From Gemmatimonadota bacterium (GTDB lineage: Bacteria; Gemmatimonadota; Gemmatimonadetes; Gemmatimonadales; Gemmatimonadaceae), in assembly GCA_038060705.1 (NCBI GenBank), contig JBBTFS010000016.1:8960-72959 (forward strand): a stretch of 64,000 nt of DNA, given 5' to 3'. A model generated the notes under the pieces. The model ran no database searches and had not been told where the DNA came from. It worked only from the letters and a program-made list of their open reading frames with translations. Below, piece after piece: positions 1 to 64,000 of the stretch; positions within the stretch are counted from its first letter, which is position 1; each line of letters opens with the position of its first letter. The translations under genes and the position numbers were made by a program.

Positions 1-866
1 TCCGCCTGCGCGTCGGTGAGCGCGGTACCCATGGGCGCCACCACGGTCTCGATGCCGGCAGCCATAAGGCGCACGCAGTCGAAGTACCCTTCCACGAGCA
101 TCACGCGGTCGTCACGCCGTATCGGCTGCTTGGCCCAATTGAGGCCGTAGAGCGTGTGGCTCTTCTGGAAGGTCGGCGACTCAGGCGAATTGAGATACTT
201 CGGCTCGCTTGGGCCAATCACGCGGCCCCCGAACGCGATCACGCGGCCCTGCGCATCGTAGATCGGGAAGATGAGCCGATTCCGGAATCGCGGCCGTGGG
301 TCCTCTCCTTCCTCACGCACGACGTACAGGCCAGCGGTCGCCAGCGTGGCCACGTCGTACCCCAATGACTCCATGTGCTCGCGCAAGCCCTCCCCGCGCG
401 GCGCGAACCCCAGTCCGAAGCGCTCAGCCAGATCCCGGCCAAAGTCACGTCCCTCGAGGTACTCGCGTGCTGCCGCGCCCGCATCGCCCCAGAGCGCGCG
501 ACTGAACCAGTCCGCCGCTGCCGCGTTGATCTCCCAGAAGCGCTCGCGGGGATCCGGGCCGGCGTCGCGCGAGCGCGAGACCTCGGTGACCTCCACGCCG
601 GCCTTCTCACCCACGTATTTCACCGCGCCAACGAAGTCGAGCCCGAGTCGCTTCTGCACGAAGGTGAACACGTCGCCCTTTTCGTGACAGACGAAACAGT
701 GGTATCCACCCTTGGGTGACACGGAAAAGTTCGCGTCCTTGCCTTGATGAAACGGGCACGGTCCGCGATAGCTGGTGCCGACGCGCTTGAGCTTGACGTG
801 TTCGCCGATCACCTGAACGATGTCGGCCTGCTCGCGCACCCGTTCGACGACGTCGTCCGGAATCAC
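1..866 (-). CDS. dnaG: DNA primase DnaG, N-terminal ~288 codons (C-terminal part lies beyond the left edge)
   Basis: Absent from the ORF track because it is truncated. My reverse-strand translation from GTG 864-866 gives ...YRGPCPFHQGKDANFSVSPKGGYHCFVCHEKGDVFTFV (CHC2 zinc finger), then KYLNSPESPTFQKSHTLYGLNWAK...VMLVEGYFDCV (primase core/TOPRIM). The GTG overlaps the mutS2 stop (GTGA). Confidence 0.9.
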   Translation of the reverse strand, partial: MIPDDVVERVREQADIVQVIGEHVKLKRVGTSYRGPCPFHQGKDANFSVSPKGGYHCFVCHEKGDVFTFVQKRLGLDFVGAVKYVGEKAGVEVTEVSRSRDAGPDPRERFWEINAAAADWFSRALWGDAGAAAREYLEGRDFGRDLAERFGLGFAPRGEGLREHMESLGYDVATLATAGLYVVREEGEDPRPRFRNRLIFPIYDAQGRVIAFGGRVIGPSEPKYLNSPESPTFQKSHTLYGLNWAKQPIRRDDRVMLVEGYFDCVRLMAAGIETVVAPMGTALTDAQA

Positions 867-3259
867 TGCAGGTCCGCCATCGTGACACCGCTGCCGCCTT
901 CGGTCCAGCCGCCGAGACGGAACTGTTTCACGCGGGTGTCCTTCTTGAGCATTTCGGTCACACGATCGCGCAATGCGCCAGTTCCCTTCCCATGGATGAT
1001 GCGCAACGCTGGCAGGTCCGCACGGATGGCGTCGTCGATCGCACGAAACAGGAGGGGTTCCATTTCATCGACCCGCAGGCCGCGGAGGTCCACTTCCCCA
1101 CGCGCCTCGGCGTCTGGAACATCGCCGCGAACGGGCGCGGCCGCCACCGGCTCCCCGGACTCGTCCTTCACCAACGCCGCCAGCGGTACCGTGACCTTCA
1201 TGGACCCGACGGTCACGAGCGCGTCCGTGCCGCGCACCTCGAGGATGCGTCCTCGCTTACCGCCAAGTGTGGCGACGGTGGCGAAGTCCCCAACCACGAC
1301 CGCGGCGGTGCCTGCCTTGGTTTTCGGGCGTCGGGAACTGGCAAGTTCATCGCGTTCTTCCGCATCCAGTAGCTCCAGCGCCTCCGCGTGCTTGCCCGCC
1401 AGCTGTTCTGTCTGCTGCCTGGCCAGGCGTGCCTTGTCCGCGACGTCGTCACTTCCCGCTTTCCTGAGTTCGCGAACGGTCCGCTCGATCTCGGCCCGCG
1501 CATTCAGCAGGTACTTGCGCGCTTCCTCGCGCGATTGCCGCTCCACCTCACGTTCGCGCTCTCGAACACTGTTCTCACGGGCGCTGATGCGCAGATTGCG
1601 CCGTTTGGCGTCATCGAGCAGCTCGGCCAGCTCGGCCTCACGCGACGCCAGCATGGCGCGCTGCACCTCGAGCCGCTGGAGCAGTGTTGCCGTCTCACGC
1701 TCGGCGCGTGGCACCCGCGCCTCCGCCCTGGCGACTATTTCCTCAGGCAGACGCAGCCGTCGCGCAATGCTGATGCCGTAGGAACGACCGGGGACGCCCT
1801 TGGAAAAGCGGTACGTGGGCGCGAGATGCTCCTCGTCGAACTGCAGGGATCCGTTCACCACGCTCGCAACTTGAGTGGCGAGCTCTTTGAGGGCGCCGAG
1901 GTGCGAACTCGCCAGGGTGCTCGTGCCGCGCTCGGTCAGCGCCTCGAGAATGGCCCAGCCCAGCGCGGCGCCTTCCAGCGGATCTGTGCCGGAACCCAGC
2001 TCGTCGATCAATACCAGAGACGATGCCGTGGCCGACTCGAGAATCTCGGCGAGGTTCCGCAGGTGTGCGCTGAACGTGGAAAGGCTCGCCTCGATGGACT
2101 GCTCGTCACCGATGTCGGCGAAGTAGTCGTCGAATACCGCGAACGCCGATCCCGGCGCGGCAGTCGGAGGGATTCCCGACTGCGCCATGGCCGACAACAG
2201 GCCCACGGCTTTGAGCAGCACGGTCTTGCCGCCAGTGTTGGGACCGGAGACGACCAGCGTTCGCTCGCTCGCGTCCATCGCCAGGTCGAACGGAACCGCG
2301 TCAACGCCACCCGCCAACAACAACGGATGCTTGCCACCGACGATCGCCCATCCGGCCGATGGATCATTGAATAGTGGCGCGCCCGCGTTCAGCGCATCCG
2401 CCCACGCGGCGCGCGCATGCAACGAATCCAGTTCGGACAGCGCATCCAGGCTCGCGAGCAAAGCGTCGCGATGCGGGCGCAGCATCTCCGTGAGTTCGGC
2501 CAGCACGCGTTCGACTTCCTCGCGCTCCTCAGCCTCGAGTTCGCGCAGCCGATTGCTGAACTCAATCGCGGCCGGCGGCTCGACGAATACCGTTGCGCCG
2601 GTGGCCGACGCATCGTGCACGATACCGCCGATCGCCGATCGGCCCTCGCGACGCACGGGGATGACGTAGCGGCCGTTACGCACCGTGACCGACATGTCCG
2701 GCACGCGGAGGCTGTCGTCCAGCTTGGCCAGTTGCCGTTCCAGCACCTTCACCAACTCGCCTTCCGAAGCCCTCAGCTCACGGCGAACGCGACGCAGCGC
2801 CGGCGACGCGTTGTCATTCACAGTCGCGTCATCGGCGATCGCCTTGTCGAGCGCGGTTGCCAGGGTCTTGTCGTGAAAGAGCCGGTCGCCAAGCGCCGAC
2901 AGGACGGCGCGTGGCGCGGGTGGACGCTTCTCGTCACGCAGGGCTTCTCGGGTTCGCCGCGCTCCCTGAAGCAGCAAACGGGCGTCGCGAAGCTCGTCGG
3001 CTCGCCACGACAGTCCCGCGATGCGGAGACGGTCCAAGGCCACTGTCATCGGCGGCACGCGCTCGGCGCCAAGCGGCGGCTCGCCGGCTCGCAACGCGCG
3101 AACCGCGGCGACACGGGAATGCTCCCGGTGGATCCATTGGCGGTCGGCGGACGGATGCAGCGCGCGGACGCGCGCGGCCCCAGGTTCCGACACTGCCCGG
3201 CCAGCCACGTCGTCGAGCACCCGAGGAAACTCGAGCACGGAGAGCGCGTGCTGGTTCAC
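863..3259 (-). CDS. mutS2: Endonuclease MutS2 (MutS-family ATPase with C-terminal Smr domain)
   Basis: 798-aa ORF. Walker A GPNTGGKTVLLKAVG, MutS signature LVLIDELGSGTDP, C-terminal Smr motif LRIIHGKGTGALR. Confidence 0.93.
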   Translation of the reverse strand: MNQHALSVLEFPRVLDDVAGRAVSEPGAARVRALHPSADRQWIHREHSRVAAVRALRAGEPPLGAERVPPMTVALDRLRIAGLSWRADELRDARLLLQGARRTREALRDEKRPPAPRAVLSALGDRLFHDKTLATALDKAIADDATVNDNASPALRRVRRELRASEGELVKVLERQLAKLDDSLRVPDMSVTVRNGRYVIPVRREGRSAIGGIVHDASATGATVFVEPPAAIEFSNRLRELEAEEREEVERVLAELTEMLRPHRDALLASLDALSELDSLHARAAWADALNAGAPLFNDPSAGWAIVGGKHPLLLAGGVDAVPFDLAMDASERTLVVSGPNTGGKTVLLKAVGLLSAMAQSGIPPTAAPGSAFAVFDDYFADIGDEQSIEASLSTFSAHLRNLAEILESATASSLVLIDELGSGTDPLEGAALGWAILEALTERGTSTLASSHLGALKELATQVASVVNGSLQFDEEHLAPTYRFSKGVPGRSYGISIARRLRLPEEIVARAEARVPRAERETATLLQRLEVQRAMLASREAELAELLDDAKRRNLRISARENSVREREREVERQSREEARKYLLNARAEIERTVRELRKAGSDDVADKARLARQQTEQLAGKHAEALELLDAEERDELASSRRPKTKAGTAAVVVGDFATVATLGGKRGRILEVRGTDALVTVGSMKVTVPLAALVKDESGEPVAAAPVRGDVPDAEARGEVDLRGLRVDEMEPLLFRAIDDAIRADLPALRIIHGKGTGALRDRVTEMLKKDTRVKQFRLGGWTEGGSGVTMADLQ

Positions 3260-3705
3260 TTGCCCGCGAGTTCCTCCCGAACGATCGCGCTGATGACGCC
3301 ACCCTCCGCCTTGCCCTTGAACTGCGGCATCACTTTGCCCATCACGGCGCCGACGTTGTTGGCGCCACCGGCGATGGCGGCCTTCACCGCCACGCGAATA
3401 TCGTCGGTGCTGGCCTGCGGTGGCAGGTACGCCTCGAGCTGCGTCACCTCGTCGCGCTCCTTCTTCACCAGCTCGGGACGATTCGCCTTCTCGTACGCTT
3501 CGACCGATTCCTTCCGCTTCTTGATTCCCTTGCGCAGCACTTCCACGACGTCATCGTCGGTCAGATCCCGGTCGAGTTCGATCTCCCGGTTCTTGAGGTC
3601 GGAGAGCGTGGTGCCGAGACACAGCGTCGCCTCAGGGGTGCGCGCCTTGCGTGAGGCGTTCAGGTCTTCCTGGAGTTTGGCCCGCAGTTTTAATGCTTCA
3701 CTCAT
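3256..3705 (-). CDS. GatB/YqeY domain-containing protein
   Basis: 149-aa ORF with a typical YqeY layout (…KERDEVTQLEAYLPPQ…AVMGKVMPQFKGKAEGG…). Its stop overlaps the mutS2 GTG. Confidence 0.8.
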   Translation of the reverse strand: MSEALKLRAKLQEDLNASRKARTPEATLCLGTTLSDLKNREIELDRDLTDDDVVEVLRKGIKKRKESVEAYEKANRPELVKKERDEVTQLEAYLPPQASTDDIRVAVKAAIAGGANNVGAVMGKVMPQFKGKAEGGVISAIVREELAGK

Positions 3706-3714
3706 GGGTTCAAG

Positions 3715-4056
3715 CTAACCCGGCGGCCACGTCATCCGCCGTCCGGCGAGGATGTGCAGATGGAGATGATGCACTGTCTGGCCGCCGTCATCGTTCGTGT
3801 TGATGACGGTGCGATAACCGCGGGCCGCGAACCCTTCGGACTTGGCGATTTGCGCCGCCATCGCGAAGAGTTCGGCTACGACACTGAGGTCATTCACGTC
3901 GTTCAACGACGCCACGTGATGCCTGGGAATGACGAGGACGTGCGTTGGCGCCTGCGCGTTGATGTCCCCGAACGCCAGACACTGCTCATTCTCGGCAACA
4001 ACCGAGGCGGGTATTTCCTTGCGTACGATGCGGCAGAAGAGGCAGTCCGTCGCCAC
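3715..4056 (-). CDS. HIT-family (histidine triad) nucleotide hydrolase
   Basis: Histidine triad HHLHLHILAG near the C-terminus. Start trimmed to the in-frame GTG at 4054-4056, immediately after the rsmE stop. The track's 152-aa version would overlap rsmE. Confidence 0.85.
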   Translation of the reverse strand: MATDCLFCRIVRKEIPASVVAENEQCLAFGDINAQAPTHVLVIPRHHVASLNDVNDLSVVAELFAMAAQIAKSEGFAARGYRTVINTNDDGGQTVHHLHLHILAGRRMTWPPG

Positions 4057-4057
4057 G

Positions 4058-4804
4058 TCACGAGCTCCGCTGAGTGAGTTGCACTGCGCGAACAACGGCC
4101 GCTGCTGAGACGACCGCCGTCTCGAAGCGCAGCAGGCTGGGTCCAAGCGAAGCCAGGCGCCAGCCCAGGGCAAGGCCCGCGTGGATCTCTTCTTGCTCGA
4201 AACCTCCTTCCGGGCCCACGGCCAGCGCCGCGGGTGCCTTGAGGTTCAGGCCGGCCAACGGCTCCCCGGCTGCGTCCAGCATGATCCGCGTGTGCGAGGA
4301 CGGCACGGCGCTCAATGCGGCCGCCATGCCGGTATCGAGATGGACATCGGGCATCCACGCGCCGCCACTCTGTTCCAGGGCGCCGCGCATTCGCGCCGTC
4401 AATTTGTCCGCGAATTTCGCGCCTTCGCCGCGGTTCGCCACGCTGCTCGACCTCGCCCAAAGCACCGGCCGCCAGGACGTCACTTGGTGCTCCACGCACT
4501 TTTCCGCGGCCCAGAGCATTCGTTCCCGGTCCGCGACCGGCGCCAGAATCTCGATTGCTGGCGGCCGGGGCACGAAATCCACGCTGTCGACCTCCACCGA
4601 GATTCGGGATCGGGTCGCCTCGGCGACCCAGCCGCGTGCCACCGAGCCCTTTCCCGATACGAGATGGACCAGATCGCCCGCGGCCAGTCGGCGCACGAGG
4701 CCGTGCCGCAGGGCGTCGTCCGCAAGCGGAATCACGGAGCCGGCGGCCACCTGCTCACCCCAGTAGAACGTTGCTACGACCGAACGATTGCCGCGCTCCA
4801 CCAC
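4058..4804 (-). CDS. rsmE: 16S rRNA (uracil1498-N3)-methyltransferase RsmE
   Basis: 248-aa ORF with the RsmE C-terminal motif LAVGPEGGFEQEEI. The start (GTG 4804 or 4801) overlaps the prmA 3' end by about 30 nt. Confidence 0.85.
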   Translation of the reverse strand: MVERGNRSVVATFYWGEQVAAGSVIPLADDALRHGLVRRLAAGDLVHLVSGKGSVARGWVAEATRSRISVEVDSVDFVPRPPAIEILAPVADRERMLWAAEKCVEHQVTSWRPVLWARSSSVANRGEGAKFADKLTARMRGALEQSGGAWMPDVHLDTGMAAALSAVPSSHTRIMLDAAGEPLAGLNLKAPAALAVGPEGGFEQEEIHAGLALGWRLASLGPSLLRFETAVVSAAAVVRAVQLTQRSS

Positions 4805-5601
4805 AGACCTTCCTCGTCGGTTGAGGTGATGTTCCAGTTGCCCTCGCGCAGCGCAGCGCGGATATGGTCCGCTTCTTCTGTCAGGATGCCGCCGAGGATG
4901 GCTCGGCCCTCAGCGCCAACCGCCGCCGCGATCAACGGCAGCAACTCGATCAAGACGGGCGTCACGATATTGGCCAGCACCACCTGCACCGGGGCCACCA
5001 AAGGCAGCATGAGGAATGCGTCGCCCTCCATCATGGTGACCGATGTCGCTACGTCGTTGAGTTGGACATTCATGGCAGCGTTGCCCGCGGCATCCGGATC
5101 ATTCTCAATACCATATACATGGCGCGCGCCCAGCTTGGCGGCTGCGATACCCAGCACTCCGCTGCCCGAGCCCAGGTCAGCCACCACGTCGCCTCGTCGG
5201 AGAACGCCCGGCAGCAGGCGCAGCACCCCGCGCGTGGTCTCGTGATCGCCGGTACCGAACGCCATGCCGGGCTCGATGATGATCCGCTCTTCCTTCGAGA
5301 AGCCGCCCGAAAGCCATGGCGGGGTGACGACCAGGTTGCCCACGTGACGCGGCTTGAGGTGAGTGCGCCACTCGACGGTCCAGTCCACATCGGGGGTTGG
5401 CATCGCAGTCAGTGCCGCTGTGGCGTCCGCCGCGACTATTGCCCGGGTGAGGGCCGCCATGTCCGGAGAACGCAGGTGCGTCACGACCTCGGACTCCAGT
5501 TCCTGGACGCCTTCAGCGCCGAACTCGAACAAGGCGCGCACCACGGCGGCGCGGTCCGACGCGTCGCGAACGCGTATCGCAGTCCAGCCGGATAGCGTCA
5601 C
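4774..5601 (-). CDS. prmA: Ribosomal protein L11 methyltransferase PrmA
   Basis: 275 aa. [12 protein letters not shown] and SAM-binding [20 protein letters not shown] motifs. GTGA overlap with the dnaJ stop. Confidence 0.9.
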
Positions 5602-6728
5602 GCGCCAAGCGCGTCGCGCATCCGTGTCCAGAAACTTTTGCCGCGATCAACCGGCACGCTCTTTTGTACCGCGGCCAGCTCGTTGATGAGCTGCTTCTCC
5701 TTCTCCGTGAGACGCTCGGGCGTCCACAGCTGCACGCGGACGTGCAGGTCCCCGGTGCCGCCCGTGTTCACGCGGGGCAGGCCACGTCCGCGCAGGTGAA
5801 ACACCTGCCCGCTTTGGGTTCCCTCCGGCACGGTGAGCATGACGGTGCCCGTGACCGTCGGCACGGTCACTTCACCGCCCAGCACGAGCTGCGCGTACGT
5901 CATCAGCACCTCGGTATAGAGGTCTTCGCCATCGCGGTCGAACCGCGGGTCCTCGGCCACATCGAACACGACATGGATGTCGCCGCGCGCCCCGCCCCGA
6001 ACGCCGGCATTTCCCACGCCGCGAAGTGTCATGTACTGACCGGTCGCGACCCCCGCGGGGACCTGCACCTTGAGATCCTTGTCGGCACGAACGCGGCCTT
6101 CGCCACGGCATTTCTTGCACGGCGACGCGATGACGCTGCCTTCACCCTTGCACGTCGGACACGGCGCCACCGTAACGAACTGGCCGAAGAATGAACGCTG
6201 CGCCCGCTGCACTTCACCGCTGCCCCGGCAACTCGGACACGTTTCGGCGCTGGAGCCCGGCTCGGCGCCGCGGCCTTCGCATCGGTCGCACGGTTCGAGG
6301 AGCTTCAGGTGCACGACCTTCTCGACGCCGCTGGAGACTTCCGGCACCGTCAGCGCCACGGTGACCTTGACGTCCGTGCCGCTGTGCACGCCGCCCTGAC
6401 GGCCCGTGGTGAACATGCCCTCGAATCCGCCGATGCCGAAATCGCGCATAAAAACGCTGAGCGCCTCGGACAGATCGAAATGGTGGAACCCGGCGGCGCC
6501 GGCGCCGCCACGAAGGCCGGCCTCACCGTAGCGATCGTACGCTTCGCGCTTGGTGGGATCGCGCAGGACGTCGTATGCTTCCGTCAGCGACTTGAACTTC
6601 TCTTCCGCTTCCGACGACCCGCTGTTGCGGTCCGGATGCCAGCGCATCGCCAGTTTGCGATATGCCGTCTTGATCTCTTCGTCCGTCGCGGTACGGCCGA
6701 CCCCGAGTACGTGGTAGTAGTCCGCCAT
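5598..6728 (-). CDS. dnaJ: Molecular chaperone DnaJ
   Basis: 376 aa. J domain (DYYHVLGV…HPDRN), G-rich linker and four CxxCxGxG zinc-finger repeats. Confidence 0.96.
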
Positions 6729-6730
6729 GA

Positions 6731-7780
6731 TCAGTCGAGGAGGTCCGACAGCAATCGCGACGTGTGGTTCACGAGTGAAATCACTTTCTCGTACGGCATA
6801 CGCGTCGGGCCAATGACGCCGATGACACCGGACAAAGAACCGGTGTGATATTCGGCGGTCACGACCGTGAAATCGCGCAGCCGCTCATCCTGATGCTCAC
6901 CGCCGATCGTGATCGAGATCCCGGACGTTTCGCCCCGCTTGCGCAGCGCGTCCACCAGTGCTTCGGGCCGCTCCGTGAGCTCGATCAGGCGGCGCATGCG
7001 ATCGACTTCGGCGAACTCCGGCTGGTCGGCCAACACGGACGCCTGACCCAGCACCACGCGCTCTTCACCGATGCCGATCTGGGCGTCGAACAGTGTGTCC
7101 GCTTCCTGCACGAAGATGTTCAACAACTCCTGCGCGTCCGGGACCGACACGCTATCGCGCAACCGGACTCCGAGGGACGTCCGGATGGCCTCGAGCGTGA
7201 GTCCGGACAGGCGTTCGTTGAGCACCTTGGTCACTTCGGCAAGCGCACTCGCTGCGATTGAGCCGGACACCTCGACGAACACTGTACGCACGGCACCGCC
7301 CTCGAGGGTCAGCACCATGAGGAGGCGATCGCTGTTCACGCGAACGAGATCGAGACTGCGCAGAATCGCCTGAGAGATGCGCGGTCCGAGCGCGACGCCA
7401 AGTTCCTGCGTCAGCACGCCAAGTCCCTGCGCCGCGCGCCGGAGAATCGTCTCGATGGGTGAGTCTACGGCGCTCAGCACCTCCGCGAGTCGCTCGCGCT
7501 CGGCCGTTGCGACCGCCGTTGGAGCGCCAATGAGTGAGTCCACGTAGGCGCGGTAGGCTTTGTTGGTGGGCACACGTCCGGCCGACGTGTGCGGATGGAA
7601 GAGATATCCCTTCTCCTCCAGATCGCTCATTGTGTTCCGGATTGTCGCGGGCGAAACGCCCAGACCAAACCGGCGAGACAGTGCCCTCGAGCCCGCCGGT
7701 TCCGCGGTAAGGACGTAGCACTGAATGACCGCGTCCAGGACGCGCCGCTCGCGTTTCGAGAGTTCCTCGACGCGGCTCAT
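6731..7780 (-). CDS. hrcA: Heat-inducible transcription repressor HrcA
   Basis: 349 aa. N-terminal winged helix ([17 protein letters not shown]…EPAGSRALS…[18 protein letters not shown]) typical of HrcA. Confidence 0.92.
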
Positions 7781-7790
7781 AAGTTCAAAC

Positions 7791-8930
7791 CTAGTAACGA
7801 CTTCGGAGCATAGTCAAGTCGGCGACGAGGGCATCCAGACGCAGCCACCCCCTGGGAGTCAAGCGAAGCACGCCTTCACGCGCCGTGGCCCACCCGCTTT
7901 CAACCCAGGTTGACGTGGCGGCTACTACGTCGGGCGACGCCGTCAGCCCGGCGGAAGTCCGCAGGCCCAGGTAGGTGCGCTCCGAATGTGCCTGGTCGGC
8001 GTCCAACTGCTCGCTGCCGGCCACGGTTTGATCGCCACGCACGGCCACCGATTCCCATGCTGCAAAGGCCTCAACGTTCCAGCGTCGCGTCGCGCCATCG
8101 AACTCGTGGGCGGACGGCCCCAGCCCACCGTAGGGCCGCCGCTGCCAGTACGCCCAGTTGTGGCGCGAGTGGCGCTGCGGCGCACCGTAGTTGGACACTT
8201 CATAGTGCTCCAGGCCGCTTGCGGTCAGTCGCTCGTGCGCCACGAGAAACTCCGACTCGAAGTTCTCCTCCGGCGCTTCGACGGTCTCGCGCCGAGCGAC
8301 CCATCGTCCGAGGGGCGTCCTCGGCTCCACCGTGAGGCCATAGACAGACAGGTGCGGCAGTCGGAGTTCCTGCGCTGCATCGAGGTCGCGCCCCCACTCG
8401 CGCCCCACGCTGGCCGGCAGTGCGAAAATCAGGTCAATGGAGATGTTGTCGATACCCGCGTCACGCGCGACAGCGACCGCCTGCCGCGCTCCCGATGCGT
8501 CATGCGTTCGGTGCATCCAGGTCAACACTCGATCGTCGAACGACTGGACGCCGATGGACAGCCGATTCACTCCTGCGTCGCGCCACCGACGCACCGCGTC
8601 GGCGGTGACGTCCTCAGGATTGGCCTCCAGAGTCACTTCGGCGTCGCCGGCCAGCGTGGCCCGCTCGCGCACCATGTCGAGGAGGCGCGCGACGCCTTCC
8701 CCGCCGAGCTTCGACGGCGTGCCGCCGCCGAAGTACAGCGTTTGCAGGGCGAACGTCGACGGCGCGTGCCTGAGGGTCCACTCGCTTCGCACAGCGTCTA
8801 CGAACGCGCCGGCCGGCACGCTGGGGCGTACCGCGATCGAAAAGTCGCAGTAGGTGCAGCGGCGGGCACAAAATGGAACGTGGATGTAGAGGTGCTCGTA
8901 CCGCACGCCGAATAGTACGTCGTCGGCCAT
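7791..8930 (-). CDS. hemW: Radical SAM heme chaperone HemW (HemN-like, oxygen-independent coproporphyrinogen oxidase family)
   Basis: LYIHVPFCARRCTYCDF (CxxxCxxC) near the N-terminus. Start trimmed to ATG 8928-8930, which shares one nt with the dprA stop (TGATG). Confidence 0.88.
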   Translation of the reverse strand: MADDVLFGVRYEHLYIHVPFCARRCTYCDFSIAVRPSVPAGAFVDAVRSEWTLRHAPSTFALQTLYFGGGTPSKLGGEGVARLLDMVRERATLAGDAEVTLEANPEDVTADAVRRWRDAGVNRLSIGVQSFDDRVLTWMHRTHDASGARQAVAVARDAGIDNISIDLIFALPASVGREWGRDLDAAQELRLPHLSVYGLTVEPRTPLGRWVARRETVEAPEENFESEFLVAHERLTASGLEHYEVSNYGAPQRHSRHNWAYWQRRPYGGLGPSAHEFDGATRRWNVEAFAAWESVAVRGDQTVAGSEQLDADQAHSERTYLGLRTSAGLTASPDVVAATSTWVESGWATAREGVLRLTPRGWLRLDALVADLTMLRSRY

Positions 8931-9814
8931 CACCGTCGGCGCACTTCTCCAGTCAGCGCGCACTCGACCGCGCCAACGAGTTCCAGCGTTGTCACCGCTA
9001 CCAGGCACTGCGCCGCCGGCAGTCCGCTTCGATGACAGAGCGTGTCCATATCCAGGCCGCCATCCGCCAACGCGCTCCACACCTTGCCCTCATTGCCGTC
9101 GGGGTCCACGCGCGGTGTCCGTGGTGGTGCCGTGAGGCCTGCGAGCGCCAGGGCGTCCTCGACCGACGTGATGATGCCGGCGCCATCGCGGATCAACAGA
9201 TTGCTCCCCTCACTCTGCGGCTGGTCGATGGGACCGGGGACAGCCGCGACGTCACGTTGCAGTTCACGGGCATGCTCGGCCGTGTTCAAGGCACCGCTTC
9301 GAACGGGTGCCTCGACGACGATGGTGAGCCGACACAGGGCCGCGATGATGCGATTGCGGCGCGGGAACGTGAACGCCATGCCGTGCTCGTCGTGCTCAAG
9401 CTCGCTGAGCAAGAGGCCTTGGCGCGCCACGGCGCGCTGCAGTTCCCGATTGCCCCTTGGAAACACGTGGTTCAAACCGGTACCCAGCACGCCGATCGTG
9501 GCGCCATTCGATTCGAGTGCGGCCCGATGCGCGGCGCTGTCGACGCCTGCTGCCAATCCGCTCACGACGCAGGCGCCTGCCCGCGCGAACGCGGTCGCAA
9601 GTTCCCGCGTCACGCGCAGGCCGTATGGGCTGGCGCGGCGCGTTCCCACGATGGCAATTCGGGGCCGAACGCCAAACGTGGCGGTGTCGCCGAGTGCCCA
9701 CAGGCCCGCAGGCCGTTCGCCGCCCAAGGCGTCGAGATCCTCGGGCCAATCGACGTCGCCGGGCGTCAGCCGCCGGACGCCGTCGGCTGGCTCAAGGAAG
9801 CGGGGTGCGCTCAT
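8930..9814 (-). CDS. dprA: DNA-processing protein DprA (Smf)
   Basis: Rossmann-like core IAIVGTRRASPYGLRVTRELATAFARAGACVVSGLAAGVDSAAH. The upstream part of the 365-aa track ORF is Arg/Trp-rich out-of-frame overlap with obg, so the start is set at ATG 9814 (23-nt overlap with obg). Confidence 0.82.
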   Translation of the reverse strand: MSAPRFLEPADGVRRLTPGDVDWPEDLDALGGERPAGLWALGDTATFGVRPRIAIVGTRRASPYGLRVTRELATAFARAGACVVSGLAAGVDSAAHRAALESNGATIGVLGTGLNHVFPRGNRELQRAVARQGLLLSELEHDEHGMAFTFPRRNRIIAALCRLTIVVEAPVRSGALNTAEHARELQRDVAAVPGPIDQPQSEGSNLLIRDGAGIITSVEDALALAGLTAPPRTPRVDPDGNEGKVWSALADGGLDMDTLCHRSGLPAAQCLVAVTTLELVGAVECALTGEVRRR

Positions 9815-10814
9815 CCGCGCGCTCACCGGCTTTCCGCAAGTCAAGCAACGTGCGCCACCATGCGGCGAGCATCGCATCCACGCCGATTCGTCCCGCGGCG
9901 CTGATCGCGAAGATGCCGATGGCGTCGGGGGCGTCGATCGGAGGCGGTTCGGATTCGCCCAACAAGTCCATCTTCGTGAAAACGACGCAGTGTGGCTTCT
10001 CGGCCAACGCCTGAGAGTACGCGGCAATTTCAGCGCGGAGTTGATCGTACTCCGCCTGCCAGTCCATGGAGTCCACTGGGATCATGAACGCCAGCACGCG
10101 CGTGCGCTCGATGTGTCGGAGAAACTGAAGTCCGAGTCCCTTCCCCTCGTGCGCACCCTCGATGATGCCCGGAATATCCGCGACGACAAACGTTCGGCCG
10201 TCACTGAGTTGCACCACGCCAAGGTTCGGGGTGAGCGTCGTGAACGGATAGTCCGCGATCTTGGGCCGCGCCGCCGAAACCAGCGACAGCAATGTCGATT
10301 TGCCGACGTTCGGCTGGCCGACCAAGCCGATGTCCGCGATGAGCTTGAGCTCGAGCTCGACGATCCGCGCCTGACCGTCCTCGCCGGGCTGGAACTCGCG
10401 TGGACTCTGGTGCGTTGACGTTTGAAAGAACGTGTTGCCCCTGCCGCCACGGCCGCCCTTGGCGATCAACTTGGTGTCACCGTCCCCCATGACCTCGGCG
10501 ATGATCTCGCCGGTGTCGACGTCGCGCACGATCGTGCCGGGCGGCACCGGCAGGATGACGTCTTCTCCCGAACGTCCGGTCTTGTTGTTGCCGGAGCCGT
10601 TGTCGCCGTCCTGGGCACGCCAGGAATCGCGATAAGTGTAGTCGAGGAGAGTGGCGAGATTGGCGTTCGCCTTCACGATCAGATCGCCCCCTCGGCCGCC
10701 ATCGCCGCCATTCGGTCCTCCCATCGGCTTGAATTTCTCCCGGAGGAACGATGAGATACCGGACCCGCCGTTCCCCGCCTTGAGCCTGATGCGCGCCCGG
10801 TCGATGAACGTCAT
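9792..10814 (-). CDS. obg: GTPase Obg/CgtA
   Basis: MTFIDRARIRLKAGNGGSG (Obg fold) followed by G1 GQPNVGKST, G3 DIPGIIEGA and G4 TKMD. Start trimmed to ATG 10812-10814 (ATGA overlap with the upstream gene). Confidence 0.93.
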   Translation of the reverse strand: MTFIDRARIRLKAGNGGSGISSFLREKFKPMGGPNGGDGGRGGDLIVKANANLATLLDYTYRDSWRAQDGDNGSGNNKTGRSGEDVILPVPPGTIVRDVDTGEIIAEVMGDGDTKLIAKGGRGGRGNTFFQTSTHQSPREFQPGEDGQARIVELELKLIADIGLVGQPNVGKSTLLSLVSAARPKIADYPFTTLTPNLGVVQLSDGRTFVVADIPGIIEGAHEGKGLGLQFLRHIERTRVLAFMIPVDSMDWQAEYDQLRAEIAAYSQALAEKPHCVVFTKMDLLGESEPPPIDAPDAIGIFAISAAGRIGVDAMLAAWWRTLLDLRKAGERADERTPLP

Positions 10815-11437
10815 GCGGCGATCCGGGTCCACAGGCGCGTGGCGCGTTCGTGCGAGTCGCGCGGAATCATGTCGGCGAGCGATGCCAGGGTTGCCGAAAT
10901 CACTGAGTCGGCCACGCCCACGTTGCGCGCACCGTGCAGGTGTGATTGCAGTTGCCGATCCTGCCCGGTGGCGGCGCACGCGGCGACGATGCAAATCTCG
11001 CGTCGCCCGAGGTCGAGGGCGGGACGACTCAGCACCTTTCCGTAGCCTTCGGTGATCATCCACTCGTCGAGCCGTGGGTGCAGCGCTTTGATGTTCTCGC
11101 GCAAGCGCTCGTACATGCCACCGTACACGCGAGCGCACGTTGTCTCACCCGCATCAGCGAAGGCGTCGTTGGGCGTAACCGTGCCGGACGCCGGCTTCGG
11201 TGCCAAGCGCCGCCATTCACGCATCCCGTTGAGTGCGCGTGGGAATCCGGCGAACAAATAAGTCTGCAGAAGCAGTTCCTCTATCCAGTCATGTGGAGTT
11301 GGGCCCATGGCCCGTTGCAGCGCACCGCGAACGTCTTCCTCGGACCCCGACGCCAGTGACGCCGAGAGCCGCACCAACGCGCGCGTGGCGTCATCCAGGT
11401 GCACAAGTGTGGCACCGACCGGGGTTTCGTGTGGCAT
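10811..11437 (-). CDS. Carboxymuconolactone decarboxylase (AhpD-like) family protein
   Basis: About 208 aa from MPHETPVG. Two-repeat CMD-like helical pattern (…YLFAGFPRALN… / …REICIVAACAATGQDRQLQSHLHGARNVG…). The specific function is unknown. Confidence 0.65.
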   Translation of the reverse strand: MPHETPVGATLVHLDDATRALVRLSASLASGSEEDVRGALQRAMGPTPHDWIEELLLQTYLFAGFPRALNGMREWRRLAPKPASGTVTPNDAFADAGETTCARVYGGMYERLRENIKALHPRLDEWMITEGYGKVLSRPALDLGRREICIVAACAATGQDRQLQSHLHGARNVGVADSVISATLASLADMIPRDSHERATRLWTRIAA

Positions 11438-11468
11438 CGCGCGATTGCGCGGCGGAGCGAATTGTTGC

Positions 11469-12458
11469 CTACGAAAGCGGCCGGATCTCGCCCACCGTCT
11501 CGCCGCGCGTGTTGCGCAACTGCCGCGACAGGAACTCGTCCAGCCGCGGGGGCAATTGTGGCGGCAGTGCATCCAGCAGTTGCAGCAAGCGGATCAGTGC
11601 CGGGAACTGCGCGCGCTGGGCTCCGTCTTCCACCTTCACCGCGACGCCGATGCCTTGATCGAGCAGTGCGGCGCAGTGGACGCCTTCCGCACCAATCTTC
11701 GCCACCACCCGGCCGCCGGTCTCCTCGATGAGGATCGAGTCGAACCGATCGGTGCCACCCACCAGGAACGGGCGTGTCTGCATCGCGCCGACGATGCGTT
11801 TGGCGGCGCCGGCGCCGTTCGACGACGCGCAGGCCAGGCGTGCGTACGCCCGAGCCATCTGCTCGAGTGGCATGGCGAACTCCACGACGCCGCAGCCGTC
11901 CACCGCGAGCCCGATCGCATCAGGCGCCAGGCCCGTCCACTTGGCCACCGACTCGAGGCAGCAGCGTTGCACGTCATGCCCGGATCGCTCGTAGCCGAAC
12001 ATCTCCCAGCCCGACGTCCGCGCTGAGGCCAGCATCGCGGCGTGCTTTCCTGAACAGTTGTTGTGCAGGCGCGTCGGCCGCTCGCCCACATCGCGCAGCA
12101 ACTTGGACCCGCGGGTGGACAAGGGTTCGTGTGGGCCGCACGCCAGGTCGCCTTCCTCCAGCCCGATGGCGGACAGCATGCGCTGCGCAATGGCCACGTG
12201 CTCCGGTTCCCCGCCGTGGGACGCGCACGCCAGCGCCAACTCGTCGTCGCCCCATTGGAGTTCGTCGAATCCGCCGGATTCCAGGAGCGGCATGACCTGG
12301 AACGGTTTGGCACACGAACGCCAATGCGTCAGGCGATCGGCTTGGCCGGCACTGCCCGCGAGCTGGTCATTCGCATCCACCACAGCTGCATGAACGCGAT
12401 GCTGCGATTCCACGGCACCGCCTCGCGTCGCTACGACGTCGAGCTGGAACGACTTCAT
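11469..12458 (-). CDS. Asparaginase_II-family protein
   Basis: VESQHRVHAAVVD…WRSCAKPFQVMPLLESGG…ALACASHGGEPEHV…NNCSGKHAAMLA matches the Asparaginase_II family pattern as I recall it. Start ambiguous between ATG 12458 (chosen) and in-frame ATG 12503. Confidence 0.75.
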   Translation of the reverse strand: MKSFQLDVVATRGGAVESQHRVHAAVVDANDQLAGSAGQADRLTHWRSCAKPFQVMPLLESGGFDELQWGDDELALACASHGGEPEHVAIAQRMLSAIGLEEGDLACGPHEPLSTRGSKLLRDVGERPTRLHNNCSGKHAAMLASARTSGWEMFGYERSGHDVQRCCLESVAKWTGLAPDAIGLAVDGCGVVEFAMPLEQMARAYARLACASSNGAGAAKRIVGAMQTRPFLVGGTDRFDSILIEETGGRVVAKIGAEGVHCAALLDQGIGVAVKVEDGAQRAQFPALIRLLQLLDALPPQLPPRLDEFLSRQLRNTRGETVGEIRPLS

Positions 12459-12461
12459 AGT

Positions 12462-12528
12462 CGACTGGACGCCCCCTTCGCGTCGGACCTGCGACAGAAA
12501 CATAGTCGAGGCCCACGGCGTCCAGTCG
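12462..12528 (-). repeat. Perfect 12-bp inverted repeat (CGACTGGACGCC / GGCGTCCAGTCG) bracketing the first of two in-frame ATGs of the downstream gene
   Basis: Arms at 12462-12473 and 12517-12528, read directly. The 9-nt string CATAGTCGA (plus strand) also occurs twice (12456-12464, 12501-12509), each time containing an ATG on the minus strand. Confidence 0.5.
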
Positions 12529-12582
12529 CGGTGATGCGGTGCAGCCGGGCGGCGGTGACCATCCACCGCCACCGCCGTCGCG

Positions 12583-15162
12583 CTATCTCACGGCGAGATA
12601 CAGCGTCGCCAATCCGGTCAGGATAGGCGCCAGCGCCGCCAGCGTCTGCAAGGCGCCGCCCCGATCATTTGCGTCGCGTTGTGGGACGACGACGATGCTG
12701 CCTGGCAGCGGCTTGGGCACATGGTCCCAGAACCACCAGCGCGCCCGCGTCGCCTCGCGCTTGCCACTGGGCTGTGTGACAAATGCGCGCTTATAGTCGG
12801 ATTCGCGCGCCGCTCCGCCTGCCTGATTCACGTAGAATCGCAGGCTTTTGCCGGGTACGTACGCCACGACGTTCGGCGCATTCACCGAACCTCGCACCGT
12901 GACGATCGTGGATCGCTGCGGCACGGTGACCTGATCACCATCCAGCAGCAACATGTTCTCCGGGGACGTGCGGCGACTCATGGCTTGGGGAACGTCAATG
13001 GCGACGCGGATCTCGAGCGGCGCGCGCCCCACATCGCCCTGGCGACGAATGAAGACGGTCCCTTCCGGGTACGCCTCGGCCGTGAAACCGCCGGCACGGT
13101 CGACGATGTCGGCGAGCCGTTCATTGCGGGTCTTGAGGGCATACTGGCCTGGGAACTTCACCTCGCCGGCCAGCGTCACCACGCGCTGCAGCTCCCACGA
13201 CGGCTGCTGCATGATCAGCACGTTGTCGTAGGGCTGCAGTTCGACTTCGGGTGCGCCGTTCGGCTGGGCTGGTAGCCCGGGGGCGCCCAGGTACGCCTCA
13301 CCGGGTTTCCGCTCGAAGAGATACGTGGAATCCAGCGGCACCCGAAGGGTGGCCGCGGTCGCCGAACCGGTACGATCCTGCGGGAGGCGCGCGATTTCCG
13401 CTTCCTTCAGGTAGGCGCCCTCGCGAAGTCCTCCCGCGAGCAGCACGAGATCGCGAATGGTGATGCCACGCCGATAGGGGAACCGCCCGCCCTTGTTCAC
13501 CGCGCCGCCAATGGCCACGTACCGCTCCGGTCGAAAATCCGTGAGCGAGAAGACCTCGATGACGTCGTCTTCCTGAAGCGTAAAGTCCCCAACGACCGCG
13601 CCGCTCGTGTCGCGAAAGACTGCGCGCAATTGGGTTCGCGTCGAATCACCATGCAATCGAGACACAAGCACCTGGCCCAGGTACGCGTCAGGTTTGAGTC
13701 CGCCGGCAACGCGAATCGCCATGGAGACCGTCATCCCGGGAGTAAGCCCCTGCTGTCCCGGGTTCCAGACATCGCCTTCAACGCTGACGGTATTCCGTAC
13801 GCGCTCGGACACCGCAAATACCCGCACCACATCACCACCCGCAAGCGGCACCGCGCTTCCCCCACCGTTCATCAGGTTGCCGGAAGCCACATCGATCGTG
13901 GTGCGTTCGCGCCCGTCACTCGTGCGCTGTCCCGCCGGCAACACGCGCTGGATCTGGACCCGCCGCTGGAGAGCGTCGGAGTTGAATCCGCCAGCGGACG
14001 CCAACAGATCGGCCAGGGTCTCGTTGGGTTTGAGCTCGTAGGTCGCCGGGCGGACGACCTCACCCAGGACACGCACGCGCATGCCACGGGCTGGAACAAA
14101 GACGATGTCCCCCGTTTCGAGGCGCGCGTCCCTGGAAGCGTCACCACGCAGCAGGTAGTCGTACAGGTCCACCGTCGAAACGGTCTTGCCACCGCGCCTG
14201 ATTTGCACTTGTCGAAGCGAACCGTTGGCCGTGGGTCCGCCGGCAGCGTACAGCGATGTCAGGGCGGAGCCGGCACTCGAGACCATGTAACTGCCGGGCC
14301 GTTCCACTTCGCCCAGCACGTAGACCTGGTTCGTGCGCAAACGGCTGACGGAGAGGGAGAATCGCGTCGTTGCGCTGGCTCCACGCCGGATCCCGGAGTA
14401 GACGCGCCCCAGCCGGGAATACAGCACGTCGTTGAGCTGGCCCAGGGTGAGATTCGAGACGGAGACCACGCCGACCTGCGGTATCAGGACGAATCCCTCG
14501 CGCGTGACATCCAGCGCCAGGGACGACTCAACGTCGCCTGTCAGAATAAGCACGAGGCGATCGCCGGGGCCCAGACGGTAGCTGTCATCCACTGGACCCA
14601 GGACGCTCGCTTCCACCCGTGTCGCGCCAGACCGAAACATCTCGAAGCCGAAAATGTTGAAGCCGCTGTCGAGTCTTGCGATGGAATCCTCGACGTCAGC
14701 GCGTACCACCATCCGCCGTGGCTCCCGACGACCCAGCGAGTCAGTGCGGAACAGCGTGTCGCGCGACCGAAGCAGCGAGTCTCGCACGTTCGGCGGAAGG
14801 GTGTCCGTTTGGAGCAACCGCAGCACCGAGACATCAGAACTATCCGCGATGCCAAGTTCCTGAATCGCCGAGTAGAGGTCCGAGGTCGGCGCCTGTGCCG
14901 CCATGCCGGAACCCGGCAAATAGGCGTCGAGCAGGTCTTCCGGGTAGCCTTCCGCCCGCAAACGGGCGTGAATCTGCTCGCGGGTCATCCCGCTGGTGAC
15001 CAAACGCTGGCGCAGCTGCTGCACGAGCTCGGGACGAGCCTGCAACGCGGCCCTTGCCTGCTCGGCGGTCGGCCGTTGCGTCGGCGTCTGTTGAGCAAAC
15101 AGCGCGGGCGCGGAGCACACAGCTCCGCCGGCCAGCACCGGGAACAGCCAGGCAAATCGCAT
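12583..15162 (-). CDS. Large polysaccharide export outer-membrane protein (Wza/Poly_export N-terminal module plus multiple SLBB-type repeats)
   Basis: 859 aa. Signal peptide MRFAWLFPVLAGGAVCSAPALFAQQ. Poly_export-like YRLGPGDRLVLILTGD. Repeated SLBB-like units (…VYVLGEVERPGSY…, …VRVLGEVVRPATYEL…, …VSVEGDVWNPGQQ…, …VAIGGAVNKGGRF…, …VTLAGEVKFPGQYAL…, …VTVRGSVNAPNVV…). Confidence 0.82.
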   Translation of the reverse strand: MRFAWLFPVLAGGAVCSAPALFAQQTPTQRPTAEQARAALQARPELVQQLRQRLVTSGMTREQIHARLRAEGYPEDLLDAYLPGSGMAAQAPTSDLYSAIQELGIADSSDVSVLRLLQTDTLPPNVRDSLLRSRDTLFRTDSLGRREPRRMVVRADVEDSIARLDSGFNIFGFEMFRSGATRVEASVLGPVDDSYRLGPGDRLVLILTGDVESSLALDVTREGFVLIPQVGVVSVSNLTLGQLNDVLYSRLGRVYSGIRRGASATTRFSLSVSRLRTNQVYVLGEVERPGSYMVSSAGSALTSLYAAGGPTANGSLRQVQIRRGGKTVSTVDLYDYLLRGDASRDARLETGDIVFVPARGMRVRVLGEVVRPATYELKPNETLADLLASAGGFNSDALQRRVQIQRVLPAGQRTSDGRERTTIDVASGNLMNGGGSAVPLAGGDVVRVFAVSERVRNTVSVEGDVWNPGQQGLTPGMTVSMAIRVAGGLKPDAYLGQVLVSRLHGDSTRTQLRAVFRDTSGAVVGDFTLQEDDVIEVFSLTDFRPERYVAIGGAVNKGGRFPYRRGITIRDLVLLAGGLREGAYLKEAEIARLPQDRTGSATAATLRVPLDSTYLFERKPGEAYLGAPGLPAQPNGAPEVELQPYDNVLIMQQPSWELQRVVTLAGEVKFPGQYALKTRNERLADIVDRAGGFTAEAYPEGTVFIRRQGDVGRAPLEIRVAIDVPQAMSRRTSPENMLLLDGDQVTVPQRSTIVTVRGSVNAPNVVAYVPGKSLRFYVNQAGGAARESDYKRAFVTQPSGKREATRARWWFWDHVPKPLPGSIVVVPQRDANDRGGALQTLAALAPILTGLATLYLAVR

Positions 15163-15208
15163 GTCGGATCAGTGAAGCGGGTGGCTTGCGCCGTCGCCGG
15201 TGGGCTAG

Positions 15209-15282
15209 TGGTCGCGCAGGGACTCGAACCCCGGACCTCTGGTATGTGAGACCAGCGCTCTAACCAGCTGAGCTACGCGACC
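15209..15282 (-). tRNA. tRNA-Val (anticodon CAC), no encoded CCA
   Basis: The reverse complement folds by hand into a 74-nt cloverleaf: GGTCGCG TA GCTC AGCTGGTTA GAGC G CTGGT CTCACAT ACCAG AGGTC CGGGG TTCGAGT CCCTG CGCGACC A. Confidence 0.88.
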
Positions 15283-15457
15283 GAAACACCGCATTGCGTG
15301 CATGCGCTAATGCGTGTAGGGCCAATAACATAGCGGCACCGGAACGACGTTGCTAGTGAACGACAATTTTTTCGAACCACGTTCAGAAATGGACGACCAA
15401 GGATGTCAAAAGGTACACCCTCAGAAAGTGCTTTGCAATACAAAGCTTGCGCCAACA

Positions 15458-15472
15458 TGTATAATCACGCCA
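15458..15472 (+). promoter_or_regulatory. Candidate extended -10 element (TG-TATAAT) placed so that transcription would start at or next to the ATG of the kinase gene (leaderless mRNA)
   Basis: TGTATAAT at 15458-15465. Six nt (CACGCC) separate it from ATG 15472. It lies in the only clearly AT-rich stretch of this region. No good -35 at 17-bp spacing (TTGCAA sits 21 bp upstream). Confidence 0.35.
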
Positions 15473-16482
15473 TGCCCCTCTCGATCGCCCGGGACCGACT
15501 TCGGACCCTCCTGGACGCCGCCCGCACCAAGCGGGTGCTCGTGATCGGCGACGCGATGCTCGACGAGTATCTCGTCGGCGACGTGGACCGGATCTCGCCC
15601 GAAGCACCGGTGCCGGTGGTGCGGGTGCGGGAGCGACGCCAGGCCCTCGGCGGCGCGGCGAACGTCGCGCAGAACGTCGCCGCAGCCGGTGCGTCGTGTC
15701 GGCTGGTCGCGACGATCGGCTCGGACGCCGCGGGTGAACAGCTCAAAGCCATGTTGGCCAAGGCTGGTATCGCCGGAGACGACCTGGTGCGAGTCGCCCG
15801 CCCCACCACGCGAAAGACGCGCGTCCTGGCGCGGTCCCAGCAACTGGTGCGCGTGGACGAGGAGGATGACCACGACCTGCCGCCGCCTGACCTCGAGCGC
15901 GTTGCCCGGGCGATACAGACTGCCCTCAGCGCTGTCGACGCGGTCATTATCGAGGACTACAACAAGGGGCTATTGGTACCCTCGCTCATCGGCGAGGCGA
16001 TAGCGGCTGCGAAACAGCGCAAGCTCCCGGTTGTCGTCGATCCCAAATACCGGCACTTCTTTGCGTACCGCGGCGCGACAGTGTTCAAGCCCAATCGCCG
16101 CGAATTGGATGCCGCGCTTGGCGCCGCTGTTGACCTCGAGCATCCCGAAGCGATCCCGGCAGCGCTCGAGAAGCTCGACGTCGAGTATTTGCTCCTGACA
16201 CTCGGCGAGCGAGGCATGATGCTGGCCGGTCGTCGCGGCGGCATCGATTCCGTGCCCACTGTGGCGCGCGAGGTATACGACGTTGTCGGCGCGGGCGATA
16301 CGGTCACCGCCTATCTGGCCACCGTGCTGGCCGCCGGCGGCAGCGCGCAAGAAGCCGCGGTGATCGCGAACTTCGCTGCCGGCGTTGAGGTCGGAAAGCT
16401 CGGTGCCGCCACCGTAACGCCGGCCGAGATTCTCGAGGCGTACGACGAGCACGCAACCAGCACGGCGGCTCAATCGTCGTAG
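15472..16482 (+). CDS. rfaE1: D-glycero-beta-D-manno-heptose-7-phosphate kinase (RfaE domain I / HldA-type, kinase domain only)
   Basis: RVLVIGDAMLDEYLVGDVDRISPEAPVPVV is the RfaE/HldE kinase N-terminal signature, with the pfkB C-terminal motif DVVGAGDTVTA. About 336 aa, so no adenylyltransferase domain. Start set at ATG 15472; the 23 upstream codons of the track ORF are AT-rich and atypical. Confidence 0.85.
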   Translation: MPLSIARDRLRTLLDAARTKRVLVIGDAMLDEYLVGDVDRISPEAPVPVVRVRERRQALGGAANVAQNVAAAGASCRLVATIGSDAAGEQLKAMLAKAGIAGDDLVRVARPTTRKTRVLARSQQLVRVDEEDDHDLPPPDLERVARAIQTALSAVDAVIIEDYNKGLLVPSLIGEAIAAAKQRKLPVVVDPKYRHFFAYRGATVFKPNRRELDAALGAAVDLEHPEAIPAALEKLDVEYLLLTLGERGMMLAGRRGGIDSVPTVAREVYDVVGAGDTVTAYLATVLAAGGSAQEAAVIANFAAGVEVGKLGAATVTPAEILEAYDEHATSTAAQSS

Positions 16483-16520
16483 GCGCAGTCGATCGCGCGG
16501 AGCTTTACATTGCAGCCATC

Positions 16521-16594
16521 GGTCCCGTAGCTCAGCCGGTTAGAGCAGGCGACTCATAATCGTCGGGTCGTGGGTTCGAGTCCCACCGGGACCA
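16521..16594 (+). tRNA. tRNA with anticodon CAT (elongator Met or lysidine-modified Ile2), no encoded CCA
   Basis: Hand-folded 74-nt cloverleaf: GGTCCCG TA GCTC AGCCGGTTA GAGC A GGCGA CTCATAA TCGTC GGGTC GTGGG TTCGAGT CCCAC CGGGACC A. The G1-C72 pair argues against an initiator. Confidence 0.88.
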
Positions 16595-16608
16595 CTTCGG
16601 TTGTGCGA

Positions 16609-17748
16609 CTACGGGGTGGTAGGCCGCTCGTAGATGCGCCAGCGGCGATACACTCGCCCGCCCCACGCCTCGATCACTTGACGCATGGGCTGGTTGTTCT
16701 CGAGCACCCATGAGGCCTCAGCGCCGGTCGACCCGTACGCGGTAGCGCGACGCGCCGCCTCATGCATGAACACGGGAAGGATGCTTCCCGCCCGGAATTC
16801 CTCCTTGATGCCCAGCGCCATGATCCGGCCGGTGCGAAGGCGCGACTTGGCCAGCAGCATCCGAACGGCACCGAACGGCAGCAGGCGCCCGGACCGATTG
16901 GCCTTCAGGGGGATGTTGTAGTCGGGAATGCTGAGCATGAATCCCGCCGGCTGGCCCTTGATCTCCGCGATGAACGCGAACTGCGGGATCAACAGCGACT
17001 TGAGATCCTTGGCCATGTGCATGAACTCGCCATGCGACATCGGCACAAAGCCCCAATTCTTCTCCCACGCCGAGTTGTAGACGTCCCAGCAGATCTGTAC
17101 TTCGTCCCAGAAGCGGTTCATCTGTACATCGCGGAACGTGAGCTTGGCGCGCGCGGCGGCGCGCGCCGCCAGTGCGGCCACGCGCTCCGGCGCCTTGAAG
17201 CCCGCCTCCCCATACGGCAACCAGTAGCCGAGGAGGTCCTGCACCGAAGACAATCCGGCGCCCAACATGAGGCCTTCGTAATACGGCGGATTCCAAGTCG
17301 TGAGAAACTGCGGGTGCTGGTCGAAGCCGTCCACGAGCAGGCCACATTCGTAGTTGGTGGACGGGTTCATCGGCCCACGAATGGCGGTCAGCCCTTTCGC
17401 TCGCAGCCACGTTCCCGCCGCCGACACCAATCCCGCCGTCGCGTCCGGATCGTCCGCGGCGTCAAAGAACCCGAAAAAGCCCACGCGATCGCCGTGTGTC
17501 TCGTTGTGCGTGCGGTTCTCGATGGCCGCAATTCGCCCGACTGGCCGGCCGTCGCGCCGCGCAATGAACAGGGCTCGATCCGCTTCGCGGTAGAATGGGT
17601 TGCTCTTGGTGTCCAGGGCGTCGCGCACCATCATTCGCAGCGGCGGAACCCAAAGCGGCGCGTCGGTCAGCGCAGGAATTCGCCACGGCATGTCCACGAA
17701 GTCAGAAACACCACGCCGGCCGTCGGCCCGCACAATTTCCAATGACAT
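16609..17748 (-). CDS. GNAT-fold acyltransferase-like protein of unknown specificity
   Basis: 379 aa. It belongs to a widespread family I recognise by the pattern PW(R/L)xY…P(N/L)WVPPL…NPF…A…F(I/L)A…G…VGRIAAI…H…G…GFFGFF…RGP(M/V)NPSTN(Y/E)ECGLLV(D/E)GF. Usually annotated as N-acetyltransferase, with an uncharacterised substrate. Confidence 0.6.
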   Translation of the reverse strand: MSLEIVRADGRRGVSDFVDMPWRIPALTDAPLWVPPLRMMVRDALDTKSNPFYREADRALFIARRDGRPVGRIAAIENRTHNETHGDRVGFFGFFDAADDPDATAGLVSAAGTWLRAKGLTAIRGPMNPSTNYECGLLVDGFDQHPQFLTTWNPPYYEGLMLGAGLSSVQDLLGYWLPYGEAGFKAPERVAALAARAAARAKLTFRDVQMNRFWDEVQICWDVYNSAWEKNWGFVPMSHGEFMHMAKDLKSLLIPQFAFIAEIKGQPAGFMLSIPDYNIPLKANRSGRLLPFGAVRMLLAKSRLRTGRIMALGIKEEFRAGSILPVFMHEAARRATAYGSTGAEASWVLENNQPMRQVIEAWGGRVYRRWRIYERPTTP

Positions 17749-18595
17749 GACAGCAATATGGGCGGGTGGCGTATTGACCGCCTATCTGGTCATCACGGGC
17801 ATCATCCTCGCCGTGGGTGCATCCCGCCTGGACGCAAGCGCCCTGCCCCTGCACGGCGCGCTGCTGAGCGTCGTCGTGGCATGCACCTGGTGGAAGCGAG
17901 TGCCCGCCTGGCTTCGCAACTGGATGCCCGTCGTCGCGATTCCGATCTTGTACGTCGAGGCACCCAACGTCATCGCCGCCGCCGGCCATCTCGCAATGCG
18001 CGACCCCGAGATTCTCCGCATCGAGCTGGCGCTGTTTGGTGGCAATCCCGCAGCGGACTTCGCGCGCACCTGGCCATCAAGGATCCTGAGCGAGCTCCTG
18101 CACGCTTGCTACCTGAGTTACTACGCGATCGTGATATCGATGCCGCTCCTGCTCCAGTACAGCCGGCGCGGGCGCGATTACTCGCGGGCGGTGTTCGCCC
18201 TGCTGCTGACGTTCACGACCTGCTTCATGATCTACGCAGTGTACCCGGTGGAAGGGCCCAGGTATCGCGGCGGCGCCGACGCGCCTGACGGCCCCATCTG
18301 CGCCGCGACGCTCTGGCTGCTCGAGAACGGATCCTCACGCGGAACGGCGTTCCCGTCTTCGCACGTGGCCGTGGCGGTGGCGCAGAGCATCGTCGCGATC
18401 TACTTCTTCGGCGCGCGCGGCGCCTGGCTCGCACTCCTCACGCTGGGCCTCGCCCTGGGCGCGGTTTACGGTGGATTTCACTACGCGATCGATGCGGTCG
18501 CCGGCGCGGTGCTCGGCACGGTGACGGCGGCATTCGCGTTGTACGTCAGCGCGGACCGAGCCCCAACTCAGGCGAACGCCACCGAGCCGACATAG
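17747..18595 (+). CDS. Polytopic membrane protein of the PAP2 (type-2 phosphatidic acid phosphatase / phosphotransferase) superfamily
   Basis: Multiple hydrophobic segments. C-terminal catalytic motifs FPSSHVAVAV and YGGFHYAIDAVAG (SxH … HxxxD). Start set at ATG 17747; alternative ATG 17690 would overlap the divergent gene by 59 nt. Confidence 0.7.
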   Translation: MTAIWAGGVLTAYLVITGIILAVGASRLDASALPLHGALLSVVVACTWWKRVPAWLRNWMPVVAIPILYVEAPNVIAAAGHLAMRDPEILRIELALFGGNPAADFARTWPSRILSELLHACYLSYYAIVISMPLLLQYSRRGRDYSRAVFALLLTFTTCFMIYAVYPVEGPRYRGGADAPDGPICAATLWLLENGSSRGTAFPSSHVAVAVAQSIVAIYFFGARGAWLALLTLGLALGAVYGGFHYAIDAVAGAVLGTVTAAFALYVSADRAPTQANATEPT

Positions 18596-19224
18596 CGATC
18601 GGCGTCGCGGGTAGCCTTGGTCAGGAGGTCGTCCAAGGCAACGGCGACAACATTGGTGAGGTCCGCGGTGGTGGCTCCAGAAATGCCCACGCCGATCGCC
18701 TTGAGCCCGGATTCCTTGGTGCTCCACACGCGCAGAAACGCGTCGGATACGTTCACGCCGTCGGCGGTCAGCCGCCGGACTTCCTGCTGCTCGACCGGCG
18801 TCAGCCAACGGGCGATCAGCGCGTCGGCGCGAACCACCGGCCGGCGACGCTCGACGTCGACGCCCACGGCGCGTTCGGCAGAGACGGCCATGACGATCAG
18901 GTCCCCGGAGTGACTGACGTTGAAATGCAGGTCGTCTGAGACCACGGGCTTGCCGAGGTCCGTCACCCGCACCGTCACCTGATTCGGAGGAATCGCCAGA
19001 TGTTCACCCAGCACCCGGCGGACCAATGCGCGCGTGATCACGTAGCACCCTGCGGAGGCGAGGTTTCGATAGCGGCCCAAGCGCGACCGCTCCGCGTCGG
19101 AGAGCACGTCCCGCGAAAGCGTCGCAACGACGTCCGCGTGCTGGTCAACCCAGGCGAACCAGATGTCGGCGGCGCCGGAACGGACCCGCACTGTGCCCAG
19201 TCGCGCGCCGACGTTCGGGTGCAC
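18568..19224 (-). CDS. 4'-phosphopantetheinyl transferase, Sfp/EntD type
   Basis: …SDAERSRLGRYRNLASAGCYVITRALVR…GKPVV…LHFNVSHSGDLIVMAVS…VGVDVE…VWSTKESGLKAIG are classic Sfp-type motifs. Start uncertain (GTG 19224 chosen, GTG 19191 possible). The longer track ORF would overlap the upstream gene. Confidence 0.8.
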   Translation of the reverse strand: MHPNVGARLGTVRVRSGAADIWFAWVDQHADVVATLSRDVLSDAERSRLGRYRNLASAGCYVITRALVRRVLGEHLAIPPNQVTVRVTDLGKPVVSDDLHFNVSHSGDLIVMAVSAERAVGVDVERRRPVVRADALIARWLTPVEQQEVRRLTADGVNVSDAFLRVWSTKESGLKAIGVGISGATTADLTNVVAVALDDLLTKATRDADRYVGSVAFA

Positions 19225-19238
19225 TTGACTCGGCGCGC

Positions 19239-19859
19239 TTAGCCGAGGAACGCGTACGACAAGCCGGCCTCTTGCGCGCGATTCACAGCCACGATCATCG
19301 CCGGCACCGGAGTCACGCCCGGCAGCAAGTTGGATGTGAGCTCCGCGCGTACGGCTTCGGCGTTGCCACCGCCCGACGCCAGCTCCCGGCTCATTCGGCG
19401 GATGCTCCGCATGCACACGATGAACCGTACGCCGCGCTCCTGAAGGCGAGCGACGGAAGTCGTTCCGTTCCGTGCCCAGGGATTCCGGACGGACGGCGCG
19501 CCAGTCTGCGGATCCATTTCGGAATACCGCTTTCCGATCTCGTACTTCGCCCACATCGCGTCGTTGAGCGCGATAGGCATGCCGCCGCCGTGGATCCCGA
19601 AGATGGCGTTGAGCTCTGAGTCCTTGAGGCTGTACGCCTCGCCGTAGGCATCGAAGAAGTTCGCCACGCGGCCGAGCGGGTGACCATCCTTGCAGCCATC
19701 AACATCGAAGATCTGGCGGTGCTTGCCATTGAGACCCTGAAGCCAGGACTCATCTGGCGCCGGTTCCGTGGCGGACGATTGCCGGGGCCACAGGGCCAAT
19801 GCGGCCAGCGACGCGCCGGCACGGCGCATGAACCCGCGCCTCGGAGTGACAGGATTCAT
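19239..19859 (-). CDS. Tat-signal (twin-arginine) exported protein of unknown function
   Basis: 206 aa. N-terminus MNPVTPRRGFMRRAGASLAALALWPRQSSA has a twin-arginine motif, h-region and AxA-like site. The mature part vaguely resembles DsrE/F-like folds (low confidence). ATGA overlap with the upstream gene's stop. Confidence 0.6.
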   Translation of the reverse strand: MNPVTPRRGFMRRAGASLAALALWPRQSSATEPAPDESWLQGLNGKHRQIFDVDGCKDGHPLGRVANFFDAYGEAYSLKDSELNAIFGIHGGGMPIALNDAMWAKYEIGKRYSEMDPQTGAPSVRNPWARNGTTSVARLQERGVRFIVCMRSIRRMSRELASGGGNAEAVRAELTSNLLPGVTPVPAMIVAVNRAQEAGLSYAFLG

Positions 19860-22800
19860 CGGATGGACTCCAATAGCGTCGCCAGTGTGTCGACGGCGGT
19901 GTGGATTTGCTCCACGGTGTGGGATGACGAGACAAAGAAGCGCAGGCGAGCCGCGGACTCTGGCACAGCCGGCGCGATCATCGGTTGCACGTTGATCCCC
20001 CGCTCCAGCAGTTGCTGCGACAGGCGCACGGCCCGCATCGAATCGCCGATGATCACGGGAATGATCGGCGTCCCGTTGCTCGCGCCGGTGTCGAGTCCGC
20101 GCGCCCGCGCCGCGGAGAGGAACGCAGCGGCGTTCGCCTGCAGCCGCGCCACGCGTTCGGGTTCGCGCCGAACGATTCTGAGCGCCTCAAGCGCAGCTGC
20201 CGCATTGGCCGGCGCCATCCCAACGCTGAAGACAAAACCCGGCGCGGTGTATTTGAGGTATTCGACGATTTCGCCGCGCGCTGCGATGTACCCGCCGACG
20301 CTGGCAAGCGACTTCGAGAGCGTGCCCATCCAGAGGTCTACCCCGCGTGGCGAGATCGCGAAGTGCTCCGCGATGCCCCGCCCCGTGGTGCCAAGAACGC
20401 CAATCGAGTGGGCCTCGTCCACCATCAGCCATGCCTCGTGGCGGCGCTTCACTTCCACGAATCGCGGCAGATCCGGAATGTCGCCGTCCGCGCTGTATAC
20501 GCCTTCAATCACGATGAGCGCGCGCCGCGCGTGGGAGCGTACGTCGTGGAGCAGCCGCTCGGCAGCCTCGAAATCGTTGTGGCGGAACGTGAGCCGCCTC
20601 GCGCCGGAGAACAACGCGCCCTGCATGGCCGAGTTGTGCAGCAACTCGTCGCACAAGACAACATCGTCCGGCCCGACCAGGTGCGAGATGGTCGACACGT
20701 TGGTCGTGACGCCGCCAATGAACGTGACGCAATCCTCAACGCCAATGAAACCGGCGAGTTCCTCCTCAAGCTCGCGGTGCACCGGCCGTTCGCCGGACAC
20801 CAGCCGGCTCGCAGACGCCGAGGTTCCATAGCGCCGCACCGCCGCGATCACGGCGTCGCGCACCCGCGGATCGCCGGCGAGGTCGAGGTAGTTGTAGTTC
20901 GAGAAGTTGAGGACGTCGCGACCGCCAATCAGCGCCCGGTTTCCGGACGTGCCGTCGTGCACACGGAAGTACGGATTCTCCAAGCCGTGCCTCTCCAGTT
21001 CCTCCAGACGGCCCTGGAGCAGGCGGTATTCCGGGAACTCCGCCGCCGGCAGCGGCGACACCGACCTGCCGTCGCGCCTTTCCGGTATCGCGGACACAGC
21101 GCCCGACGTTCCCATCGCGTTCGCGCCCGCCTCCAGTGCCTGCACCAGTGCGCGAATCGAGGATTCGCGCCACAAGACGGACACGTCCACGCGCCGGCCC
21201 AGCACCTGTTCCAGTTCGGTGACAAGACGGACGGCTGAGACCGAGTCCAGTCCGTAATCACGCACGGACGCCGCGGGATCCACGGCGTCAATGCCGATGC
21301 CGAGCTCGTCCGCCACCCAGCTGCGCAGCCACAACTCCAGGCGAGGCGACACGCCGGGGACGCCACGCAACGCCGGCACGTCGTCGATTGTCTGCTCCGA
21401 GTGGGCCACGACATCGAGCGTCTTGGCCAAGAGCCGGACGCGCGTCTCGCCGCGACGCACTTTCCCGCTCGACGTGCGCGGAATGCCGTTCTGCGCCACG
21501 AGCGTGATCACGTCCGGGAGGATTCCCTCCTTGTCCGCAAGCGCTCGTCGCACAGCAGCGAACACCGCCTCGTTGTCGTCGTCGTTATGGTGCCTCGTCA
21601 CCTCGAGTGCGATCGCCAACCGTTCGCGCGCTTCGCCAGGCAGCGCGTACGCGGCCGCATGGCCCGGACGAAGGTTTGGGTGACTCCGCTGCGCCGCGAG
21701 CTCGAGGTCCTGCGGGTAGTAGTTGCGGCCGCCGATGATGATGAGGTCCTTCAGCCTCCCCGTAACGAACAACTGGCCGTCATCGAGGAATCCGAGGTCG
21801 CCCGTCCGCAGGAATGCGCGACCCGGGTCCGCCGCGAGGGTGACGCCGAACACCGGTTCCGCTTCGTCCTGCGTCCGCCAGTAGCGGGAGGCGATGCTCT
21901 CACCAGACACCCAGATCTCGCCAATGCGCCGATCTTCAACCACTGCGCGCGATGCCGGATCGACGATGCGGACGATTTGGCCCTCCGCCGGTGCGCCGGA
22001 GGACACCAGTCGCAGGCGATCGCCCGCCGTGGCCGGCGCGATGCGCTTTTGCTCAAGCGCGTCGCGCGACACATCCAGCGTGGACGCCCCCTGCCCCCAC
22101 GGTCCGCCCGCCACGAACAGAGTGGCCTCGGCCAGCCCATAACACGGAAAGAAGGCGTCGCTCCGGAAGCCTGCCGGCGCGAACGCGCGCGTGAACCGCT
22201 CGATCGTTTCCGCGCGAATCGGTTCGGCACCATCGAATACGGTGTGCCAACACGAGAGGTCGAGTCCGCGCATCTCTTCGGGCTTGATGCGCTCCACACA
22301 CAGGTCGAACGCGAAGTTCGGCGCCGCGGTGCTGGTGGCCCGGTAGGTGGACGTTGCCTCAAGCCACGAAAGCGGCCGCTGCAGGAATGTCGCCGACGCG
22401 AGGAGCACCGACCCGATGCCCAGGTACATCGGTTGCAGAATGCCGCCGATCAATCCCATGTCGTGAAACGGCGGCAGCCAGGATAATGCCAGATCATCAA
22501 CGGCCACGGGATAGGCCGCGCGGATGAGCGACAAGTTGTGCAGGAGATTGGCGTGCGTCAGAACGACTCCGCGCGGAGCCGCCGTCGAGCCGGAGGTGTA
22601 CTGCAGCATGGCGATGTCAGACGCGGTGGTCGCTCGCGCGTGCGAAACGTCCCCCTCGGTCGGGTCGTCCACGGCGATCCAGCGCAGTCGTCGCAGCCGC
22701 TCATCGTCACCGCGCCAGGACTCGAGTCGCTCGAGCAGCGACTTGGTGGTCAGCGCCGCGGCCGGCTCACAGTCCGACGCAATCGCCGACACTCGCGGGT

Positions 22801-23155
22801 CCGGGCGACGCGGGTGTGGAGGATACGCCGGCACCGCGATCACCCCTGCATAGAGACACCCAAAGAAAGCGGCCAGGTAGTCAAGCCCAGGCGGCACAAG
22901 CAAGAGAACCCGGTCGCCGGGCTTGGTGACTTCCGCGATGCGCGCCGCAACGCCAAGCGCACGCAACTCCAGCTGCCGATGAGTGATCGCCTCAACCGGC
23001 TTTCGGTCACCTGGCAGAAACCGGTACACTTGGAAATCGGGGCGCTCGGCAATACGAAGTCGCAACAGATCCACCAGCGTCCGGCAGCCTGCCGCGCGCA
23101 CGTCGTCAGTGCGCACGGGACGATGGGTTGGACGTACAGACGGCGAGGCGCGCAT
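19856..23155 (-). CDS. Tri-domain fusion: fatty acyl-AMP ligase (FAAL) + phosphopantetheine carrier domain + PLP-dependent alpha-oxoamine synthase (Spt/BioF/Kbl family)
   Basis: 1099 aa. Adenylation core LQYTSGSTAAPRGV, AAPNFAFD, GRNYYPQDLE, SSGKVRR. Carrier motif DYGLDSVSAV (Ser638 codon 21242-21244). AOS domain FSNYNYLDLA…MVDEAHSIG…GTLSKS (Lys948 codon 20312-20314). Confidence 0.88.
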   Translation of the reverse strand: MRASPSVRPTHRPVRTDDVRAAGCRTLVDLLRLRIAERPDFQVYRFLPGDRKPVEAITHRQLELRALGVAARIAEVTKPGDRVLLLVPPGLDYLAAFFGCLYAGVIAVPAYPPHPRRPDPRVSAIASDCEPAAALTTKSLLERLESWRGDDERLRRLRWIAVDDPTEGDVSHARATTASDIAMLQYTSGSTAAPRGVVLTHANLLHNLSLIRAAYPVAVDDLALSWLPPFHDMGLIGGILQPMYLGIGSVLLASATFLQRPLSWLEATSTYRATSTAAPNFAFDLCVERIKPEEMRGLDLSCWHTVFDGAEPIRAETIERFTRAFAPAGFRSDAFFPCYGLAEATLFVAGGPWGQGASTLDVSRDALEQKRIAPATAGDRLRLVSSGAPAEGQIVRIVDPASRAVVEDRRIGEIWVSGESIASRYWRTQDEAEPVFGVTLAADPGRAFLRTGDLGFLDDGQLFVTGRLKDLIIIGGRNYYPQDLELAAQRSHPNLRPGHAAAYALPGEARERLAIALEVTRHHNDDDNEAVFAAVRRALADKEGILPDVITLVAQNGIPRTSSGKVRRGETRVRLLAKTLDVVAHSEQTIDDVPALRGVPGVSPRLELWLRSWVADELGIGIDAVDPAASVRDYGLDSVSAVRLVTELEQVLGRRVDVSVLWRESSIRALVQALEAGANAMGTSGAVSAIPERRDGRSVSPLPAAEFPEYRLLQGRLEELERHGLENPYFRVHDGTSGNRALIGGRDVLNFSNYNYLDLAGDPRVRDAVIAAVRRYGTSASASRLVSGERPVHRELEEELAGFIGVEDCVTFIGGVTTNVSTISHLVGPDDVVLCDELLHNSAMQGALFSGARRLTFRHNDFEAAERLLHDVRSHARRALIVIEGVYSADGDIPDLPRFVEVKRRHEAWLMVDEAHSIGVLGTTGRGIAEHFAISPRGVDLWMGTLSKSLASVGGYIAARGEIVEYLKYTAPGFVFSVGMAPANAAAALEALRIVRREPERVARLQANAAAFLSAARARGLDTGASNGTPIIPVIIGDSMRAVRLSQQLLERGINVQPMIAPAVPESAARLRFFVSSSHTVEQIHTAVDTLATLLESIR

Positions 23156-23162
23156 GGAGGGG

Positions 23163-24170
23163 TCAGTTCACGACTGGGGCTGCACCGCGCGGATCACGGA
23201 GCCACCCAGCTCGAACGTACCAAAGGTAGGTGTCGCGAACAGCGTCGGGGAGAGATCGCGACGGGTTGAACCCGATTTCGCTCCGAGCCCGTGACGCAGA
23301 GCACACCCAGCGCGGCTGCGCCGCCAGCACGGCCCTGCTGTGGCACAGCAGTGGAGCCGTCCCGGTGGCGCGGCCCAGCCACTCGCCAACCGTTGACGCC
23401 GCGCTCACGAGGCCCGAGCTGAGGTTCACGGTTCGCGGCGCCACGCCCATGGCTTTCGACACGTGTGCGCCAAACTCGCCCCAAGTGACCGGAGAATCCG
23501 AGGCCAGGAAGTACGTGCGCCCGATCGCTGCCTGCTCGCGCGAGGCATTCATGAGCCCATCCACAACGTCGTCCACATGCAACAGCGACATCTCGTGGCG
23601 TTGAATGCCGGGGTAGATGAGCCAACCGCGCTGCGCCAATCGGAACAACGACAGGAATCCGCGATCCCAGGGACCGAACACCGAGCACGGCCGCACAATC
23701 GTGGTGGCCACACGATTCGAGAAGCCCTCGACAACCCGCTCGGCTGCCAACTTGCTCCGCCCATAAGCCTCCAGCGGGGCGGGCGCGTCGGCTTCCGTGA
23801 CCGACTGACCCGGCCCCGCCGGACCGGCCGCGGACTGCGATGACACATGCACGAAGCGCGGCCCCGCCCGCCGACTGGTGATCGCCCGCAACAGCATCCG
23901 CGTCGGCGCCACGTTCGCCCGGTCGAAGCGAGCCTGGCCGGTTGCGTGCGTCGCCGCAGCCAGATGGAACACCACGTCGGCGCCGTCGAACGCATGGCAC
24001 CGGTCGAGAGAGTCCTGATCATCGTAATTCACTGGAAACGCCGCGGCACCTGGCGGCGGTGCGTGCCCCCGCGCACGCACCAGGCATCGCACCTCCGCGC
24101 CACGGCCCAGCAAGCGTTGGACGAGATTCCGCCCGATGAAGCCGCTGGCTCCGGTGACGACGACGATCAT
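23163..24170 (-). CDS. NAD(P)-dependent epimerase/dehydratase-family (extended SDR) oxidoreductase
   Basis: 335 aa. N-terminal Rossmann motif MIVVVTGASGFIGRNL and catalytic YGRSK. Its stop lies 7 nt before the fusion gene's ATG. Its ATG overlaps the hflX stop (ATGA). Confidence 0.82.
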   Translation of the reverse strand: MIVVVTGASGFIGRNLVQRLLGRGAEVRCLVRARGHAPPPGAAAFPVNYDDQDSLDRCHAFDGADVVFHLAAATHATGQARFDRANVAPTRMLLRAITSRRAGPRFVHVSSQSAAGPAGPGQSVTEADAPAPLEAYGRSKLAAERVVEGFSNRVATTIVRPCSVFGPWDRGFLSLFRLAQRGWLIYPGIQRHEMSLLHVDDVVDGLMNASREQAAIGRTYFLASDSPVTWGEFGAHVSKAMGVAPRTVNLSSGLVSAASTVGEWLGRATGTAPLLCHSRAVLAAQPRWVCSASRARSEIGFNPSRSLPDAVRDTYLWYVRAGWLRDPRGAAPVVN

Positions 24171-25438
24171 GACCCGCGGACGCCTTCCCGTTGCACGGTC
24201 ACACCCGCCTGACGCAGGCGGCCGGCCAGCCGGTCGTTCACTCGAGCGCGCACCACCAGCTGCTCACCCACCGTCCGTTGGTCAATCACCTCGCCGTCAC
24301 GATGGATCTCGGCCAACAGCTTGCCATCCGAGTGGGAAAGGCGGATCTCGGCCACCGGCCGATTCGCCCGAACAGCGGACTGCAGCGCACGACGGAGCGG
24401 ATCGAGTCCACCCGGCGCTTCGGCGGAAACGAAGACAGCGCCCGGGCAGTCCGCGGCCACGCGATCCTGAAGCGTAAGAAGTTCGTCCCCGGGGAGCAGG
24501 TCGATCTTGTTGAACACCAGCAGCACTGGGCGCTCGCTGAGACCCAGCTCGTTCAGTACGTCCACCACCACTTCGCGCTGTTCCTCCCACATCGGATGGG
24601 CGGCGTCAATGATGTGCAGCAGGATGTCGGCCTCCCGGGCCTCCTCGAGGGTGGCGCGAAATGATGCCACGAGATGATGCGGGAGTTTGCGGATGAAGCC
24701 CACCGTGTCTGTGACGAGCACACGAGAGTTGTCGCCGAGCTTCACTTCGCGCGTCAGCGGATCCAGCGTCGCGAACAGCCGGTCCTCCACAAACACGTCG
24801 TCAGCTTCGGCGAGGGCACGCAGGATCGAGGACTTGCCCGCGTTCGTGTAGCCGACCAGCGACGCCTTGAACTCGTCGCGCCGACCGCTGCGCTGCACCA
24901 CGCGCCCCTTCTCCACTTCCTTGAGCCGCTCCTTGAGGAGCTTGATCCGATGACTGATGAGGCGCCGGTCGGTCTCGAGCTGGGTCTCGCCGGGGCCTCG
25001 CACGCCGATACCGCCACGGAACTTCTCGAGGTGCGTCCACATCCGGGTGAGTCGCGGCAGCATGTACTCGAGCTGCGCCAGCTCCACCTGCATTTTGGAT
25101 TCGGACGTGCGAGCCCGCGTCGCGAATATGTCGAGGATCAGCTCGGCGCGATCCACCACGCGCTGTCCCACAATGCCCTCGATGTTCTTCGCCTGGGACG
25201 GCGTCAGCTCGTCGTCGAAGATCACCAGCGTGACAGCGAGTTCCGCCACCATCGCCTTCAACTCTTCCAGCTTTCCAACGCCGAGGTAGGTGCCGGGATG
25301 CGGACGGTCGAGTTGTTGGGTCAACTCCCCGACCACCAGGGCACCCGCGGTGTCCGCCAGTCGGCGCAGCTCGCTGAGGTGTTCGCGCAGCATCACGGCG
25401 CGATCGCGGGTGCGCTTGAGCGGCGCGCCAACGAGCAA
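24167..25438 (-). CDS. hflX: GTPase HflX
   Basis: LILDIFATRARTSESKMQVELAQLEYMLPRL…GPGETQLETDRR…GYTNAGKSS…DTVGFI…NKIDL. The only canonical start in frame is TTG 25436-25438 (see finding on the N-terminus). Confidence 0.9.
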   Translation of the reverse strand: MLVGAPLKRTRDRAVMLREHLSELRRLADTAGALVVGELTQQLDRPHPGTYLGVGKLEELKAMVAELAVTLVIFDDELTPSQAKNIEGIVGQRVVDRAELILDIFATRARTSESKMQVELAQLEYMLPRLTRMWTHLEKFRGGIGVRGPGETQLETDRRLISHRIKLLKERLKEVEKGRVVQRSGRRDEFKASLVGYTNAGKSSILRALAEADDVFVEDRLFATLDPLTREVKLGDNSRVLVTDTVGFIRKLPHHLVASFRATLEEAREADILLHIIDAAHPMWEEQREVVVDVLNELGLSERPVLLVFNKIDLLPGDELLTLQDRVAADCPGAVFVSAEAPGGLDPLRRALQSAVRANRPVAEIRLSHSDGKLLAEIHRDGEVIDQRTVGEQLVVRARVNDRLAGRLRQAGVTVQREGVRGS

Positions 25439-25492
25439 CGCGCGTTCGACCGGTTGTTCGATGACTATGGGCGAGCGTGCGATGGGCTACTC

Positions 25493-25951
25493 CTAGCGGC
25501 GCAGGGTACTGTAGCGGCCGGTGGTTGTAAACGGCACGGTGAAGTTCCCCACCACCGACGCCACGGTCACGTCTCCCGTGACCCGATATGAAACGATACC
25601 GGTCTGCAGCAATTGGCGCGCGGCGGCTCCGAGCCCAGCATAGCTGAACGCCACCGGGATTCTGATGACCGTTGAGTCATCGGCCTGCACCGTCGCACGA
25701 CTGTCCATCTCACCGCCGGCAAGCGTCACGCTGTCACTGACGAACACGCGATACGTCAGACGGCTCGCGTCCAGCCGAAAGCCGTTTGGGTTGCGCACGC
25801 CGAGCGCCACCTCGAGTTCCCCTCCGGTGACACCCAGTCCCACCACCCTCACGTCGAGCAGTTCGACGCGCGGTTGTTGGAACGCCTGCCGGCCCAACGC
25901 GGCGCAACCCGCCGTCGCTGCCAACGCCATCACCAGGGTCAATCGCTTCAT
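25493..25951 (-). CDS. LEA_2/WHy-type lipoprotein
   Basis: MKRLTLVMALAATAGC lipobox, then a LEA14-like beta-sandwich pattern (…VELLDVRVVGLGVTGGELEVALGVRNPNGFRL…). The ATG shares 1 nt with the rarA stop. Confidence 0.65.
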   Translation of the reverse strand: MKRLTLVMALAATAGCAALGRQAFQQPRVELLDVRVVGLGVTGGELEVALGVRNPNGFRLDASRLTYRVFVSDSVTLAGGEMDSRATVQADDSTVIRIPVAFSYAGLGAAARQLLQTGIVSYRVTGDVTVASVVGNFTVPFTTTGRYSTLRR

Positions 25952-27300
25952 CAATCGGAATCTCCTGAGTGTTTCGCCTTGAGTTCGTTCCACCAAGCCA
26001 GGCGCTTGGCGATCTCCTTCTCGAAGCCGAATGTCCCCGGTGAGTAGAAGGAGCGGCCCCGCAGTGCCTCCGGCAGGTACTCCTGTGGCAGGTACGCTTC
26101 CGGCGCATCGTGCGCGTAACGATACCCGGCGTTGTACCCCAACTCCCTCATAAGGTTGGTGGGCGCATTGCGAATCTGAAGCGGAACACCCTCGGTCGGC
26201 GTCTCGCGCGCCGCCTCCATCGCAGCGCCCAGCGCGACGACCACGCGATTCGACTTGGGCGCGGTGGCGAGGTACACCACCATCTGCACCAGCGGCAGGA
26301 GTCCTTCCGGCTGTCCCAGCGTATGAAACGCATCCCGGGCCGCCACAACCTGGATCAGCGCATTGGGGTCCGCCAGCCCGATGTCCTCGGACGCCATCGC
26401 CATCGCGCGTCGGAAGAGAATCATCGGATCGCCGCCGCCGTCAACGAACCGGGCCATCCAGTACAGGGCGCCCTGGGGGTCGCTGCCGCGCAGGCTTTTG
26501 TGGAAGGCGGACAGCATGTTGTAGGTCTCTTCGCCGCCTTTGTCGAAGCGAGCAACCCGCAGCTGCATCGCCTCCCGCGCCACAGCGGCGTCGATCCGTC
26601 CACCATCCACCGTCTGTTGCGCCGCGGCTTCCAGCACGGTCAGCGCGCGCCGTGCGTCGCCGTCAGCTTCGGTCGCGATGATCGCGAGCGCGTCATCGTC
26701 AATCTCAAGCGTCCGCGCGCCCAGGCCCCGCTCTGGGTCGGTCAGCGCACGCAGGAGCAGTTGGCGCACGGCCTCGGCCGGGATGGGTCGTAATACGAAC
26801 ACGCGAACGCGCGACAACAAGGCACCGTTGATCTCGAACGACGGATTCTCCGTCGTCGCGCCAACGAGGGTTATCGTCCCGGTCTCGACGTGCGGAAGGA
26901 ATGCGTCCTGTTGTGATTTGTTGAGACGGTGGATCTCGTCGGCGAACAAGATCGTGCCCCGCCCCGACGCCAGCCGCTCCTGCGCCTCGGCAACCACCTC
27001 GCGCACACGCACAACCCCCTCCGTCACCGACGAGAACGCGACGAACTCGCGGTCCGTGTACGCGGCGATCAGCCGGCCCAACGTCGTCTTGCCGGAGCCC
27101 GGCGGCCCCCAGAGCACGACCGACCCGATGGTCCCCTTCTCAATGGAGTCGCGCAGGGCGCGCCCGGGGGCGAGGACGTGTTCCTGGCCGACGAACTCGT
27201 CCAGCGACGCAGGCCGCATTCTCGCCGCGAGCGGCTGTGCGCGGTCGATGGCGCCCTGGAACAGTGTGGCTTGCCTGGCCGCCTCCTTCGACTTCGCCAT
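25951..27300 (-). CDS. rarA: Replication-associated recombination protein A (RarA/MgsA, AAA+ ATPase)
   Basis: RMRPASLDEFVGQEHVL…VVLWGPPGSGKTTLGRLIA…ILFADEIHRLNKSQQDAFLP…MLSAFHKSLRGSDPQGALYW. Start trimmed to ATG 27298-27300; the 721-aa track ORF is a spurious 5' extension over the ZIP gene. Confidence 0.92.
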   Translation of the reverse strand: MAKSKEAARQATLFQGAIDRAQPLAARMRPASLDEFVGQEHVLAPGRALRDSIEKGTIGSVVLWGPPGSGKTTLGRLIAAYTDREFVAFSSVTEGVVRVREVVAEAQERLASGRGTILFADEIHRLNKSQQDAFLPHVETGTITLVGATTENPSFEINGALLSRVRVFVLRPIPAEAVRQLLLRALTDPERGLGARTLEIDDDALAIIATEADGDARRALTVLEAAAQQTVDGGRIDAAVAREAMQLRVARFDKGGEETYNMLSAFHKSLRGSDPQGALYWMARFVDGGGDPMILFRRAMAMASEDIGLADPNALIQVVAARDAFHTLGQPEGLLPLVQMVVYLATAPKSNRVVVALGAAMEAARETPTEGVPLQIRNAPTNLMRELGYNAGYRYAHDAPEAYLPQEYLPEALRGRSFYSPGTFGFEKEIAKRLAWWNELKAKHSGDSD

Positions 27301-28010
27301 CACAGCGCCGAGCGCGCCAGAAAGTACGCACCGCAACCGGCAATGAAGCTCAGAGGCGTTTCCCAGCCACCGCGCTTCTGCAACTCCGGCACGAGATTCG
27401 ACGCGCCCACGTAGATGGTGACCCCGGCCGAGATCGCCATACCATATGTCTGGAGCGCGCCGAACTGGCCCGTGAGCGCCACGCCAAGGATCGTGGCGAC
27501 ACCCAAGGCTCCCGCTGCACCAACGGCGGCGCGTGGCGATGCCCCCGCGGCCATGAAGAGACTCGAGATGGCCAGGCCCTCCGGCAGTTTGTGAAGCAGG
27601 ACGCCGATGAAGACCAGCGCCCCAACGGCGCCGCTCACCAAGAGTCCGCTCGCCACCGCGACTCCGTCCACGAACGTGTGCAACAGGAGTCCGATGAGGG
27701 CGCTGCCGCTGGTGACGCGCGATACCGTGTGCCGCTCCTCGCCGAAGTGGAAATGCCGCCCGATGCTGTGTTGAGTCAGATGCACCAGCACGTACGCCCC
27801 GAGCGCCACCGCTGCGCCGGTGTGGCCGCTGCGTGCGAACGCCTCCGGGAGCAAGTCCACAAACGCGACCGACAACAGAAACCCGGCGGCGAACGCCAAC
27901 ATCCGATCCAGGGCGCGCACACTCCATCGCGCGCCCGACGTCACCGCCAGGGCGCCGACGATGTTGGCCAGCGCCGCGGAGAGCGCGTAGGCGATCGCGA
28001 CGCCGCTCAC
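27300..28010 (-). CDS. ZIP-family divalent metal transporter (ZupT-like)
   Basis: 236 aa, highly hydrophobic, with ZIP signature segments LLHTFVDGVAV and VLLHKLPEGLAIS. Confidence 0.8.
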   Translation of the reverse strand: MSGVAIAYALSAALANIVGALAVTSGARWSVRALDRMLAFAAGFLLSVAFVDLLPEAFARSGHTGAAVALGAYVLVHLTQHSIGRHFHFGEERHTVSRVTSGSALIGLLLHTFVDGVAVASGLLVSGAVGALVFIGVLLHKLPEGLAISSLFMAAGASPRAAVGAAGALGVATILGVALTGQFGALQTYGMAISAGVTIYVGASNLVPELQKRGGWETPLSFIAGCGAYFLARSAL

Positions 28011-29332
28011 GCGCCGCGCTCCACCAAGTGTTTCGCAGCGACGAGCAGCTGGTCGCGCGTATTGAGCGCCGGGTCGTCCAGCACCTGATCGAGAAGGGCC
28101 GAGAGCATCTTTCCAAGCCGCGGACCTGGCGTCACGCCCGCCTTCCGCAAGTCGTCGCCGTCCACGGCCAGGTCGCGCAGATCCACCGGCTCGGTAAGCG
28201 CCGCGCGCAGACTGCGCCGGTACAGCGACCGGACCGCGGCCGCGCTGGGAACACCCCGCTCAAGACCGTTCGCACGGCGATCTGACCAACGCGCCGAAGC
28301 CAGCCGGAAGAAGGCGCCCAGCTGGGTGCGGCCAATCAGGGCGATCCAGCGACGCACACTGGCGGCGTCCGGCGTTCCCGCGACCGTCTTGCCGGCAATG
28401 ATGGCGTCGAGCCTGTGCCACGACCCGATGATTCCGGCCAGCCACTGCGTGTCGTGCTTCGAGAATCTCAGTCGCATCGCGGCGGACTCGACCGCATCGG
28501 GTGCCGCATCGCTCAAGAGCACGGCGAGCCGGGTCAACCGCCGACCCGGTCGCCGCGGCAGCCCCGGACGAGCTGCACAATCCGTGGCACGACGGCTCTC
28601 CTCACCGGCGCCGTCGAGCTCGGGCACGAGCGCCCGAGCCGCGCCGCTCTCCCGCCACAGTCCCAGAGCCTTGGACGGTGCCTGCACCTGATCCATGGTC
28701 TTCTCCAACTCCTGCCGCACCCGCTCTCCCGACAAACGCGTGAGATACGGCGCGCTCTCGCAAATCGCCTTCCACGTCGCGGCCTCGATCTCGAATCCGA
28801 AGCGCGCCGCAAAGCGGATCCCGCGCAACGCACGCAACCGGTCCTCCCGCATCCGCTGCGGCGCATCGCCCACCGCACGCAGCACCCGGCGCTCGAGGTC
28901 CGCCCTACCTCCGAACGGATCCCTGATCTCGCCCGTCGTGGCCGAATAGGCCACCGCGTTGATCGTGAAGTCGCGCCGAGCCAGGTCCTCGTCGAGCGAC
29001 GCGCCGAACTCGACTTCGGCGTGCCGGCCGTCGGTCCGTACGTCGTGTCGGAATGTGGTCACCTCGTGCAGGACGCCGGCTGAGTCCAGCACACCAACGG
29101 TTCCGAACGCGATGCCCACCGGAATCGTGCGCTTGCGGCCGAACGCGGTGCGCACCTGATCGGGTGTCGCGTTGGTCGCGAAATCCCAGTCCAGGTGTGG
29201 ATGCCCCAGCAAGGCATCGCGCACCGCTCCACCCACGCACCACACCTCGAAGCCCGCCTTCTCGAAGCCGGCCGTGATTTCGAAGACGGCGGGCGGCGGC
29301 TGCAGCCGCGGATCGGGGCGTTGGCTTGGCAT
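28007..29332 (-). CDS. cca: CCA-adding tRNA nucleotidyltransferase / poly(A) polymerase family protein
   Basis: VWCVGGAVRDALLGHP…DWDFAT…RRDFTINAVAY are class II nucleotidyltransferase head-domain motifs. Confidence 0.85.
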   Translation of the reverse strand: MPSQRPDPRLQPPPAVFEITAGFEKAGFEVWCVGGAVRDALLGHPHLDWDFATNATPDQVRTAFGRKRTIPVGIAFGTVGVLDSAGVLHEVTTFRHDVRTDGRHAEVEFGASLDEDLARRDFTINAVAYSATTGEIRDPFGGRADLERRVLRAVGDAPQRMREDRLRALRGIRFAARFGFEIEAATWKAICESAPYLTRLSGERVRQELEKTMDQVQAPSKALGLWRESGAARALVPELDGAGEESRRATDCAARPGLPRRPGRRLTRLAVLLSDAAPDAVESAAMRLRFSKHDTQWLAGIIGSWHRLDAIIAGKTVAGTPDAASVRRWIALIGRTQLGAFFRLASARWSDRRANGLERGVPSAAAVRSLYRRSLRAALTEPVDLRDLAVDGDDLRKAGVTPGPRLGKMLSALLDQVLDDPALNTRDQLLVAAKHLVERGA

Positions 29333-29339
29333 CGCGCGC

Positions 29340-30299
29340 TTAGCGCTCGATGAACGCGCGCGGGTCCGCGCCGGCGCCCAACGCGAGCATCAAGTCGATG
29401 CGCGCCTGCTGCGGGCGTCGGTTGCCACCGAAGATCGCGCCGAGTTCACTGAGGCGACGGCCGCCACCGAAGTACCCGTACGTCCGCCCGACACGACCGC
29501 GCGGGGCGCGCGACGTGATGACGACCGGCTTCGATTCGTTGAGCCAACGTTCGATGCCAGCCACCATGCCGGGTGGCACGTTGCCGCGACCCATTCCCGC
29601 GACCACGAGGCCCTTGCCTTCCTCACGCGCTGCATCGATCAGGCTCGATGTCGCGCCCGCGTATGCGAGCACGATCTCAACCGGCCCGCCCAGATCTGGC
29701 GCGTCCAGCACCGCGTTGGCCGTGGGAATAGAGCGCCGGAATACGACGCGGCCGTCGTCCAGCACACCGAGCGGCCCGAGGCCAGGGCTCTCGAAGGCAT
29801 CCAGCATGTGCGTGTGCGACTTCGTCACGTCGAGTCCGGCGTAGATGCGGTCGCTCATCACGACCAACACGCCGCTTCCCATCGCGGCGTCGCTCGTGGC
29901 CACGCGAATGGACGCGCCGAGGTTGGCAGGCCCGTCCCATCCAAGGTCGCTTGACGTACGCATGGCCCCTGTGAACACGATCGGCTTCTCACTCTCCATC
30001 GAGCGTGCCACGAGATAGGCCGACTCCTCAAGCGAGTCAGTGCCGTGCGTGACAACGACACCCTTCACTTCGGGCCTGGCGGCGTGCGCGCGGATCTTGT
30101 TGCGCAATTCCCACATCCGATCGGTGGTCATGTGCGGACCGGGGAACGCGCCGAAGTCGTCGACCTCCAACGGCGCGATGTCGCGAAGTTGGGGCACCAG
30201 GTTGAGGATGTCCTGCCCCGCCAGCGCCGGCACTGCGCCGCCGGCAGCCGGATCGTGGCGCATCGAGATGGTCCCGCCCGTGAAGACGAGGACGATCAT
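29340..30299 (-). CDS. ansA: L-asparaginase (type I-like)
   Basis: MIVLVFTGGTISM (TGGTI threonine motif) and VVVTHGTDSLEESA (HGTD motif). Start trimmed to ATG 30297-30299 (ATGA overlap with the SDR gene). Confidence 0.85.
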   Translation of the reverse strand: MIVLVFTGGTISMRHDPAAGGAVPALAGQDILNLVPQLRDIAPLEVDDFGAFPGPHMTTDRMWELRNKIRAHAARPEVKGVVVTHGTDSLEESAYLVARSMESEKPIVFTGAMRTSSDLGWDGPANLGASIRVATSDAAMGSGVLVVMSDRIYAGLDVTKSHTHMLDAFESPGLGPLGVLDDGRVVFRRSIPTANAVLDAPDLGGPVEIVLAYAGATSSLIDAAREEGKGLVVAGMGRGNVPPGMVAGIERWLNESKPVVITSRAPRGRVGRTYGYFGGGRRLSELGAIFGGNRRPQQARIDLMLALGAGADPRAFIER

Positions 30300-31051
30300 C
30301 CCGCCAACACGCTGCCGCCGTTGACGTTCACGATTTCCCCGGTGACGTGGCGCGCCATCGACGAGCACAGGAACACGATTGGCCCGGCAACATCGCGTGC
30401 GCTTGCCACGCGACCCAGCGGAATGCCCGCCTCGATGCGCTCGCGACCGCCGCCCGCATACGGTTTCTCCGCCATCTCGGTGTCCACCCAGCCAGGTGCC
30501 ACGCAATTCACATTGATGTCGCGCTTGGCGAGTTCTACGCACAGCGACTTCACGAACGAGATGACCGCACCCTTCGACGCAGCGTAGTCCGAGTGAAACG
30601 CTTCGCCGCGCTGTCCGGCCGTGCTCGACACCAGGATGATGCGGCCGTGATCCGAGAGAACGCGCGCGGCCGCGCGTGTCGTGAAGAACACCGAGTCCAC
30701 GTTCTGGCGCATGGTCCGGTGCCATTGGTCATCATCCATCTTCGTGAGCGCCGCTTCCTCAGAGATCCAGATTCCCGCGTTTCCGATGAAATAGTCTATC
30801 CCACCGAGCTTGGCCGCGGCTTCCTGGACCAGCCGTTCGGCTCCGGCACGCTCGGAAATGTCGGCGGCAATTGCGTGCGCGCGGACACCCAGACGCTTGG
30901 CGTCCGCCGCGACCGCCTTCGCCTCCTTTTCACGCGTCAGGTAGCCAACCGCGACGTTGACGCCCCACTCCGCGAACAGCAGGGCGGTCGCCGCACCGAT
31001 GCCACGCGAGCCGCCGGTCACGAGCGCACGCTTGCCTGCCATGGTCTTCAA
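30296..31051 (-). CDS. Short-chain dehydrogenase/reductase, FabG-like
   Basis: 251 aa. ALVTGGSRGIGAATA cofactor motif, NAG, catalytic YAASKGAV. Confidence 0.85.
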   Translation of the reverse strand: MKTMAGKRALVTGGSRGIGAATALLFAEWGVNVAVGYLTREKEAKAVAADAKRLGVRAHAIAADISERAGAERLVQEAAAKLGGIDYFIGNAGIWISEEAALTKMDDDQWHRTMRQNVDSVFFTTRAAARVLSDHGRIILVSSTAGQRGEAFHSDYAASKGAVISFVKSLCVELAKRDINVNCVAPGWVDTEMAEKPYAGGGRERIEAGIPLGRVASARDVAGPIVFLCSSMARHVTGEIVNVNGGSVLAG

Positions 31052-31611
31052 AGCTCACGCTCCACTTGATCACAGATGATGTGCTGGATGCACAACTGCA
31101 TTTCCTGAGCGCGATCTGTGCGGTCGGTCGGAACCACAACTGTGTGGGTCGCCACACCCTTGATCTTGCCGCCATCCCGGGCGCTCAACGCCAACACCGC
31201 CACCTTTTTTGCGCGCGCAGCCTCGGCGGCCATCAGCAGGTTCGGCGAATCGCCACTCGTCGTGTGGATCACCAGCAGGTCGCCCGGTTTCGCCAAGGCC
31301 TCGACCTGCCTGGCAAACACCTGGTCGAATCCCAGATCGTTGCCGGCCGCGGTGAGAAGCGACGTGTCCGTGGTGAGCGCCACGGCCGGATAGGCGCGCC
31401 GATTCCTGGTGTAGCGCACCACGTACTCCGTCGCCACGTGCTGTGCGTCTGCCGCGCTGCCCCCGTTGCCACAGAAGAACAGCGTGCCGCCGCCGCGCAC
31501 CGTTTCGCGCACCATGGCCAGCGCGCGATCGAGATCCGGACCGATGGACTCCGTCATGCGTTGCGCCAGCGCCGCCAGTTCCCGGAAGGGTCCGCCGAAG
31601 ACGTCAGCCAT
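31048..31611 (-). CDS. gmhA: SIS-domain phosphoheptose isomerase (GmhA/DiaA family)
   Basis: LFFCGNGGSAADAQHVATE…DLLVIHTTSGDSPN…VLALSARDGG…QEMQLCIQHIICD. Start trimmed to ATG 31609-31611 (8-nt overlap with the upstream ORF). Confidence 0.82.
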   Translation of the reverse strand: MADVFGGPFRELAALAQRMTESIGPDLDRALAMVRETVRGGGTLFFCGNGGSAADAQHVATEYVVRYTRNRRAYPAVALTTDTSLLTAAGNDLGFDQVFARQVEALAKPGDLLVIHTTSGDSPNLLMAAEAARAKKVAVLALSARDGGKIKGVATHTVVVPTDRTDRAQEMQLCIQHIICDQVEREL

Positions 31612-31933
31612 TTTCTGCCGCGATCCCGGACAGCGCGCGCGCGCCATCCATTGCGAGACGTTTGATGTCCGCCGCACTCGCCGACGCCTCGGCGGCGTGC
31701 TCGAACGCGAACGTGGTCAGTGCGTCCACCGCCAGGAGGTCGAGCGCGCTGTCGCGCTCATACCTTCCGGACGCGAGCAGCTGTTCCAGCGAACGCTGGG
31801 CCGCGGCAAGGCACGCCGCCCCGGATCCACTCGCCGGCTGGTCAGCATCAGCGCCAAGCAACTCGATCACGCGCGCGGTCAGCACGTCCGGCACCTGCGT
31901 CGAGCGACTGGTCACCCATTCGCGCACGGTCAC
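31604..31933 (-). CDS. Hypothetical protein (109 aa, Ala-rich, predicted helical)
   Basis: ORF wedged between alaS (GTGA overlap) and gmhA (ATGGCTGA overlap). GC3-rich codons like its neighbours. I recognise no motif. Confidence 0.5.
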   Translation of the reverse strand: MTVREWVTSRSTQVPDVLTARVIELLGADADQPASGSGAACLAAAQRSLEQLLASGRYERDSALDLLAVDALTTFAFEHAAEASASAADIKRLAMDGARALSGIAAENG

Positions 31934-34698
31934 GCGCCGCTCACGGTGGCACGCACGACGGCGGCCGCGCCCTTCATAGCCGCGGCGAGTTTGGATGGAT
32001 CCGGGATGCCGGCCTGCGCCATGTGCGGCTTGCCACCACCCTTGCCGCCGACGGGCGCCGCGATGTCACGAACGAGGGCGTCCGCGCGGACGCCGCGGTC
32101 CTTGAGGTCGTCGGTCACCACGACGAGCAGGGTTGCTTTTCCATCGCCGAACGCCGCACCCAGAACCCCGACCCCTGATTTCAGCTGCTCGCGCAGGGCG
32201 TCGCCCATCGCCTGAAGTTCCTTGGCATCCGACACGGTGACCGTGCGTCCCACGTACCGCACACCATTGCCGTCGAGCGCTTCCGCCTCGGCGATCCACT
32301 GCTTCATCTGGTCGCCACCGCCGCGGAGCGCCTCTTCCACCCGCTTCTCCAGCGCACGCCGCTCCTCAAGCAAGCCGGCAACGCGCTTCTCGACGCCATC
32401 CTCCGGCGACTTCACCAACTCGGCTACGCGCGAGAGCGTGCGCTCGTGCTCGCGCATGTGCGCGAATGCACCCGGGCCGGTCACCGCCTCGATGCGCCGG
32501 ACGCCGGATGCGACGCCGGTCTCTTGCACGATGCGGAACAGGCCGATCTCGGACGTGTTGCGCACATGGGTGCCACCACACAGCTCCATCGAGAAGCCAG
32601 GCACGGTCACCACGCGCACCACGTCGCCGTATTTCTCGCCGAAGAGCGCCATCGCACCGGTGGCACGGGCCTCCGCGAACGGCATCTCGCGATAGGTCAC
32701 CGGCAGCGCCTTCCATACGTAGTCGTTCACGCGCTGCTCAATGGACTCGAGCTTGTCCGGTTTCACCGCGCCGTGATGTGTGAAGTCAAACCGCAGGCGA
32801 TCCGGCGCCACCAGCGACCCGGCCTGATGCACCGATTCCCCCAGCGCTTCGCGCAACGCGGCGTGCAGCAGATGCGTCGCCGTGTGGTTGCGTTCCGTGT
32901 CCAGCCGTCGGTCGCTCGGGATGCGCGCTGTCGCCCGACCGAACTGGAACGTACCGCTCACGACACCAACGGCCGCCGGGCGGCCCTCGACCTTCTTGAC
33001 GTCGTCCACGTCCACCCGCCAGCCGTCGCCGACGATCTCGCCGCGGTCGGCGATCTGACCGCCGGATTCGGCGTAGAACGGCGACTCGCGCAGCATCACC
33101 GCGACTCGCCCACCGTCGAGGTGCTTGATGGCCGTGACTTCGGTCTCGATCTCGACCGTGCCGTATCCGACGAACGTCGCATCGGGCTTGGCGCCGGGCG
33201 CTGCCCTCCACTGCGCGAGGTCGCTGAGCTCGTCCACACCGACGCCGAGCTTCCTGGATTTGCGCTCCTCTTGCGAGCGGCGGCGCTGACCTTCGAGCGC
33301 GGTCTCGAATCCCGCGATGTCCACCGTGTAGCCGCGCTCGCGCGCCATAAGCTCGGTAAGGTCGATCGGGAAACCGAACGTGTCGTAGAGCTTGAACGCG
33401 TCGTCGCCGCTCACGGTACCGCGAATGGCGCCACCGCCTTGCGTGCTATGCGCCGGCGCAATCTGGTCAAATCGCGTCAGCCCGCCTTCGATGGTGGCGA
33501 GGAAGCTCTCCTCCTCCACGCGCGTCGTCTTGAGCAGGTGCTCACGACGCGAGATCAGTTCGGGAAACACCGAGCCCAGTTGCGTGATGGCTTCGTCGAC
33601 AACCCGATACAGTGTCGGCTCCCGGCGACCGAGGAGCCATGCGTGACGAACGGCGCGACGCAGGATGCGTCGCAGCACGTAGCCCCTGCCCTCGTTGGAC
33701 GGGAACACGCCATCCGCGAGGAGAAAGGCGACCGCGCGCCCGTGCTCCGCAAGGACCCGGAAGGAAGCGGAACTGGCTCCCTTTGGCAGCTTGCCTGCAG
33801 GACTCGGAGACGGCAGCTGCACTCCCTTCGGCCAGTCACCATACGGCAGACCGACTACCTGTTCCACTGTCGAGACGAGCGGCACGAACATGTCGGTGTG
33901 GTAGTTGCTCGTCACGCCCTGCAACACCGCGGCAATCCGGTCCAGGCCCGCTCCGGTGTCCACCGACGGCTTGGGGAGCGGTACCATCGTGCCATCCGCC
34001 TGCCGGTCGTACTGCATGAACACGAGGTTCCAGATTTCGAGGAACCGTCCCGCTTCGGCACCTTCGACGAACGCGTCGAGCGAGAAGTCCTTCCGTTTCA
34101 AGTCCGTCCACTCGCCCGTGGCGCCCTCGGGGAACTTCCAGTCCTTGGTGAGGTGCGCGAGGTCGACGTAGATCTCCGAGCACGGCCCGCAGGGACCCGT
34201 GTCCGCCATCTGCCAGAAGTTGTCCTTGTCGCTCATCCCGTAGATGCGGGAATCCGGCAAGCCGGCGATCTCACGCCATAGCGCGCGCGACTCGTCGTCT
34301 TTGTGGTGCACACTGATCCGGATGTGCTGCGCATCGATGCCAAGTTCCCTGGTGACGAACTCCCAGCCGAAGCGGATGGCATCGCGCTTGAAATAGTCGC
34401 CAAAGGAGAAATTCCCGAGCATCTCGAAGAACGTGTGATGCCGGTATGTGTGGCCCACCTGTTCCAGGTCGTTGTGCTTGCCGCCCGCCCGAACGCACTT
34501 CTGCGACGTGGTCGCGCGACGCTTGCCGCCCGGCGGATCTTCCTGGCCCAGGAACACCTTCTTGAACTGGACCATGCCCGCGTTCGTGAACAGCAACGTG
34601 GGATCGTCGGCCGGAACCAGCGAGGAACTCGGCCGCACGACGTGTCCGTTGCGCTCGAAATACGCCAGAAAACGGCTTCGGATCTCGGCGGCGCGCAT
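31930..34698 (-). CDS. alaS: Alanine--tRNA ligase
   Basis: MRAAEIRSRFLAYFERNGH…FTNAGMVQFK…KHNDLEQVG…HHTFFEMLGNFSFGDYFK, editing-domain HTATHLLHAAL and a C-terminal DHHA1-like region. Start trimmed to ATG 34696-34698. Confidence 0.96.
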   Translation of the reverse strand: MRAAEIRSRFLAYFERNGHVVRPSSSLVPADDPTLLFTNAGMVQFKKVFLGQEDPPGGKRRATTSQKCVRAGGKHNDLEQVGHTYRHHTFFEMLGNFSFGDYFKRDAIRFGWEFVTRELGIDAQHIRISVHHKDDESRALWREIAGLPDSRIYGMSDKDNFWQMADTGPCGPCSEIYVDLAHLTKDWKFPEGATGEWTDLKRKDFSLDAFVEGAEAGRFLEIWNLVFMQYDRQADGTMVPLPKPSVDTGAGLDRIAAVLQGVTSNYHTDMFVPLVSTVEQVVGLPYGDWPKGVQLPSPSPAGKLPKGASSASFRVLAEHGRAVAFLLADGVFPSNEGRGYVLRRILRRAVRHAWLLGRREPTLYRVVDEAITQLGSVFPELISRREHLLKTTRVEEESFLATIEGGLTRFDQIAPAHSTQGGGAIRGTVSGDDAFKLYDTFGFPIDLTELMARERGYTVDIAGFETALEGQRRRSQEERKSRKLGVGVDELSDLAQWRAAPGAKPDATFVGYGTVEIETEVTAIKHLDGGRVAVMLRESPFYAESGGQIADRGEIVGDGWRVDVDDVKKVEGRPAAVGVVSGTFQFGRATARIPSDRRLDTERNHTATHLLHAALREALGESVHQAGSLVAPDRLRFDFTHHGAVKPDKLESIEQRVNDYVWKALPVTYREMPFAEARATGAMALFGEKYGDVVRVVTVPGFSMELCGGTHVRNTSEIGLFRIVQETGVASGVRRIEAVTGPGAFAHMREHERTLSRVAELVKSPEDGVEKRVAGLLEERRALEKRVEEALRGGGDQMKQWIAEAEALDGNGVRYVGRTVTVSDAKELQAMGDALREQLKSGVGVLGAAFGDGKATLLVVVTDDLKDRGVRADALVRDIAAPVGGKGGGKPHMAQAGIPDPSKLAAAMKGAAAVVRATVSGA

Positions 34699-34746
34699 AT
34701 GCGCGGAATATATGGCGGGGCTCGCGGGCCTACAGCCCAACAGCAC

Positions 34747-34778
34747 AAAGGCCGGGGCGCACGAAGGCCCCGGCCCTT
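34747..34778 (-). terminator. GC-rich hairpin (GGCCGGGG / CCCCGGCC, 10-nt loop) followed on the minus strand by CTTTGTGCTGTT
   Basis: Read directly from 34747-34778. It lies 25 nt after the stop of the small membrane ORF and about 50 nt upstream of the alaS ATG. The U-tract is imperfect. Confidence 0.5.
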
Positions 34779-34802
34779 CGCCCGATCAATGCCAGCCCGC
34801 CG

Positions 34803-35045
34803 TCAGCTGCCCTTTGGTCGCGACAGACGTGACGCGGCTATCCGAATGGAAAACCCAGCGAGGAAGATGCCGGCAACGACGGCGGGGCTCGCCCATCCGA
34901 GGCTTATCGTCAGCACAGTCGCACCCAATAGGCAGAAGATCAGGTGATTCAGCGCGGCAGCATATTCCCGGCGCCACAGCCCCCGGACAGACATCGCCAG
35001 TCCCACGACAATGGCCCCGATACCCACATAGGCATTGATGTTCAT
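34803..35045 (-). CDS. Small hydrophobic membrane protein (80 aa, 2-3 predicted TM segments)
   Basis: ATG 35043-35045 is preceded by a strong Shine-Dalgarno AGGAGGG (35052-35058, spacing 7 nt). Sequence MNINAYVGIGAIVVGLAMSV…IFCLLGATVLTISLGWASPAVVAGIFLAGFSI. Confidence 0.6.
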   Translation of the reverse strand: MNINAYVGIGAIVVGLAMSVRGLWRREYAAALNHLIFCLLGATVLTISLGWASPAVVAGIFLAGFSIRIAASRLSRPKGS

Positions 35046-35056
35046 TGCCAACCCTC

Positions 35057-35212
35057 CTATTCCATAAAGCAGTTGATGGCGGCTCCAATGGCAAACCCGG
35101 CTAGGAATCCAGCGGCCAGCACCCTGCCTTGCCCGCTACTCAATCCTGCCCGAGCAATTACCTTGCCCACGCCACTAAGAGTATCGTTGTCGCTTATCCA
35201 GTAGGCGAACAT
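35057..35212 (-). CDS. Possible small glycine-zipper membrane peptide (about 51 aa)
   Basis: ORF ending …VLAAGFLAGFAIGAAINCFME, with its stop TAG embedded in the SD of the next ORF. It has many A/T-ending codons, no SD, and overlaps the recX 3' end, so it may not be real. Confidence 0.3.
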   Translation of the reverse strand: MFAYWISDNDTLSGVGKVIARAGLSSGQGRVLAAGFLAGFAIGAAINCFME

Positions 35213-35681
35213 TTGCGCCGGGCAACCGACCAAGGGCAATCGAGATCTCGTCCGGATTGAAGCCCCGGCGTGCCAGGAAGGCGTACAGCCGGCGCCGAGC
35301 CGTTGCTTCCTCCAGCTTTGACAGCGACCGCCACTTCTTCTCAGCGACGCGGTGGATGTTGGCCGCCGGATCGATGCCCTCGTCCTCAGTCATCTTGTCC
35401 ACGGCCGCTTCCGCGTCACTACGGGCGATTCCCTTTCTTCCGAGTTCCTGCACGATGCGCAGACGGGATGCACCGGCGCCGGTGAGCTTTACGCGCGCGA
35501 ACTGACGCGCGAAGTCCGCGTCGTTGAGCAGCCGCTGCTCTAACAGGCGCGCGATGGCCGCCTCTACGTCGGGCGCCGGCTCACCCTTTCGCAGCAACTG
35601 CCGCCGTAGCTCGGAGGTAGATCTGGCGCGGAACGCAATCAAGTTCAGCGCACGATCGTAGGTGGTCTTGGTCTTGGCCAT
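35175..35681 (-). CDS. recX: Recombination regulator RecX
   Basis: MAKTKTTYDRALNLIAFRARSTSELRRQLLRKG… shows three-repeat helical RecX organisation, directly downstream of recA. Start trimmed to ATG 35679-35681. Confidence 0.85.
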   Translation of the reverse strand: MAKTKTTYDRALNLIAFRARSTSELRRQLLRKGEPAPDVEAAIARLLEQRLLNDADFARQFARVKLTGAGASRLRIVQELGRKGIARSDAEAAVDKMTEDEGIDPAANIHRVAEKKWRSLSKLEEATARRRLYAFLARRGFNPDEISIALGRLPGANVRLLDKRQRYS

Positions 35682-35792
35682 CAGTCGCAAAAGCAATAGG
35701 CCAGGGAGCGACACCCAGTCGTGACAGGGTTTCCGGGCCCCATCGCGCGCAAAACGTCTCTCCCCGGCCACATTGGCTGTGCCGGCCGCGCC

Positions 35793-36845
35793 CTACTCCT
35801 CGGCGGCGGGCTCTTCCTCTTCGGCTGTCTTGGGCGCACCCGCGGTAATGCCGAGGATGGCTTTCACCTTCTCTTCGATCTCGGCCATCATCGCGGGATT
35901 GTCCTTGAGGTACATCTTCGCGTTCTCGCGGCCCTGGCCGATCTTCTGGCCATTGTACGCGTACCACGCGCCGGACTTCTCGATGATGTTGGCTTCAGCG
36001 CCGATGTCCACCAGCAGCGACGTGTGGCTGATGCCCTCGGCGTACATGATGTCGAACTCGGCCTGACGGAACGGCGCCGCGACCTTGTTCTTCACGACTT
36101 TGACGCGGACGTGCGAGCCCACGATGTCCTCCTTGTCCTTCACCGGTCCGATGCGCCGGATATCGAGCCGCAGCGAGGCGTAGAACTTGAGGGCCTTGCC
36201 GCCAGTGGTCGTCTCCGGATTGCCGAACATGACGCCGATCTTCTCGCGCAGCTGGTTGATGAAGATCACCGAAGTCCGCGAGCGCGCGATGGCGCCTGTG
36301 AGCTTGCGCAGGGCCTGGCTCATGAGCCGCGCCTGAAGGCCCATGTGGCTGTCGCCCATGTCGCCCTCAATTTCCGCCTTGGGAACCAGCGCGGCCACCG
36401 AGTCGATCACGACGACGTCCACGGCGCCGGAGCGCACCAGGATTTCACAGATTTCCATGGCCTGCTCGCCCGTGTCGGGCTGCGAGATGAGCATCGCGTC
36501 TACGTCCACGCCGAGCTTGCGGGCGTAGTCGACGTCGAGCGCGTGCTCGGCGTCGATGAAGGCCGCCACACCCCCAGTCTTCTGGGCGTTGGCGACGACG
36601 TGCAGCGTGAGCGTCGTCTTACCGCTCGACTCCGGACCGTAGATCTCGGTCACGCGACCGCGCGGGATGCCACCCACGCCGATGGCGGCGTCGAGGTTGA
36701 TGGCGCCGGTCGGGATTGCCTCGACCCGAACCCGGTTCTCCGAGCCCAGCCGCATGATGGACCCTTTGCCGCAGTTCTTTTCGATCTGGGCAATGGCCAG
36801 GTTCAGGGCCTTCTTCTTGTCGTCAGTCATCGTTGAGACTGCCAT
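35793..36845 (-). CDS. recA: Recombinase RecA
   Basis: [25 protein letters not shown]…[20 protein letters not shown]…FIDAEHALD…VVIDSVAAL. Start at ATG 36843-36845 with an AGGGTGG SD-like element 5 nt upstream. Confidence 0.97.
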
Positions 36846-36857
36846 GGTACCCACCCT

Positions 36858-36877
36858 GTTCGTTGAAGAGGTTCGTT
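36858..36877 (-). repeat. Direct repeat AACGAAC-N6-AACGAAC (minus-strand reading) in the recA leader, containing GAAC-N9-GAAC
   Basis: Plus strand reads GTTCGTT GAAGAG GTTCGTT at 36858-36877, 13-32 nt upstream of the recA ATG. Confidence 0.45.
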
Positions 36878-36962
36878 CCTGAAAGGCCCGGCTGACCATC
36901 AGACTTGCTCGGAGGCACGTCCAACCCGACTCCCGAAGAAAATACGAAGGTCCTCCGGAAAA

Positions 36963-37334
36963 TCAAGCGGATTTGATGGCAAAGGCGTTTTCGACGTGGC
37001 AAACGCGTACGTCAGAGCCCCGCAACAGCACTCCGACCACGTCGAACCGGTACTGCTCCGCCTGCCGCCCGTGGCGATCGATCCAGACCATGGCAGAGCG
37101 CTCCAATTCCTTCTGTTTGCGCCAGTTAACTGCCTGAACCGGACCGCCGAACTCGCCGCCATGGCGGGCCTTCACTTCGACAAAGGCCACCATCCCGTCC
37201 CGCTCCACCACGAGGTCGATGTCGCGGTGTCCGTTGCGGAACCGGCGCTGCACCACGCGCCACCCCCGCCGCCGAAGCCATCGCTCCGCGATTCGCTCCC
37301 CGAGCTCGCCAAACGCCTGCCTGGCCACTGACAT
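36963..37334 (-). CDS. YraN-family (UPF0102) putative endonuclease
   Basis: GELGERIAERWLRRRGWRVVQRRFRNGHRDIDLVVERDGMVAFVEVKAR is the typical YraN core. Confidence 0.85.
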   Translation of the reverse strand: MSVARQAFGELGERIAERWLRRRGWRVVQRRFRNGHRDIDLVVERDGMVAFVEVKARHGGEFGGPVQAVNWRKQKELERSAMVWIDRHGRQAEQYRFDVVGVLLRGSDVRVCHVENAFAIKSA

Positions 37335-37375
37335 GGCGCCACGATACACACCATGTCGCCGGGACCATCACCGAA

Positions 37376-38131
37376 TCAGCGCGGCTTGGCGCGCAGTATT
37401 GCGCCGGGGTCATCGGAGATGATCGCCGACACACCGCCATGCCACAGCCTCGCGGCTTCGGCGGGATCGTTCACGGTCCAGACGTGCGTGGCGATGCCGC
37501 TTCGCCGGGCAGCTGCCACCATGCGCAGCACCGGAATGGGCACGCCGTTGAATCGTTGTGTCAGCGAGAGCACCGAATAGTCAGGGGATTGCGGCGCAAT
37601 CCCGACCAAGGAAAGGGCCATCGCCATCAGCGCATCGTTTCGAGAGGCGCACGCCGTGAGTCCCGACCGATACAGCCGCGCAACCACCTCGGCGTCGTCC
37701 GAGCCGACCACCACGGTGCCTTGCAGGCCGAACTTGTGCACCAGTTGTTCCGTCGCGGCGCTGACCGCCAGTTCCTTCACGTCCAGCACCATCGGCACGC
37801 CGCGAAAGCGATCGAGCACTTCTTCCAGGGTCGGAACCGCAGCCCGCGCCCCACTCCAGGCGGACGCTCCGCGGCTGGCATCCAGCGTGCGCAGTTCGGC
37901 GAACGTCATTTCCCGAAGCAGTCCGCGGCCCGAGGTGGTGCGATCCACGGTTTCGTCGTGCATCAGTACCGGCACCCCGTCACGCGTGACGCGGACGTCG
38001 ACCTCGAACGCATCCGCGCCCGCTTCAACGGCCCGCGTCAGGCCCTCGATGGTGTTCTCGGGAGCGTGAGCACGATCGCCGCGATGGCCGATGACCATTC
38101 GGGCGTTCGCGTCGGCGAGCGGGTGCGCCAT
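37376..38131 (-). CDS. Glycerophosphodiester phosphodiesterase family protein
   Basis: IGHRGDRAHAPENTIEG…AFEVDVRVTRDGVPVLMHDETVDRTT (GDPD HR(G)…E.D…H.D motifs). Confidence 0.85.
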   Translation of the reverse strand: MAHPLADANARMVIGHRGDRAHAPENTIEGLTRAVEAGADAFEVDVRVTRDGVPVLMHDETVDRTTSGRGLLREMTFAELRTLDASRGASAWSGARAAVPTLEEVLDRFRGVPMVLDVKELAVSAATEQLVHKFGLQGTVVVGSDDAEVVARLYRSGLTACASRNDALMAMALSLVGIAPQSPDYSVLSLTQRFNGVPIPVLRMVAAARRSGIATHVWTVNDPAEAARLWHGGVSAIISDDPGAILRAKPR

Positions 38132-38908
38132 TTACTGCTCCGTCGTCGGCTGAGGACGCAGGCGGTACTCGAGGATCGCTCCCACGTGCGAAGGCAACAA
38201 CATCCGCACGCGCAAGACCTCGGCGGTCTCGCGGTCGACCCAGGCGCGCGACTCCTTCGCACCCGCTCGCATCGCCAGGACCCAACACGGGCGTGCCGGT
38301 GCCTCCGGCGTCACGACCACCGAGTCCTCGCCAGACACGAACACCTCTGACGGCTCGACGGCGGCGCCGGACACGCTCATCACGAGTGCGCTTGCCGAGT
38401 CCGCCCAGTCCGGCGCAAGCGGCAAGAGGGCCGCGAGCATTTCGGCCACTGCCCACGAAACGACCAGGTCCGGCGGGATCGCGAGCGTCATGTGATTAGT
38501 GGCGTCGCCGATCCGGATCGTTCCGGTCATCGAGTCGGCCGAGAACAACATGTCGAGCGTCGCACCTCCGACCGTGGATCGCCAGCGGAGCGGGCGAAGA
38601 TCCGACGCCAGCAGAATCGAATCCACTGAACTCACGACACCGGAACGCGACTCGACGAGCATCCAGTCGCCGGTGGAGTCCGCGATCATCGCCTCGACGA
38701 GCGTCACGCCGCGCGTCCCGATCGACACGACGGAGTCGCCCGTGATCACCACCATGTCGTACACGCGGTGAAACCGTTGCACCCGCGCGTAGTCCAGACC
38801 AAGGATGTGCCGGACGAGAGGAATCGCGTCCCCGGTCTGCGCGACCGAGACTGACGACACGGTTACCAGCGCGGCCAGCAGTCCCGCCGCGCGACCCCGC
38901 GCGATCAC
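38132..38908 (-). CDS. Hypothetical secreted protein
   Basis: 258 aa. Signal-like N-terminus MIARGRAAGLLAALVTVSSVSVAQT. I recognise no motif. GTGA overlap with the ftsK stop and zero-nt gap to the downstream gene. Confidence 0.55.
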   Translation of the reverse strand: MIARGRAAGLLAALVTVSSVSVAQTGDAIPLVRHILGLDYARVQRFHRVYDMVVITGDSVVSIGTRGVTLVEAMIADSTGDWMLVESRSGVVSSVDSILLASDLRPLRWRSTVGGATLDMLFSADSMTGTIRIGDATNHMTLAIPPDLVVSWAVAEMLAALLPLAPDWADSASALVMSVSGAAVEPSEVFVSGEDSVVVTPEAPARPCWVLAMRAGAKESRAWVDRETAEVLRVRMLLPSHVGAILEYRLRPQPTTEQ

Positions 38909-41268
38909 GAACGTGGACCGCAGATCCGGTCCAGGTCCTCGAGACCCACGAGTACGTCCCGCGGCTTCGAGCCGTCCGGTGGCCCCAGAATCCCCGCGCT
39001 GTTGAGTTGATCAATGATGCGCGCCGCGCGCCCGTAGCCGACCTTGAGCCGGCGCTGCAGCAGCGACGTGGACCCCTGCTGGTGCTGGATCACGGTTTCG
39101 GCAGCCTCGCGGAAGAGCTTGTCTCGGTCACCCGGATCCGAGGCGTCGCCGCCGCCGTCGGCCGCCGCCGCTTCCATTGCTTCGCGCTCGCGCACCTTGG
39201 CGATGATGTCTTCCTCGGCATCGAGCGGCTCGATGAAGCTCATGCCGCGCGCTTCGTACGCCACCTTCTTGGCCGCCCGGCGATCGTCGAACCACTTGAT
39301 GAGGCGCTCCGTCTCCTCGCTTGAGATGTACGCGCCCTGCATCCGCGCCGGCTCGGACTTGGCCGGCGGAATGAAGAGCATGTCGCCATTGCCGAGCAAG
39401 GTCTCCGCGCCGGCACCGTCGATGATCGTACGGCTGTCCACCTGAGACGCAACGCGGAACGCGATGCGGCTGGGAAAGTTCGCCTTGATGAGACCGGTGA
39501 TGACGTTCACGCTGGGACGCTGCGTCGCGAGAATCATGTGGATGCCGATGGCGCGCGCCTTTTGTGCCAGCATGGCAATCGGCGTCTCCACTTCGCTTTG
39601 CACCGTCATCATCAGATCCGCCATTTCGTCGATGACGACCACGATGTACGGCAGGATGTTGCCCGTGTACGTCAGGTCTTCAAAGGCGACTTCCTTGTTC
39701 TTCTGGCGCTTGAGCGGCGCGTCGTCCTGTACCCGGCGGTTGAAGTCCTGAATGTTGCGGCACGCGTTGGCGGCCAGCAGCTCGTACCGGTCCTGCATTT
39801 CAAGGACGGCCCACTTGAGCACCGCCGCCGCGTCGTGGTTGTCGGTGACGACCTTGTGCCGCAAATGCGGGAGCGTGTTGTATACCGACAGCTCCACCAT
39901 CTTGGGATCCACCATCAGGAGGCGCAGCGTCTTGGGCGTGTGACGGTACACGAGGCTCGTGACGATCGTGTTCACGCACACCGACTTGCCTGAGCCCGTG
40001 GCGCCCGCGATCAGCAAGTGCGGCATCTTGGCCAGGTCGGCGACCACCGGCTTGCCCTCGAGATCCTTGCCGATGGCGATCGGCAGTGCAGCGCGGGCGC
40101 TCGTGAAATCGCGCGTCTCCAGCAGTTCGCGGAACGAAACGATCTCGGGATTGGGATTCGGCACTTCGACACCCACCGCGCCGCGGCCAGGAATCGGCGC
40201 AACGATGCGAATACTCGCCGCCCGCATCGCCAGGGCGAGGTCGTTGGAGAGGCTCGCGATCTGACGCACCTTCACACCAGGCGCGGGCTCGATCTCGAAT
40301 TGCGTCACCGCTGGTCCCGTGGTGCGCCCGACGAGCAGTCCCTCGATGCGGAACGTGCGCAGCGCTTCCATGAGCTTGAGGCCCATGGCATCAAGTTCGG
40401 CCTTGCCCGTGTCGCCGTAGCGCTCCGGCACTTCGTTCATCAGGTCCGTGGGCGGCAACTCGTCACCCAGCGCGTCGGTATCGAAGGCGCCCGCGGCGGC
40501 AACCGCGGCCAGAGCGCCCGTCTCCCCCGGCACTTCGGCCTTCGGTTTCTTCTTCCTAGCTTTGCGCGGAGCGTCGGACACCGCATCCGAAGGCGAGTCA
40601 TCCACCAGCGCAATCCCCGGCATCTCTTCCGGCGACGGCTCGAGCCGGAGTGCGTCAGCCGCGCCGGGCCCGACCGGGCGCGGTTCGCGTGGAGCGCGCT
40701 GCTTCGGCGCGGAGTCTGCCGCGGGCGCGGACGGTGTGCCCGGTGTGCCCGGTACGGCTGCGACCGCGCCACGCCCGATCAGCGCGCGAATCGGATTCCA
40801 TGCGAGCGTCGCGGCCATCAGCGCCGAGGCGCCGAGAATCCACAGAAGCCAGGCGCCGATTCCGCCAAGCCACTTGAGCCAATAGAACGCGACGAACGAA
40901 CCCCAGATCCCGGCCGCGCGACTCTCGGCGCCGACTTCAGGCCGGGTGACCAGGGCCACTCCAATCGGCACAAGCGCCACGACGCCGGCGAAGAACCTCA
41001 TCCACTTGCGATCGGTCTCCGACTCCAAGCGGCCGAACACTCGCAGCGCGTGAACCGCGGGCGCGAGCGGAGCCATGAGTGCCGCGGGCCAGCCGACAAA
41101 CATCACGAGATACGCGAACAACTGCCCCACGGGTCCGATGCTCTCCCGCACATTCACGCCGCCGCGCAGCTGCGCCCACGCCAACACGCCGAGTGCGCCT
41201 GCCAGAAACAGCGCAAACAACAGCAACGCGATGCCCGTGAGCTCGCGCTTGAGGGTTTCGTGGCTCAC
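38905..41268 (-). CDS. ftsK: DNA translocase FtsK/SpoIIIE
   Basis: 787 aa. N-terminal TM segments, Pro/Ala-rich linker, motor domain PHLLIAGATGSGKSVCVN…VVVIDEMADLMM…ATQRPSV, and a C-terminal gamma winged helix (STSLLQRRLKVGYGRAARIIDQL). Confidence 0.95.
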   Translation of the reverse strand: MSHETLKRELTGIALLLFALFLAGALGVLAWAQLRGGVNVRESIGPVGQLFAYLVMFVGWPAALMAPLAPAVHALRVFGRLESETDRKWMRFFAGVVALVPIGVALVTRPEVGAESRAAGIWGSFVAFYWLKWLGGIGAWLLWILGASALMAATLAWNPIRALIGRGAVAAVPGTPGTPSAPAADSAPKQRAPREPRPVGPGAADALRLEPSPEEMPGIALVDDSPSDAVSDAPRKARKKKPKAEVPGETGALAAVAAAGAFDTDALGDELPPTDLMNEVPERYGDTGKAELDAMGLKLMEALRTFRIEGLLVGRTTGPAVTQFEIEPAPGVKVRQIASLSNDLALAMRAASIRIVAPIPGRGAVGVEVPNPNPEIVSFRELLETRDFTSARAALPIAIGKDLEGKPVVADLAKMPHLLIAGATGSGKSVCVNTIVTSLVYRHTPKTLRLLMVDPKMVELSVYNTLPHLRHKVVTDNHDAAAVLKWAVLEMQDRYELLAANACRNIQDFNRRVQDDAPLKRQKNKEVAFEDLTYTGNILPYIVVVIDEMADLMMTVQSEVETPIAMLAQKARAIGIHMILATQRPSVNVITGLIKANFPSRIAFRVASQVDSRTIIDGAGAETLLGNGDMLFIPPAKSEPARMQGAYISSEETERLIKWFDDRRAAKKVAYEARGMSFIEPLDAEEDIIAKVREREAMEAAAADGGGDASDPGDRDKLFREAAETVIQHQQGSTSLLQRRLKVGYGRAARIIDQLNSAGILGPPDGSKPRDVLVGLEDLDRICGPRS

Positions 41269-41277
41269 GGTGCGCGC

Positions 41278-42024
41278 CTAGCGCGACCGCTCGGCCGCGA
41301 CCTTCGTGATCTGTCGATCCTGGTACACCGGAAGCACACCGTACGCATTCAGTTCGGCGCACGCGGCCAAGTCCGCTTCGAATCCGGCCGCGGCGAGAGT
41401 TTGTCCGTGCGAAGACGCTTTGAACAACCGCTTCAGGTTGGTGCCGTACTTCTTGTTGAGCACCATCGCGGCCTGCGCAGCGTCGTTCACTTCCGTCTTC
41501 GTGTGCTTCGCCGTGATGTGCTGAAGGAACAGTCCGGCGCAGGCTGCGTCTTCCAGCGAGAACTGCCGGTCCTGGCCGGCGCACACGATCGCGACGTCGG
41601 TGCCGGCGCGCAGCGCCGTCCGCAACATGCCGAGCGCCGCCGAAAAATTCACATAGGACGCGACGATGATGTCCTTGGCGCCCTGCACCGACAGAATCGC
41701 CGCGGTGCCATTCGTCGTGCTCATGAGGACGGTCTTGCCTTCCACCGCCTCACGCGTGAACTCGGCTGGTGAGTTGCCGAAATCGAAGCCGGGAATGGGC
41801 TGCGACTTGCGTTCCCCCGCGAGGCGCACTGCGCTGCGGCCCAGCGACTTGCCGCGATTGGCCACTTCCTCGGAGCTGGCCAGCGGAATGACCGCGCGCG
41901 CGCCGTTGGCAAGGGCCACCGCGATGCTCGTCGAGGCGCGCAGCACGTCCACCACGGCGACGACCCGGCTGTTCACGTCCGCCGGGTTCATCAGCGAAGG
42001 GGCGAAGAATACGTCGGCGCGCAT
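41278..42024 (-). CDS. 2-phosphosulfolactate phosphatase (ComB) family protein
   Basis: 248 aa. VVAVVDVLRASTSIAVALANGA…NGT… pattern typical of the ComB family. The physiological role in bacteria is mostly unknown. Confidence 0.7.
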   Translation of the reverse strand: MRADVFFAPSLMNPADVNSRVVAVVDVLRASTSIAVALANGARAVIPLASSEEVANRGKSLGRSAVRLAGERKSQPIPGFDFGNSPAEFTREAVEGKTVLMSTTNGTAAILSVQGAKDIIVASYVNFSAALGMLRTALRAGTDVAIVCAGQDRQFSLEDAACAGLFLQHITAKHTKTEVNDAAQAAMVLNKKYGTNLKRLFKASSHGQTLAAAGFEADLAACAELNAYGVLPVYQDRQITKVAAERSR

Positions 42025-43388
42025 CAGGCAGTCTCTCTGAGATCCTTGAACAATTCGGGCTCACGTTCCAGAAACTTCGTGTCCACCTCGCCGCGCATGA
42101 ACCGGTCGTTCATCATGACGCGCGCAAGGAACGGAATAGTAGTGGTGACTCCTTCCACCACGAAGCACTCCAGCGCCACGCGCATGCGCGCCAACGCCTC
42201 GGCGCGATCGCGACCCTGCACAATGAGCTTGGCCAGCAGCGAATCGTAGTATGGCGGCACGACATAGCCGGCGTACACGTGTGAGTCCAGCCGAACGCCG
42301 GCACCACCCGGCGGGTGGAACGCCGTGATCTTGCCCGGCGACGGCTGAAAGTTGCGCGACGGATCTTCGGCGTTCACGCGGCACTCGATGACGTGCCCGC
42401 GCAGCGGCGGCATCGACTGAATGGACATTTTCTCACCGGCCGCCACGCGTATCTGCTCCTTCACGAGATCCACGCCCGTGAGCATCTCGGTCACCGGATG
42501 CTCCACTTGAATGCGCGTGTTCATCTCCATGAAGTAGTACGAGCCGTCGGTGTCCAGCAGCATTTCGATCGTGCCCGCGCCCACGTAGTCGATCGCTTTC
42601 GCTCCGGCGACCGCATCCCTGCCCATGGCTTCGCGCAGCTCGGGCGTCACCGCGGGACTGGGCGCCTCCTCGATCAGCTTTTGGTGACGGCGCTGCACCG
42701 AACAATCGCGTTCTCCGAGGTGGATCACGGTACCATGTTTGTCACCGAGGATCTGAAACTCGATGTGCCGGGGCCGCTCGAGGTACTTCTCGACGTACAC
42801 GTCGCCGTTGCCGAAGGCGGAGAGCGCCTCCGAGCGTGCCAGCTGGAATGAGCGGGCGAAGTCGTCGACGTCGCGAGCGACACGCATGCCCTTCCCGCCG
42901 CCGCCGGCCGACGCCTTGATGATGACGGGGAACCCAACGCTCTTGGCGAATTCGAGTGCCGCCTCGGGATCGTCGACCGGTCCCGGTGTTCCGGGCACGA
43001 CCGGGACGCCGACCTTGATCATCGCCTCGCGCGCCGCGGCTTTGTTGCCCATGACACGGATCTGCTCGGGCGTTGGACCAATGAACGTGATGTTCGACGC
43101 CGCGCACGTCTCGGCGAACTCGGCGTTCTCGGCGAGGAATCCGTAGCCCGGATGGATGGCGTCGGCGCCGGTGATCTCGGCAGCCGCGATGAGCCGCGGA
43201 ATGCGCAGGTAGGAATCGCGGGACGGCGCCGGGCCGATACACACGTCATCGTCCGCGAAACGGACGTGCAGCGATTCCCGGTCCGGCTCCGAGAACACGG
43301 CGACGGTCTCGATGCCCAGCTCCCGACACGCGCGAATGACCCGGAGCGCGATTTCTCCGCGATTGGCAATAAGGACTTTCTTGAACAT
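42024..43388 (-). CDS. accC: Acetyl-CoA carboxylase biotin carboxylase subunit
   Basis: [26 protein letters not shown]…ATP-grasp GGGGKGMRV…[14 protein letters not shown]. Confidence 0.97.
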
Positions 43389-43409
43389 GCCGGTGCCGCG
43401 CGCCTCTGC

Positions 43410-44669
43410 CTACTTCTTCTCGAAGGAGTTCCAGCTCTGATCGCTCGTGCCGGCCACGCCCTGGATGCGCAACGCGAACTCGGCAGGACTCGTGGCATAG
43501 AAGAGCGCACTCTCATAGGAGATGGTGCCCTTTTTGTACCACTGCATCAGCGACTGATCGAAGGACTGCATCCCGTATTGAACCTGGCCTTCCTTGATCA
43601 AGTCCGGAATGTTGAGCGCCTTCTCCATGTCGCGAATCTGGTCGCGCACCGCCGCCGTGTTGATGAGGACCTCGACCGCGGCGATGCGCCCGCCCTTGTC
43701 CGCCCGCGGCACCAGTCGCTGCGACACCACGGCCTGCAGCGCGTTGGCCAGCGAGAAGCGCACCTCCGCCTGTTGATGCGGCGGGTAGAACGACAACACG
43801 CGCTGGATGGTCTGGGTCGCGTCGGTCGTGTGCAGCGTCGAGAAGACCAGGTGGCCCGTGTCTGCCGCCTTGAGCGCCGCGTCCAGCGTTTCCAGGTCGC
43901 GGATTTCACCGATGAGGATGACGTCCGGATCCTGCCGCAACACGCGTCGCAGCCCTTGGGGAAACGACGTCGTGTCCGTGCCGATCTCGCGCTGGTTGAT
44001 GTGACAGTTGACGTCGCGGTGCAGGAACTCGATCGGGTCTTCGAGCGTGATGATGTTGGCCTTGTGATTCTGATTGATGTGCTGGATCATCGCGGCCAAC
44101 GTCGTCGACTTGCCGGAGCCTGTGACGCCCGTGACCAATACAAGACCGCGGGGCTTGAGCGCGATCTCCTCCAACACTTTGGGGAGTTCCAGTTCCGCCA
44201 ACGTTCGCGCGAGGTACGGGATTGCCCGCATGGCATAGCACAGCGAGCCGCGCTGCTGGTACAGGTTGACGCGGAACCGGCCGATGCCAGGCACGCCGAT
44301 GGCGAAATCGCACTCCTTCTCATCCGTGAACTGCTTCACCTGCTTCGGATTCATCAACTGCTCGGCCAGCCCCTTCAGTTCCTCCGGCTTGAGGGCGCTG
44401 AACTCGAGCGGCATCAGGTCACCGTTCACGCGAATGGTCGGTGGGCGTCCGACCTTGAGATGCAGGTCTGAGCCGCCCAACTGCGTCAGTTGCTGGAGCA
44501 CCGTCTTGAAGTCAAACGGCGGGCCTGACGCTTCGTCCGCACCCGCCGTGACCACCGTTGCTGTTGCCGCTGCCGCTGCCGCTGGAGCCGCGGCCGGCGC
44601 GGGCGCTGCCGGCACCGCCGGCTTCGTGAATTTTGCCGGACCGACGGGCGGTTTCGGCGCGCTAGCCAT
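43410..44669 (-). CDS. PilT-family type IV pilus retraction ATPase-like protein with an Ala/Pro-rich N-terminal extension
   Basis: GASDLHL-type N-domain (GGSDLHLKVGRPP), Walker A GVTGSGKSTTL, Walker B DVILIGEIRD, His box GHLVFSTLHT. ATG 44667-44669 overlaps the accB stop by 8 nt; alternative GTG start at 44555. Confidence 0.85.
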   Translation of the reverse strand: MASAPKPPVGPAKFTKPAVPAAPAPAAAPAAAAAATATVVTAGADEASGPPFDFKTVLQQLTQLGGSDLHLKVGRPPTIRVNGDLMPLEFSALKPEELKGLAEQLMNPKQVKQFTDEKECDFAIGVPGIGRFRVNLYQQRGSLCYAMRAIPYLARTLAELELPKVLEEIALKPRGLVLVTGVTGSGKSTTLAAMIQHINQNHKANIITLEDPIEFLHRDVNCHINQREIGTDTTSFPQGLRRVLRQDPDVILIGEIRDLETLDAALKAADTGHLVFSTLHTTDATQTIQRVLSFYPPHQQAEVRFSLANALQAVVSQRLVPRADKGGRIAAVEVLINTAAVRDQIRDMEKALNIPDLIKEGQVQYGMQSFDQSLMQWYKKGTISYESALFYATSPAEFALRIQGVAGTSDQSWNSFEKK

Positions 44670-45156
44670 TCGGGTCGATGCGGAAGAGCGCTTGCCCGTA
44701 CTCCACCGGTTGCGCGTCCAGCGTCAGCGTCTCGCGCACCACGCCGGCGTATTCCGACTCGATCTCGTTCATGATCTTCATCGCCTCGATGATGCACAGC
44801 GTCTGACCCTTGGTGACGCGATCGCCCACTGAGACGTACGGCTTGGCGCCGGGCTCCGGTGCGCCGTAGAACGTTCCCACCATCGGCGATTTCACTTCGA
44901 GCAGCGCCGACGCCGCCGCCTTCGGCCGCTCCGTCGCCGCGTCCGCAGGTGATGCGGATACCGCCGCGCGTGGCCCCTCCGCATGGACGTGCGCATACGG
45001 CGCGGGACCGGGCGCCGCGATCGAGAACCCGGGCCGCGCGGCCGGGTTCTTGGCGACGCGGATCTTGACGCCCTTCTCCGTTGTGATCTCGATCGAGTCC
45101 ACCGACGAATCGTCGATCATCTCGATGAGCTTCTTCACATAGCGTAGGTCGATCAT
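44662..45156 (-). CDS. accB: Acetyl-CoA carboxylase biotin carboxyl carrier protein
   Basis: MIDLRYVKKLIEMIDDS…, Pro/Ala linker and biotinyl domain …GQTLCIIEAMKIMNEIE (AMKM/I motif). Start trimmed to ATG 45154-45156. Confidence 0.93.
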   Translation of the reverse strand: MIDLRYVKKLIEMIDDSSVDSIEITTEKGVKIRVAKNPAARPGFSIAAPGPAPYAHVHAEGPRAAVSASPADAATERPKAAASALLEVKSPMVGTFYGAPEPGAKPYVSVGDRVTKGQTLCIIEAMKIMNEIESEYAGVVRETLTLDAQPVEYGQALFRIDPNG

Positions 45157-45191
45157 AGTTCGGGATTGCGTGGTCCTGCGGTGCGTCACAC

Positions 45192-46280
45192 CTAGCCGAC
45201 GGCGATCAACTCTCTCGGGAACCGCGTGAGCACTTCCGCTCCATTGGCGCCCAGATGTACATCGTCCTCGATTCGCACTCCGCCCCACTCCGGCAAGTAT
45301 ATGCCGGGCTCCACCGTCACCACCGCGCCCTCCGCAAGCGCCGTTTCCGCGGTCCTGGCCAGCCGTGGCGCCTCGTGCACTTCCAGTCCGATACCGTGAC
45401 CGAGGCTGTGGCCAAACCAATCACCGAAACCGCGATCTTCAATGTAGCCCCGCGCCAATCGGTCGGCATCCCGCCCTGACATCCCCGGTCGCACCGCCGC
45501 ACTTGCGCGCTCGTTGGCCAGCCGTACCACCTCGTGCACCTCCTGCTGCCGCGCATCGGCGCGCCCGGCCACAAAGGTGCGGGTGATGTCAGAGCAGTAC
45601 CCGCCCACGCGCGCCCCGAAATCTAGGAGCAGCAGTTCGCCGGTCCGAAGGACCCGCTCGGTCGGTCGCGCATGCGGCTTCGCGGCATTCAGGCCTGACG
45701 CAACGATCGACGGGAACGCGAACTCTTCGCTGCCCATCTGACGGAGCGCGCCTTCGAGGACCCCGGCGATTTCCAATTCCGACAAGCCCGCGCGGATCCG
45801 GGTGATGGCCACTGCCAGGGCGGCTTCGGCGCACGACACTGCCTCGCGCAGATGCGCCAGCTCGACGTCGTCCTTCCGCTCGCGCAGCGACTCGATGAGA
45901 CCGGTCGTCGGGCGCCACTGCCAACGCGACCCCGACTCCAGCAGTCGCTGAAAGTCGCGGTGCACGAGGTACGCGGACTCGAATCCCGCGATGCGGACTC
46001 CGGGCATGGCCGCGAGTTGCTGCCACAGACCCGCCCACAGGCTCTGCTCCTCGATCAGGACCCGCGCCACACTGCCGACCTCCGCCTTTGCCTGGGCCGT
46101 GTAGCGGTAGTCGGTGATGAGGACGCGTTCCTTCCGGCTCACGAACATCAGTCCGCTCGACCCGGAGAAGCCGCTCAGGTACCTGATGTTGGCGGCGCTA
46201 TTGATGAGGAGTCCGTCGAGCTGCTCCCGCGTCAGGAGATCGCACGCGGCCGCGAGCCGTCGCTCGCGTGCGTCAGGCAT
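45192..46280 (-). CDS. pepP: Xaa-Pro aminopeptidase (M24B family)
   Basis: Creatinase-like N-domain plus the M24 metal ligand pattern (…[19 protein letters not shown]…[14 protein letters not shown]…VVTVEPGIY…IRIEDDV). Start ATG 46278-46280 overlaps the aroQ stop by 8 nt. Confidence 0.88.
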
Positions 46281-46713
46281 TCTTGGCGAGATGCGCGACC
46301 ATGGCGCGCAAGGCGAGGTCGTAGCTCGCGGCGCCAAATCCGCAGACAACGCCAACCGCGGCGACCGACAACATTGAATGGCGCCGCTCTGGCTCTCGCG
46401 CGTAGATGTTGGTCAGGTGCACCTCGACGAACGGAATCGCCGTGCCCACCAGCGCATCCCGCAGCGCCAGGCTCGTATGGGAGTACGCGCCGGCGTTCAC
46501 CAGCGCGCCGCCAACCACGCCACGCCACGTATGAACGCGATCGATGAGCTCCCCTTCTCCATTGTGCTGCGCGAACTCAAGCGTAGCGCCAAGCTCTTTG
46601 GCCAGCGTGCGCAGACTGCGCTCGATGTCCTTGAGCGTGTGGCGCCCGTAGATCTCCGGCTCACGCGTCCCAAGCAGATTCAGATTGGGGCCGTTGAGGA
46701 CGGCGATCTTCAC
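46273..46713 (-). CDS. aroQ: Type II 3-dehydroquinate dehydratase
   Basis: [22 protein letters not shown]…[17 protein letters not shown]…VEVHLTNI. Start set to GTG 46711-46713 (GTGA overlap with the upstream stop); ATG 46737 is the alternative. Confidence 0.9.
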
Positions 46714-48755
46714 CGCTGTTTCAGCCCTTCGAGCCATTTGGTGAACTGCGCGACGTCATCCTTGGACTCAACCGGTGCCCCCGACACTCCGGCCTTGCCG
46801 CTCTGCGCCGCGTACTCAGCGGTGACGCGCTGCGAGAAGAACTTGTCGAATGAGAAGCTCGACGGCGCCGCCGGTGGACCGCCGCTCATCGCGGCTGCCT
46901 GAGCTGCCTGGGCCGCCGTCGCGGCCGCCGCAGCGGCCGACAAGTCCAGTCCGTTGCCGCGCGCGGCACCGTCGAGATCTGCAAAGGCGGCCGATAACAC
47001 GAGCGCTGCACTCTCTTCCTCAAGCGCCGGCGGCGCGTCGTTCCACAGCGCGCCCAGCGAATCCGCGCCCTGGCGGGAGAGTGGTTCGGCCGGTGCCGCG
47101 ACCTCTGCGTGCGCCCCATTGGTGTCTGCGGGCTCGGGTCGGTAGCCAGGGCGCCGCATCGCGATGAGCATCAACACTGCGCGAATAGTCGGGCCGTCCG
47201 CGGGCGGCAGCACTGGAGCAACCGGCAGCGCCTCGGCGGCAAGCATCGGCGCTGGCGGCTCCGTTGGGGCGCCCGTGAGCTCCGCGATCTTCCCTTCGAT
47301 CTTCGCGTCACCGGGCCGCTGTTCCAGCAGTGCTCGATAGACGCGAAGGGCCTCGTCGCGATGGCCCTGCTGCAAGTACAGCTCGGCCATCGTCTCGGTG
47401 ACGAATGGGCCGGAGTCGGGGGCCGGCGCAGGCGTCTCGACCTCCAACTCTACCGGAGCCGCGGCAGCTATCGACAGAGCTGGCGCCGGAATCTCGGTGG
47501 GCGCGGCCGGAACTTCCGGTTCCGGAGTAGCCGGCGGCGGCGCAAAACCAATGTCCAGTTCGACGAGTCCGGAATCATCAGCCGCCACGGTCGGCGCGCC
47601 GAAATCCAGGTCGATCATCGGCAGCGCATCGGTTGCCCCAGGCGCCGGCGAAACCACAGGAGCCGGTGGCGGGGCCGATGGAATGTCGAGTTCGATCTCG
47701 GGCGCGGCGACGGCTTCCACGGCAGCCGGTGGTGGCGTAACCGCCGGCGGAGCCGTGGTGCCGAAATCCAGATCAAGCGCGCCAACGTCGACAGCCGGTG
47801 TCGGCGCTGGTGGTGGCGGCGCAAGCGATGTGGTCTCGAGTCCATCGAGGCTGAACGACTCCATCGGCGCCTCATTGGTGCCCACGGCGGTCGCCTCGAG
47901 TCCCACGGTGGGGACCACTTCGGGCGCATCGCCCTTGCCGACCGGCGACATGCCGTGCGGCGTTTCCATGATCAGGGTTGCGGCAACAGTGGTGGATCCG
48001 GCGACCACCTTCGACGTCGAGTCCGCGCCGTGCGTCAGTCCTTCGAGCTTGATCTCTTCCGTTGCCGCCGTAGCTGAGGCCGCCGGTACCTGCAGCGGCA
48101 CCGTAGCAGCGGTGGACAAACTTGGAATCGGCGCCGCTGCTGGCGTCGGAGCCGGTGGTGCCGCCGCCGGTGCCGCAGCTGCTGCCGGCACGTGCGTCGC
48201 TCCCAACTTTGGCAGGGGCCGCATCGCCTGCATCACCACAGTTGGGGCCGAACTTGCAGGAGCCGGCTTGGCCGCCGGCATCGGCATCGTCTTTGACGTC
48301 GGCGTCGCTGCCGGCGGCGTCGCCGGGGTCGCTATTGGCGCGGCAGCCGGTTTCGCGGTGCCCTCGATCTGCGCGAGAAGCGCCTGTGTTTCCTCGTTGC
48401 GCGGATCGGCATCGAGCACACGCTTGAACCAGCCTTTGGCCGCCTCCTTGTCCCCCGCCGCCAGCGTGATGTCGCCGAGATGCTTGAGGGCGATGAGGTT
48501 CTCGGGATCCAGCGAGAGCGCGGTTTCAAAAACCGTCTTCGCCTCGTCGAGTTGCTTGGCCTCGAACAGGGCCTGACCGAACACAATGTGCCCGCTCATG
48601 TGTCCGGGCTGCTGCGGCAGGTACTCCCGGCAGATGGCGATTGCCTGTTCGATCTCCCCCGCCTTGCGGTACTCGTTCGCCAGCGGCGCGAAGTATCGGC
48701 GTGGGTTCTCTTCGAACTTCTTGCGGAGTTCGTCGATGCGGGGCGAGCTCGCCAT
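46710..48755 (-). CDS. TPR protein with a long Ala/Pro-rich, acidic-motif repeat core
   Basis: N-terminal TPRs ([34 protein letters not shown]…). Core of about 320 aa has low complexity with recurring hydrophobic-acidic units ([35 protein letters not shown]), then one more TPR-like unit ([26 protein letters not shown]). Start ambiguous (ATG 48755 chosen, ATG 48809 possible). Confidence 0.75.
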
Positions 48756-48833
48756 TCTGGCTATTTGGGGTGGGATCGCCACCGGTCTGGGGCGATCGGC
48801 AAGATACATCTGGAAGACGAGGCCAGCAATCAG

Positions 48834-48850
48834 AAGTCACGCGGTGACTT
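48834..48850. repeat. 17-bp perfect palindrome AAGTCAC-GCG-GTGACTT in the divergent intergenic region
   Basis: Read directly; followed by GATTTTA on the plus strand. It lies between the TPR gene (minus) and ppiD (plus). Confidence 0.4.
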
Positions 48851-48930
48851 GATTTTAGCCGCGGTCGGCGGGTAGCTTTTCAGGCTCGCTACAGAACCAC
48901 TCGGCACCCCCCGTTCGAGGAGTATCGGCT

Positions 48931-50754
48931 GTGTTGCAACAGATGCGGAGCGCGGCCAAATACATCTGGCTGTTCATCGTCGTCGCCTTCGTGGGCGGCT
49001 TCTTGCTCTTCGAGACCTCCGGCCTGCTGGGCAGCGCTCCCCTGACGCCCACCACGGCCGTCGCCGAAGTGAATGGGCGAGATATCCTGTACACCGAGTG
49101 GCAGCAGCGCGTCCAGCAGACCACGGGTCAGCAGCGCACCCGCGCGCTGTCGCAGGATGAGCTGCGCCAGATCGAGAACGAAACGCTCGAGGAGATGATC
49201 ACGCAGGTGCTGCTCGAGCAGGAATACAAGAAGCGCCACATCAGGGTCTCGGACGAGGAACTGCGTGAATTCGCCCGGTACGCGCCGCCGCCGTTCCTCT
49301 ACAATGCGCCCGACCTGCAGACGGACGGACGCTTCGACCCGGCAAAGTATCAGCGCCTCCTCGCCAGCCCGCAGGCGCGCCAAGGCGGCCTGTTGATCGG
49401 ACTGGAGACCTACTACCGCCAGGAAATCCCCAAGGAAAAGCTCTACGGCGAGATCAGCAGCACGGTCTACATCTCCGAGGCTGACCTCTGGCGCTATTGG
49501 CAGGATGAGCGCGACAGCGCCCAGGTTTCGTACGTCGCCTGGCGACGCGACGTCGGCCCGGCTGCCGCTAACGCGGTCACGGATGCCGAGGCGCGCACGT
49601 GGTTCGACCAGCACAAGTCCGAGTATTCGCTGCCGGGTCACGCCTGGATGTCCGTCGTGCACATTCCGCGAATCGTCAGCCCCGCCGATACGGCCGCGGC
49701 GAGGGCCCGCCTGCTCCGCTTGCGCGCCGAGATCGCCGGCGGAGTCAAGTTCGAGGACGTTGCCAAACGCGAATCCGAGGACAGCGTGTCCGGCGCGCTC
49801 GGCGGCGACTTGGGACGCGGCGCGCGCGGTCGCTTCGACGCTGAATTCGAAGCGGCGGCGTTCAAGCTGAAGCCAAAGGAGCTCTCTGCCCCGGTGGCGA
49901 CGCCGTTCGGATTGCATCTGATTCGCGTGGACGAGCGCAAAGGCGATACGCTCTCGCTGCGTCACATTCTCGTCCGGATCGCGCAGAGCGACTCGGCGGC
50001 CACGGCCACCGACCAGCAGGCGGATGAACTCGCCCGCATCGCGGTCGGCTCGGAAACCCCGTCCCAACTCGACAGCGCCGCCGTCAAGCTCAACCTCATC
50101 GTGTCACGCCTTGAGGCCGTTGAGGGACAACCGGCGGCGATGGGATCGACACCGGTCCCGAGCGCTAGCGCATGGGCGTTCGGGGGCGCGACCGTGGGTG
50201 AAATCAGCGAACTCTTCGACGACGAGGGCGGCTACTGGATGGCGCGTCTCGATTCCATCGTGGAAGGCGGCGAACCGAATTTCGAGCGCGCCAGGCAAGC
50301 CGTTCGTCAGGCCGTCGCCCGGGAGAAGTCGCTCGACGCAGCCATGGCTCCGGCGCAACGCTTCGCCGCCGCCGCTTCGACCGGCGGCTTCGAAGCGACG
50401 GCGAAGGCGCAGAACCAGACCGTGATCAAGAGTCCGGTATTCACCCGACTCGAATTCGTGCCGGGCATCGGCCAGTTCAACACCGCCATCGGAGCGGCGT
50501 TCGGTTTGACGGTCGGCGCCGTGAGTGAACCCGTCCGCTCCGACGACGCGGTCTTCGTCCTCAAAATAGAGCGCCGCGTGAACGCCAACCGGGAGCAGTT
50601 CGACAAGCAGGCAGAGGTGATGCGCCGCCAGCGGCTGCAGCAACTCCAGCAACAGCGACTCCAGCTGTTTCACGCGGACTTGCGAAAGGCCGCCAAAGTC
50701 GTGGACTACCGCAAGGAGATCAACGCCAAGGCGCGCCGGGCCGAGATTCCCTGA
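48931..50754 (+). CDS. ppiD: Periplasmic chaperone / peptidyl-prolyl isomerase PpiD-like (membrane-anchored, parvulin domain)
   Basis: N-terminus MLQQMRSAAKYIWLFIVVAFVGGFLLF (PpiD-type anchor). Parvulin domain …FEAAAFKLKPKELSAPVATPFGLHLIRV. GTG 48931 is preceded by GAGGAG at 8-nt spacing. Confidence 0.85.
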   Translation: MLQQMRSAAKYIWLFIVVAFVGGFLLFETSGLLGSAPLTPTTAVAEVNGRDILYTEWQQRVQQTTGQQRTRALSQDELRQIENETLEEMITQVLLEQEYKKRHIRVSDEELREFARYAPPPFLYNAPDLQTDGRFDPAKYQRLLASPQARQGGLLIGLETYYRQEIPKEKLYGEISSTVYISEADLWRYWQDERDSAQVSYVAWRRDVGPAAANAVTDAEARTWFDQHKSEYSLPGHAWMSVVHIPRIVSPADTAAARARLLRLRAEIAGGVKFEDVAKRESEDSVSGALGGDLGRGARGRFDAEFEAAAFKLKPKELSAPVATPFGLHLIRVDERKGDTLSLRHILVRIAQSDSAATATDQQADELARIAVGSETPSQLDSAAVKLNLIVSRLEAVEGQPAAMGSTPVPSASAWAFGGATVGEISELFDDEGGYWMARLDSIVEGGEPNFERARQAVRQAVAREKSLDAAMAPAQRFAAAASTGGFEATAKAQNQTVIKSPVFTRLEFVPGIGQFNTAIGAAFGLTVGAVSEPVRSDDAVFVLKIERRVNANREQFDKQAEVMRRQRLQQLQQQRLQLFHADLRKAAKVVDYRKEINAKARRAEIP

Positions 50755-50776
50755 CGCCACCGCTCCCCGATGTACC

Positions 50777-50811
50777 AAGGCCCTCGCCGTCGCGAGGGCC
50801 TTTCTCTTTTT
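50777..50811 (+). terminator. Rho-independent terminator (11-bp perfect stem AAGGCCCTCGC/GCGAGGGCCTT, loop CGTC, then TCTCTTTTT)
   Basis: Read directly. It sits 23 nt after the ppiD stop and 4 nt from the stop of the convergent tatA. Confidence 0.88.
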
Positions 50812-50814
50812 CAG

Positions 50815-51069
50815 CTAGGTGATCAAACGCTTGGGCTCGGAGGTCTTGTCCTCTTCACGCTGCTGCGCCTCACCAGCATTGAGGCGGTCCATGTTCGCCT
50901 CGCGGTCGGGTTCCTTGATGGAGCGATCGACGTCGCTCAGACTCCGCTTGAACTCTCGAATGCCCTTGCCGAACGAGGCGCCGATCTCGGGCACGCGCTT
51001 CGCGCCGAAGATGACGAGCACGATCACGAGGATGATGAACAGTTCCATCGGTCCAATGTTGCCTAGCAT
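50815..51069 (-). CDS. tatA: Twin-arginine translocase subunit TatA/E
   Basis: MLGNIGPMELFIILVIVLVIFGAKRVPEIGASFGKGIREFKRS is the canonical TatA TM plus amphipathic helix. An AGGAG SD overlaps the upstream stop. Confidence 0.93.
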   Translation of the reverse strand: MLGNIGPMELFIILVIVLVIFGAKRVPEIGASFGKGIREFKRSLSDVDRSIKEPDREANMDRLNAGEAQQREEDKTSEPKRLIT

Positions 51070-51077
51070 ATGAGCTC

Positions 51078-51359
51078 CTAGAAAAGCGACCGGGCAATCA
51101 GGTACGCCACCAACACACCCACCAGGCTCAGCAGCGATACGTCGATCAGTACCGGTCCCAACGAAAACTTCAGGATCAAAAGGTCGATCGTCAGCGGGCC
51201 GAACGCCGGCGTGAGGCCCGTTGTCAGAAACTCCTTTACAGCACCCGGTGGCAGGAATCTACGCGCCACCTGAGTCATAACGCCACCAACCACGAAGCCG
51301 CTGGCCAGCACCACCCCATGGAATACCGGCCGGTGTTTGGACGATCCACGCGGTGGCAT
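51078..51359 (-). CDS. Small membrane protein (DUF4321-like)
   Basis: 93 aa, two hydrophobic segments. …EFLTTGLTPAFGPLTIDLLILKFSLGPVLIDVSLLSLVGVLVAYLIARSLF resembles DUF4321 as I recall it. Confidence 0.55.
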   Translation of the reverse strand: MPPRGSSKHRPVFHGVVLASGFVVGGVMTQVARRFLPPGAVKEFLTTGLTPAFGPLTIDLLILKFSLGPVLIDVSLLSLVGVLVAYLIARSLF

Positions 51360-52366
51360 CAGGACACGCGCTCCATGACGTAGACGATTGCATCGGCCAA
51401 GGCGGCGCGAGCCGGAGTATCCGGCAGCGGCGCCAGCGTCTGGTGCGCCGCCTCGGCGAACTCCGCTCCCCGCTGATGGGCATACTCAAGCCCGCCCGAT
51501 TCAGCCACGAGCCCCTTCACTTCCGCGACCAGTGCGTCGGATGGTTCAGCCGCCGCGAACAACGCCTCGACGCGCTTGCGGGCAGCCGGGGTAATGGCCT
51601 TGAGCGCGCCAATGAGCGGCAGGGTCACCTTGTGCTCCATGAGGTCCAGCCCGGAGGGCTTGCCGGTGACGCTGGTATCGCCGTAGTCGAGGAGGTCGTC
51701 CGCGATCTGGAACGCGATGCCGAGCAGCTCGCCATACCGCGCCAGCGCCGCCTGATGACGCGCAGCGCCGAAAAGCGACCCGGTTTCGCAGGCCGCCGCG
51801 AGCAGCGAGCCGGTCTTGGAACTCACTGTCTTCACGTACGCGTCTTCGCTGAAATCGAGGGTATCCATCGCCCCCAGCTGCCGCATCTCGCCGATGGCAA
51901 GCTCAGCGGTGACGTCCGTCATGATCCGCACGACGGTGAGATTCTCTAGGCGCACCAGCGCGCCAAGCGCGCGCGCATACAGGTAGTCGCCCATGATCAC
52001 CGACACTTCATGACTGAACGTCTTGTTCAGCGTCGGCAGGCCGCGCCGTTTCACGGAATGATCCACGGAGTCGTCGTGCACCAGCGTCGCCAGGTGCATC
52101 AGCTCGATCGCCGCGGACAGCGTGACGGCGGCGTCCTCACCGCGACCCTCGACGTCACTGGCAAGCAACGTCAGCGTTGGCCGGAACAGCTTTCCACGCG
52201 CCTGGAGCAAATGCTGGCTCACTTGCTGGATGAGCGGGAGTTCGTGGGCCGCCACACGCTGAAGTTCCGGGACCACCCGATCGAGGCGCGCCTTGATGGG
52301 GGCCTGAATGCCGGCGAGCGTGACGGCCCGCGCCGACGGTCGCGCCGGTGCGGCCGCGCTGCTCAT
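51359..52366 (-). CDS. ispB: Polyprenyl diphosphate synthase (IspB-like, long-chain trans-prenyltransferase)
   Basis: First DDxxD LVHDDSVD and second FQIADDLLD aspartate-rich motifs; 335 aa. Confidence 0.88.
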   Translation of the reverse strand: MSSAAAPARPSARAVTLAGIQAPIKARLDRVVPELQRVAAHELPLIQQVSQHLLQARGKLFRPTLTLLASDVEGRGEDAAVTLSAAIELMHLATLVHDDSVDHSVKRRGLPTLNKTFSHEVSVIMGDYLYARALGALVRLENLTVVRIMTDVTAELAIGEMRQLGAMDTLDFSEDAYVKTVSSKTGSLLAAACETGSLFGAARHQAALARYGELLGIAFQIADDLLDYGDTSVTGKPSGLDLMEHKVTLPLIGALKAITPAARKRVEALFAAAEPSDALVAEVKGLVAESGGLEYAHQRGAEFAEAAHQTLAPLPDTPARAALADAIVYVMERVS

Positions 52367-54594
52367 CGCGCCGCGTTCTCCAGTGCGCTCAGCCGATCTG
52401 CCACGTCCTGGAACTGAATGTCGACGACAAACACGCGTTGATAGTAGACCATCGCCTCGTCCGTCTTCCCCGTCGCCTCATTGGCACGACCGAGGAGATA
52501 CAGCACGCCGACGAGCTGGTCGTCGCTCAGGCCTTTGTCCGCGAGTGCACGTCCCAAAATCGTCGCGGCCATCGCGTACTGCCCTTTTTCCATGAAACAA
52601 TTGCCGATTGCCTCGTACGTGCGCACGCGTTTCTCCGGTCCGCGCAGCGCCTTCTGGAATTCCGCGATCGCCTCATCAATCAGACCCATCTCCTTGAACG
52701 CCACGCCCAGGTCGTAGTGGCTCTGGTAGTCTTCGGCTTCGACGTTCTCGGCCACGCCCTGCTTGAACTTCTTGAGCATGTCGGCGAAGTCGGCCTCTTC
52801 ATTCCCCGTGGGCTCTTCTTCTTCCACCTTCATGCGCGTGTCCTTCGGACCTTCGTCCTCGCGCAACCAGTCACCGAGGTTCACGAACGAATCGTCAGCC
52901 ACGGGCGTGGGGCGACCGGCGGCCGGCGGAGTCGCCTTGCCTGTCGGTGTCTTCTTGTCCGCGGGCGCAGGCGCTGCCGGCTCGGGCATCGTGCTCAGGG
53001 CCGCCTGCGCGCGGATATCGTCCGGAGACAGCTCCAGCACGCGCTGATAGATGCTGCGCGACTTGTCGACCTGTCCGTTGCGGAAGAGTGCGTCCGCCAG
53101 CGCCAAGTACGCTTCCACGAGCTGCGGACGGTCGTTGGCTCGATACGCGAACTCGACGCGCTTTTGATGGTGTTTGACCGACGACGGATCGATGCGAACG
53201 ATCTCTTCGACCACCGACATCGCGGCCGTCAAATCGTTGGCGCGCTCGTATCCGAGCATCGAGACCTCGAGCTCGCGAACGCCGGCCTCGCGATTCCCTG
53301 CTTCCAACATCGCTTCGGCAAGTTCGCGGTGGGCGGCCCAATCCTCCGGCGACGCCTCGACCGCTGCGGTGAGCACGGCGACCGACTTTTTGGCGATGAT
53401 CGTCGAGGGACGCGGCTCTGGCGTCGCGATCTCGAGATCCGCGTCAATCAGCGGGATGTCGGCCACTGGCTCGGCCGACGTATCCGCCTCGGGCTCGCCG
53501 AGATCCATCAACGGGATGTCGGCGCTTGCCGTGACGGCCGGTTCGTCGGCGTCCGGCATGATAAGGTCCAGCGCACCGCCATCGGACGCCGGAGCCTCAG
53601 GCTCCGCCATCGACGTCGACTCGATCTCCAAGCCGCCGCTCACGGCGGACGTGTTGTCGCCGGACGACAGCGACGTGGACTCGATCTCGAGCAAGCCGCC
53701 GTCAGCGGGAGCCTCGGCTTCCACGGCGGGCGGCGGCGCTTTATCCATCACCGGCGGTGGGGACGGCGCCTTGACCGCCGGCGGTGGTACCACTGGCGTG
53801 GCCGGCGGCGTCTTTTTCGCGGGCTCAGTGACCGGCTTCAACTGCGACGTCACCCGCTTGGCAACGGACAGCCGCTGGTTTTGCGCCGCCGGCGTATCGC
53901 TGAGATCGAGGAATACGAGATCGTCAGTCTTGGATCCGCCACCACCCCCGCCACCGTCGCCGGACTGACCCGCAGCTCTGGGCTCGATGGATGGATCAAT
54001 CGCCCTGAGGCGTTCGGCCGTGGCCTGTGCCTCGGACGTGTTGCCGTCGCGATCGAATTGCTCGTGAAGAACCTGCAGATGCTCGATGGCCTCCTTCTCC
54101 TTCCCCGCCTTGAGCATCTGATCCGACAGCATCAGCCGGACATCGGTCTCTTCGGGAACGAGATCCGCGAATTCACCCAGCGCGCGAAAGGCCTCATCCA
54201 CCTTGCCGGCCTTCTGCATCCGGTCGGCGTACTCGAGGAAATTCTTCTTCGCGTCCGCCTTGAACCCCTTCTGCGCACTGATCTTGCCCAGCTTGTAGTA
54301 GACCGTCGCGCGACCGGGCGAGCTGCGCAGGATCTTGCTGCACAACGCGATGGCGTTGTTGAAGAACCCGCCTTCCGTGTAGTGGTCAACGGCCTTCTCG
54401 TAATAGTCAACCGCCTCGGCGACGTTTCCGGCCTTGGCCATCAGGTCGCCGACGCGGTTGAACAGTGCCACGTCCAATTCGCCCGGCTCTTTCTCCATTT
54501 CCGCCAGGAGCTCGACGTAGACCGGAATCGCCTTTTCAGGCGACTTCTTCTCCAGGTCGGCGGCCTTCTTTTTGAGTGCGGGAACCTTGGACAT
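52363..54594 (-). CDS. TPR protein with a Gly/Pro-rich, acidic-motif repeat core
   Basis: 743 aa. TPR units at both ends. The centre (aa ~205-398, nt 53401-53982) has a G8 run, a proline-rich stretch and recurring units GGLLEIESTS / GGLEIESTS / GGALDLIMPD / DIPLMDLGE / DIPLIDADLE. Confidence 0.75.
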   Translation of the reverse strand: MSKVPALKKKAADLEKKSPEKAIPVYVELLAEMEKEPGELDVALFNRVGDLMAKAGNVAEAVDYYEKAVDHYTEGGFFNNAIALCSKILRSSPGRATVYYKLGKISAQKGFKADAKKNFLEYADRMQKAGKVDEAFRALGEFADLVPEETDVRLMLSDQMLKAGKEKEAIEHLQVLHEQFDRDGNTSEAQATAERLRAIDPSIEPRAAGQSGDGGGGGGGSKTDDLVFLDLSDTPAAQNQRLSVAKRVTSQLKPVTEPAKKTPPATPVVPPPAVKAPSPPPVMDKAPPPAVEAEAPADGGLLEIESTSLSSGDNTSAVSGGLEIESTSMAEPEAPASDGGALDLIMPDADEPAVTASADIPLMDLGEPEADTSAEPVADIPLIDADLEIATPEPRPSTIIAKKSVAVLTAAVEASPEDWAAHRELAEAMLEAGNREAGVRELEVSMLGYERANDLTAAMSVVEEIVRIDPSSVKHHQKRVEFAYRANDRPQLVEAYLALADALFRNGQVDKSRSIYQRVLELSPDDIRAQAALSTMPEPAAPAPADKKTPTGKATPPAAGRPTPVADDSFVNLGDWLREDEGPKDTRMKVEEEEPTGNEEADFADMLKKFKQGVAENVEAEDYQSHYDLGVAFKEMGLIDEAIAEFQKALRGPEKRVRTYEAIGNCFMEKGQYAMAATILGRALADKGLSDDQLVGVLYLLGRANEATGKTDEAMVYYQRVFVVDIQFQDVADRLSALENAAR

Positions 54595-54658
54595 CAGCGT
54601 CCGTGCCGACAGGCGAAACGTGTGGAACGACCTCCGCGACGGGCGGAAATCGAGGCCA

Positions 54659-55972
54659 TCAAGTTACGTCTAAGTCATGGACGTTACAAGCTTTGCCTCG
54701 CGTCCACAGCCCGCGGCAAATGCGTGCTCCGAGCCAGTACGGGAGCTCCCGATAATCGCCCGCATCGAATAGTGCGAGGTCGGCGTCAAAGCCGGGAGCG
54801 ATCTGTCCGAGCTGGCCGGCGAGGCCAAGCGCCGCCGCGCCGTTCACCGTGGCAGCGACGATGCACTCCGCGGCGCTCAGCCGCAGGAGACTAACCCCCA
54901 ACGTCATGGCCAGCGGCAAGCCAATGGTTGGGGACGTGCCGGGATTGAAGTCCGTCGCCAGCGCGACGGGGATTCCCGCGTTGATCATGCGCCGCGCCGG
55001 CGCCTGCGCAGCCTTGCCCAGAAACAGCATGGTGGCTGGAAGCAGCGTAGCCACCGTGCCGCCGCCGGCCAGCGCCCTGATGCCGGCCTCGGAAATCGCG
55101 GCCAGGTGGTCCGCGGACGTCGCGCCCAGCTGTGCGGCCAATTCCGCCCCGCCGCAAGCCGTCAACTCGTCCGCGTGGAGCTTGATCGCCATGCCGGCCT
55201 TTCGCGCCGCGGTGAGGATCTCGCGGCTTTCGCCGGCCGTGTAGACGCCGGTCTCGCAGAAGACGTCGGCAAACGTCGCCAGCTTCTCGGCCCCGACGCG
55301 CGGAATCATCTCCTGAATGACCAGGTCGATGTACTCCCTGCGCCGCGCCGATGTCTCGCGGAATTCCATGGGCACTTCATGGGCGCCGAGAAACGTCGGC
55401 ACCAGCCGCACCGGCAGTTCCCTGGCAAGCTGGCGAATCACCCGCAGAAGCTTGAGTTCGTCGTCCAACGTCAGCCCGTAGCCCGACTTCACCTCGATAG
55501 TGCCGACGCCGTAGGACGCCAGGCGGCGCACCCGTCCCCGCGCCAGCACCAGGAGCTCCTTCTCCGATCGGGCCCGCACGTCCCGCACTGACGAGTGAAT
55601 GCCGCCGCCCTGTCGCGCGATCTGCATGTAGTCCATACCGGCCGCACGCATCTCGTGTTCGGCCGCCCGCGGCGCGCCGAAGACGGCATGCGTGTGTGAA
55701 TCCACCAGGGCCGGCATCAGCACACCACGGGCGCAATCCACCTCGACCGGCTTCTTGACCCGCTTCAGGAGATCGCGACGCGGCGCGACGGCAGTCACCA
55801 CTCCGTCCTCCACCGCGATCGCCACGTCGCCCGCGAGCGCCAGTTCGCGCATCTCGGCGCCACGGCGGGCGCGTGGTGGACCGGCGCACGTCACGACCTG
55901 CCCCGCGTTGACGAATAGCAGGGGCCGCTCGGCCTCGGCTTTGGCTCCACTCACGCGTTTACGCGAAGACAT
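54659..55972 (-). CDS. hutI: Imidazolonepropionase
   Basis: LLFVNAGQVVTC…PALVDSHTHAVFG…KLHADEL…ADHL…ATDFNPG are amidohydrolase HutI motifs. Start uncertain (ATG 55972, overlapping the upstream gene by 14 nt, or GTG 55954). Confidence 0.88.
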   Translation of the reverse strand: MSSRKRVSGAKAEAERPLLFVNAGQVVTCAGPPRARRGAEMRELALAGDVAIAVEDGVVTAVAPRRDLLKRVKKPVEVDCARGVLMPALVDSHTHAVFGAPRAAEHEMRAAGMDYMQIARQGGGIHSSVRDVRARSEKELLVLARGRVRRLASYGVGTIEVKSGYGLTLDDELKLLRVIRQLARELPVRLVPTFLGAHEVPMEFRETSARRREYIDLVIQEMIPRVGAEKLATFADVFCETGVYTAGESREILTAARKAGMAIKLHADELTACGGAELAAQLGATSADHLAAISEAGIRALAGGGTVATLLPATMLFLGKAAQAPARRMINAGIPVALATDFNPGTSPTIGLPLAMTLGVSLLRLSAAECIVAATVNGAAALGLAGQLGQIAPGFDADLALFDAGDYRELPYWLGARICRGLWTRGKACNVHDLDVT

Positions 55973-56930
55973 CGGCCACCCGGGAGAGTCGCAACGGCGC
56001 CTGCGCCTCGCCCCGGCACGCGTAGAAGCACGCATTGCAGGCAATAGGCTGATACCGGCGGAATTCGCGCCAGTGAAAATCCGTCGGAAAATCGGGACAT
56101 CGTTTCACGTGGCCGCCGGGGTTCACGTGGATGGTGCGAATGCCGGACTGACAGGGCTCAGTCATCTCGCCGCGAACATAGCGTGGCAACTGCTCCAGGT
56201 AGTGGTCCGAGTTCGTGATGATACCACGGCGCCTGCGCTTGTACGCCAGGACCTCACGCACCAACTCGTCCAGTTGCCGGACCTGCGCGCCGCCCAGCAA
56301 GTGCCCGCGATTGCCATTCTTGGCATCGGTGTAGACGCTGAGATTCACGCCGCAGCCCAGCTCCGCGGCACGATAGACGATCGGCATGATCTGGTCGAGA
56401 TTGTCGTTCTTGATCACCGTGTTGAAGCGGATGCCGTCAATGCCGTCCGCGCGCATCGCCGCCACGCTGGAGAAGATCCGCTCGGACAGCCCGGGGATTC
56501 CGCGTGCCTCGTCGTGCCGGCTGTCGAGATAGTCGAGCGAGATGTTGAACTGATTGACCCCGGCGCGCCAGAGCGACTGCGCCCGCTCACGAGAGAGCAT
56601 GCCGCCGTGGGTGAGCATGATGATGTACTTGAGCCGCACCGACCGCGCCACGGCACTCACCAGCGTTTCCAGGTCCTGACGGAGCAACGGTTCCCCACCC
56701 GTGAACGTCACGAGCATCGGATTGAAGTATCGCGCCGCTTCGGAATAGTCCTTGAGTTCGTCCTCGCGCGCCGACGGGTGCGTCTTCCAGTAGTCGCAGA
56801 ATGAACACCGTGCGTTGCAGCGCATCGTGACTTCGAAGTGCACCAGCACCGGCATGCGCCGCGCGGTGAGCCAGGCGTACTTTGCGAGGAACAACGGGAT
56901 GTGATACGGCTTGAACCGCGCGGACAGCAC
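55959..56930 (-). CDS. Radical SAM protein with a Cys-rich C-terminal (SPASM/twitch-like) region, unknown function
   Basis: 323 aa. VHFEVTMRCNARCSFCDYW (CxxxCxxC), GGEPLL, and C-terminal cysteines …EPCQSG…VKRCPDF…QPIACNACFYACRGE. Confidence 0.8.
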   Translation of the reverse strand: MLSARFKPYHIPLFLAKYAWLTARRMPVLVHFEVTMRCNARCSFCDYWKTHPSAREDELKDYSEAARYFNPMLVTFTGGEPLLRQDLETLVSAVARSVRLKYIIMLTHGGMLSRERAQSLWRAGVNQFNISLDYLDSRHDEARGIPGLSERIFSSVAAMRADGIDGIRFNTVIKNDNLDQIMPIVYRAAELGCGVNLSVYTDAKNGNRGHLLGGAQVRQLDELVREVLAYKRRRRGIITNSDHYLEQLPRYVRGEMTEPCQSGIRTIHVNPGGHVKRCPDFPTDFHWREFRRYQPIACNACFYACRGEAQAPLRLSRVADVFA

Positions 56931-56936
56931 CGTCGG

Positions 56937-58613
56937 CTATCCGTCCATCGGGAGTTGAATTCCCGTCCGCTTTGCCGTGGCGCGGGCTTCCTCGTATCCG
57001 GCGTCCGCATGACGCGCCACGCCGATGCCCGGATCGTTCGTCAGAACGCGCTCCAGACGCACCCGCATCTCCGGAGTTCCATCGGCGACGATCACTTGCC
57101 CGGCATGCAGCGAATTGCCGATACCGACGCCCCCGCCATGATGAAACGACACCCAACTCGCGCCGCTGGCGACGTTCAACAGGGCGTTGAGAATCGGCCA
57201 ATCGGCGATCGCATCACTGCCGTCGCGCATCTTCTCCGTCTCGCGAAACGGCGAGGCCACACTGCCGGTATCGAGATGGTCGCGGCCAATGACGATCGGG
57301 GCCGAGAGCTCGCCCGTGGCCACGAGGTCGTTGAGCGCCACGCCGAATCGGGCGCGCTCGCCCTGTCCCAGCCAGCAAATCCGGGCGGGCAAGCCCTGAA
57401 AGTGCACGCGCTCGCGCGCGAGGTCGATCCAGCGCTTCAAGTGCGCGTCTTTCGGGAAGAGCTCCAGCACCAGTTCGTCGGTGCGGGCCAGGTCCCTCGG
57501 GTCACCGGACAGCGCCACCCAGCGGAATGGCCCCTTCCCCTCACAAAACAAAGGTCGGATGTACTCCGGGATGAATCCCGGAATGTCGAACGCGTTCTTC
57601 ACGCCGGCATCCAGCGCCACCGTGCGGATGTTGTTGCCGTAGTCGAACGTCACCGCGCCGCGCCTCTGCATCTCGAGCATCGCGCGGACGTGCTCGGCCA
57701 TCGAGGCCGTGCTGCGTGCCACGTATTCCTTCGGATCACGGACCCGCAGTTCCGCCGCCGCGGCGAGCGAAATGCCTTTGGGCACGTAGCCCGTCAGCGG
57801 ATCGTGCGCGCTCGTCTGGTCCGTCAGCACATCCGGCGTGAAGCCGCGGCGCACCAGCTCCGGCAGCACCTCTGCCGCATTGCCGATCAGGCCAATCGAG
57901 AGCCCGCGCTTGGCATCGCGCGCCTCGCGCAGCCAGCCGAGCGCTTCGTCGAGGCTCGCTGTCTTGCGGTCGCAGTACCCGGTCTGGAGTCGCTTGTCGA
58001 TGCGCGTTTCGTCGACTTCGACGCCGAGGAAGGCCGCGCCATTCATCGTGGCCGAGAGCGGCTGGGCACCGCCCATACCACCAAGGCCGGCGGTGAGCAC
58101 CGTGCGACCGGCGAGCGTGCCGCCGAAGTGCCTCTCCGCCACAGCGCCAAACGTCTCGTACGTGCCTTGCAGGATTCCCTGCGAGCCGATGTAGATCCAC
58201 GAGCCCGCGGTCATCTGGCCGAACATGATAAGGCCGGCGCGTTCGAGTTCGCGGAAGTGCTCCCAAGTGGCCCAGCGTCCGACGAGGTTCGAATTGGCGA
58301 TGAGTACGCGAGGCGCCGAAGTGTGCGTCCGAAACACGCCCACCGGCTTGCCGCTCTGGATCAACAGTGTTTCGTCGTGGTCCAGGGCCCTGAGCGATCG
58401 CACGATGGCGTCGAACGCCTCCCAGCTGCGTGCCGCGCGCCCCGTGCCCCCATAGACAACGAGGTCTTGCGGCCGCTCGGCGACATCCGGATCAAGGTTG
58501 TTCATCAGCATCCGGAGCGCTGCTTCCTGCTGCCATCCTTTGCACGACAGTGCGTTGCCGCGCGGCGCGCGGACCACGCGGGCGGACGATGCAACCTTGG
58601 TGATCGTCGCCAT
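56937..58613 (-). CDS. hutU: Urocanate hydratase
   Basis: 558 aa. …[26 protein letters not shown]…[18 protein letters not shown]…GMGGAQPLS… is the canonical HutU sequence. Confidence 0.96.
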
Positions 58614-60115
58614 CAGGCGAAGCTCCCGGCGGCAATGGCATCGGCGAGAGCGGCGATGTCACCCGCCAGCACGCGGTCGCGACCGAGCGGTGGCACCAGC
58701 GATCGAACGTGCGCGTGTGCTTTCGCAACGCCCTTCCCCGGCTTGAGCGGTGCCCGATAGTCCACGCCCTGTGCGGCGCACATGAGCTCGATCGCCAGCA
58801 CGTTGCGCACGTTGCGGACAATACGCCCCAGCTTCCATGCCGCGCCCATCGCCATGGGTACCACGTCTTCTTTGCTGCCGTCCGTCGGAATCGTGTCGAC
58901 GCTGGCCGGATGCGACAGGACCTTGCACTCGCTGGCGATCGAAGCCGCCGTCACCTGCGCCATCATGAACCCGGAATTGACGCCGGCATCGGCCGAGAGG
59001 AACGGCGGCAGTCCTTCGTTGAGGTCGGGATGCACCAGGCGGTCGATGCGTCGTTCGGACATGGTCGCGAGGTTGGTCAGCGCGATGGCCAGGAAGTCGA
59101 GCGCCATCGCTACTGACTGACCATGGAAGTTCCCGCCGCTCACCAGTTCGCCGCCCTCAAAAACCAGCGGATTGTCCGTCGCCGCGTTGAGCTCGCGCGA
59201 CACGACGCCCTCGGCGAACAGGATGGCGTCGAGCACCGGGCCGTGCACCTGGGGCATGCAACGCAGCGAGTACGGGTCCTGAACTCGCGCGTCGCCGTGC
59301 CGGTGCGACTCGCGGATCTCACTGTCGACCAAGAGAGCGCGGAATACCGCCGCCGAAGCGACCTGGCCAATCTGTCCACGGGCCTCGTGGATGCGCTCGT
59401 CGAACGCCACCGGGGTGCCCTTAAGGGCCTCGAGCGACATCGCGCCGGCGACGTGCGCCACGTCCCAGAGCCGGTGCGCATCGGTGATGGCCAGCGCCGC
59501 GATCGCGGTATGTGCCTGCGTGCCGTTGATGAGTGCGATGCCTTCCTTGGGTCCGAGAACGACGGGCGTGAGCGTGTGTGCGCCCAGCATCGCAGCCGCC
59601 GGACCGCGCTTGTCTCCGTGGCACAAATCGCCCTCACCAATCATCGACAGTGCGAGGTGCGCAAGGGGCGCCAGGTCCCCACTCGCGCCGACGCTCCCCT
59701 GCTCGGGCACCGGAGGATACAGCCCGGTGTTCAGCATGCCGATCAGCAGCTCGGCCAGCGCCGGACGCGCGCCACTCAGTCCTTTCGCGATGACGTTGGC
59801 GCGCAGGAGCATCATGGCTCGCACCACGCGCTCGGGCAGCAGATCGCCAACGCCGACCGTGTGGCTTCGCACCAAGTTGACCTGCAGCTCGGCGAGCCTG
59901 TCGGCCGGAATCGATACGTCCGAGAGCTTTCCGAAACCCGTGGTCACGCCGTAGGCAACTTCACCGCGCGCCACGATCCCCTCCACGTGGCGGCGGCTCT
60001 CATTGGCTTTGTCTCTCGCGGCAGGCGCCAGCGACACGGGCGTCCTCGCCACCGCAACGGCATACACGTCGTCGAGCGTCAGCGAGTTCCCATCGAGCAC
60101 CACAGGCGTCGTCAT
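58613..60115 (-). CDS. hutH: Histidine ammonia-lyase
   Basis: MIO-forming [15 protein letters not shown] motif; YGVTTGFG; NQED-type region …NFHGQ. Start ATG 60113-60115 chosen over TTG 60145. Confidence 0.94.
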
Positions 60116-60175
60116 GCGCGGAATGTCTCGGGCACTCGGCGACAATTCAAGGCCGACAGGCGTTCGACGCGGCAG

Positions 60176-63079
60176 CTACCGGCTGCGAATCGATGCCTTG
60201 CTGTAGTCGAACTTGAGATCGGGCTGCGGCTTGAGCGCGATGTTGAACGTGAAGGCGAAGTTGCCGTTCGACGATCGGGTGAACGCAAACACCGACGTCC
60301 AGTCGTGCAGGTCGCGTTGCAGCGTCACCACCTGGCTGGCGAACTGGTGCTGGACGAAATCGAAGCTCGAGTTCCACGTGGCCGACCACTTCTGCGTCAG
60401 CCGGAAGCGCAGGTCACCGCTCACGTTGATCTGCGGCGGACCGATGATCTGCGGCCCGCCGCCGTAGGGCGACGGCACCGGCACCTCACTCGGCGAGCTG
60501 TAGCACTGATCGTAGGCGAACGGCTGGTTCACGTAGCGCTGGCACAGGACCCTGGGGTCTGACGACAACACCTGGTCGCCGGGGCGCGGTGGCCGCTGCC
60601 GGGACATGCTGAAGCTCAGGTTGGTCTGCCAGCCATCGACTGGCGGTACGTAAAAGTGCGAACCACGGGACCCCTGCCCCGCCACCTGTTGCGAACTCTG
60701 CCGCGCAAAACCGGATTCCTCCTGACGGCTGGCCGCTGAATCGCGCGACAACGCGCCACGTTGGTCCGGTCGGGCAAACAGCCGTCCGATGATCGTGAAC
60801 GGGTTCTCGCGATTGCTGAACCGCAGCGTACTGGCCACGTGCGTCAGGAAGGGACTGAACTCGGCGGTGTCCGTGATGGTGCTGCCGCGAAACAGCGAAT
60901 AGTCGAACGAGAAATCCATACCCGGGAGCAGGTCGGAGCTCAGGCGCGTGCCGAAGTTCTCGGTGGTGAGGCCGCCCAATTTGCGACCGGACGCCTTGGC
61001 TCGCTCAAAGTCGTAGCTGATGGACGAGAACTGCATGCTCACGAGCTTCAGTTTCTGGGCCGTGGCGTCGGCGCCTCCGGAATCGGCCGGGCTCCGGACC
61101 TTGGCCTCGACGTTGTGCGACAGACCGAACGTGATCGCGCTTTGCGGAAGCGTGCCGAGATAGCGCTGCTTTTGTGCCCCAATGGCGGCGAGGTATTCGT
61201 CGCTGATCCGCGCGCGCGGTGCGATGCTGTACGAAAGCGTCGGGCTGATCGAGTGTCGAAACCGTTCGAACGGGCCGAGGCCGGGGAAGACGCCGAAGAT
61301 GGTTGGCGACGCACTCAGGCCGTAGGAAAGCCGTTTGGACTGCGCGACGAAACCGCCGCCACTGAGATACGACCGGACCCAGTAGGGGTGTGGATCAACG
61401 TTCGACAGGCTGACCGACGGTGTGATCTTGAACCGGTTTTGGTTCAGCGACGGCATGGCGATGGCGGGGTTCCAGTCAATCTCGGTACCGTACTGCCGCT
61501 GGAACACGCGCGTCTCCCGGCGGCCCGTATCGGCGTTGATGTACACGTCCCGCTGCTCCGGATAATTCTTGATCCAGTCGTGGATCCGGACGCCGCTACG
61601 GAACTCGTACTTGAAGATCCGCAGCGGCGTGTCGAAGCTGATGTTGCGATCCGTCTCGCCACGATTGATGGAGTCCGCACGCACGAGCCGTCCCGCCGAA
61701 TCCGCCACAAAGCGCTGCGTGAATTGCCACGGCGAATCCATGTGCAGGCGGCTGGTCTCGGAGTACGAGAAGGCCGGCGTCCACGTGAGCCAGGAAAACA
61801 GGGCCAACGCCGGGGACGTGATCGAGAACTTCGGAAGGTCCTGATCCACCTGGCGGCGACCTGGATACTGCGTGCGACCGCCGCCCAGTTGCAATTTGGC
61901 CGGGCCGATGTGGTCTGAGTAGTTGAACGATGACCGGATCGTGGACATCGCCTGGTACGTATTGAACGTGTTCTGCCGCTGGAGCTGCGTGCTCGTGACG
62001 TAGTTCACATTCGCGTTGAACGATCGCTCCCCGATGCGTTGCTGGTGGTTCCATGAGATCTGGGTGTTGTCACTCCCGCGATTCGTTCGCTGGTACGACG
62101 TCGCCAATCCCCCCGACAGGAAACGCGCGGCCCAGTTGTACCGCCACTCGAGATTCGCCTTGTACCAGCCGGGGTCGAGCGAGTCGCCACCCGTTGTGCT
62201 GCGCCAGTCTACCCAGGTAGCGAAGTCCACATAGTCCGTTGGCGCCCAGTAGTAGCCGACGTTCTCCACGTGCCGCCGGTAGTTGGGGCTGTTCCGGACG
62301 ATGTCCGACACGCCGAACCGTGGTGGCAACACGCCGCTCCTTCGCCCCGACCGGATGTCCTGGAACACGAACGGCAGCCATATCACCGGGATGTCGCGGA
62401 TGTACATCACGGCCGGACGAGCGACGAGCGTGCGATCCGTGCGCTTGATCTCCTTCATCTTGAAGAAGTAGTCCGGAATCGAGTCCTCGCAGCTCGTCAG
62501 CGTTCCACCCAGTCCATAGAACCGGGTTGGGATCTTGCGGGCGCTGTCGCCCAGCGCGGTCTTGCCGATGTCGGATTTCACAAACCATTTGGCACCCGAT
62601 TCGTCAAGCGTCAGTTCCGCGTTGGTCAGGCGTCCCGACCGAGCGGCCAAGTCGTATGACGCCGAGCCGAAGCCGGCCACGGGTGGCTGTCCGCCGCCGG
62701 CCACCATCCGAAAGCGGCCATTCACATCCACGTGCCGGTCCCGGTACACGATCGTGGAGTCGGTGTCGACACGCTGCCCGTCGCGCTCCACCTGCGCCCG
62801 CTGCGTCGCGGCGGCTTGCACCGCGAACGCGTTGGTGTTGGCGTCGAAGGACACCACGTCCCCCTCGTACCGGGTAACGATGTAGCCGGGCTTGGCGAGC
62901 AGCGCGCGCATGGTCGCGTCGGCCGGAAGCCAAGCCGCCGAATCGCGCCCTGTGGAATCGCGCGGCACGGTGTCACGTACCCCCGGGCGACCCGGCGGCC
63001 TCACCTGCGCGCTCAACAGGGCCGGCGCGATGCACACCGCGATGCACAACAAGAGCACCGCGCGCACGGCGCTGGTCAC
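60176..63079 (-). CDS. lptD: LptD/OstA-family outer-membrane LPS-assembly protein-like
   Basis: About 967 aa from GTG 63077-63079 (GTGA overlap with the tatC stop). Signal peptide VTSAVRAVLLLCIAVCIAPALLSAQ. LptD hallmark …LTSCEDSIPDYFFKMKEIK…IRDIPVIWLPFVFQDIRSGRRSGVLPPRFG…VGYYWAPTDYVD. The 1203-aa track ORF is a spurious extension over tatC. Confidence 0.8.
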   Translation of the reverse strand: MTSAVRAVLLLCIAVCIAPALLSAQVRPPGRPGVRDTVPRDSTGRDSAAWLPADATMRALLAKPGYIVTRYEGDVVSFDANTNAFAVQAAATQRAQVERDGQRVDTDSTIVYRDRHVDVNGRFRMVAGGGQPPVAGFGSASYDLAARSGRLTNAELTLDESGAKWFVKSDIGKTALGDSARKIPTRFYGLGGTLTSCEDSIPDYFFKMKEIKRTDRTLVARPAVMYIRDIPVIWLPFVFQDIRSGRRSGVLPPRFGVSDIVRNSPNYRRHVENVGYYWAPTDYVDFATWVDWRSTTGGDSLDPGWYKANLEWRYNWAARFLSGGLATSYQRTNRGSDNTQISWNHQQRIGERSFNANVNYVTSTQLQRQNTFNTYQAMSTIRSSFNYSDHIGPAKLQLGGGRTQYPGRRQVDQDLPKFSITSPALALFSWLTWTPAFSYSETSRLHMDSPWQFTQRFVADSAGRLVRADSINRGETDRNISFDTPLRIFKYEFRSGVRIHDWIKNYPEQRDVYINADTGRRETRVFQRQYGTEIDWNPAIAMPSLNQNRFKITPSVSLSNVDPHPYWVRSYLSGGGFVAQSKRLSYGLSASPTIFGVFPGLGPFERFRHSISPTLSYSIAPRARISDEYLAAIGAQKQRYLGTLPQSAITFGLSHNVEAKVRSPADSGGADATAQKLKLVSMQFSSISYDFERAKASGRKLGGLTTENFGTRLSSDLLPGMDFSFDYSLFRGSTITDTAEFSPFLTHVASTLRFSNRENPFTIIGRLFARPDQRGALSRDSAASRQEESGFARQSSQQVAGQGSRGSHFYVPPVDGWQTNLSFSMSRQRPPRPGDQVLSSDPRVLCQRYVNQPFAYDQCYSSPSEVPVPSPYGGGPQIIGPPQINVSGDLRFRLTQKWSATWNSSFDFVQHQFASQVVTLQRDLHDWTSVFAFTRSSNGNFAFTFNIALKPQPDLKFDYSKASIRSR

Positions 63080-63852
63080 ATCAGGCCCCGGGGCGCGAAC
63101 TCGGCGGCATCGGCGGCTTTCTGCTTGCGCCGGAAGACGATCACACTGAGCACGATACTGAATTCGTACAAGAGGTATAGTGGGATCGTGAGCGCCAGCG
63201 TGGCCAGAAAGATGTCGCCCGGCGTGATGAGGGCCGAGAGGAGGAACGACCCGATGAGCGCGAAATGACGGAACTTGCCCAGCATCTTTGGCGTGACGAT
63301 GCCCAGTGCGGCCAGGGCCAGGATGAGAATCGGCAGCTCGAACGACGCGCCGAACGTCAGCGTGAGAATCGTGATCATGCTGAAGTAGTCGCTCACCATG
63401 ATGAAGCCCTCCAGCGACTGCGACTGGATGCTGAAGAGGAACTTCAACGTCATGGGAATCACGAAGAACCACGCGAGCGACACTCCGCCAAGGAAGAGAA
63501 CGACCGCACCGGAGATCACGGGCAGCGCCAGGCGCTTTTCGTGCCGATGCAGCGCCGGCGCCAGGAATGACCAGAACTGATACACCACGACCGGCGACGC
63601 GATCACCGCGCCGACGGCCAGCGCCATGCTCAGGGTGATGGAGAACGCATCGGCGGGATGCGTGTAGCCGAGCTTGCGACCGCCCAGATACGGCTTGATC
63701 GGCTCGGCCAGGACGCCGATGACGTCGAACTGGGTGACGATGACAAAGCCGACGATCAGCCCGACGATGACCGCGGCCAGCGACCAAATGATGCGCCAGC
63801 GCAACTCCTCGAGATGGTCGAGGAACGGCATCTCGCCCGTGGTCTTCGCCAT
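63076..63852 (-). CDS. tatC: Twin-arginine translocase subunit TatC
   Basis: MPFLDHLEELRWRIIWSL… and six hydrophobic segments typical of TatC. Start ATG 63852 (TTG 63858 possible). Confidence 0.92.
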   Translation of the reverse strand: MAKTTGEMPFLDHLEELRWRIIWSLAAVIVGLIVGFVIVTQFDVIGVLAEPIKPYLGGRKLGYTHPADAFSITLSMALAVGAVIASPVVVYQFWSFLAPALHRHEKRLALPVISGAVVLFLGGVSLAWFFVIPMTLKFLFSIQSQSLEGFIMVSDYFSMITILTLTFGASFELPILILALAALGIVTPKMLGKFRHFALIGSFLLSALITPGDIFLATLALTIPLYLLYEFSIVLSVIVFRRKQKAADAAEFAPRGLM

Positions 63853-63860
63853 TGCCAAGG

Positions 63861-64000
63861 CTATTTGATGGTCTTCAGGGCCTCTTCCGCGAGCGTCGCT
63901 TCGGTGCTGCGCGGGTACTCCCGCATCACGCGCCGCAGCGCCTCGCGCGCCTCGGCCGCCTTCCCCTGCCGCTGGCGCGACAGGCCGTACTTGTACAGCG
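63861..64000 (-). CDS. C-terminal 46 codons of a TPR-type protein (YbgF/CpoB-like ending), truncated by the right edge
   Basis: My reverse translation gives …LYKYGLSRQRQGKAAEAREALRRVMREYPRSTEATLAEEALKTIK-stop (TAG 63861-63863). Confidence 0.5.
   Translation of the reverse strand, partial: LYKYGLSRQRQGKAAEAREALRRVMREYPRSTEATLAEEALKTIK

Follow-up and report, generated by a model that had tools for sequence, protein, structure and literature searches.

The gene cluster described here likely encodes the bacterial dihydroceramide pathway (Spt/AcpR/AasR + CerR + bCerS) in a compact Gemmatimonadota form, with three of the proteins fused. It lies in a 64,000-nucleotide stretch of DNA, referred to here as the window. 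The pathway itself is already known; here, a single polypeptide combines three of its five Caulobacter-type members. In its Caulobacter-type ('rhodobacterial') form, the pathway comprises Spt (CC_1162), AcpR (CC_1163), CerR (CC_1164), AasR (CC_1165) and bCerS (CC_1154), and its E. coli orthologues are ECD_02850-02854, including yghO (PMC9386255, PMC11324152, PMC11087976). Our comparison with the Caulobacter set runs through these E. coli genes, with the orthology taken from PMC9386255: yghO corresponds to CC_1154, and the E. coli epi, FAAL, ACP and spt genes correspond to CC_1164, CC_1165, CC_1163 and CC_1162. The original prediction for the locus, a five-gene operon for a sphingoid-type lipid, is partly supported: its biosynthetic reading stands, but the wrong set of genes was taken as the unit.

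Five consecutive open reading frames occupy the minus strand, encoding HflX (24167-25438; TIGR03156, 443 bits against a cut-off of 217), an extended SDR (23163-24170; Pfam Epimerase and 3Beta_HSD), a 1099-aa FAAL-ACP-AOS fusion (19856-23155; AMP-binding, PP-binding and Aminotran_1_2), a Tat-exported protein (19239-19859) and an Sfp-type 4'-phosphopantetheinyl transferase (PPTase, 18568-19224). The domain identities originally assigned agree with the Pfam/NCBIfam calls for HflX, the SDR, the tri-domain fusion and the PPTase, as well as with a twin-arginine N-terminus in the Tat protein. When the coordinates were re-verified in the window, all four junctions were reproduced exactly: hflX and the SDR gene share an ATGA at 24167-24170, a 7-nt spacer (cccctcc, 23156-23162) separates the SDR gene from the fusion ATG at 23155, the fusion and Tat genes overlap by an ATGA at 19856-19859, and a 14-nt spacer (19225-19238) precedes the PPTase GTG at 19224. 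Two of the start codons are uncertain, as the NCBI protein of the fusion has 1086 aa, 13 codons fewer than our call, and an alternative GTG lies 11 codons downstream in the PPTase gene. Such tight junctions are not distinctive but normal for the window: when genes were called approximately along its full length, 20 of 31 same-strand neighbour pairs were no more than 15 nt apart, 13 overlapped, and the median gap was 6 nt. Upstream, the co-directional run continues through LEA_2, RarA, a ZIP transporter and the CCA-adding enzyme, again with 4-nt overlaps. Housekeeping genes surround the cluster, and promoter and terminator scans of the locus gave no signal exceeding shuffled expectation.

Were the five genes one functional unit, HflX and the Tat protein would take part in lipid synthesis or regulate it, and the gene order should recur in related genomes. 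The ATGA overlaps do tie hflX to the SDR gene and the fusion to the Tat gene, and the former overlap is seen again in the closest relatives; similar overlaps are nevertheless the norm in this genome, and the order is not kept. hflX abuts the SDR gene only where the fusion of a relative reaches about 58% identity. In other Gemmatimonadota, among them a clade whose fusions are 51-56% identical, the two genes are 1-8 kb apart, with hflX upstream, and hflX is missing from the clusters of other phyla. hflX is a housekeeping bystander outside the lipid pathway, and its link to the SDR gene is incidental, as the original prediction had allowed. The Tat gene stands between the fusion and PPTase genes in only 3 of 30 Gemmatimonadota loci (L006, L008, L075), with distant homologues in unrelated gene contexts at L092 and L093. 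Its product, with R7, R8 and F10 invariant in 26 homologues, has an AF2 model (pLDDT 91) whose top Foldseek matches are DsrE-like proteins, a sulfur-carrier-like fold; JGI labels it a DsrE/DsrF family protein, with 313 homologues only. It is probably a DsrE-like accessory insertion outside the pathway, and a role for the five genes as a single unit is highly improbable.

The conserved core consists instead of the SDR, the fusion and a tandem-GNAT N-acyltransferase of the YghO/bCerS (CC_1154) family (16609-17748, minus strand), joined in Gemmatimonadota by the Sfp-type PPTase and a PAP2_3 integral membrane enzyme (17747-18595, plus strand; Pfam PAP2_3, 60 bits). The original cassette was right in its PPTase, SDR and fusion genes but missed the GNAT and PAP2_3 genes, which lie just beyond the five; the 3' end of the PAP2_3 gene overlaps that of the PPTase gene by 28 nt. 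The SDR, fusion and GNAT genes occur together in 25-28 of the 30 Gemmatimonadota loci, despite several rearrangements. The SDR gene is directly upstream of the fusion in 28 of the 30, and the PPTase gene is downstream in 21, overlapping the fusion by 4 nt in loci that lack the Tat gene. The GNAT gene is found in Gemmatimonadota wherever the flank allows. It also co-localises with the SDR and fusion genes in 14 loci of other phyla (Phycisphaerae, Sedimentisphaerales, Tepidisphaeraceae, Verrucomicrobiota and Methylomirabilota), the Planctomycetota among them being of the Phycisphaerae class; around 20 loci of Pirellulaceae and other Planctomycetia have neither a GNAT nor an SDR gene within 10 kb of the fusion. 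The FAAL-ACP-AOS architecture is kept across several phyla. Clusters outside Gemmatimonadota often include an ABC-2 exporter and a PAP2 protein, and in one Acidobacteriota locus a gene of GT21, the ceramide glucosyltransferase family, adjoins the fusion and an exporter. Catalytic residues are intact in the AOS, ACP, SDR, PPTase and PAP2 parts.

By homology, the fusion is the equivalent of AasR, AcpR and Spt in one chain. Its FAAL/acyl-ACP synthetase domain (about aa 25-582; 21410-23083, minus strand) matches NCBIfam FAAL subfamilies at 383-435 bits, under their cut-offs, and is 35% identical (277 bits) to the FAAL gene product of the E. coli yghO cluster, the AasR orthologue (PMC9386255). The carrier domain (aa 609-674; 21134-21331; Pfam PP-binding, 55 bits) holds the phosphopantetheine serine S638 in a GLDS motif (nt 21242-21244), with D637 and S638 invariant in eight homologues. 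Its alignment to the AcpR orthologue of E. coli is weak, with the two serines at matching positions. The PLP-dependent alpha-oxoamine synthase (AOS) domain (about aa 707-1097; 19865-21037) carries the PLP lysine K948 (nt 20312-20314), and its H840, D913, H916, K948 and R1072 align with H159, D231, H234, K265 and R390 of Sphingobacterium SPT (SpSPT). The latter is its best solved-structure match (254 bits), ahead of Kbl (214), human SPTLC2 (201), ALAS (181), BioF (178), the cysteate-C-fatty acyltransferase 28eh (163) and CqsA (85). An AOS enzyme is paired with a reductase in capnine synthesis as well, and the match to 28eh could suggest a sulfonolipid made with cysteate in place of serine. This is extremely improbable: 28eh ranks below five other structures, no cysteate synthase was found in or near the cluster, and the partner enzymes are ceramide-pathway homologues.

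The amino acid used by the AOS domain is a closer question, since the fused domains form a distinct monophyletic clade (support 100/100) that is equally distant from Spt, Kbl and BioF (31-35% identity to each). For this reason, we infer serine use from gene context and from a Ser-Lys motif common to all sampled Spts, where BioF and Kbl have Gly-Lys. The same enzyme order acting on alanine, glycine or threonine would yield a 1-deoxy or otherwise non-canonical N-acyl amino-alcohol lipid, which the isolation of the clade would permit. Arg378 of SpSPT is not kept in the fusion, but it is also missing from the Spt homologues of the E. coli and Streptomyces sphingolipid clusters. No curated Spt model reaches its cut-off, and the Spt, BioF, FAAL and HpnA family models all score under theirs. 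Together with the SPT structure match, the AUR1-like PAP2_3 enzyme and the GT21 gene in related clusters, which imply a C1 hydroxyl for decoration, speak for serine, and we regard a non-serine substrate as unlikely. To our knowledge, no member of the fused clade has a known product.

The SDR is a predicted 3-keto reductase of a long-chain base or ceramide. It carries a GASGFIG motif, the YGRSK catalytic pair and SSQSAAGP, a signature common to CerR orthologues that appears as SS(L/Q)xAxxP in the SDRs of sphingolipid clusters. Its matches to the SDRs encoded in the sphingolipid clusters of E. coli, Sphingomonas and Streptomyces run the full length of the protein, at 27-34% identity. The original prediction had named a grouping with sugar-nucleotide epimerases as evidence against its reading; in a small neighbour-joining tree of 17 sequences, the SDR falls with CerR orthologues, apart from HpnA, two sugar-context SDRs, UXS and GalE (186 of 200 bootstraps). 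Its two best plasmid-database matches are SDRs inside Spt + GNAT + SDR trios. Proteobacterial CerR orthologues, at 100-104 bits, score no better than some sugar-context SDRs (119-123) and HpnA (105-112), which was counted against the ceramide reading.

The remaining enzymes shape the predicted product. The GNAT protein aligns over its full length with E. coli YghO (33% identity) and shares 34-39% identity with the N-acetyltransferases encoded in the Sphingomonas, Roseomonas and Streptomyces sphingolipid clusters. Its AF2 model (pLDDT 76.6) shows a tandem-GNAT fold, and it is a predicted ceramide synthase. The PAP2_3 enzyme has PSSH and HYAID motifs that are invariant across phyla, with homologues in the clusters of Tepidisphaeraceae and Verrucomicrobiota. 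Among solved structures, its profile matches the yeast inositol-phosphorylceramide (IPC) synthase AUR1 first, albeit weakly (E 1e-5, 28 bits), with PgpB and LpxE close behind. We predict an AUR1-like ceramide phospho-head-group transferase, although it may be a phosphatase like PgpB or LpxE. With both enzymes in the set, the predicted product is an N-acylated ceramide, probably with a phospho-head group. The original claim of a sphingoid-type lipid stands, with the predicted product shifted away from a free long-chain base. The PPTase (Pfam ACPS and AASDHPPT_N; NCBIfam HetI, 98 bits; motifs VGVDVE and WSTKESGLKA) is the predicted activator of the carrier serine S638 in the fusion. Secondary metabolism typically has such a dedicated Sfp-type enzyme, FAAL-ACP-AOS modules also occur within PKS/NRPS-like proteins of 1.4-2.6 kaa, and it was among assembly-line enzymes that this architecture first entered a catalogue (PMC3870968). 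The cassette might accordingly make a diffusible or secondary-metabolite amino-ketone or amino-alcohol, comparable to the CqsA/LqsA autoinducers or to other FAAL-primed natural products, rather than a bulk membrane lipid. Such a role is very unlikely given the distance to CqsA, which matches at 85 bits where SPT reaches 254, the bCerS and CerR homologues, PAP2_3 enzyme and, in other phyla, ABC-2 exporter that accompany the fusion, and the setting of the cluster among housekeeping genes, near-universal in the sampled Gemmatimonadota loci.

Under the favoured dihydroceramide reading, the Sfp-type PPTase would first convert the carrier domain of the fusion into its holo form. The FAAL domain would then adenylate a free long-chain fatty acid and load it onto the adjacent carrier domain, a step proposed because AasR was shown to acylate AcpR. 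The C-terminal PLP domain would join the tethered acyl group to an amino acid, likeliest L-serine, with loss of CO2, giving a 3-keto long-chain base. N-acylation by the YghO/bCerS-type tandem GNAT and reduction of the 3-ketone by the CerR-type SDR might follow in either order, as they might in Caulobacter. In the weakest step of the scheme, the AUR1-like PAP2_3 enzyme would probably equip the ceramide with a phospho-head group. Genome compaction or insertion would account for the nearness of hflX and the DsrE-like Tat gene. The literature searched contained no lipid data for Gemmatimonadota. The central proposal of the original prediction, a sphingoid-type lipid cassette built on the fusion, a CerR-like reductase and the PPTase, is borne out by homology to the Caulobacter/E. 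coli set, which was defined by experiment, and by co-localisation across phyla.

Compared with the Caulobacter and E. coli sets, all five functions are present, homologous and encoded in a cluster, and the order FAAL, ACP, AOS is that of E. coli transcription, the SDR excepted. The locus differs in that AasR, AcpR and Spt form a single 1099-aa polypeptide, the AOS falls in a clade of its own, with about 31-35% identity to proteobacterial Spt, and the set is extended by a dedicated Sfp-type PPTase and a PAP2_3 enzyme; lptF/lptG, which adjoin the cluster in E. coli, Sphingomonas and Roseomonas, do not adjoin it here. The same GNAT and SDR families adjoin the AOS gene in the Spt + bCerS + CerR trios of Actinomycetota and Bacteroidota (Streptomyces sp. 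NBC_01001, Rubrobacter radiotolerans, Aureispira anguillae), and the window SDR finds its best database matches in the SDRs of these trios (117-175 bits). These three-gene sets, with which 'Spt-like clade B' of a Black Sea survey was grouped (PMC11334938), differ in having a stand-alone Spt of about 400 aa, presumably acyl-CoA-using, without FAAL, ACP or PPTase. A precedent for non-canonical acyl delivery to a bacterial Spt is found in the PKS-derived sphingolipids of Pseudomonas fluorescens MYb115, made by the iterative PKS PfSgaA, the AOS PfSgaB and the KDSR-like SgaC (PMC12134224). There, too, a carrier-tethered acyl chain passes to an AOS, with SPT activity in MYb115, and then a ketoreductase acts, but the chain is PKS-built and the SDR classical, where the window has a FAAL-activated free fatty acid and an extended CerR-type SDR. 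The PAP2_3 enzyme shares its family and its PSxH and HYxxD motifs with yeast AUR1, but the match covers only about 140 residues and there is no Kei1 partner here. An identical domain architecture (AMP-binding, carrier protein, AOS) characterises the A-CP-PLP2 tri-domain proteins catalogued in 2013 from Microscilla marina (A1ZVW4), Blastopirellula marina (A3ZWL3) and Synechococcus PCC 7002 (B1XHP8), whose AOS part was modelled on Sphingobacterium SPT, with a serine-contacting Ser beside the PLP Lys (PMC3870968). That catalogue gave no function, partners or pathway (PMC3870968); here, the bCerS, CerR, PAP2_3 and exporter partners place the architecture in sphingolipid synthesis.

The window probably carries a variant of the ceramide pathway already known from bacteria, in which the functions of AasR, AcpR and Spt are fused into a single polypeptide, a CerR-type reductase (SDR) is encoded upstream of this fusion and a bCerS-type N-acyltransferase (GNAT) downstream of it. 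The variant also has a dedicated Sfp-type phosphopantetheinyl transferase (PPTase) and an AUR1-like PAP2_3 membrane enzyme attached to it, and the predicted product of the cluster is a (dihydro)ceramide. As proxies for the Caulobacter bCerS and CerR sequences we used the E. coli orthologues that have been named for this pathway, in which yghO/ECD_02850 corresponds to CC_1154 (the N-acyltransferase bCerS), ECD_02852 to CC_1164 (CerR), ECD_02851 to aasR, ECD_02853 to acpR and ECD_02854 to spt (PMC9386255).

The fusion (19856-23155, minus strand) is a FAAL-ACP-AOS protein of 1099 aa, and NCBI has a 100% identical protein from a Gemmatimonadota MAG. Its FAAL domain shares 35% identity with the E. 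coli AasR orthologue (277 bits), while the carrier domain (PP-binding, 55 bits) retains the invariant DS motif with a conserved carrier serine, S638, and resembles AcpR only generically; counterparts of both AasR and AcpR are thus found as fused domains. In the α-oxoamine synthase (AOS) domain, residues H840, D913, H916, K948 and R1072 align with H159, D231, H234, K265 and R390 of SpSPT, and the domain matches Pfam Aminotran_1_2 at 164 bits; the catalytic Lys/His/Asp/Arg set of PLP-dependent α-oxoamine synthases is conserved in it. The domain is 31-39% identical to the Spt proteins of sphingolipid clusters and scores under the cut-offs of the NCBIfam Spt models. The residue preceding the PLP lysine is serine in the fusion and in every sampled Spt, and glycine in E. 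coli BioF and Kbl; a modelling study of 2013 proposed that this serine contacts the hydroxyl group of the serine substrate (PMC3870968). Fused AOS domains from five phyla form a clade of their own (100/100), with 53-89% identity within the clade and only 29-36% whether the comparison is with Spt, Kbl or BioF, and the neighbour-joining placement of this clade relative to Spt or Kbl has only 40/100 support. Since the AOS domain is equidistant from these three families (31-35% identity), it is the gene context, the Ser-Lys motif and the best solved-structure match, Sphingobacterium SPT, from which we infer the use of L-serine, which would yield 3-ketosphinganine. A capnine or sulfonolipid reading was rejected, as cysteate-C-fatty acyltransferase ranks far below SPT, Kbl, ALAS and BioF among the matches of the AOS domain; no cysteate synthase was found among the cluster neighbours.

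The SDR (23163-24170, minus strand) shares full-length identities of 34%, 32% and 27% with the cluster SDRs of Streptomyces, Sphingomonas and E. coli, the last being the CC_1164 orthologue, and its two best matches come from gene trios in Aureispira and Rubrobacter, whose SDRs score 175 and 129 bits. The alternative that it is a sugar-nucleotide epimerase/dehydratase or an HpnA protein finds room in the raw scores, which overlap between CerR orthologues (100-120 bits), HpnA (105-112) and two sugar-context SDRs (119-123). It was rejected on four grounds: the tree, a sequence motif, the genomic context and the HpnA model, which has a cut-off of 368 bits and scores the SDR at 114. In a small neighbour-joining tree of 17 sequences, with 200 bootstraps scored as bipartitions, the sphingolipid-cluster SDRs, including that of the window, split from HpnA, sugar-context SDRs, UXS and GalE in 186/200 replicates, and the groupings of Gemmatimonadota SDRs with HpnA or with sugar-context SDRs were recovered in 0/200. 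The window SDR has the motif SSQSAAGP, which follows the SS(L/Q)xAxxP pattern of the CerR group, the sugar enzymes having S(S/T)xxVYG, and its neighbours are Spt and GNAT genes rather than sugar genes. Thus the grouping with sugar-nucleotide epimerases, which the original prediction had singled out as counting against it, did not appear, and the SDR is predicted to be an extended SDR homologous to CC_1164 (CerR) through its E. coli proxy.

The GNAT protein (379 aa; 16609-17748, minus strand) has a marginal Pfam GNAT match, no match among NCBIfam models at E = 10 and none among solved structures in a single-sequence search; its AlphaFold model shows a tandem GNAT fold (pLDDT 76.6, pTM 0.78). 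Against E. coli YghO it shows 33% identity over the full length (E 6e-69), and against other cluster N-acetyltransferases 34-39%. Annotated plasmid records, searched by tblastn, yielded full-length homologues at 33-41% identity, and the ones that were inspected belong to sphingolipid gene sets or border on them: in E. coli, yghO adjoins FAAL, epimerase-family SDR, ACP and AOS genes, the Sphingomonas parapaucimobilis homologue belongs to a cluster with classical SPT, ACP and SDR genes, and those of Streptomyces, Rubrobacter and Aureispira sit in AOS-GNAT-SDR trios. The protein is therefore best described, from homology to CC_1154/YghO through the same proxy, as a putative bCerS-type N-acyltransferase. 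Among the records searched, the 354-kb NZ_MG591698.1 of E. coli PN43, listed as a plasmid, contains lptF/lptG, glcABCDEFG and the yghO sphingolipid-type cluster and looks like a chromosomal segment; two further "plasmid" matches are E. coli records of 4.8-4.9 Mb.

Three further proteins are encoded between the GNAT gene and the fusion. The PPTase (18568-19224, minus strand) exceeds the Pfam cut-offs for AASDHPPT_N and ACPS, has HetI as its best NCBIfam match and contains the motifs VGVDVE and WSTKESGLKA (metal-binding and W/FxxKE), and is predicted to adopt the two-domain Sfp-type fold with its motifs; its adjacency to the fusion suggests that it is specific for that protein. The PAP2_3 enzyme (17747-18595, plus strand) scores 60 bits against a domain cut-off of 27, with invariant residues P203, H206, H245 and D249 and with PSxH and HYxxD motifs that are kept across phyla. 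Its profile finds the yeast inositol phosphorylceramide (IPC) synthase AUR1 as the top solved-structure match (E 1e-5), with the phosphatases PgpB and LpxE close behind; a single-sequence search of solved structures gave no match, and the NCBIfam model for phosphoinositol dihydroceramide synthase reaches only 15 bits. We prefer to read the enzyme as a predicted ceramide head-group transferase, a reading to which we give about an even chance. The Tat-signal protein (19239-19859, minus strand) yields a model of DsrE/DsrF-like fold (pLDDT 91) with an invariant cysteine and has no match among solved structures in single-sequence and profile searches. Its family is small, with distant members in unrelated contexts, for which reason a role in the pathway was rejected, and its gene is treated as an insertion.

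The five minus-strand genes from hflX to the PPTase gene, proposed in the original prediction as one tightly coupled operon, are borne out by the ORF list and the sequence together with all their junctions, and the domain calls recur in Pfam and NCBIfam. hflX (24167-25438) and the SDR gene share an ATGA overlap at 24167-24170, a 7-nt gap (23156-23162) separates the SDR gene from the fusion, a second ATGA overlap (19856-19859) joins the fusion to the Tat-signal gene, and 14 nt separate the latter from the PPTase gene, which opens with GTG at 19224. This tight spacing is genuine but not distinctive: when genes are called roughly across the whole window, 20/31 same-strand neighbour pairs lie at most 15 nt apart, with a median gap of 6 nt. 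The same-strand run also continues upstream, with genes for LEA_2, RarA, ZIP and the CCA-adding enzyme. A scan for promoters and terminators gave no signal beyond shuffled expectation, and co-transcription of the genes is plausible. At 17746-17749 the palindrome CATG contains the start codons of both GNAT (minus strand) and PAP2_3 (plus strand), which overlap there head-to-head. This places each promoter inside the coding region of the other gene, except if PAP2_3 begins further upstream, at the ATG at 17690. The compared loci L001, L007-L010, L023 and L075 have this 2-nt overlap as well, and a spacer of 140-300 nt takes its place in a clade with 51-56% fusion identity. The 3' ends of PPTase and PAP2_3 converge with a 28-nt overlap (18568-18595), and the annotations of L001 and L002 show an overlap of the same length.

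To define the conserved unit, all proteins of the window were run by tblastn against contigs with fusion homologues and against the loci from a scan of one genome per GTDB species; counts for Gemmatimonadota refer to the 30 loci from the GTDB scan. In 28 of these loci the SDR gene immediately precedes the fusion. The GNAT gene occurs in 25, and the other five loci all end no more than ~1.7 kb downstream of the fusion; a PPTase gene follows the fusion in 21, and PAP2_3 is found in 20. The proposed five-gene order is not generally conserved among relatives: hflX adjoins the SDR gene only where fusion identity is at least ~58%, and a Tat-signal gene occupies the position between fusion and PPTase in only three loci (L006, L008 and L075), the PPTase gene overlapping the fusion by 4 nt where the Tat gene is lacking. 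In the clade with 51-56% fusion identity, hflX lies 1-8 kb upstream with other genes between, and a functional role for it was rejected on this distribution. Hence the chemistry of the original prediction is right as far as it goes, but the functional unit spans 16609-24170 rather than 18568-25438. Other Gemmatimonadota have a block of Wzi, GT4 glycosyltransferase, LPG_synthase_TM (an MprF-flippase-like membrane domain) and polysaccharide deacetylase genes attached to the ceramide cluster (L001, 15976-20465; L003, 14517-17382; L013, ~4300-8900), kept through three different arrangements. None of the four has a tblastn match in the 64-kb window or in L006, and the block hints at a glycosylated head group, perhaps with conversion of GlcNAc to GlcN, that the lineage of the window may lack or encode elsewhere.

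Beyond Gemmatimonadota, the GTDB-species scan recovered full-length fusions in Planctomycetota, Verrucomicrobiota, Acidobacteriota, Methylomirabilota and others. GNAT and SDR homologues each occur within 10 kb of the fusion in 14/41 loci, mostly the same ones, usually together with an ABC-2 exporter and sometimes with a PAP2 protein, and in about 20 loci of Pirellulaceae and other Planctomycetia the fusion stands alone. The exporter (ATPase and permease) accompanies the fusion in 16 loci (L048, L050, L053, L055 and 12 others outside Gemmatimonadota), mostly directly downstream; its place beside the sphingolipid genes is taken by lptF/lptG-like permease genes in E. coli, Sphingomonas and Roseomonas, and both kinds of neighbour suggest dedicated lipid export. 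In the Acidobacteriota locus L050 (15401-17849), GT21 (the ceramide glucosyltransferase family) and radical-SAM/SPASM genes lie beside fusion and exporter, the former in agreement with a ceramide product. L048, L050, L053 and L055 come from MAGs assigned to Verrucomicrobiota, Acidobacteriota, Methylomirabilota and Tepidisphaeraceae; their fused AOS domains share 80-89% identity, a closeness that far exceeds that of the phyla themselves and points to recent horizontal transfer of the cluster or to mis-binned contigs. The chromosome of the cultured planctomycete Anatilimnocola sp. NA78 (L038) encodes the fusion with neither GNAT nor CerR-type SDR within 10 kb, and just upstream of it (8666-9493) a classical adh_short SDR reminiscent of the eukaryote/Bacteroides-type KDS reductase. 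Replacement of CerR by this classical SDR in Pirellulaceae was considered and dropped: apart from a 39% match in L050 it occurs in no other sampled locus, including every other Pirellulaceae or Planctomycetia locus. In a Myxococcaceae MAG (L073, 9821-13294), FAAL-ACP (660 aa) and AOS (416 aa) are separate ORFs 240 nt apart that tblastn aligns as one full-length match, either a genuine split version or a frameshift.

The tri-domain architecture is common: of the 150 best-matching representatives of clusters at 50% identity, ~55 are single-stretch FAAL-ACP-AOS proteins of ~1,100 aa, which puts the architecture in more than 50 such clusters. A catalogue of 2013 listed proteins of this kind but assigned them no function (PMC3870968), and a Black Sea survey reported Spt matches inside longer proteins and found Spt-like proteins in 38 phyla, many of them encoded near bCerS and CerR (PMC11334938). 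Beyond these two papers, our literature search returned nothing relevant on a characterised FAAL-AOS or FAAL-Spt fusion or on sphingolipids of Gemmatimonadota or Planctomycetota, and it found no lipid data for carriers of the cluster.

A bolder reading, which we regard as improbable, takes the fused clade as a separate and widespread lineage of long-chain-base synthases rather than simply Spt with its helpers. It may extend over Gemmatimonadota, Planctomycetota, Verrucomicrobiota and Acidobacteriota, which are abundant in soil and water, and its members could use free fatty acids directly, possibly with a different amino acid or chain length. If so, a eukaryote-like phosphotransferase of AUR1 type would decorate the product, as would the GT4/deacetylase/flippase-like block in many Gemmatimonadota, and the phospho- or glyco-sphingolipids formed would be a class of outer-membrane lipids not described before.

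Under the preferred reading, that of a ceramide pathway, gene context indicates that FAAL-ACP-AOS proteins would be its entry enzyme in Gemmatimonadota and in the sampled Phycisphaerae-type and allied lineages. Bacterial sphingolipids were formerly held to be rare, and recent work has placed Spt, bCerS and CerR genes in many phyla; the lineages sampled here with the cluster include abundant soil and freshwater phyla. The cluster further hints that bacteria have a head-group step like that of AUR1, and the fusion, as a single polypeptide with its own PPTase, offers a handy set of three or four genes with which a heterologous host could produce ceramides from free fatty acids. The chemistry of the known pathway is unchanged, which makes the finding useful rather than surprising; the pathway itself was already known, and what is new is the link of the tri-domain architecture to it, together with the distribution of that architecture across Gemmatimonadota and allied phyla.

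Follow-up and report, generated by a model that had tools for sequence, protein, structure and literature searches.

A three-domain acyl ligase–carrier–α-oxoamine synthase fusion as a candidate sphingoid-base synthase in Gemmatimonadota

Results

A fused activator, carrier and condensing enzyme

In a Gemmatimonadota soil bacterium, a fatty-acid activator, a carrier protein and a condensing enzyme resembling serine palmitoyltransferase (SPT) lie on one polypeptide. This three-domain enzyme probably uses its own carrier for the committed step in making a sphingoid base, and linked genes would complete a ceramide-type lipid. An initial annotation of the locus had proposed a sphingoid-base-type synthase, and this reading is supported by the identities of the domains, by SPT-like residues in the α-oxoamine synthase (AOS) domain, and by a cluster encoding an acyltransferase, a reductase and an Aur1-like protein. 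Coordinates below refer to the window, meaning the whole 64,000-nt stretch of DNA analyzed.

19856..23155, (-): fusion of fatty acyl-AMP ligase (FAAL), carrier (ACP) and AOS, a single 1099-aa ORF with an ATG start
21401..23086, (-): FAAL domain, residues ~24–585, including the C-terminal subdomain with Lys565
21116..21340, (-): carrier (ACP) domain, residues ~606–680; PP-binding, with phosphopantetheine-attachment residue Ser638
19859..20950, (-): PLP-dependent AOS domain, residues ~736–1099, with Lys948; Pfam Aminotran_1_2
Fusion residues 36–426: Pfam AMP-binding, E 3e-59
Fusion residues 470–581: Pfam AMP-dom_DIP2-like
Fusion residues 609–674: Pfam PP-binding, E 1e-14
Fusion residues 747–1091: Pfam Aminotran_1_2, E 5.7e-48

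The single 1099-aa, three-domain ORF described earlier is borne out by the ORF call and by Pfam matches for all three parts, and the domain searches suggested at that time recovered AMP-binding, PP-binding and Aminotran_1_2. Every motif quoted then is present (LQYTSGSTAAPRGV at residues 184–197, AAPNFAFD at 277–284, GRNYYPQDLE at 476–485, DYGLDSVSAV at 633–642, MVDEAHSIG at 911–919 and GTLSKS at 944–949), and the codons assigned to Ser638 (21242–21244) and Lys948 (20312–20314) are correct. The NCBI version of the protein (P0001; 1086 aa, 100% identity) is 13 residues shorter, its annotated start being an alternative GTG 13 codons downstream of the ATG. Across 114 full-length homologs (54–100% identity), Ser638, Lys948, His840, Asp913, His916, Arg1072 and the adenylation motifs are 97–100% conserved. 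Hence the three domains are intact and under selection, and the reading frame is no chance ORF.

For the N-terminal part, the best NCBIfam models are of the FAAL class (PRK05850, 435 bits; FadD32, 402 bits). FAAL models score 367–435 bits, versus 146 for the long-chain acyl-CoA ligase model, all of these values lying below the full-length cut-offs. The domain matches the solved FAAL structures 7r7g (498 bits) and 3kxw (445 bits) and aligns to both with no gap across the FAAL-specific insertion region; together with the model scores, this upholds the FAAL-like assignment. The core motifs of adenylate-forming enzymes (YTSGST, YGxAE, GDLG, GRxKD and SSGK) are present and 97–100% conserved among the 114 homologs. 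In the carrier domain, the PP-binding match and the invariance of the GxDS serine site in the same homologs (G635, D637 and S638, each 100%) confirm the predicted phosphopantetheine serine. At the sequence level, the fused carrier and a nearby phosphopantetheinyl transferase (PPTase) are consistent with acyl transfer to the holo-carrier rather than to CoA. The synthase had been called self-contained, a description that fits the first three chemical steps but not the whole, since a PPTase is required in trans.

The closest solved relative of the AOS domain is Sphingobacterium SPT (3a2b, 254 bits), and all ten PLP/catalytic residues of that enzyme are identical here. K948, H840, D913, H916, R1072, S888, T945, S947 and S977 agree with Sphingobacterium SPT and are 100% conserved in homologs. 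The domain thus has the PLP lysine, the histidine that stacks on PLP and anchors the substrate's carboxyl group, the Asp/His pair and the conserved arginine of the AOS family. It is complete, as claimed, and the objection that catalytic residues might be missing has not materialized.

Genes linked to the fusion

The fusion is flanked by the following genes.

23163..24170, (-): extended SDR (3-beta-HSD/epimerase type), 335 aa; Pfam Epimerase and 3Beta_HSD; candidate 3-keto reductase
19239..19859, (-): ORF206, 206 aa; accessory gene with a twin-arginine-like N-terminus, its start overlapping the fusion stop codon
18568..19224, (-): Sfp/HetI-type 4'-phosphopantetheinyl transferase, ~218 aa; Pfam ACPS and AASDHPPT_N
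17747..18595, (+): PAP2_3 membrane protein, 282 aa; Pfam PAP2_3, 60.4 bits versus a cut-off of 27; 100% match to P0391
16609..17748, (-): tandem-GNAT-fold protein, 379 aa, identified with AF2 and Foldseek; candidate N-acyltransferase, ceramide synthase analogue

The SDR gene lies 7 nt upstream of the fusion, and its product carries GxxGxxG and YxxxK; its NCBIfam matches (HpnA, OleD and SdmB-like) are all below cut-off, and matches of the NDUFA9 type are weak. The PPTase reported as adjacent is indeed present, from 18568 to ~19224, with ORF206 between it and the fusion. Its start is a probable GTG at 19224, placed by alignment with the homolog at locus L001, and it scores 96 bits with the HetI model, below cut-off. 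ORF206 gave no match in Pfam or the PDB and is conserved only in L005, L007 and L056.

When the AF2 model of the PAP2_3 protein (pLDDT 90) was searched with Foldseek, the only matches at E ≤ 1e-3 were the AUR1 entries 9ivc and 9vj4 (TM 0.60–0.68). FPSSH, HYAID and R172 are invariant, as is the His/His/Asp motif (H206, H245, D249). Against NF052609, the curated model of bacterial phosphoinositol-dihydroceramide synthase, it scores 14.8 bits (cut-off 480). With its Aur1-like modeled fold, the protein is a candidate for transferring a phospho-headgroup to an acceptor of the ceramide type. The tandem-GNAT protein has nothing above Pfam cut-off and no NCBIfam match; its AF2 model (pLDDT 75, pTM 0.75) retrieves tandem GNATs with Foldseek (E ~1e-10, TM ~0.6). 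This protein could instead acylate an amino sugar, in an MshD-like role.

Linkage was analyzed at the 24 Gemmatimonadota loci whose flanks are complete. The co-localization that marks a ceramide module, an AOS gene with a GNAT-fold acyltransferase and an SDR, was found: the tandem GNAT is linked to the fusion at all 24 loci and the SDR at 23, with PAP2_3 at 17 and the PPTase at 15. A GT4, a flippase-like protein and a deacetylase occur at 15 of the 24 each; the GlcNAc-type GT4, deacetylase and flippase-like gene found in most relatives are absent from the 64,000-nt window. L035, L036, L043 and L054 have a minimal fusion–GNAT–SDR cluster, and L052 has the fusion and GNAT only. PAP2 is missing from L005, the closest relative, which counts against a ceramide-type pathway. 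Next to more distant tri-domain genes (42–46% identity), an SDR adjoins or lies nearby in five of five cases and a GNAT in two (L089, L090). The tri-domain architecture itself is widespread, occurring in ~50 of the best 150 clusters at 50% identity.

The cluster is bordered by housekeeping genes (HflX, RarA, CCA-adding enzyme, AlaRS), and its synteny is kept across fusion-protein identities of 46–84%. This setting suggests a core lipid pathway that is vertically inherited. The conserved cluster resembles a complete set of genes for making ceramide-type membrane lipids, and its acyltransferase, reductase and Aur1-like members strengthen the case for a sphingoid base.

Proposed pathway

From the domain identities, intact catalytic residues, folds and linkage described above, we infer substrates, step order and final lipid as follows. 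The FAAL domain would adenylate a free long-chain fatty acid and transfer the acyl group to the phosphopantetheine that the neighboring Sfp-type PPTase presumably attaches to Ser638. Through Lys948, the PLP domain would then join this acyl-thioester to an amino acid (most likely L-serine) in a decarboxylating condensation that releases a 2-amino-3-keto long-chain base from the carrier. Serine is favored because an Aur1-like enzyme needs a ceramide-type hydroxyl acceptor. In Gemmatimonadota, the tandem-GNAT protein is predicted to N-acylate the amine and the extended SDR to reduce the 3-keto group, in either order, after which the Aur1-like PAP2_3 protein may move a phospho-headgroup onto the 1-hydroxyl. 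In most relatives, the GlcNAc-type GT4, deacetylase and flippase-like membrane protein would add and expose an amino sugar.

Nature of the product

It is unlikely, though worth serious consideration, that the same enzyme chemistry gives a small diffusible or secondary metabolite and not a membrane sphingolipid; such a product might be a long-chain amino-ketone or amino-alcohol, a pyrazine or pyrrole derived from it, or a signal like CAI-1. The phylogeny of the AOS domain bears on this. The domain groups, with 100% support, among carrier-coupled AOS domains, in a clade with the AOS at the C-terminus of a cyanobacterial PKS of 2671 aa (L076; 56% identical) and a Lyngbya AOS adjoining several FAALs. 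Close kinship with PKS-terminal cyanobacterial domains, which belong to secondary metabolism, counts against the sphingoid-base reading, as do tri-domain copies in Planctomycetes that stand alone, without any linked gene. One distant tri-domain member adjoins a PKS, another adjoins an MFS transporter and a methyltransferase, and a split version in Myxococcaceae is linked to a macrolide-type glycosyltransferase. Yet the Gemmatimonadota gene is fixed amid housekeeping genes, and its consistent pairing with an acyltransferase and a reductase, usually alongside an Aur1-like enzyme and a flippase-like protein, follows the logic of a lipid pathway rather than that of a sporadic island.

Somewhat less probable still is condensation with a non-serine amino acid (alanine, glycine, threonine or cysteate), which would give 1-deoxy or other non-canonical bases and an aminolipid instead of a true sphingolipid. 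The AOS pocket is SPT-like in part (S783, R784, S947). Six positions in the side-chain region differ from Sphingobacterium SPT (N52Y, S53N, A79S, G80A, M271V and A274V), so serine is not assured as the substrate; G80A and N52Y are among the changes that favor another amino acid. No NCBIfam model reaches its cut-off with this domain, the curated Spt models included (CFB type, 340 versus 640 bits; beta-proteobacterial, 304 versus 500; alpha-proteobacterial, 210 versus 670), and the models of BioF, Kbl and SPT score alike (355, 307 and 340 bits). These sub-cut-off Spt scores, and an identity of 36% to Sphingobacterium SPT, also count against a sphingoid base. On the other side, an Aur1-like headgroup transferase and a GT4 require a hydroxyl acceptor, such as a serine-derived C1-OH, and the AOS domain matches the cysteate acyltransferase 28eh less well than it does SPT (163 versus 254 bits). 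The YNY motif of the domain, which we take to be similar to that of Sphingomonas and human SPT, also speaks for serine. Moreover, the SPT-type Ser81, Arg82 and Ser243 positions (residue roles as given in PMC10196870) are common to the AOS domain and SPT, unlike Kbl or BioF, which lack them.

That the AOS domain is a BioF feeding biotin synthesis can be dismissed for practical purposes: TIGR00858 (bioF) is nominally its top model and JGI labels such proteins '8-amino-7-oxononanoate synthase', but the score of 355 bits is below the cut-off of 426.45, the domain shares 30% identity with E. coli BioF, the activator fused to it is of the long-chain FAAL type and not one for pimelate, the neighbors are lipid-type with no bio genes nearby, and the phylogeny called for in the initial annotation places the domain in its own 100%-supported clade rather than nested within BioF.

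Discussion

The sphingoid-base route proposed here is best compared with the ceramide pathway of Caulobacter and other Rhodobacteria, which comprises the acyl-ACP synthetase AasR, the specialized ACP AcpR, Spt, the N-acyltransferase CerS/bCerS and the reductase CerR (PMC11324152, PMC9386255). By analogy, the candidate roles assigned here amount to the same five activities and follow the same scheme: a dedicated carrier receives the fatty acid at the expense of ATP, a PLP enzyme performs the condensation with that acyl-carrier, N-acylation and NAD(P)-dependent reduction have their own enzymes, and the genes lie together. The synthetase, ACP and Spt of Caulobacter are three separate proteins, as stated earlier (PMC11324152, PMC9386255), whereas in Gemmatimonadota these first three activities form one polypeptide. 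The activators also differ in class (FAAL here, FadD/Aas-like for AasR), and the Gemmatimonadota AOS lies in another clade, below every curated Spt model. The candidate acyltransferase here, a tandem GNAT without family assignment, is likened to CerS by its putative role.

Proteins of this kind were already catalogued in 2013; what is new is the genomic context in Gemmatimonadota. A survey of PLP domains in assembly lines published that year (PMC3870968) lists in its Table 2 two A-CP-AOS proteins, A1ZVW4 of Microscilla marina and A3ZWL3 of Blastopirellula marina, which have the same tri-domain order as the fusion. It also modeled the AOS domain of the Synechococcus PCC 7002 'AMP-binding enzyme' B1XHP8, using the SPT template 3A2B. 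Product, specificity and cluster are each marked '?' for the survey entries, and no link was drawn to an acyltransferase/reductase/Aur1-like cluster or to Gemmatimonadota (PMC3870968). We found no functional study of the FAAL–carrier–AOS architecture in the literature searched.

Terminal AOS domains are familiar from assembly lines such as those with prodiginine RedL/PigH, saxitoxin SxtA and fumonisin Fum8. Assembly-line AOS domains (e.g. that of the L076 PKS) take their acyl thioester from a carrier and set the chain free by joining it to an amino acid, as the fusion is predicted to do. In those systems the chain is elongated by KS/AT modules and the products are secondary metabolites, whereas the Gemmatimonadota protein has no extension module and the fatty acid would pass directly from FAAL to AOS. 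An acid-activating enzyme is likewise joined to an α-oxoamine synthase in BioWF, where pimeloyl-CoA synthetase and AONS are naturally fused (PMC9544090). BioWF differs in having two domains, no carrier and an activator from another family; it converts a C7 diacid to the CoA thioester and serves biotin synthesis. Among solved structures, only yeast inositol-phosphorylceramide synthase Aur1 matches the PAP2_3 protein significantly, and the two share FPSxH...HYxxD, but sequence similarity is marginal (profile E 0.03) and a Kei1 partner is lacking.

No report of sphingolipids in Gemmatimonadota was found in the searchable literature. We tentatively raise the possibility that in these bacteria, one of the common phyla of soil, a compact pathway leads to sphingolipids with phospho or glyco headgroups: activation, carrier and condensation would be fused, N-acylation would fall to a tandem GNAT unrelated to eukaryotic CerS and bCerS, and a bacterial relative of fungal Aur1 would perform the headgroup step. 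The module of fusion and reductase, with or without the GNAT, in other lineages might then mark a second way of making sphingoid bases that is widespread among bacteria. If so, ceramide synthase would have arisen independently once more, as a tandem GNAT, and the second route would begin with free fatty acids, as opposed to acyl-CoA or FAS-derived acyl-ACP.

Domain organization of the fusion

The initial annotation described a single ORF with adenylation, carrier and alpha-oxoamine synthase (AOS) domains. A Pfam profile search recovered all of them within its 1099 codons, in a window with a G+C content of 65.9%.

19856–23155, minus strand, ATG start, 1099 codons: FAAL-ACP-AOS fusion
Fusion residues 36–426: AMP-binding (E 3e-59)
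Fusion residues 470–581: FAAL/DIP2-type C-terminal subdomain
Fusion residues 609–674: PP-binding (E 1e-14)
Fusion residues 747–1091: Aminotran_1_2 (E 5.7e-48)

Each motif quoted in that annotation was found in the protein, and the codons of Ser638 and Lys948 had been placed correctly. An NCBI protein from a Gemmatimonadota MAG (P0001) is identical, with an N-terminus 13 residues shorter. Among 114 full-length homologs (54–100% identity), the adenylation motifs, carrier serine and PLP-site residues are 97–100% conserved.

The adenylation domain had been called FAAL-like (fatty acyl-AMP ligase), and profile scores bore this out. The N-terminal 585 residues scored 435, 402 and 367 bits against the FAAL models PRK05850, FadD32 and FadD21, respectively, but far lower (146 bits) against long-chain acyl-CoA ligase models. 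The closest solved structure is a polyketide synthase FAAL domain (7r7e-g, 498 bits); Legionella FAAL (3kxw) scored 445 bits, and other solved relatives include mycobacterial FadD32, FadD23 and FadD28. In the FAAL-specific insertion segment, the fusion aligns with the solved FAAL relatives without gaps.

Affinities of the AOS domain

For the C-terminal 400 residues, the closest solved relative is the serine palmitoyltransferase (SPT) of Sphingobacterium multivorum (3a2b/8guh, 254 bits). Scores for other enzymes were 217 bits (Thermus ThAOS), 214 bits (Kbl), 201 bits (human SPTLC2), 181 bits (ALAS), 174–178 bits (BioF), 163 bits (cysteate acyltransferase) and 85 bits (CqsA). Active-site residues of the Sphingobacterium enzyme, with roles as described (PMC10196870), were mapped onto the fusion by alignment. 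Missing catalytic residues had been raised as a possible objection, yet all 10 PLP/catalytic positions are identical (H840, S888, D913, A915, H916, T945, S947, K948, S977 and R1072). SPT residues Ser81, Arg82 and Ser243 are also common to the fusion, whereas Kbl has Val + Gly and BioF has Gly + Gly. Around the substrate side chain, six changes relative to the Sphingobacterium enzyme were seen: N52Y, S53N, A79S, G80A, M271V and A274V.

The domain fell below the cut-off of every curated NCBIfam AOS model: 355 bits for bioF (cut-off 426), 340 for Spt of the CFB type (640), 307 for Kbl (460) and 304 for Spt of the beta type (500). Judged from its sequence, the AOS domain is thus SPT-like yet outside the curated Spt families. 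A tree was computed by neighbour joining from 382 columns with 100 bootstraps; its few references came without ALAS, CqsA or any SPT from Sphingomonas, Caulobacter or eukaryotes. In this tree, Gemmatimonadota and Planctomycetota fusions and cyanobacterial AOS domains formed one clade with 100% support and 55–76% internal identity, apart from SmSPT, ThAOS and Kbl (32–37% identity). Nesting within BioF, the other objection considered at the outset, was not seen; the domain lies outside BioF, with 30% identity to the E. coli enzyme. The separate, fully supported clade and the low identity to SmSPT/ThAOS/Kbl and E. coli BioF show the domain to be a carrier-coupled AOS rather than BioF. Within the same clade, a 2671-aa type I PKS from a cyanobacterial MAG (L076, 3170–11185) carries a C-terminal AOS 56% identical to that of the window.

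A BioF identity for the fusion was ruled out by sub-cut-off score, identity, tree and gene context. Tri-domain proteins (P0003, P0007, P0242 and others) are nonetheless labeled ‘8-amino-7-oxononanoate synthase’ by JGI/IMG, while NCBI calls them merely ‘aminotransferase class I/II-fold PLP-dependent enzyme’. The JGI name is probably a misnomer, as score, tree and context do not back it, and it would amount to a systematic misannotation in JGI data if the cluster works as proposed below.

Gene neighbourhood

The fusion lies in the following setting.

24167–25438, minus strand: HflX, overlapping the SDR start
23163–24170, minus strand: extended SDR, candidate 3-keto reductase, ending 7 nt ahead of the fusion
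19239–19859, minus strand: ORF206 (206 aa), start overlapping the fusion stop
18568 to about 19224, minus strand: Sfp/HetI-type phosphopantetheinyl transferase (PPTase), after ORF206
17747–18595, plus strand: PAP2_3 membrane protein, convergent with the PPTase gene
16609–17748, minus strand: 379-aa protein, head-to-head with PAP2_3, start codons overlapping

The PPTase noted earlier near the fusion is in the same operon, and intact FAAL, carrier and AOS are in one chain. Start codons of the PAP2_3 and 379-aa protein genes overlap at 17746–17749, leaving no intergenic promoter space; this arrangement is kept in a related locus, L001 (14821–14822).

Linkage was assessed by tblastn searches of 24 Gemmatimonadota loci, each flanked by 5 kb or more in both directions.

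Genes linked to the fusion in 24 Gemmatimonadota loci
379-aa protein: 24/24
SDR: 23/24
PAP2_3: 17/24
PPTase: 15/24
GT4, flippase-like membrane protein, polysaccharide deacetylase, Wzi block: 15/24 each
ORF206: 3/24

A protein of N-acyltransferase fold and a reductase are therefore constant companions, and an Aur1-like membrane enzyme is a frequent one. In Gemmatimonas-like MAGs (L035, L036, L043 and L054), the cluster takes a minimal form comprising the fusion, the 379-aa protein and the SDR, and L052 shows the fusion and 379-aa protein only. L005, the closest relative among the matches listed, is without room for a PAP2 gene. The GT4 block, which in 15 of the 24 relatives sits between the 379-aa protein gene and a heptose kinase gene, is missing in the window (15403–17748 compared with L001 14821–21599). 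In L003, the fusion is followed by a DAO gene, an L-2-hydroxyglutarate oxidase equivalog and hence an unrelated insertion.

The region is bounded by housekeeping genes: AlaRS, the CCA-adding enzyme, RarA and HflX form one border, and genes for heptose kinase and Mla form the opposite one. This position is kept over fusion-protein identities of 46–84%, which fits a vertically inherited core function. On the RarA side, a 721-aa ORF (25951–28116, minus strand) has RarA/MgsA domains at residues 290–710 and an over-long N-terminal extension; the true start is probably much further downstream. It overlaps a 236-aa ORF (27300–28010, minus strand), where synteny with L001 leads one to expect a Zip-family transporter. 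Two outer-membrane biogenesis genes were also observed near the lipid cluster. One encodes a Wza-like polysaccharide exporter of 859 aa in which six SLBB domain matches were scored (12583–15162, minus strand), the other a 1203-aa LptD_2 protein (60176–63787, minus strand).

Five distant tri-domain genes from the cluster representatives (42–46% identity) all have a reductase adjoining or nearby, in three cases of the same 3-beta-HSD type as the window SDR. A homolog of the 379-aa protein adjoins two of the five (45% and 32.5% identity). Planctomycete copies (Lacipirellula L063 and others) have none of the linked lipid genes nearby, so their contexts are uninformative. Flanking one distant tri-domain gene (L087 6835–14703, 42% identity) are a CMAS-type methyltransferase, an SDR of the classical kind, an MFS transporter and a further class I/II aminotransferase; the gene adjoins a set of Trb/VirB genes for type IV secretion, which may point to a mobile element.

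Partner proteins

For the 379-aa protein, no usable match came from sequence searches of Pfam, NCBIfam or PDB. Its structure model (pLDDT 75, pTM 0.75) matched tandem-GNAT N-acyltransferases in Foldseek (E ∼1e-10, TM ∼0.6), among them glucosamine N-acetyltransferases, MAB_4324, the clavulanate tandem GNAT and mycothiol synthase MshD. Lipid-modifying aminoacyl-PG synthase domains ranked lower. The protein is thus a predicted tandem GNAT, recognized by modeled fold only.

The SDR has GxxGxxG and YxxxK motifs and matches lipid-type 3-keto/3-hydroxy enzymes (HpnA, OleD and SdmB models, sterol-4-alpha-carboxylate 3-dehydrogenase), with weak matches to NDUFA9. For the PAP2_3 model (pLDDT 90, pTM 0.89), the sole Foldseek matches at E ≤ 1e-3 were to AUR1, the inositol-phosphorylceramide synthase of yeast, in two entries: 9ivc (E 2.7e-5) and 9vj4 (E 3e-5, TM 0.68 over 275 columns). 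Matches to LpxE, PgpB and acid phosphatases were >500-fold weaker. Two invariant motifs, FPSSH and HYAID, align with AUR1. Some homologs also match PAP2_C, the sphingomyelin-synthase-type domain.

In the accessory block, GT4 resembles GlcNAc transferases (BshA, MshA and a GlcNAc-phosphatidylglycerol synthase model) and has as companions a deacetylase and a flippase-like protein of the TIGR00374 type. ORF206 has a twin-arginine-like N-terminus (RRGFMRRAG), no Pfam family and no PDB match; against the TetH thiosulfate dehydrogenase model it reaches only a weak 49.9 bits (cut-off 300), and this over the C-terminal half of the model.

Distribution of the tri-domain architecture

Genomes were scanned with exact peptide patterns from the fusion. 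Among the best 80 of 433 relatives, full-length fusions occur in at least about 50 Gemmatimonadota species-level MAGs (46–84% identity) and in Planctomycetota (45–47%), including cultured Lacipirellula limnantheis I41 and Aeoliella straminimaris. From 1.84 billion cluster representatives, the best 150 matches were assessed. About 50 are 1000–1250 aa and align in a single stretch over residues ∼25–1095 (34–52% identity); the remainder include longer PKS-containing versions. By both searches, the architecture is common. A Myxococcaceae MAG has a split form (L055 9821–14514), in which a 660-aa FAAL-ACP and a 416-aa AOS (34% identity) are distinct proteins; an EryCIII/GT28-type glycosyltransferase comes next.

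A 2013 survey already catalogued A-CP-AOS proteins of Microscilla and Blastopirellula, with product ‘?’, and modeled the AOS domain of a Synechococcus PCC 7002 ‘AMP-binding enzyme’ (PMC3870968). The Nostoc ‘no sphingolipids’ paper deals with a plain 394-aa BioF rather than this architecture, and the AOS fusion is not among the entries of the eLife FAAL survey.

DISCUSSION

Bacterial sphingolipid synthesis has been elucidated only recently. To our knowledge, in known bacterial routes Spt, carrier, acyl-ACP synthetase, CerS and CerR are all separate proteins. The five-gene AasR/AcpR/Spt/CerS/CerR pathway of Caulobacter offers a parallel scheme (PMC11324152, PMC9386255), but in the window three activities are fused and FAAL replaces AasR. 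We propose that FAAL would adenylate a free long-chain fatty acid and load it onto Ser638, and that AOS would join this acyl group to an amino acid by condensation, yielding a 2-amino-3-keto base. The base would be N-acylated by the GNAT and reduced by the SDR, in either order, and the Aur1-like enzyme would attach a phospho-headgroup. In most relatives, an amino sugar would be attached, deacetylated and flipped. Very likely, the fusion uses its own carrier to produce a long-chain alpha-amino-ketone; a ceramide-type membrane lipid as the product of the cluster is somewhat favored.

The product might instead be a secondary metabolite or signal, a role that suits the PKS-linked and stand-alone relatives; at odds with the Gemmatimonadota context, it seems improbable. 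A little less probable still is an AOS substrate other than serine, the main argument for serine being that the Aur1-like enzyme and GT4 need a hydroxyl acceptor. The GNAT could acylate the amino sugar instead of the base, but it is present in minimal clusters that have no sugar genes.

The same co-localization logic has already led to the prediction of Spt-like genes in about 40 phyla (PMC11334938), and the chemistry follows from the domains, so the surprise is limited. Gemmatimonadota are unmentioned in the main text and two supplementary files of that study. Our literature search turned up neither a functional study of any FAAL-ACP-AOS fusion nor a report of sphingolipids in Gemmatimonadota, which is weak evidence, most subscription journals being outside its coverage. 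Already known, then, are the architecture, which is catalogued, and a chemistry that is as the domains predict. What is new is a fused entry enzyme tied to a conserved acyltransferase/reductase/Aur1-like cluster, together with functions proposed from predicted fold for two unannotated partners.

If the cluster works as proposed, the fusion would provide a one-protein entry into sphingoid bases from free fatty acids, and could be a useful biocatalyst because neither acyl-CoA nor a partner ACP would be needed. Candidate functions would also be assigned to the tandem GNAT and the bacterial Aur1-like PAP2_3 protein, both representing unannotated families. The scheme also makes a testable prediction, that of ceramide-type (sphingolipid-type) lipids in Gemmatimonadota, which, if true, would bear on the origin of soil sphingolipid biomarkers and on outer-membrane biology.
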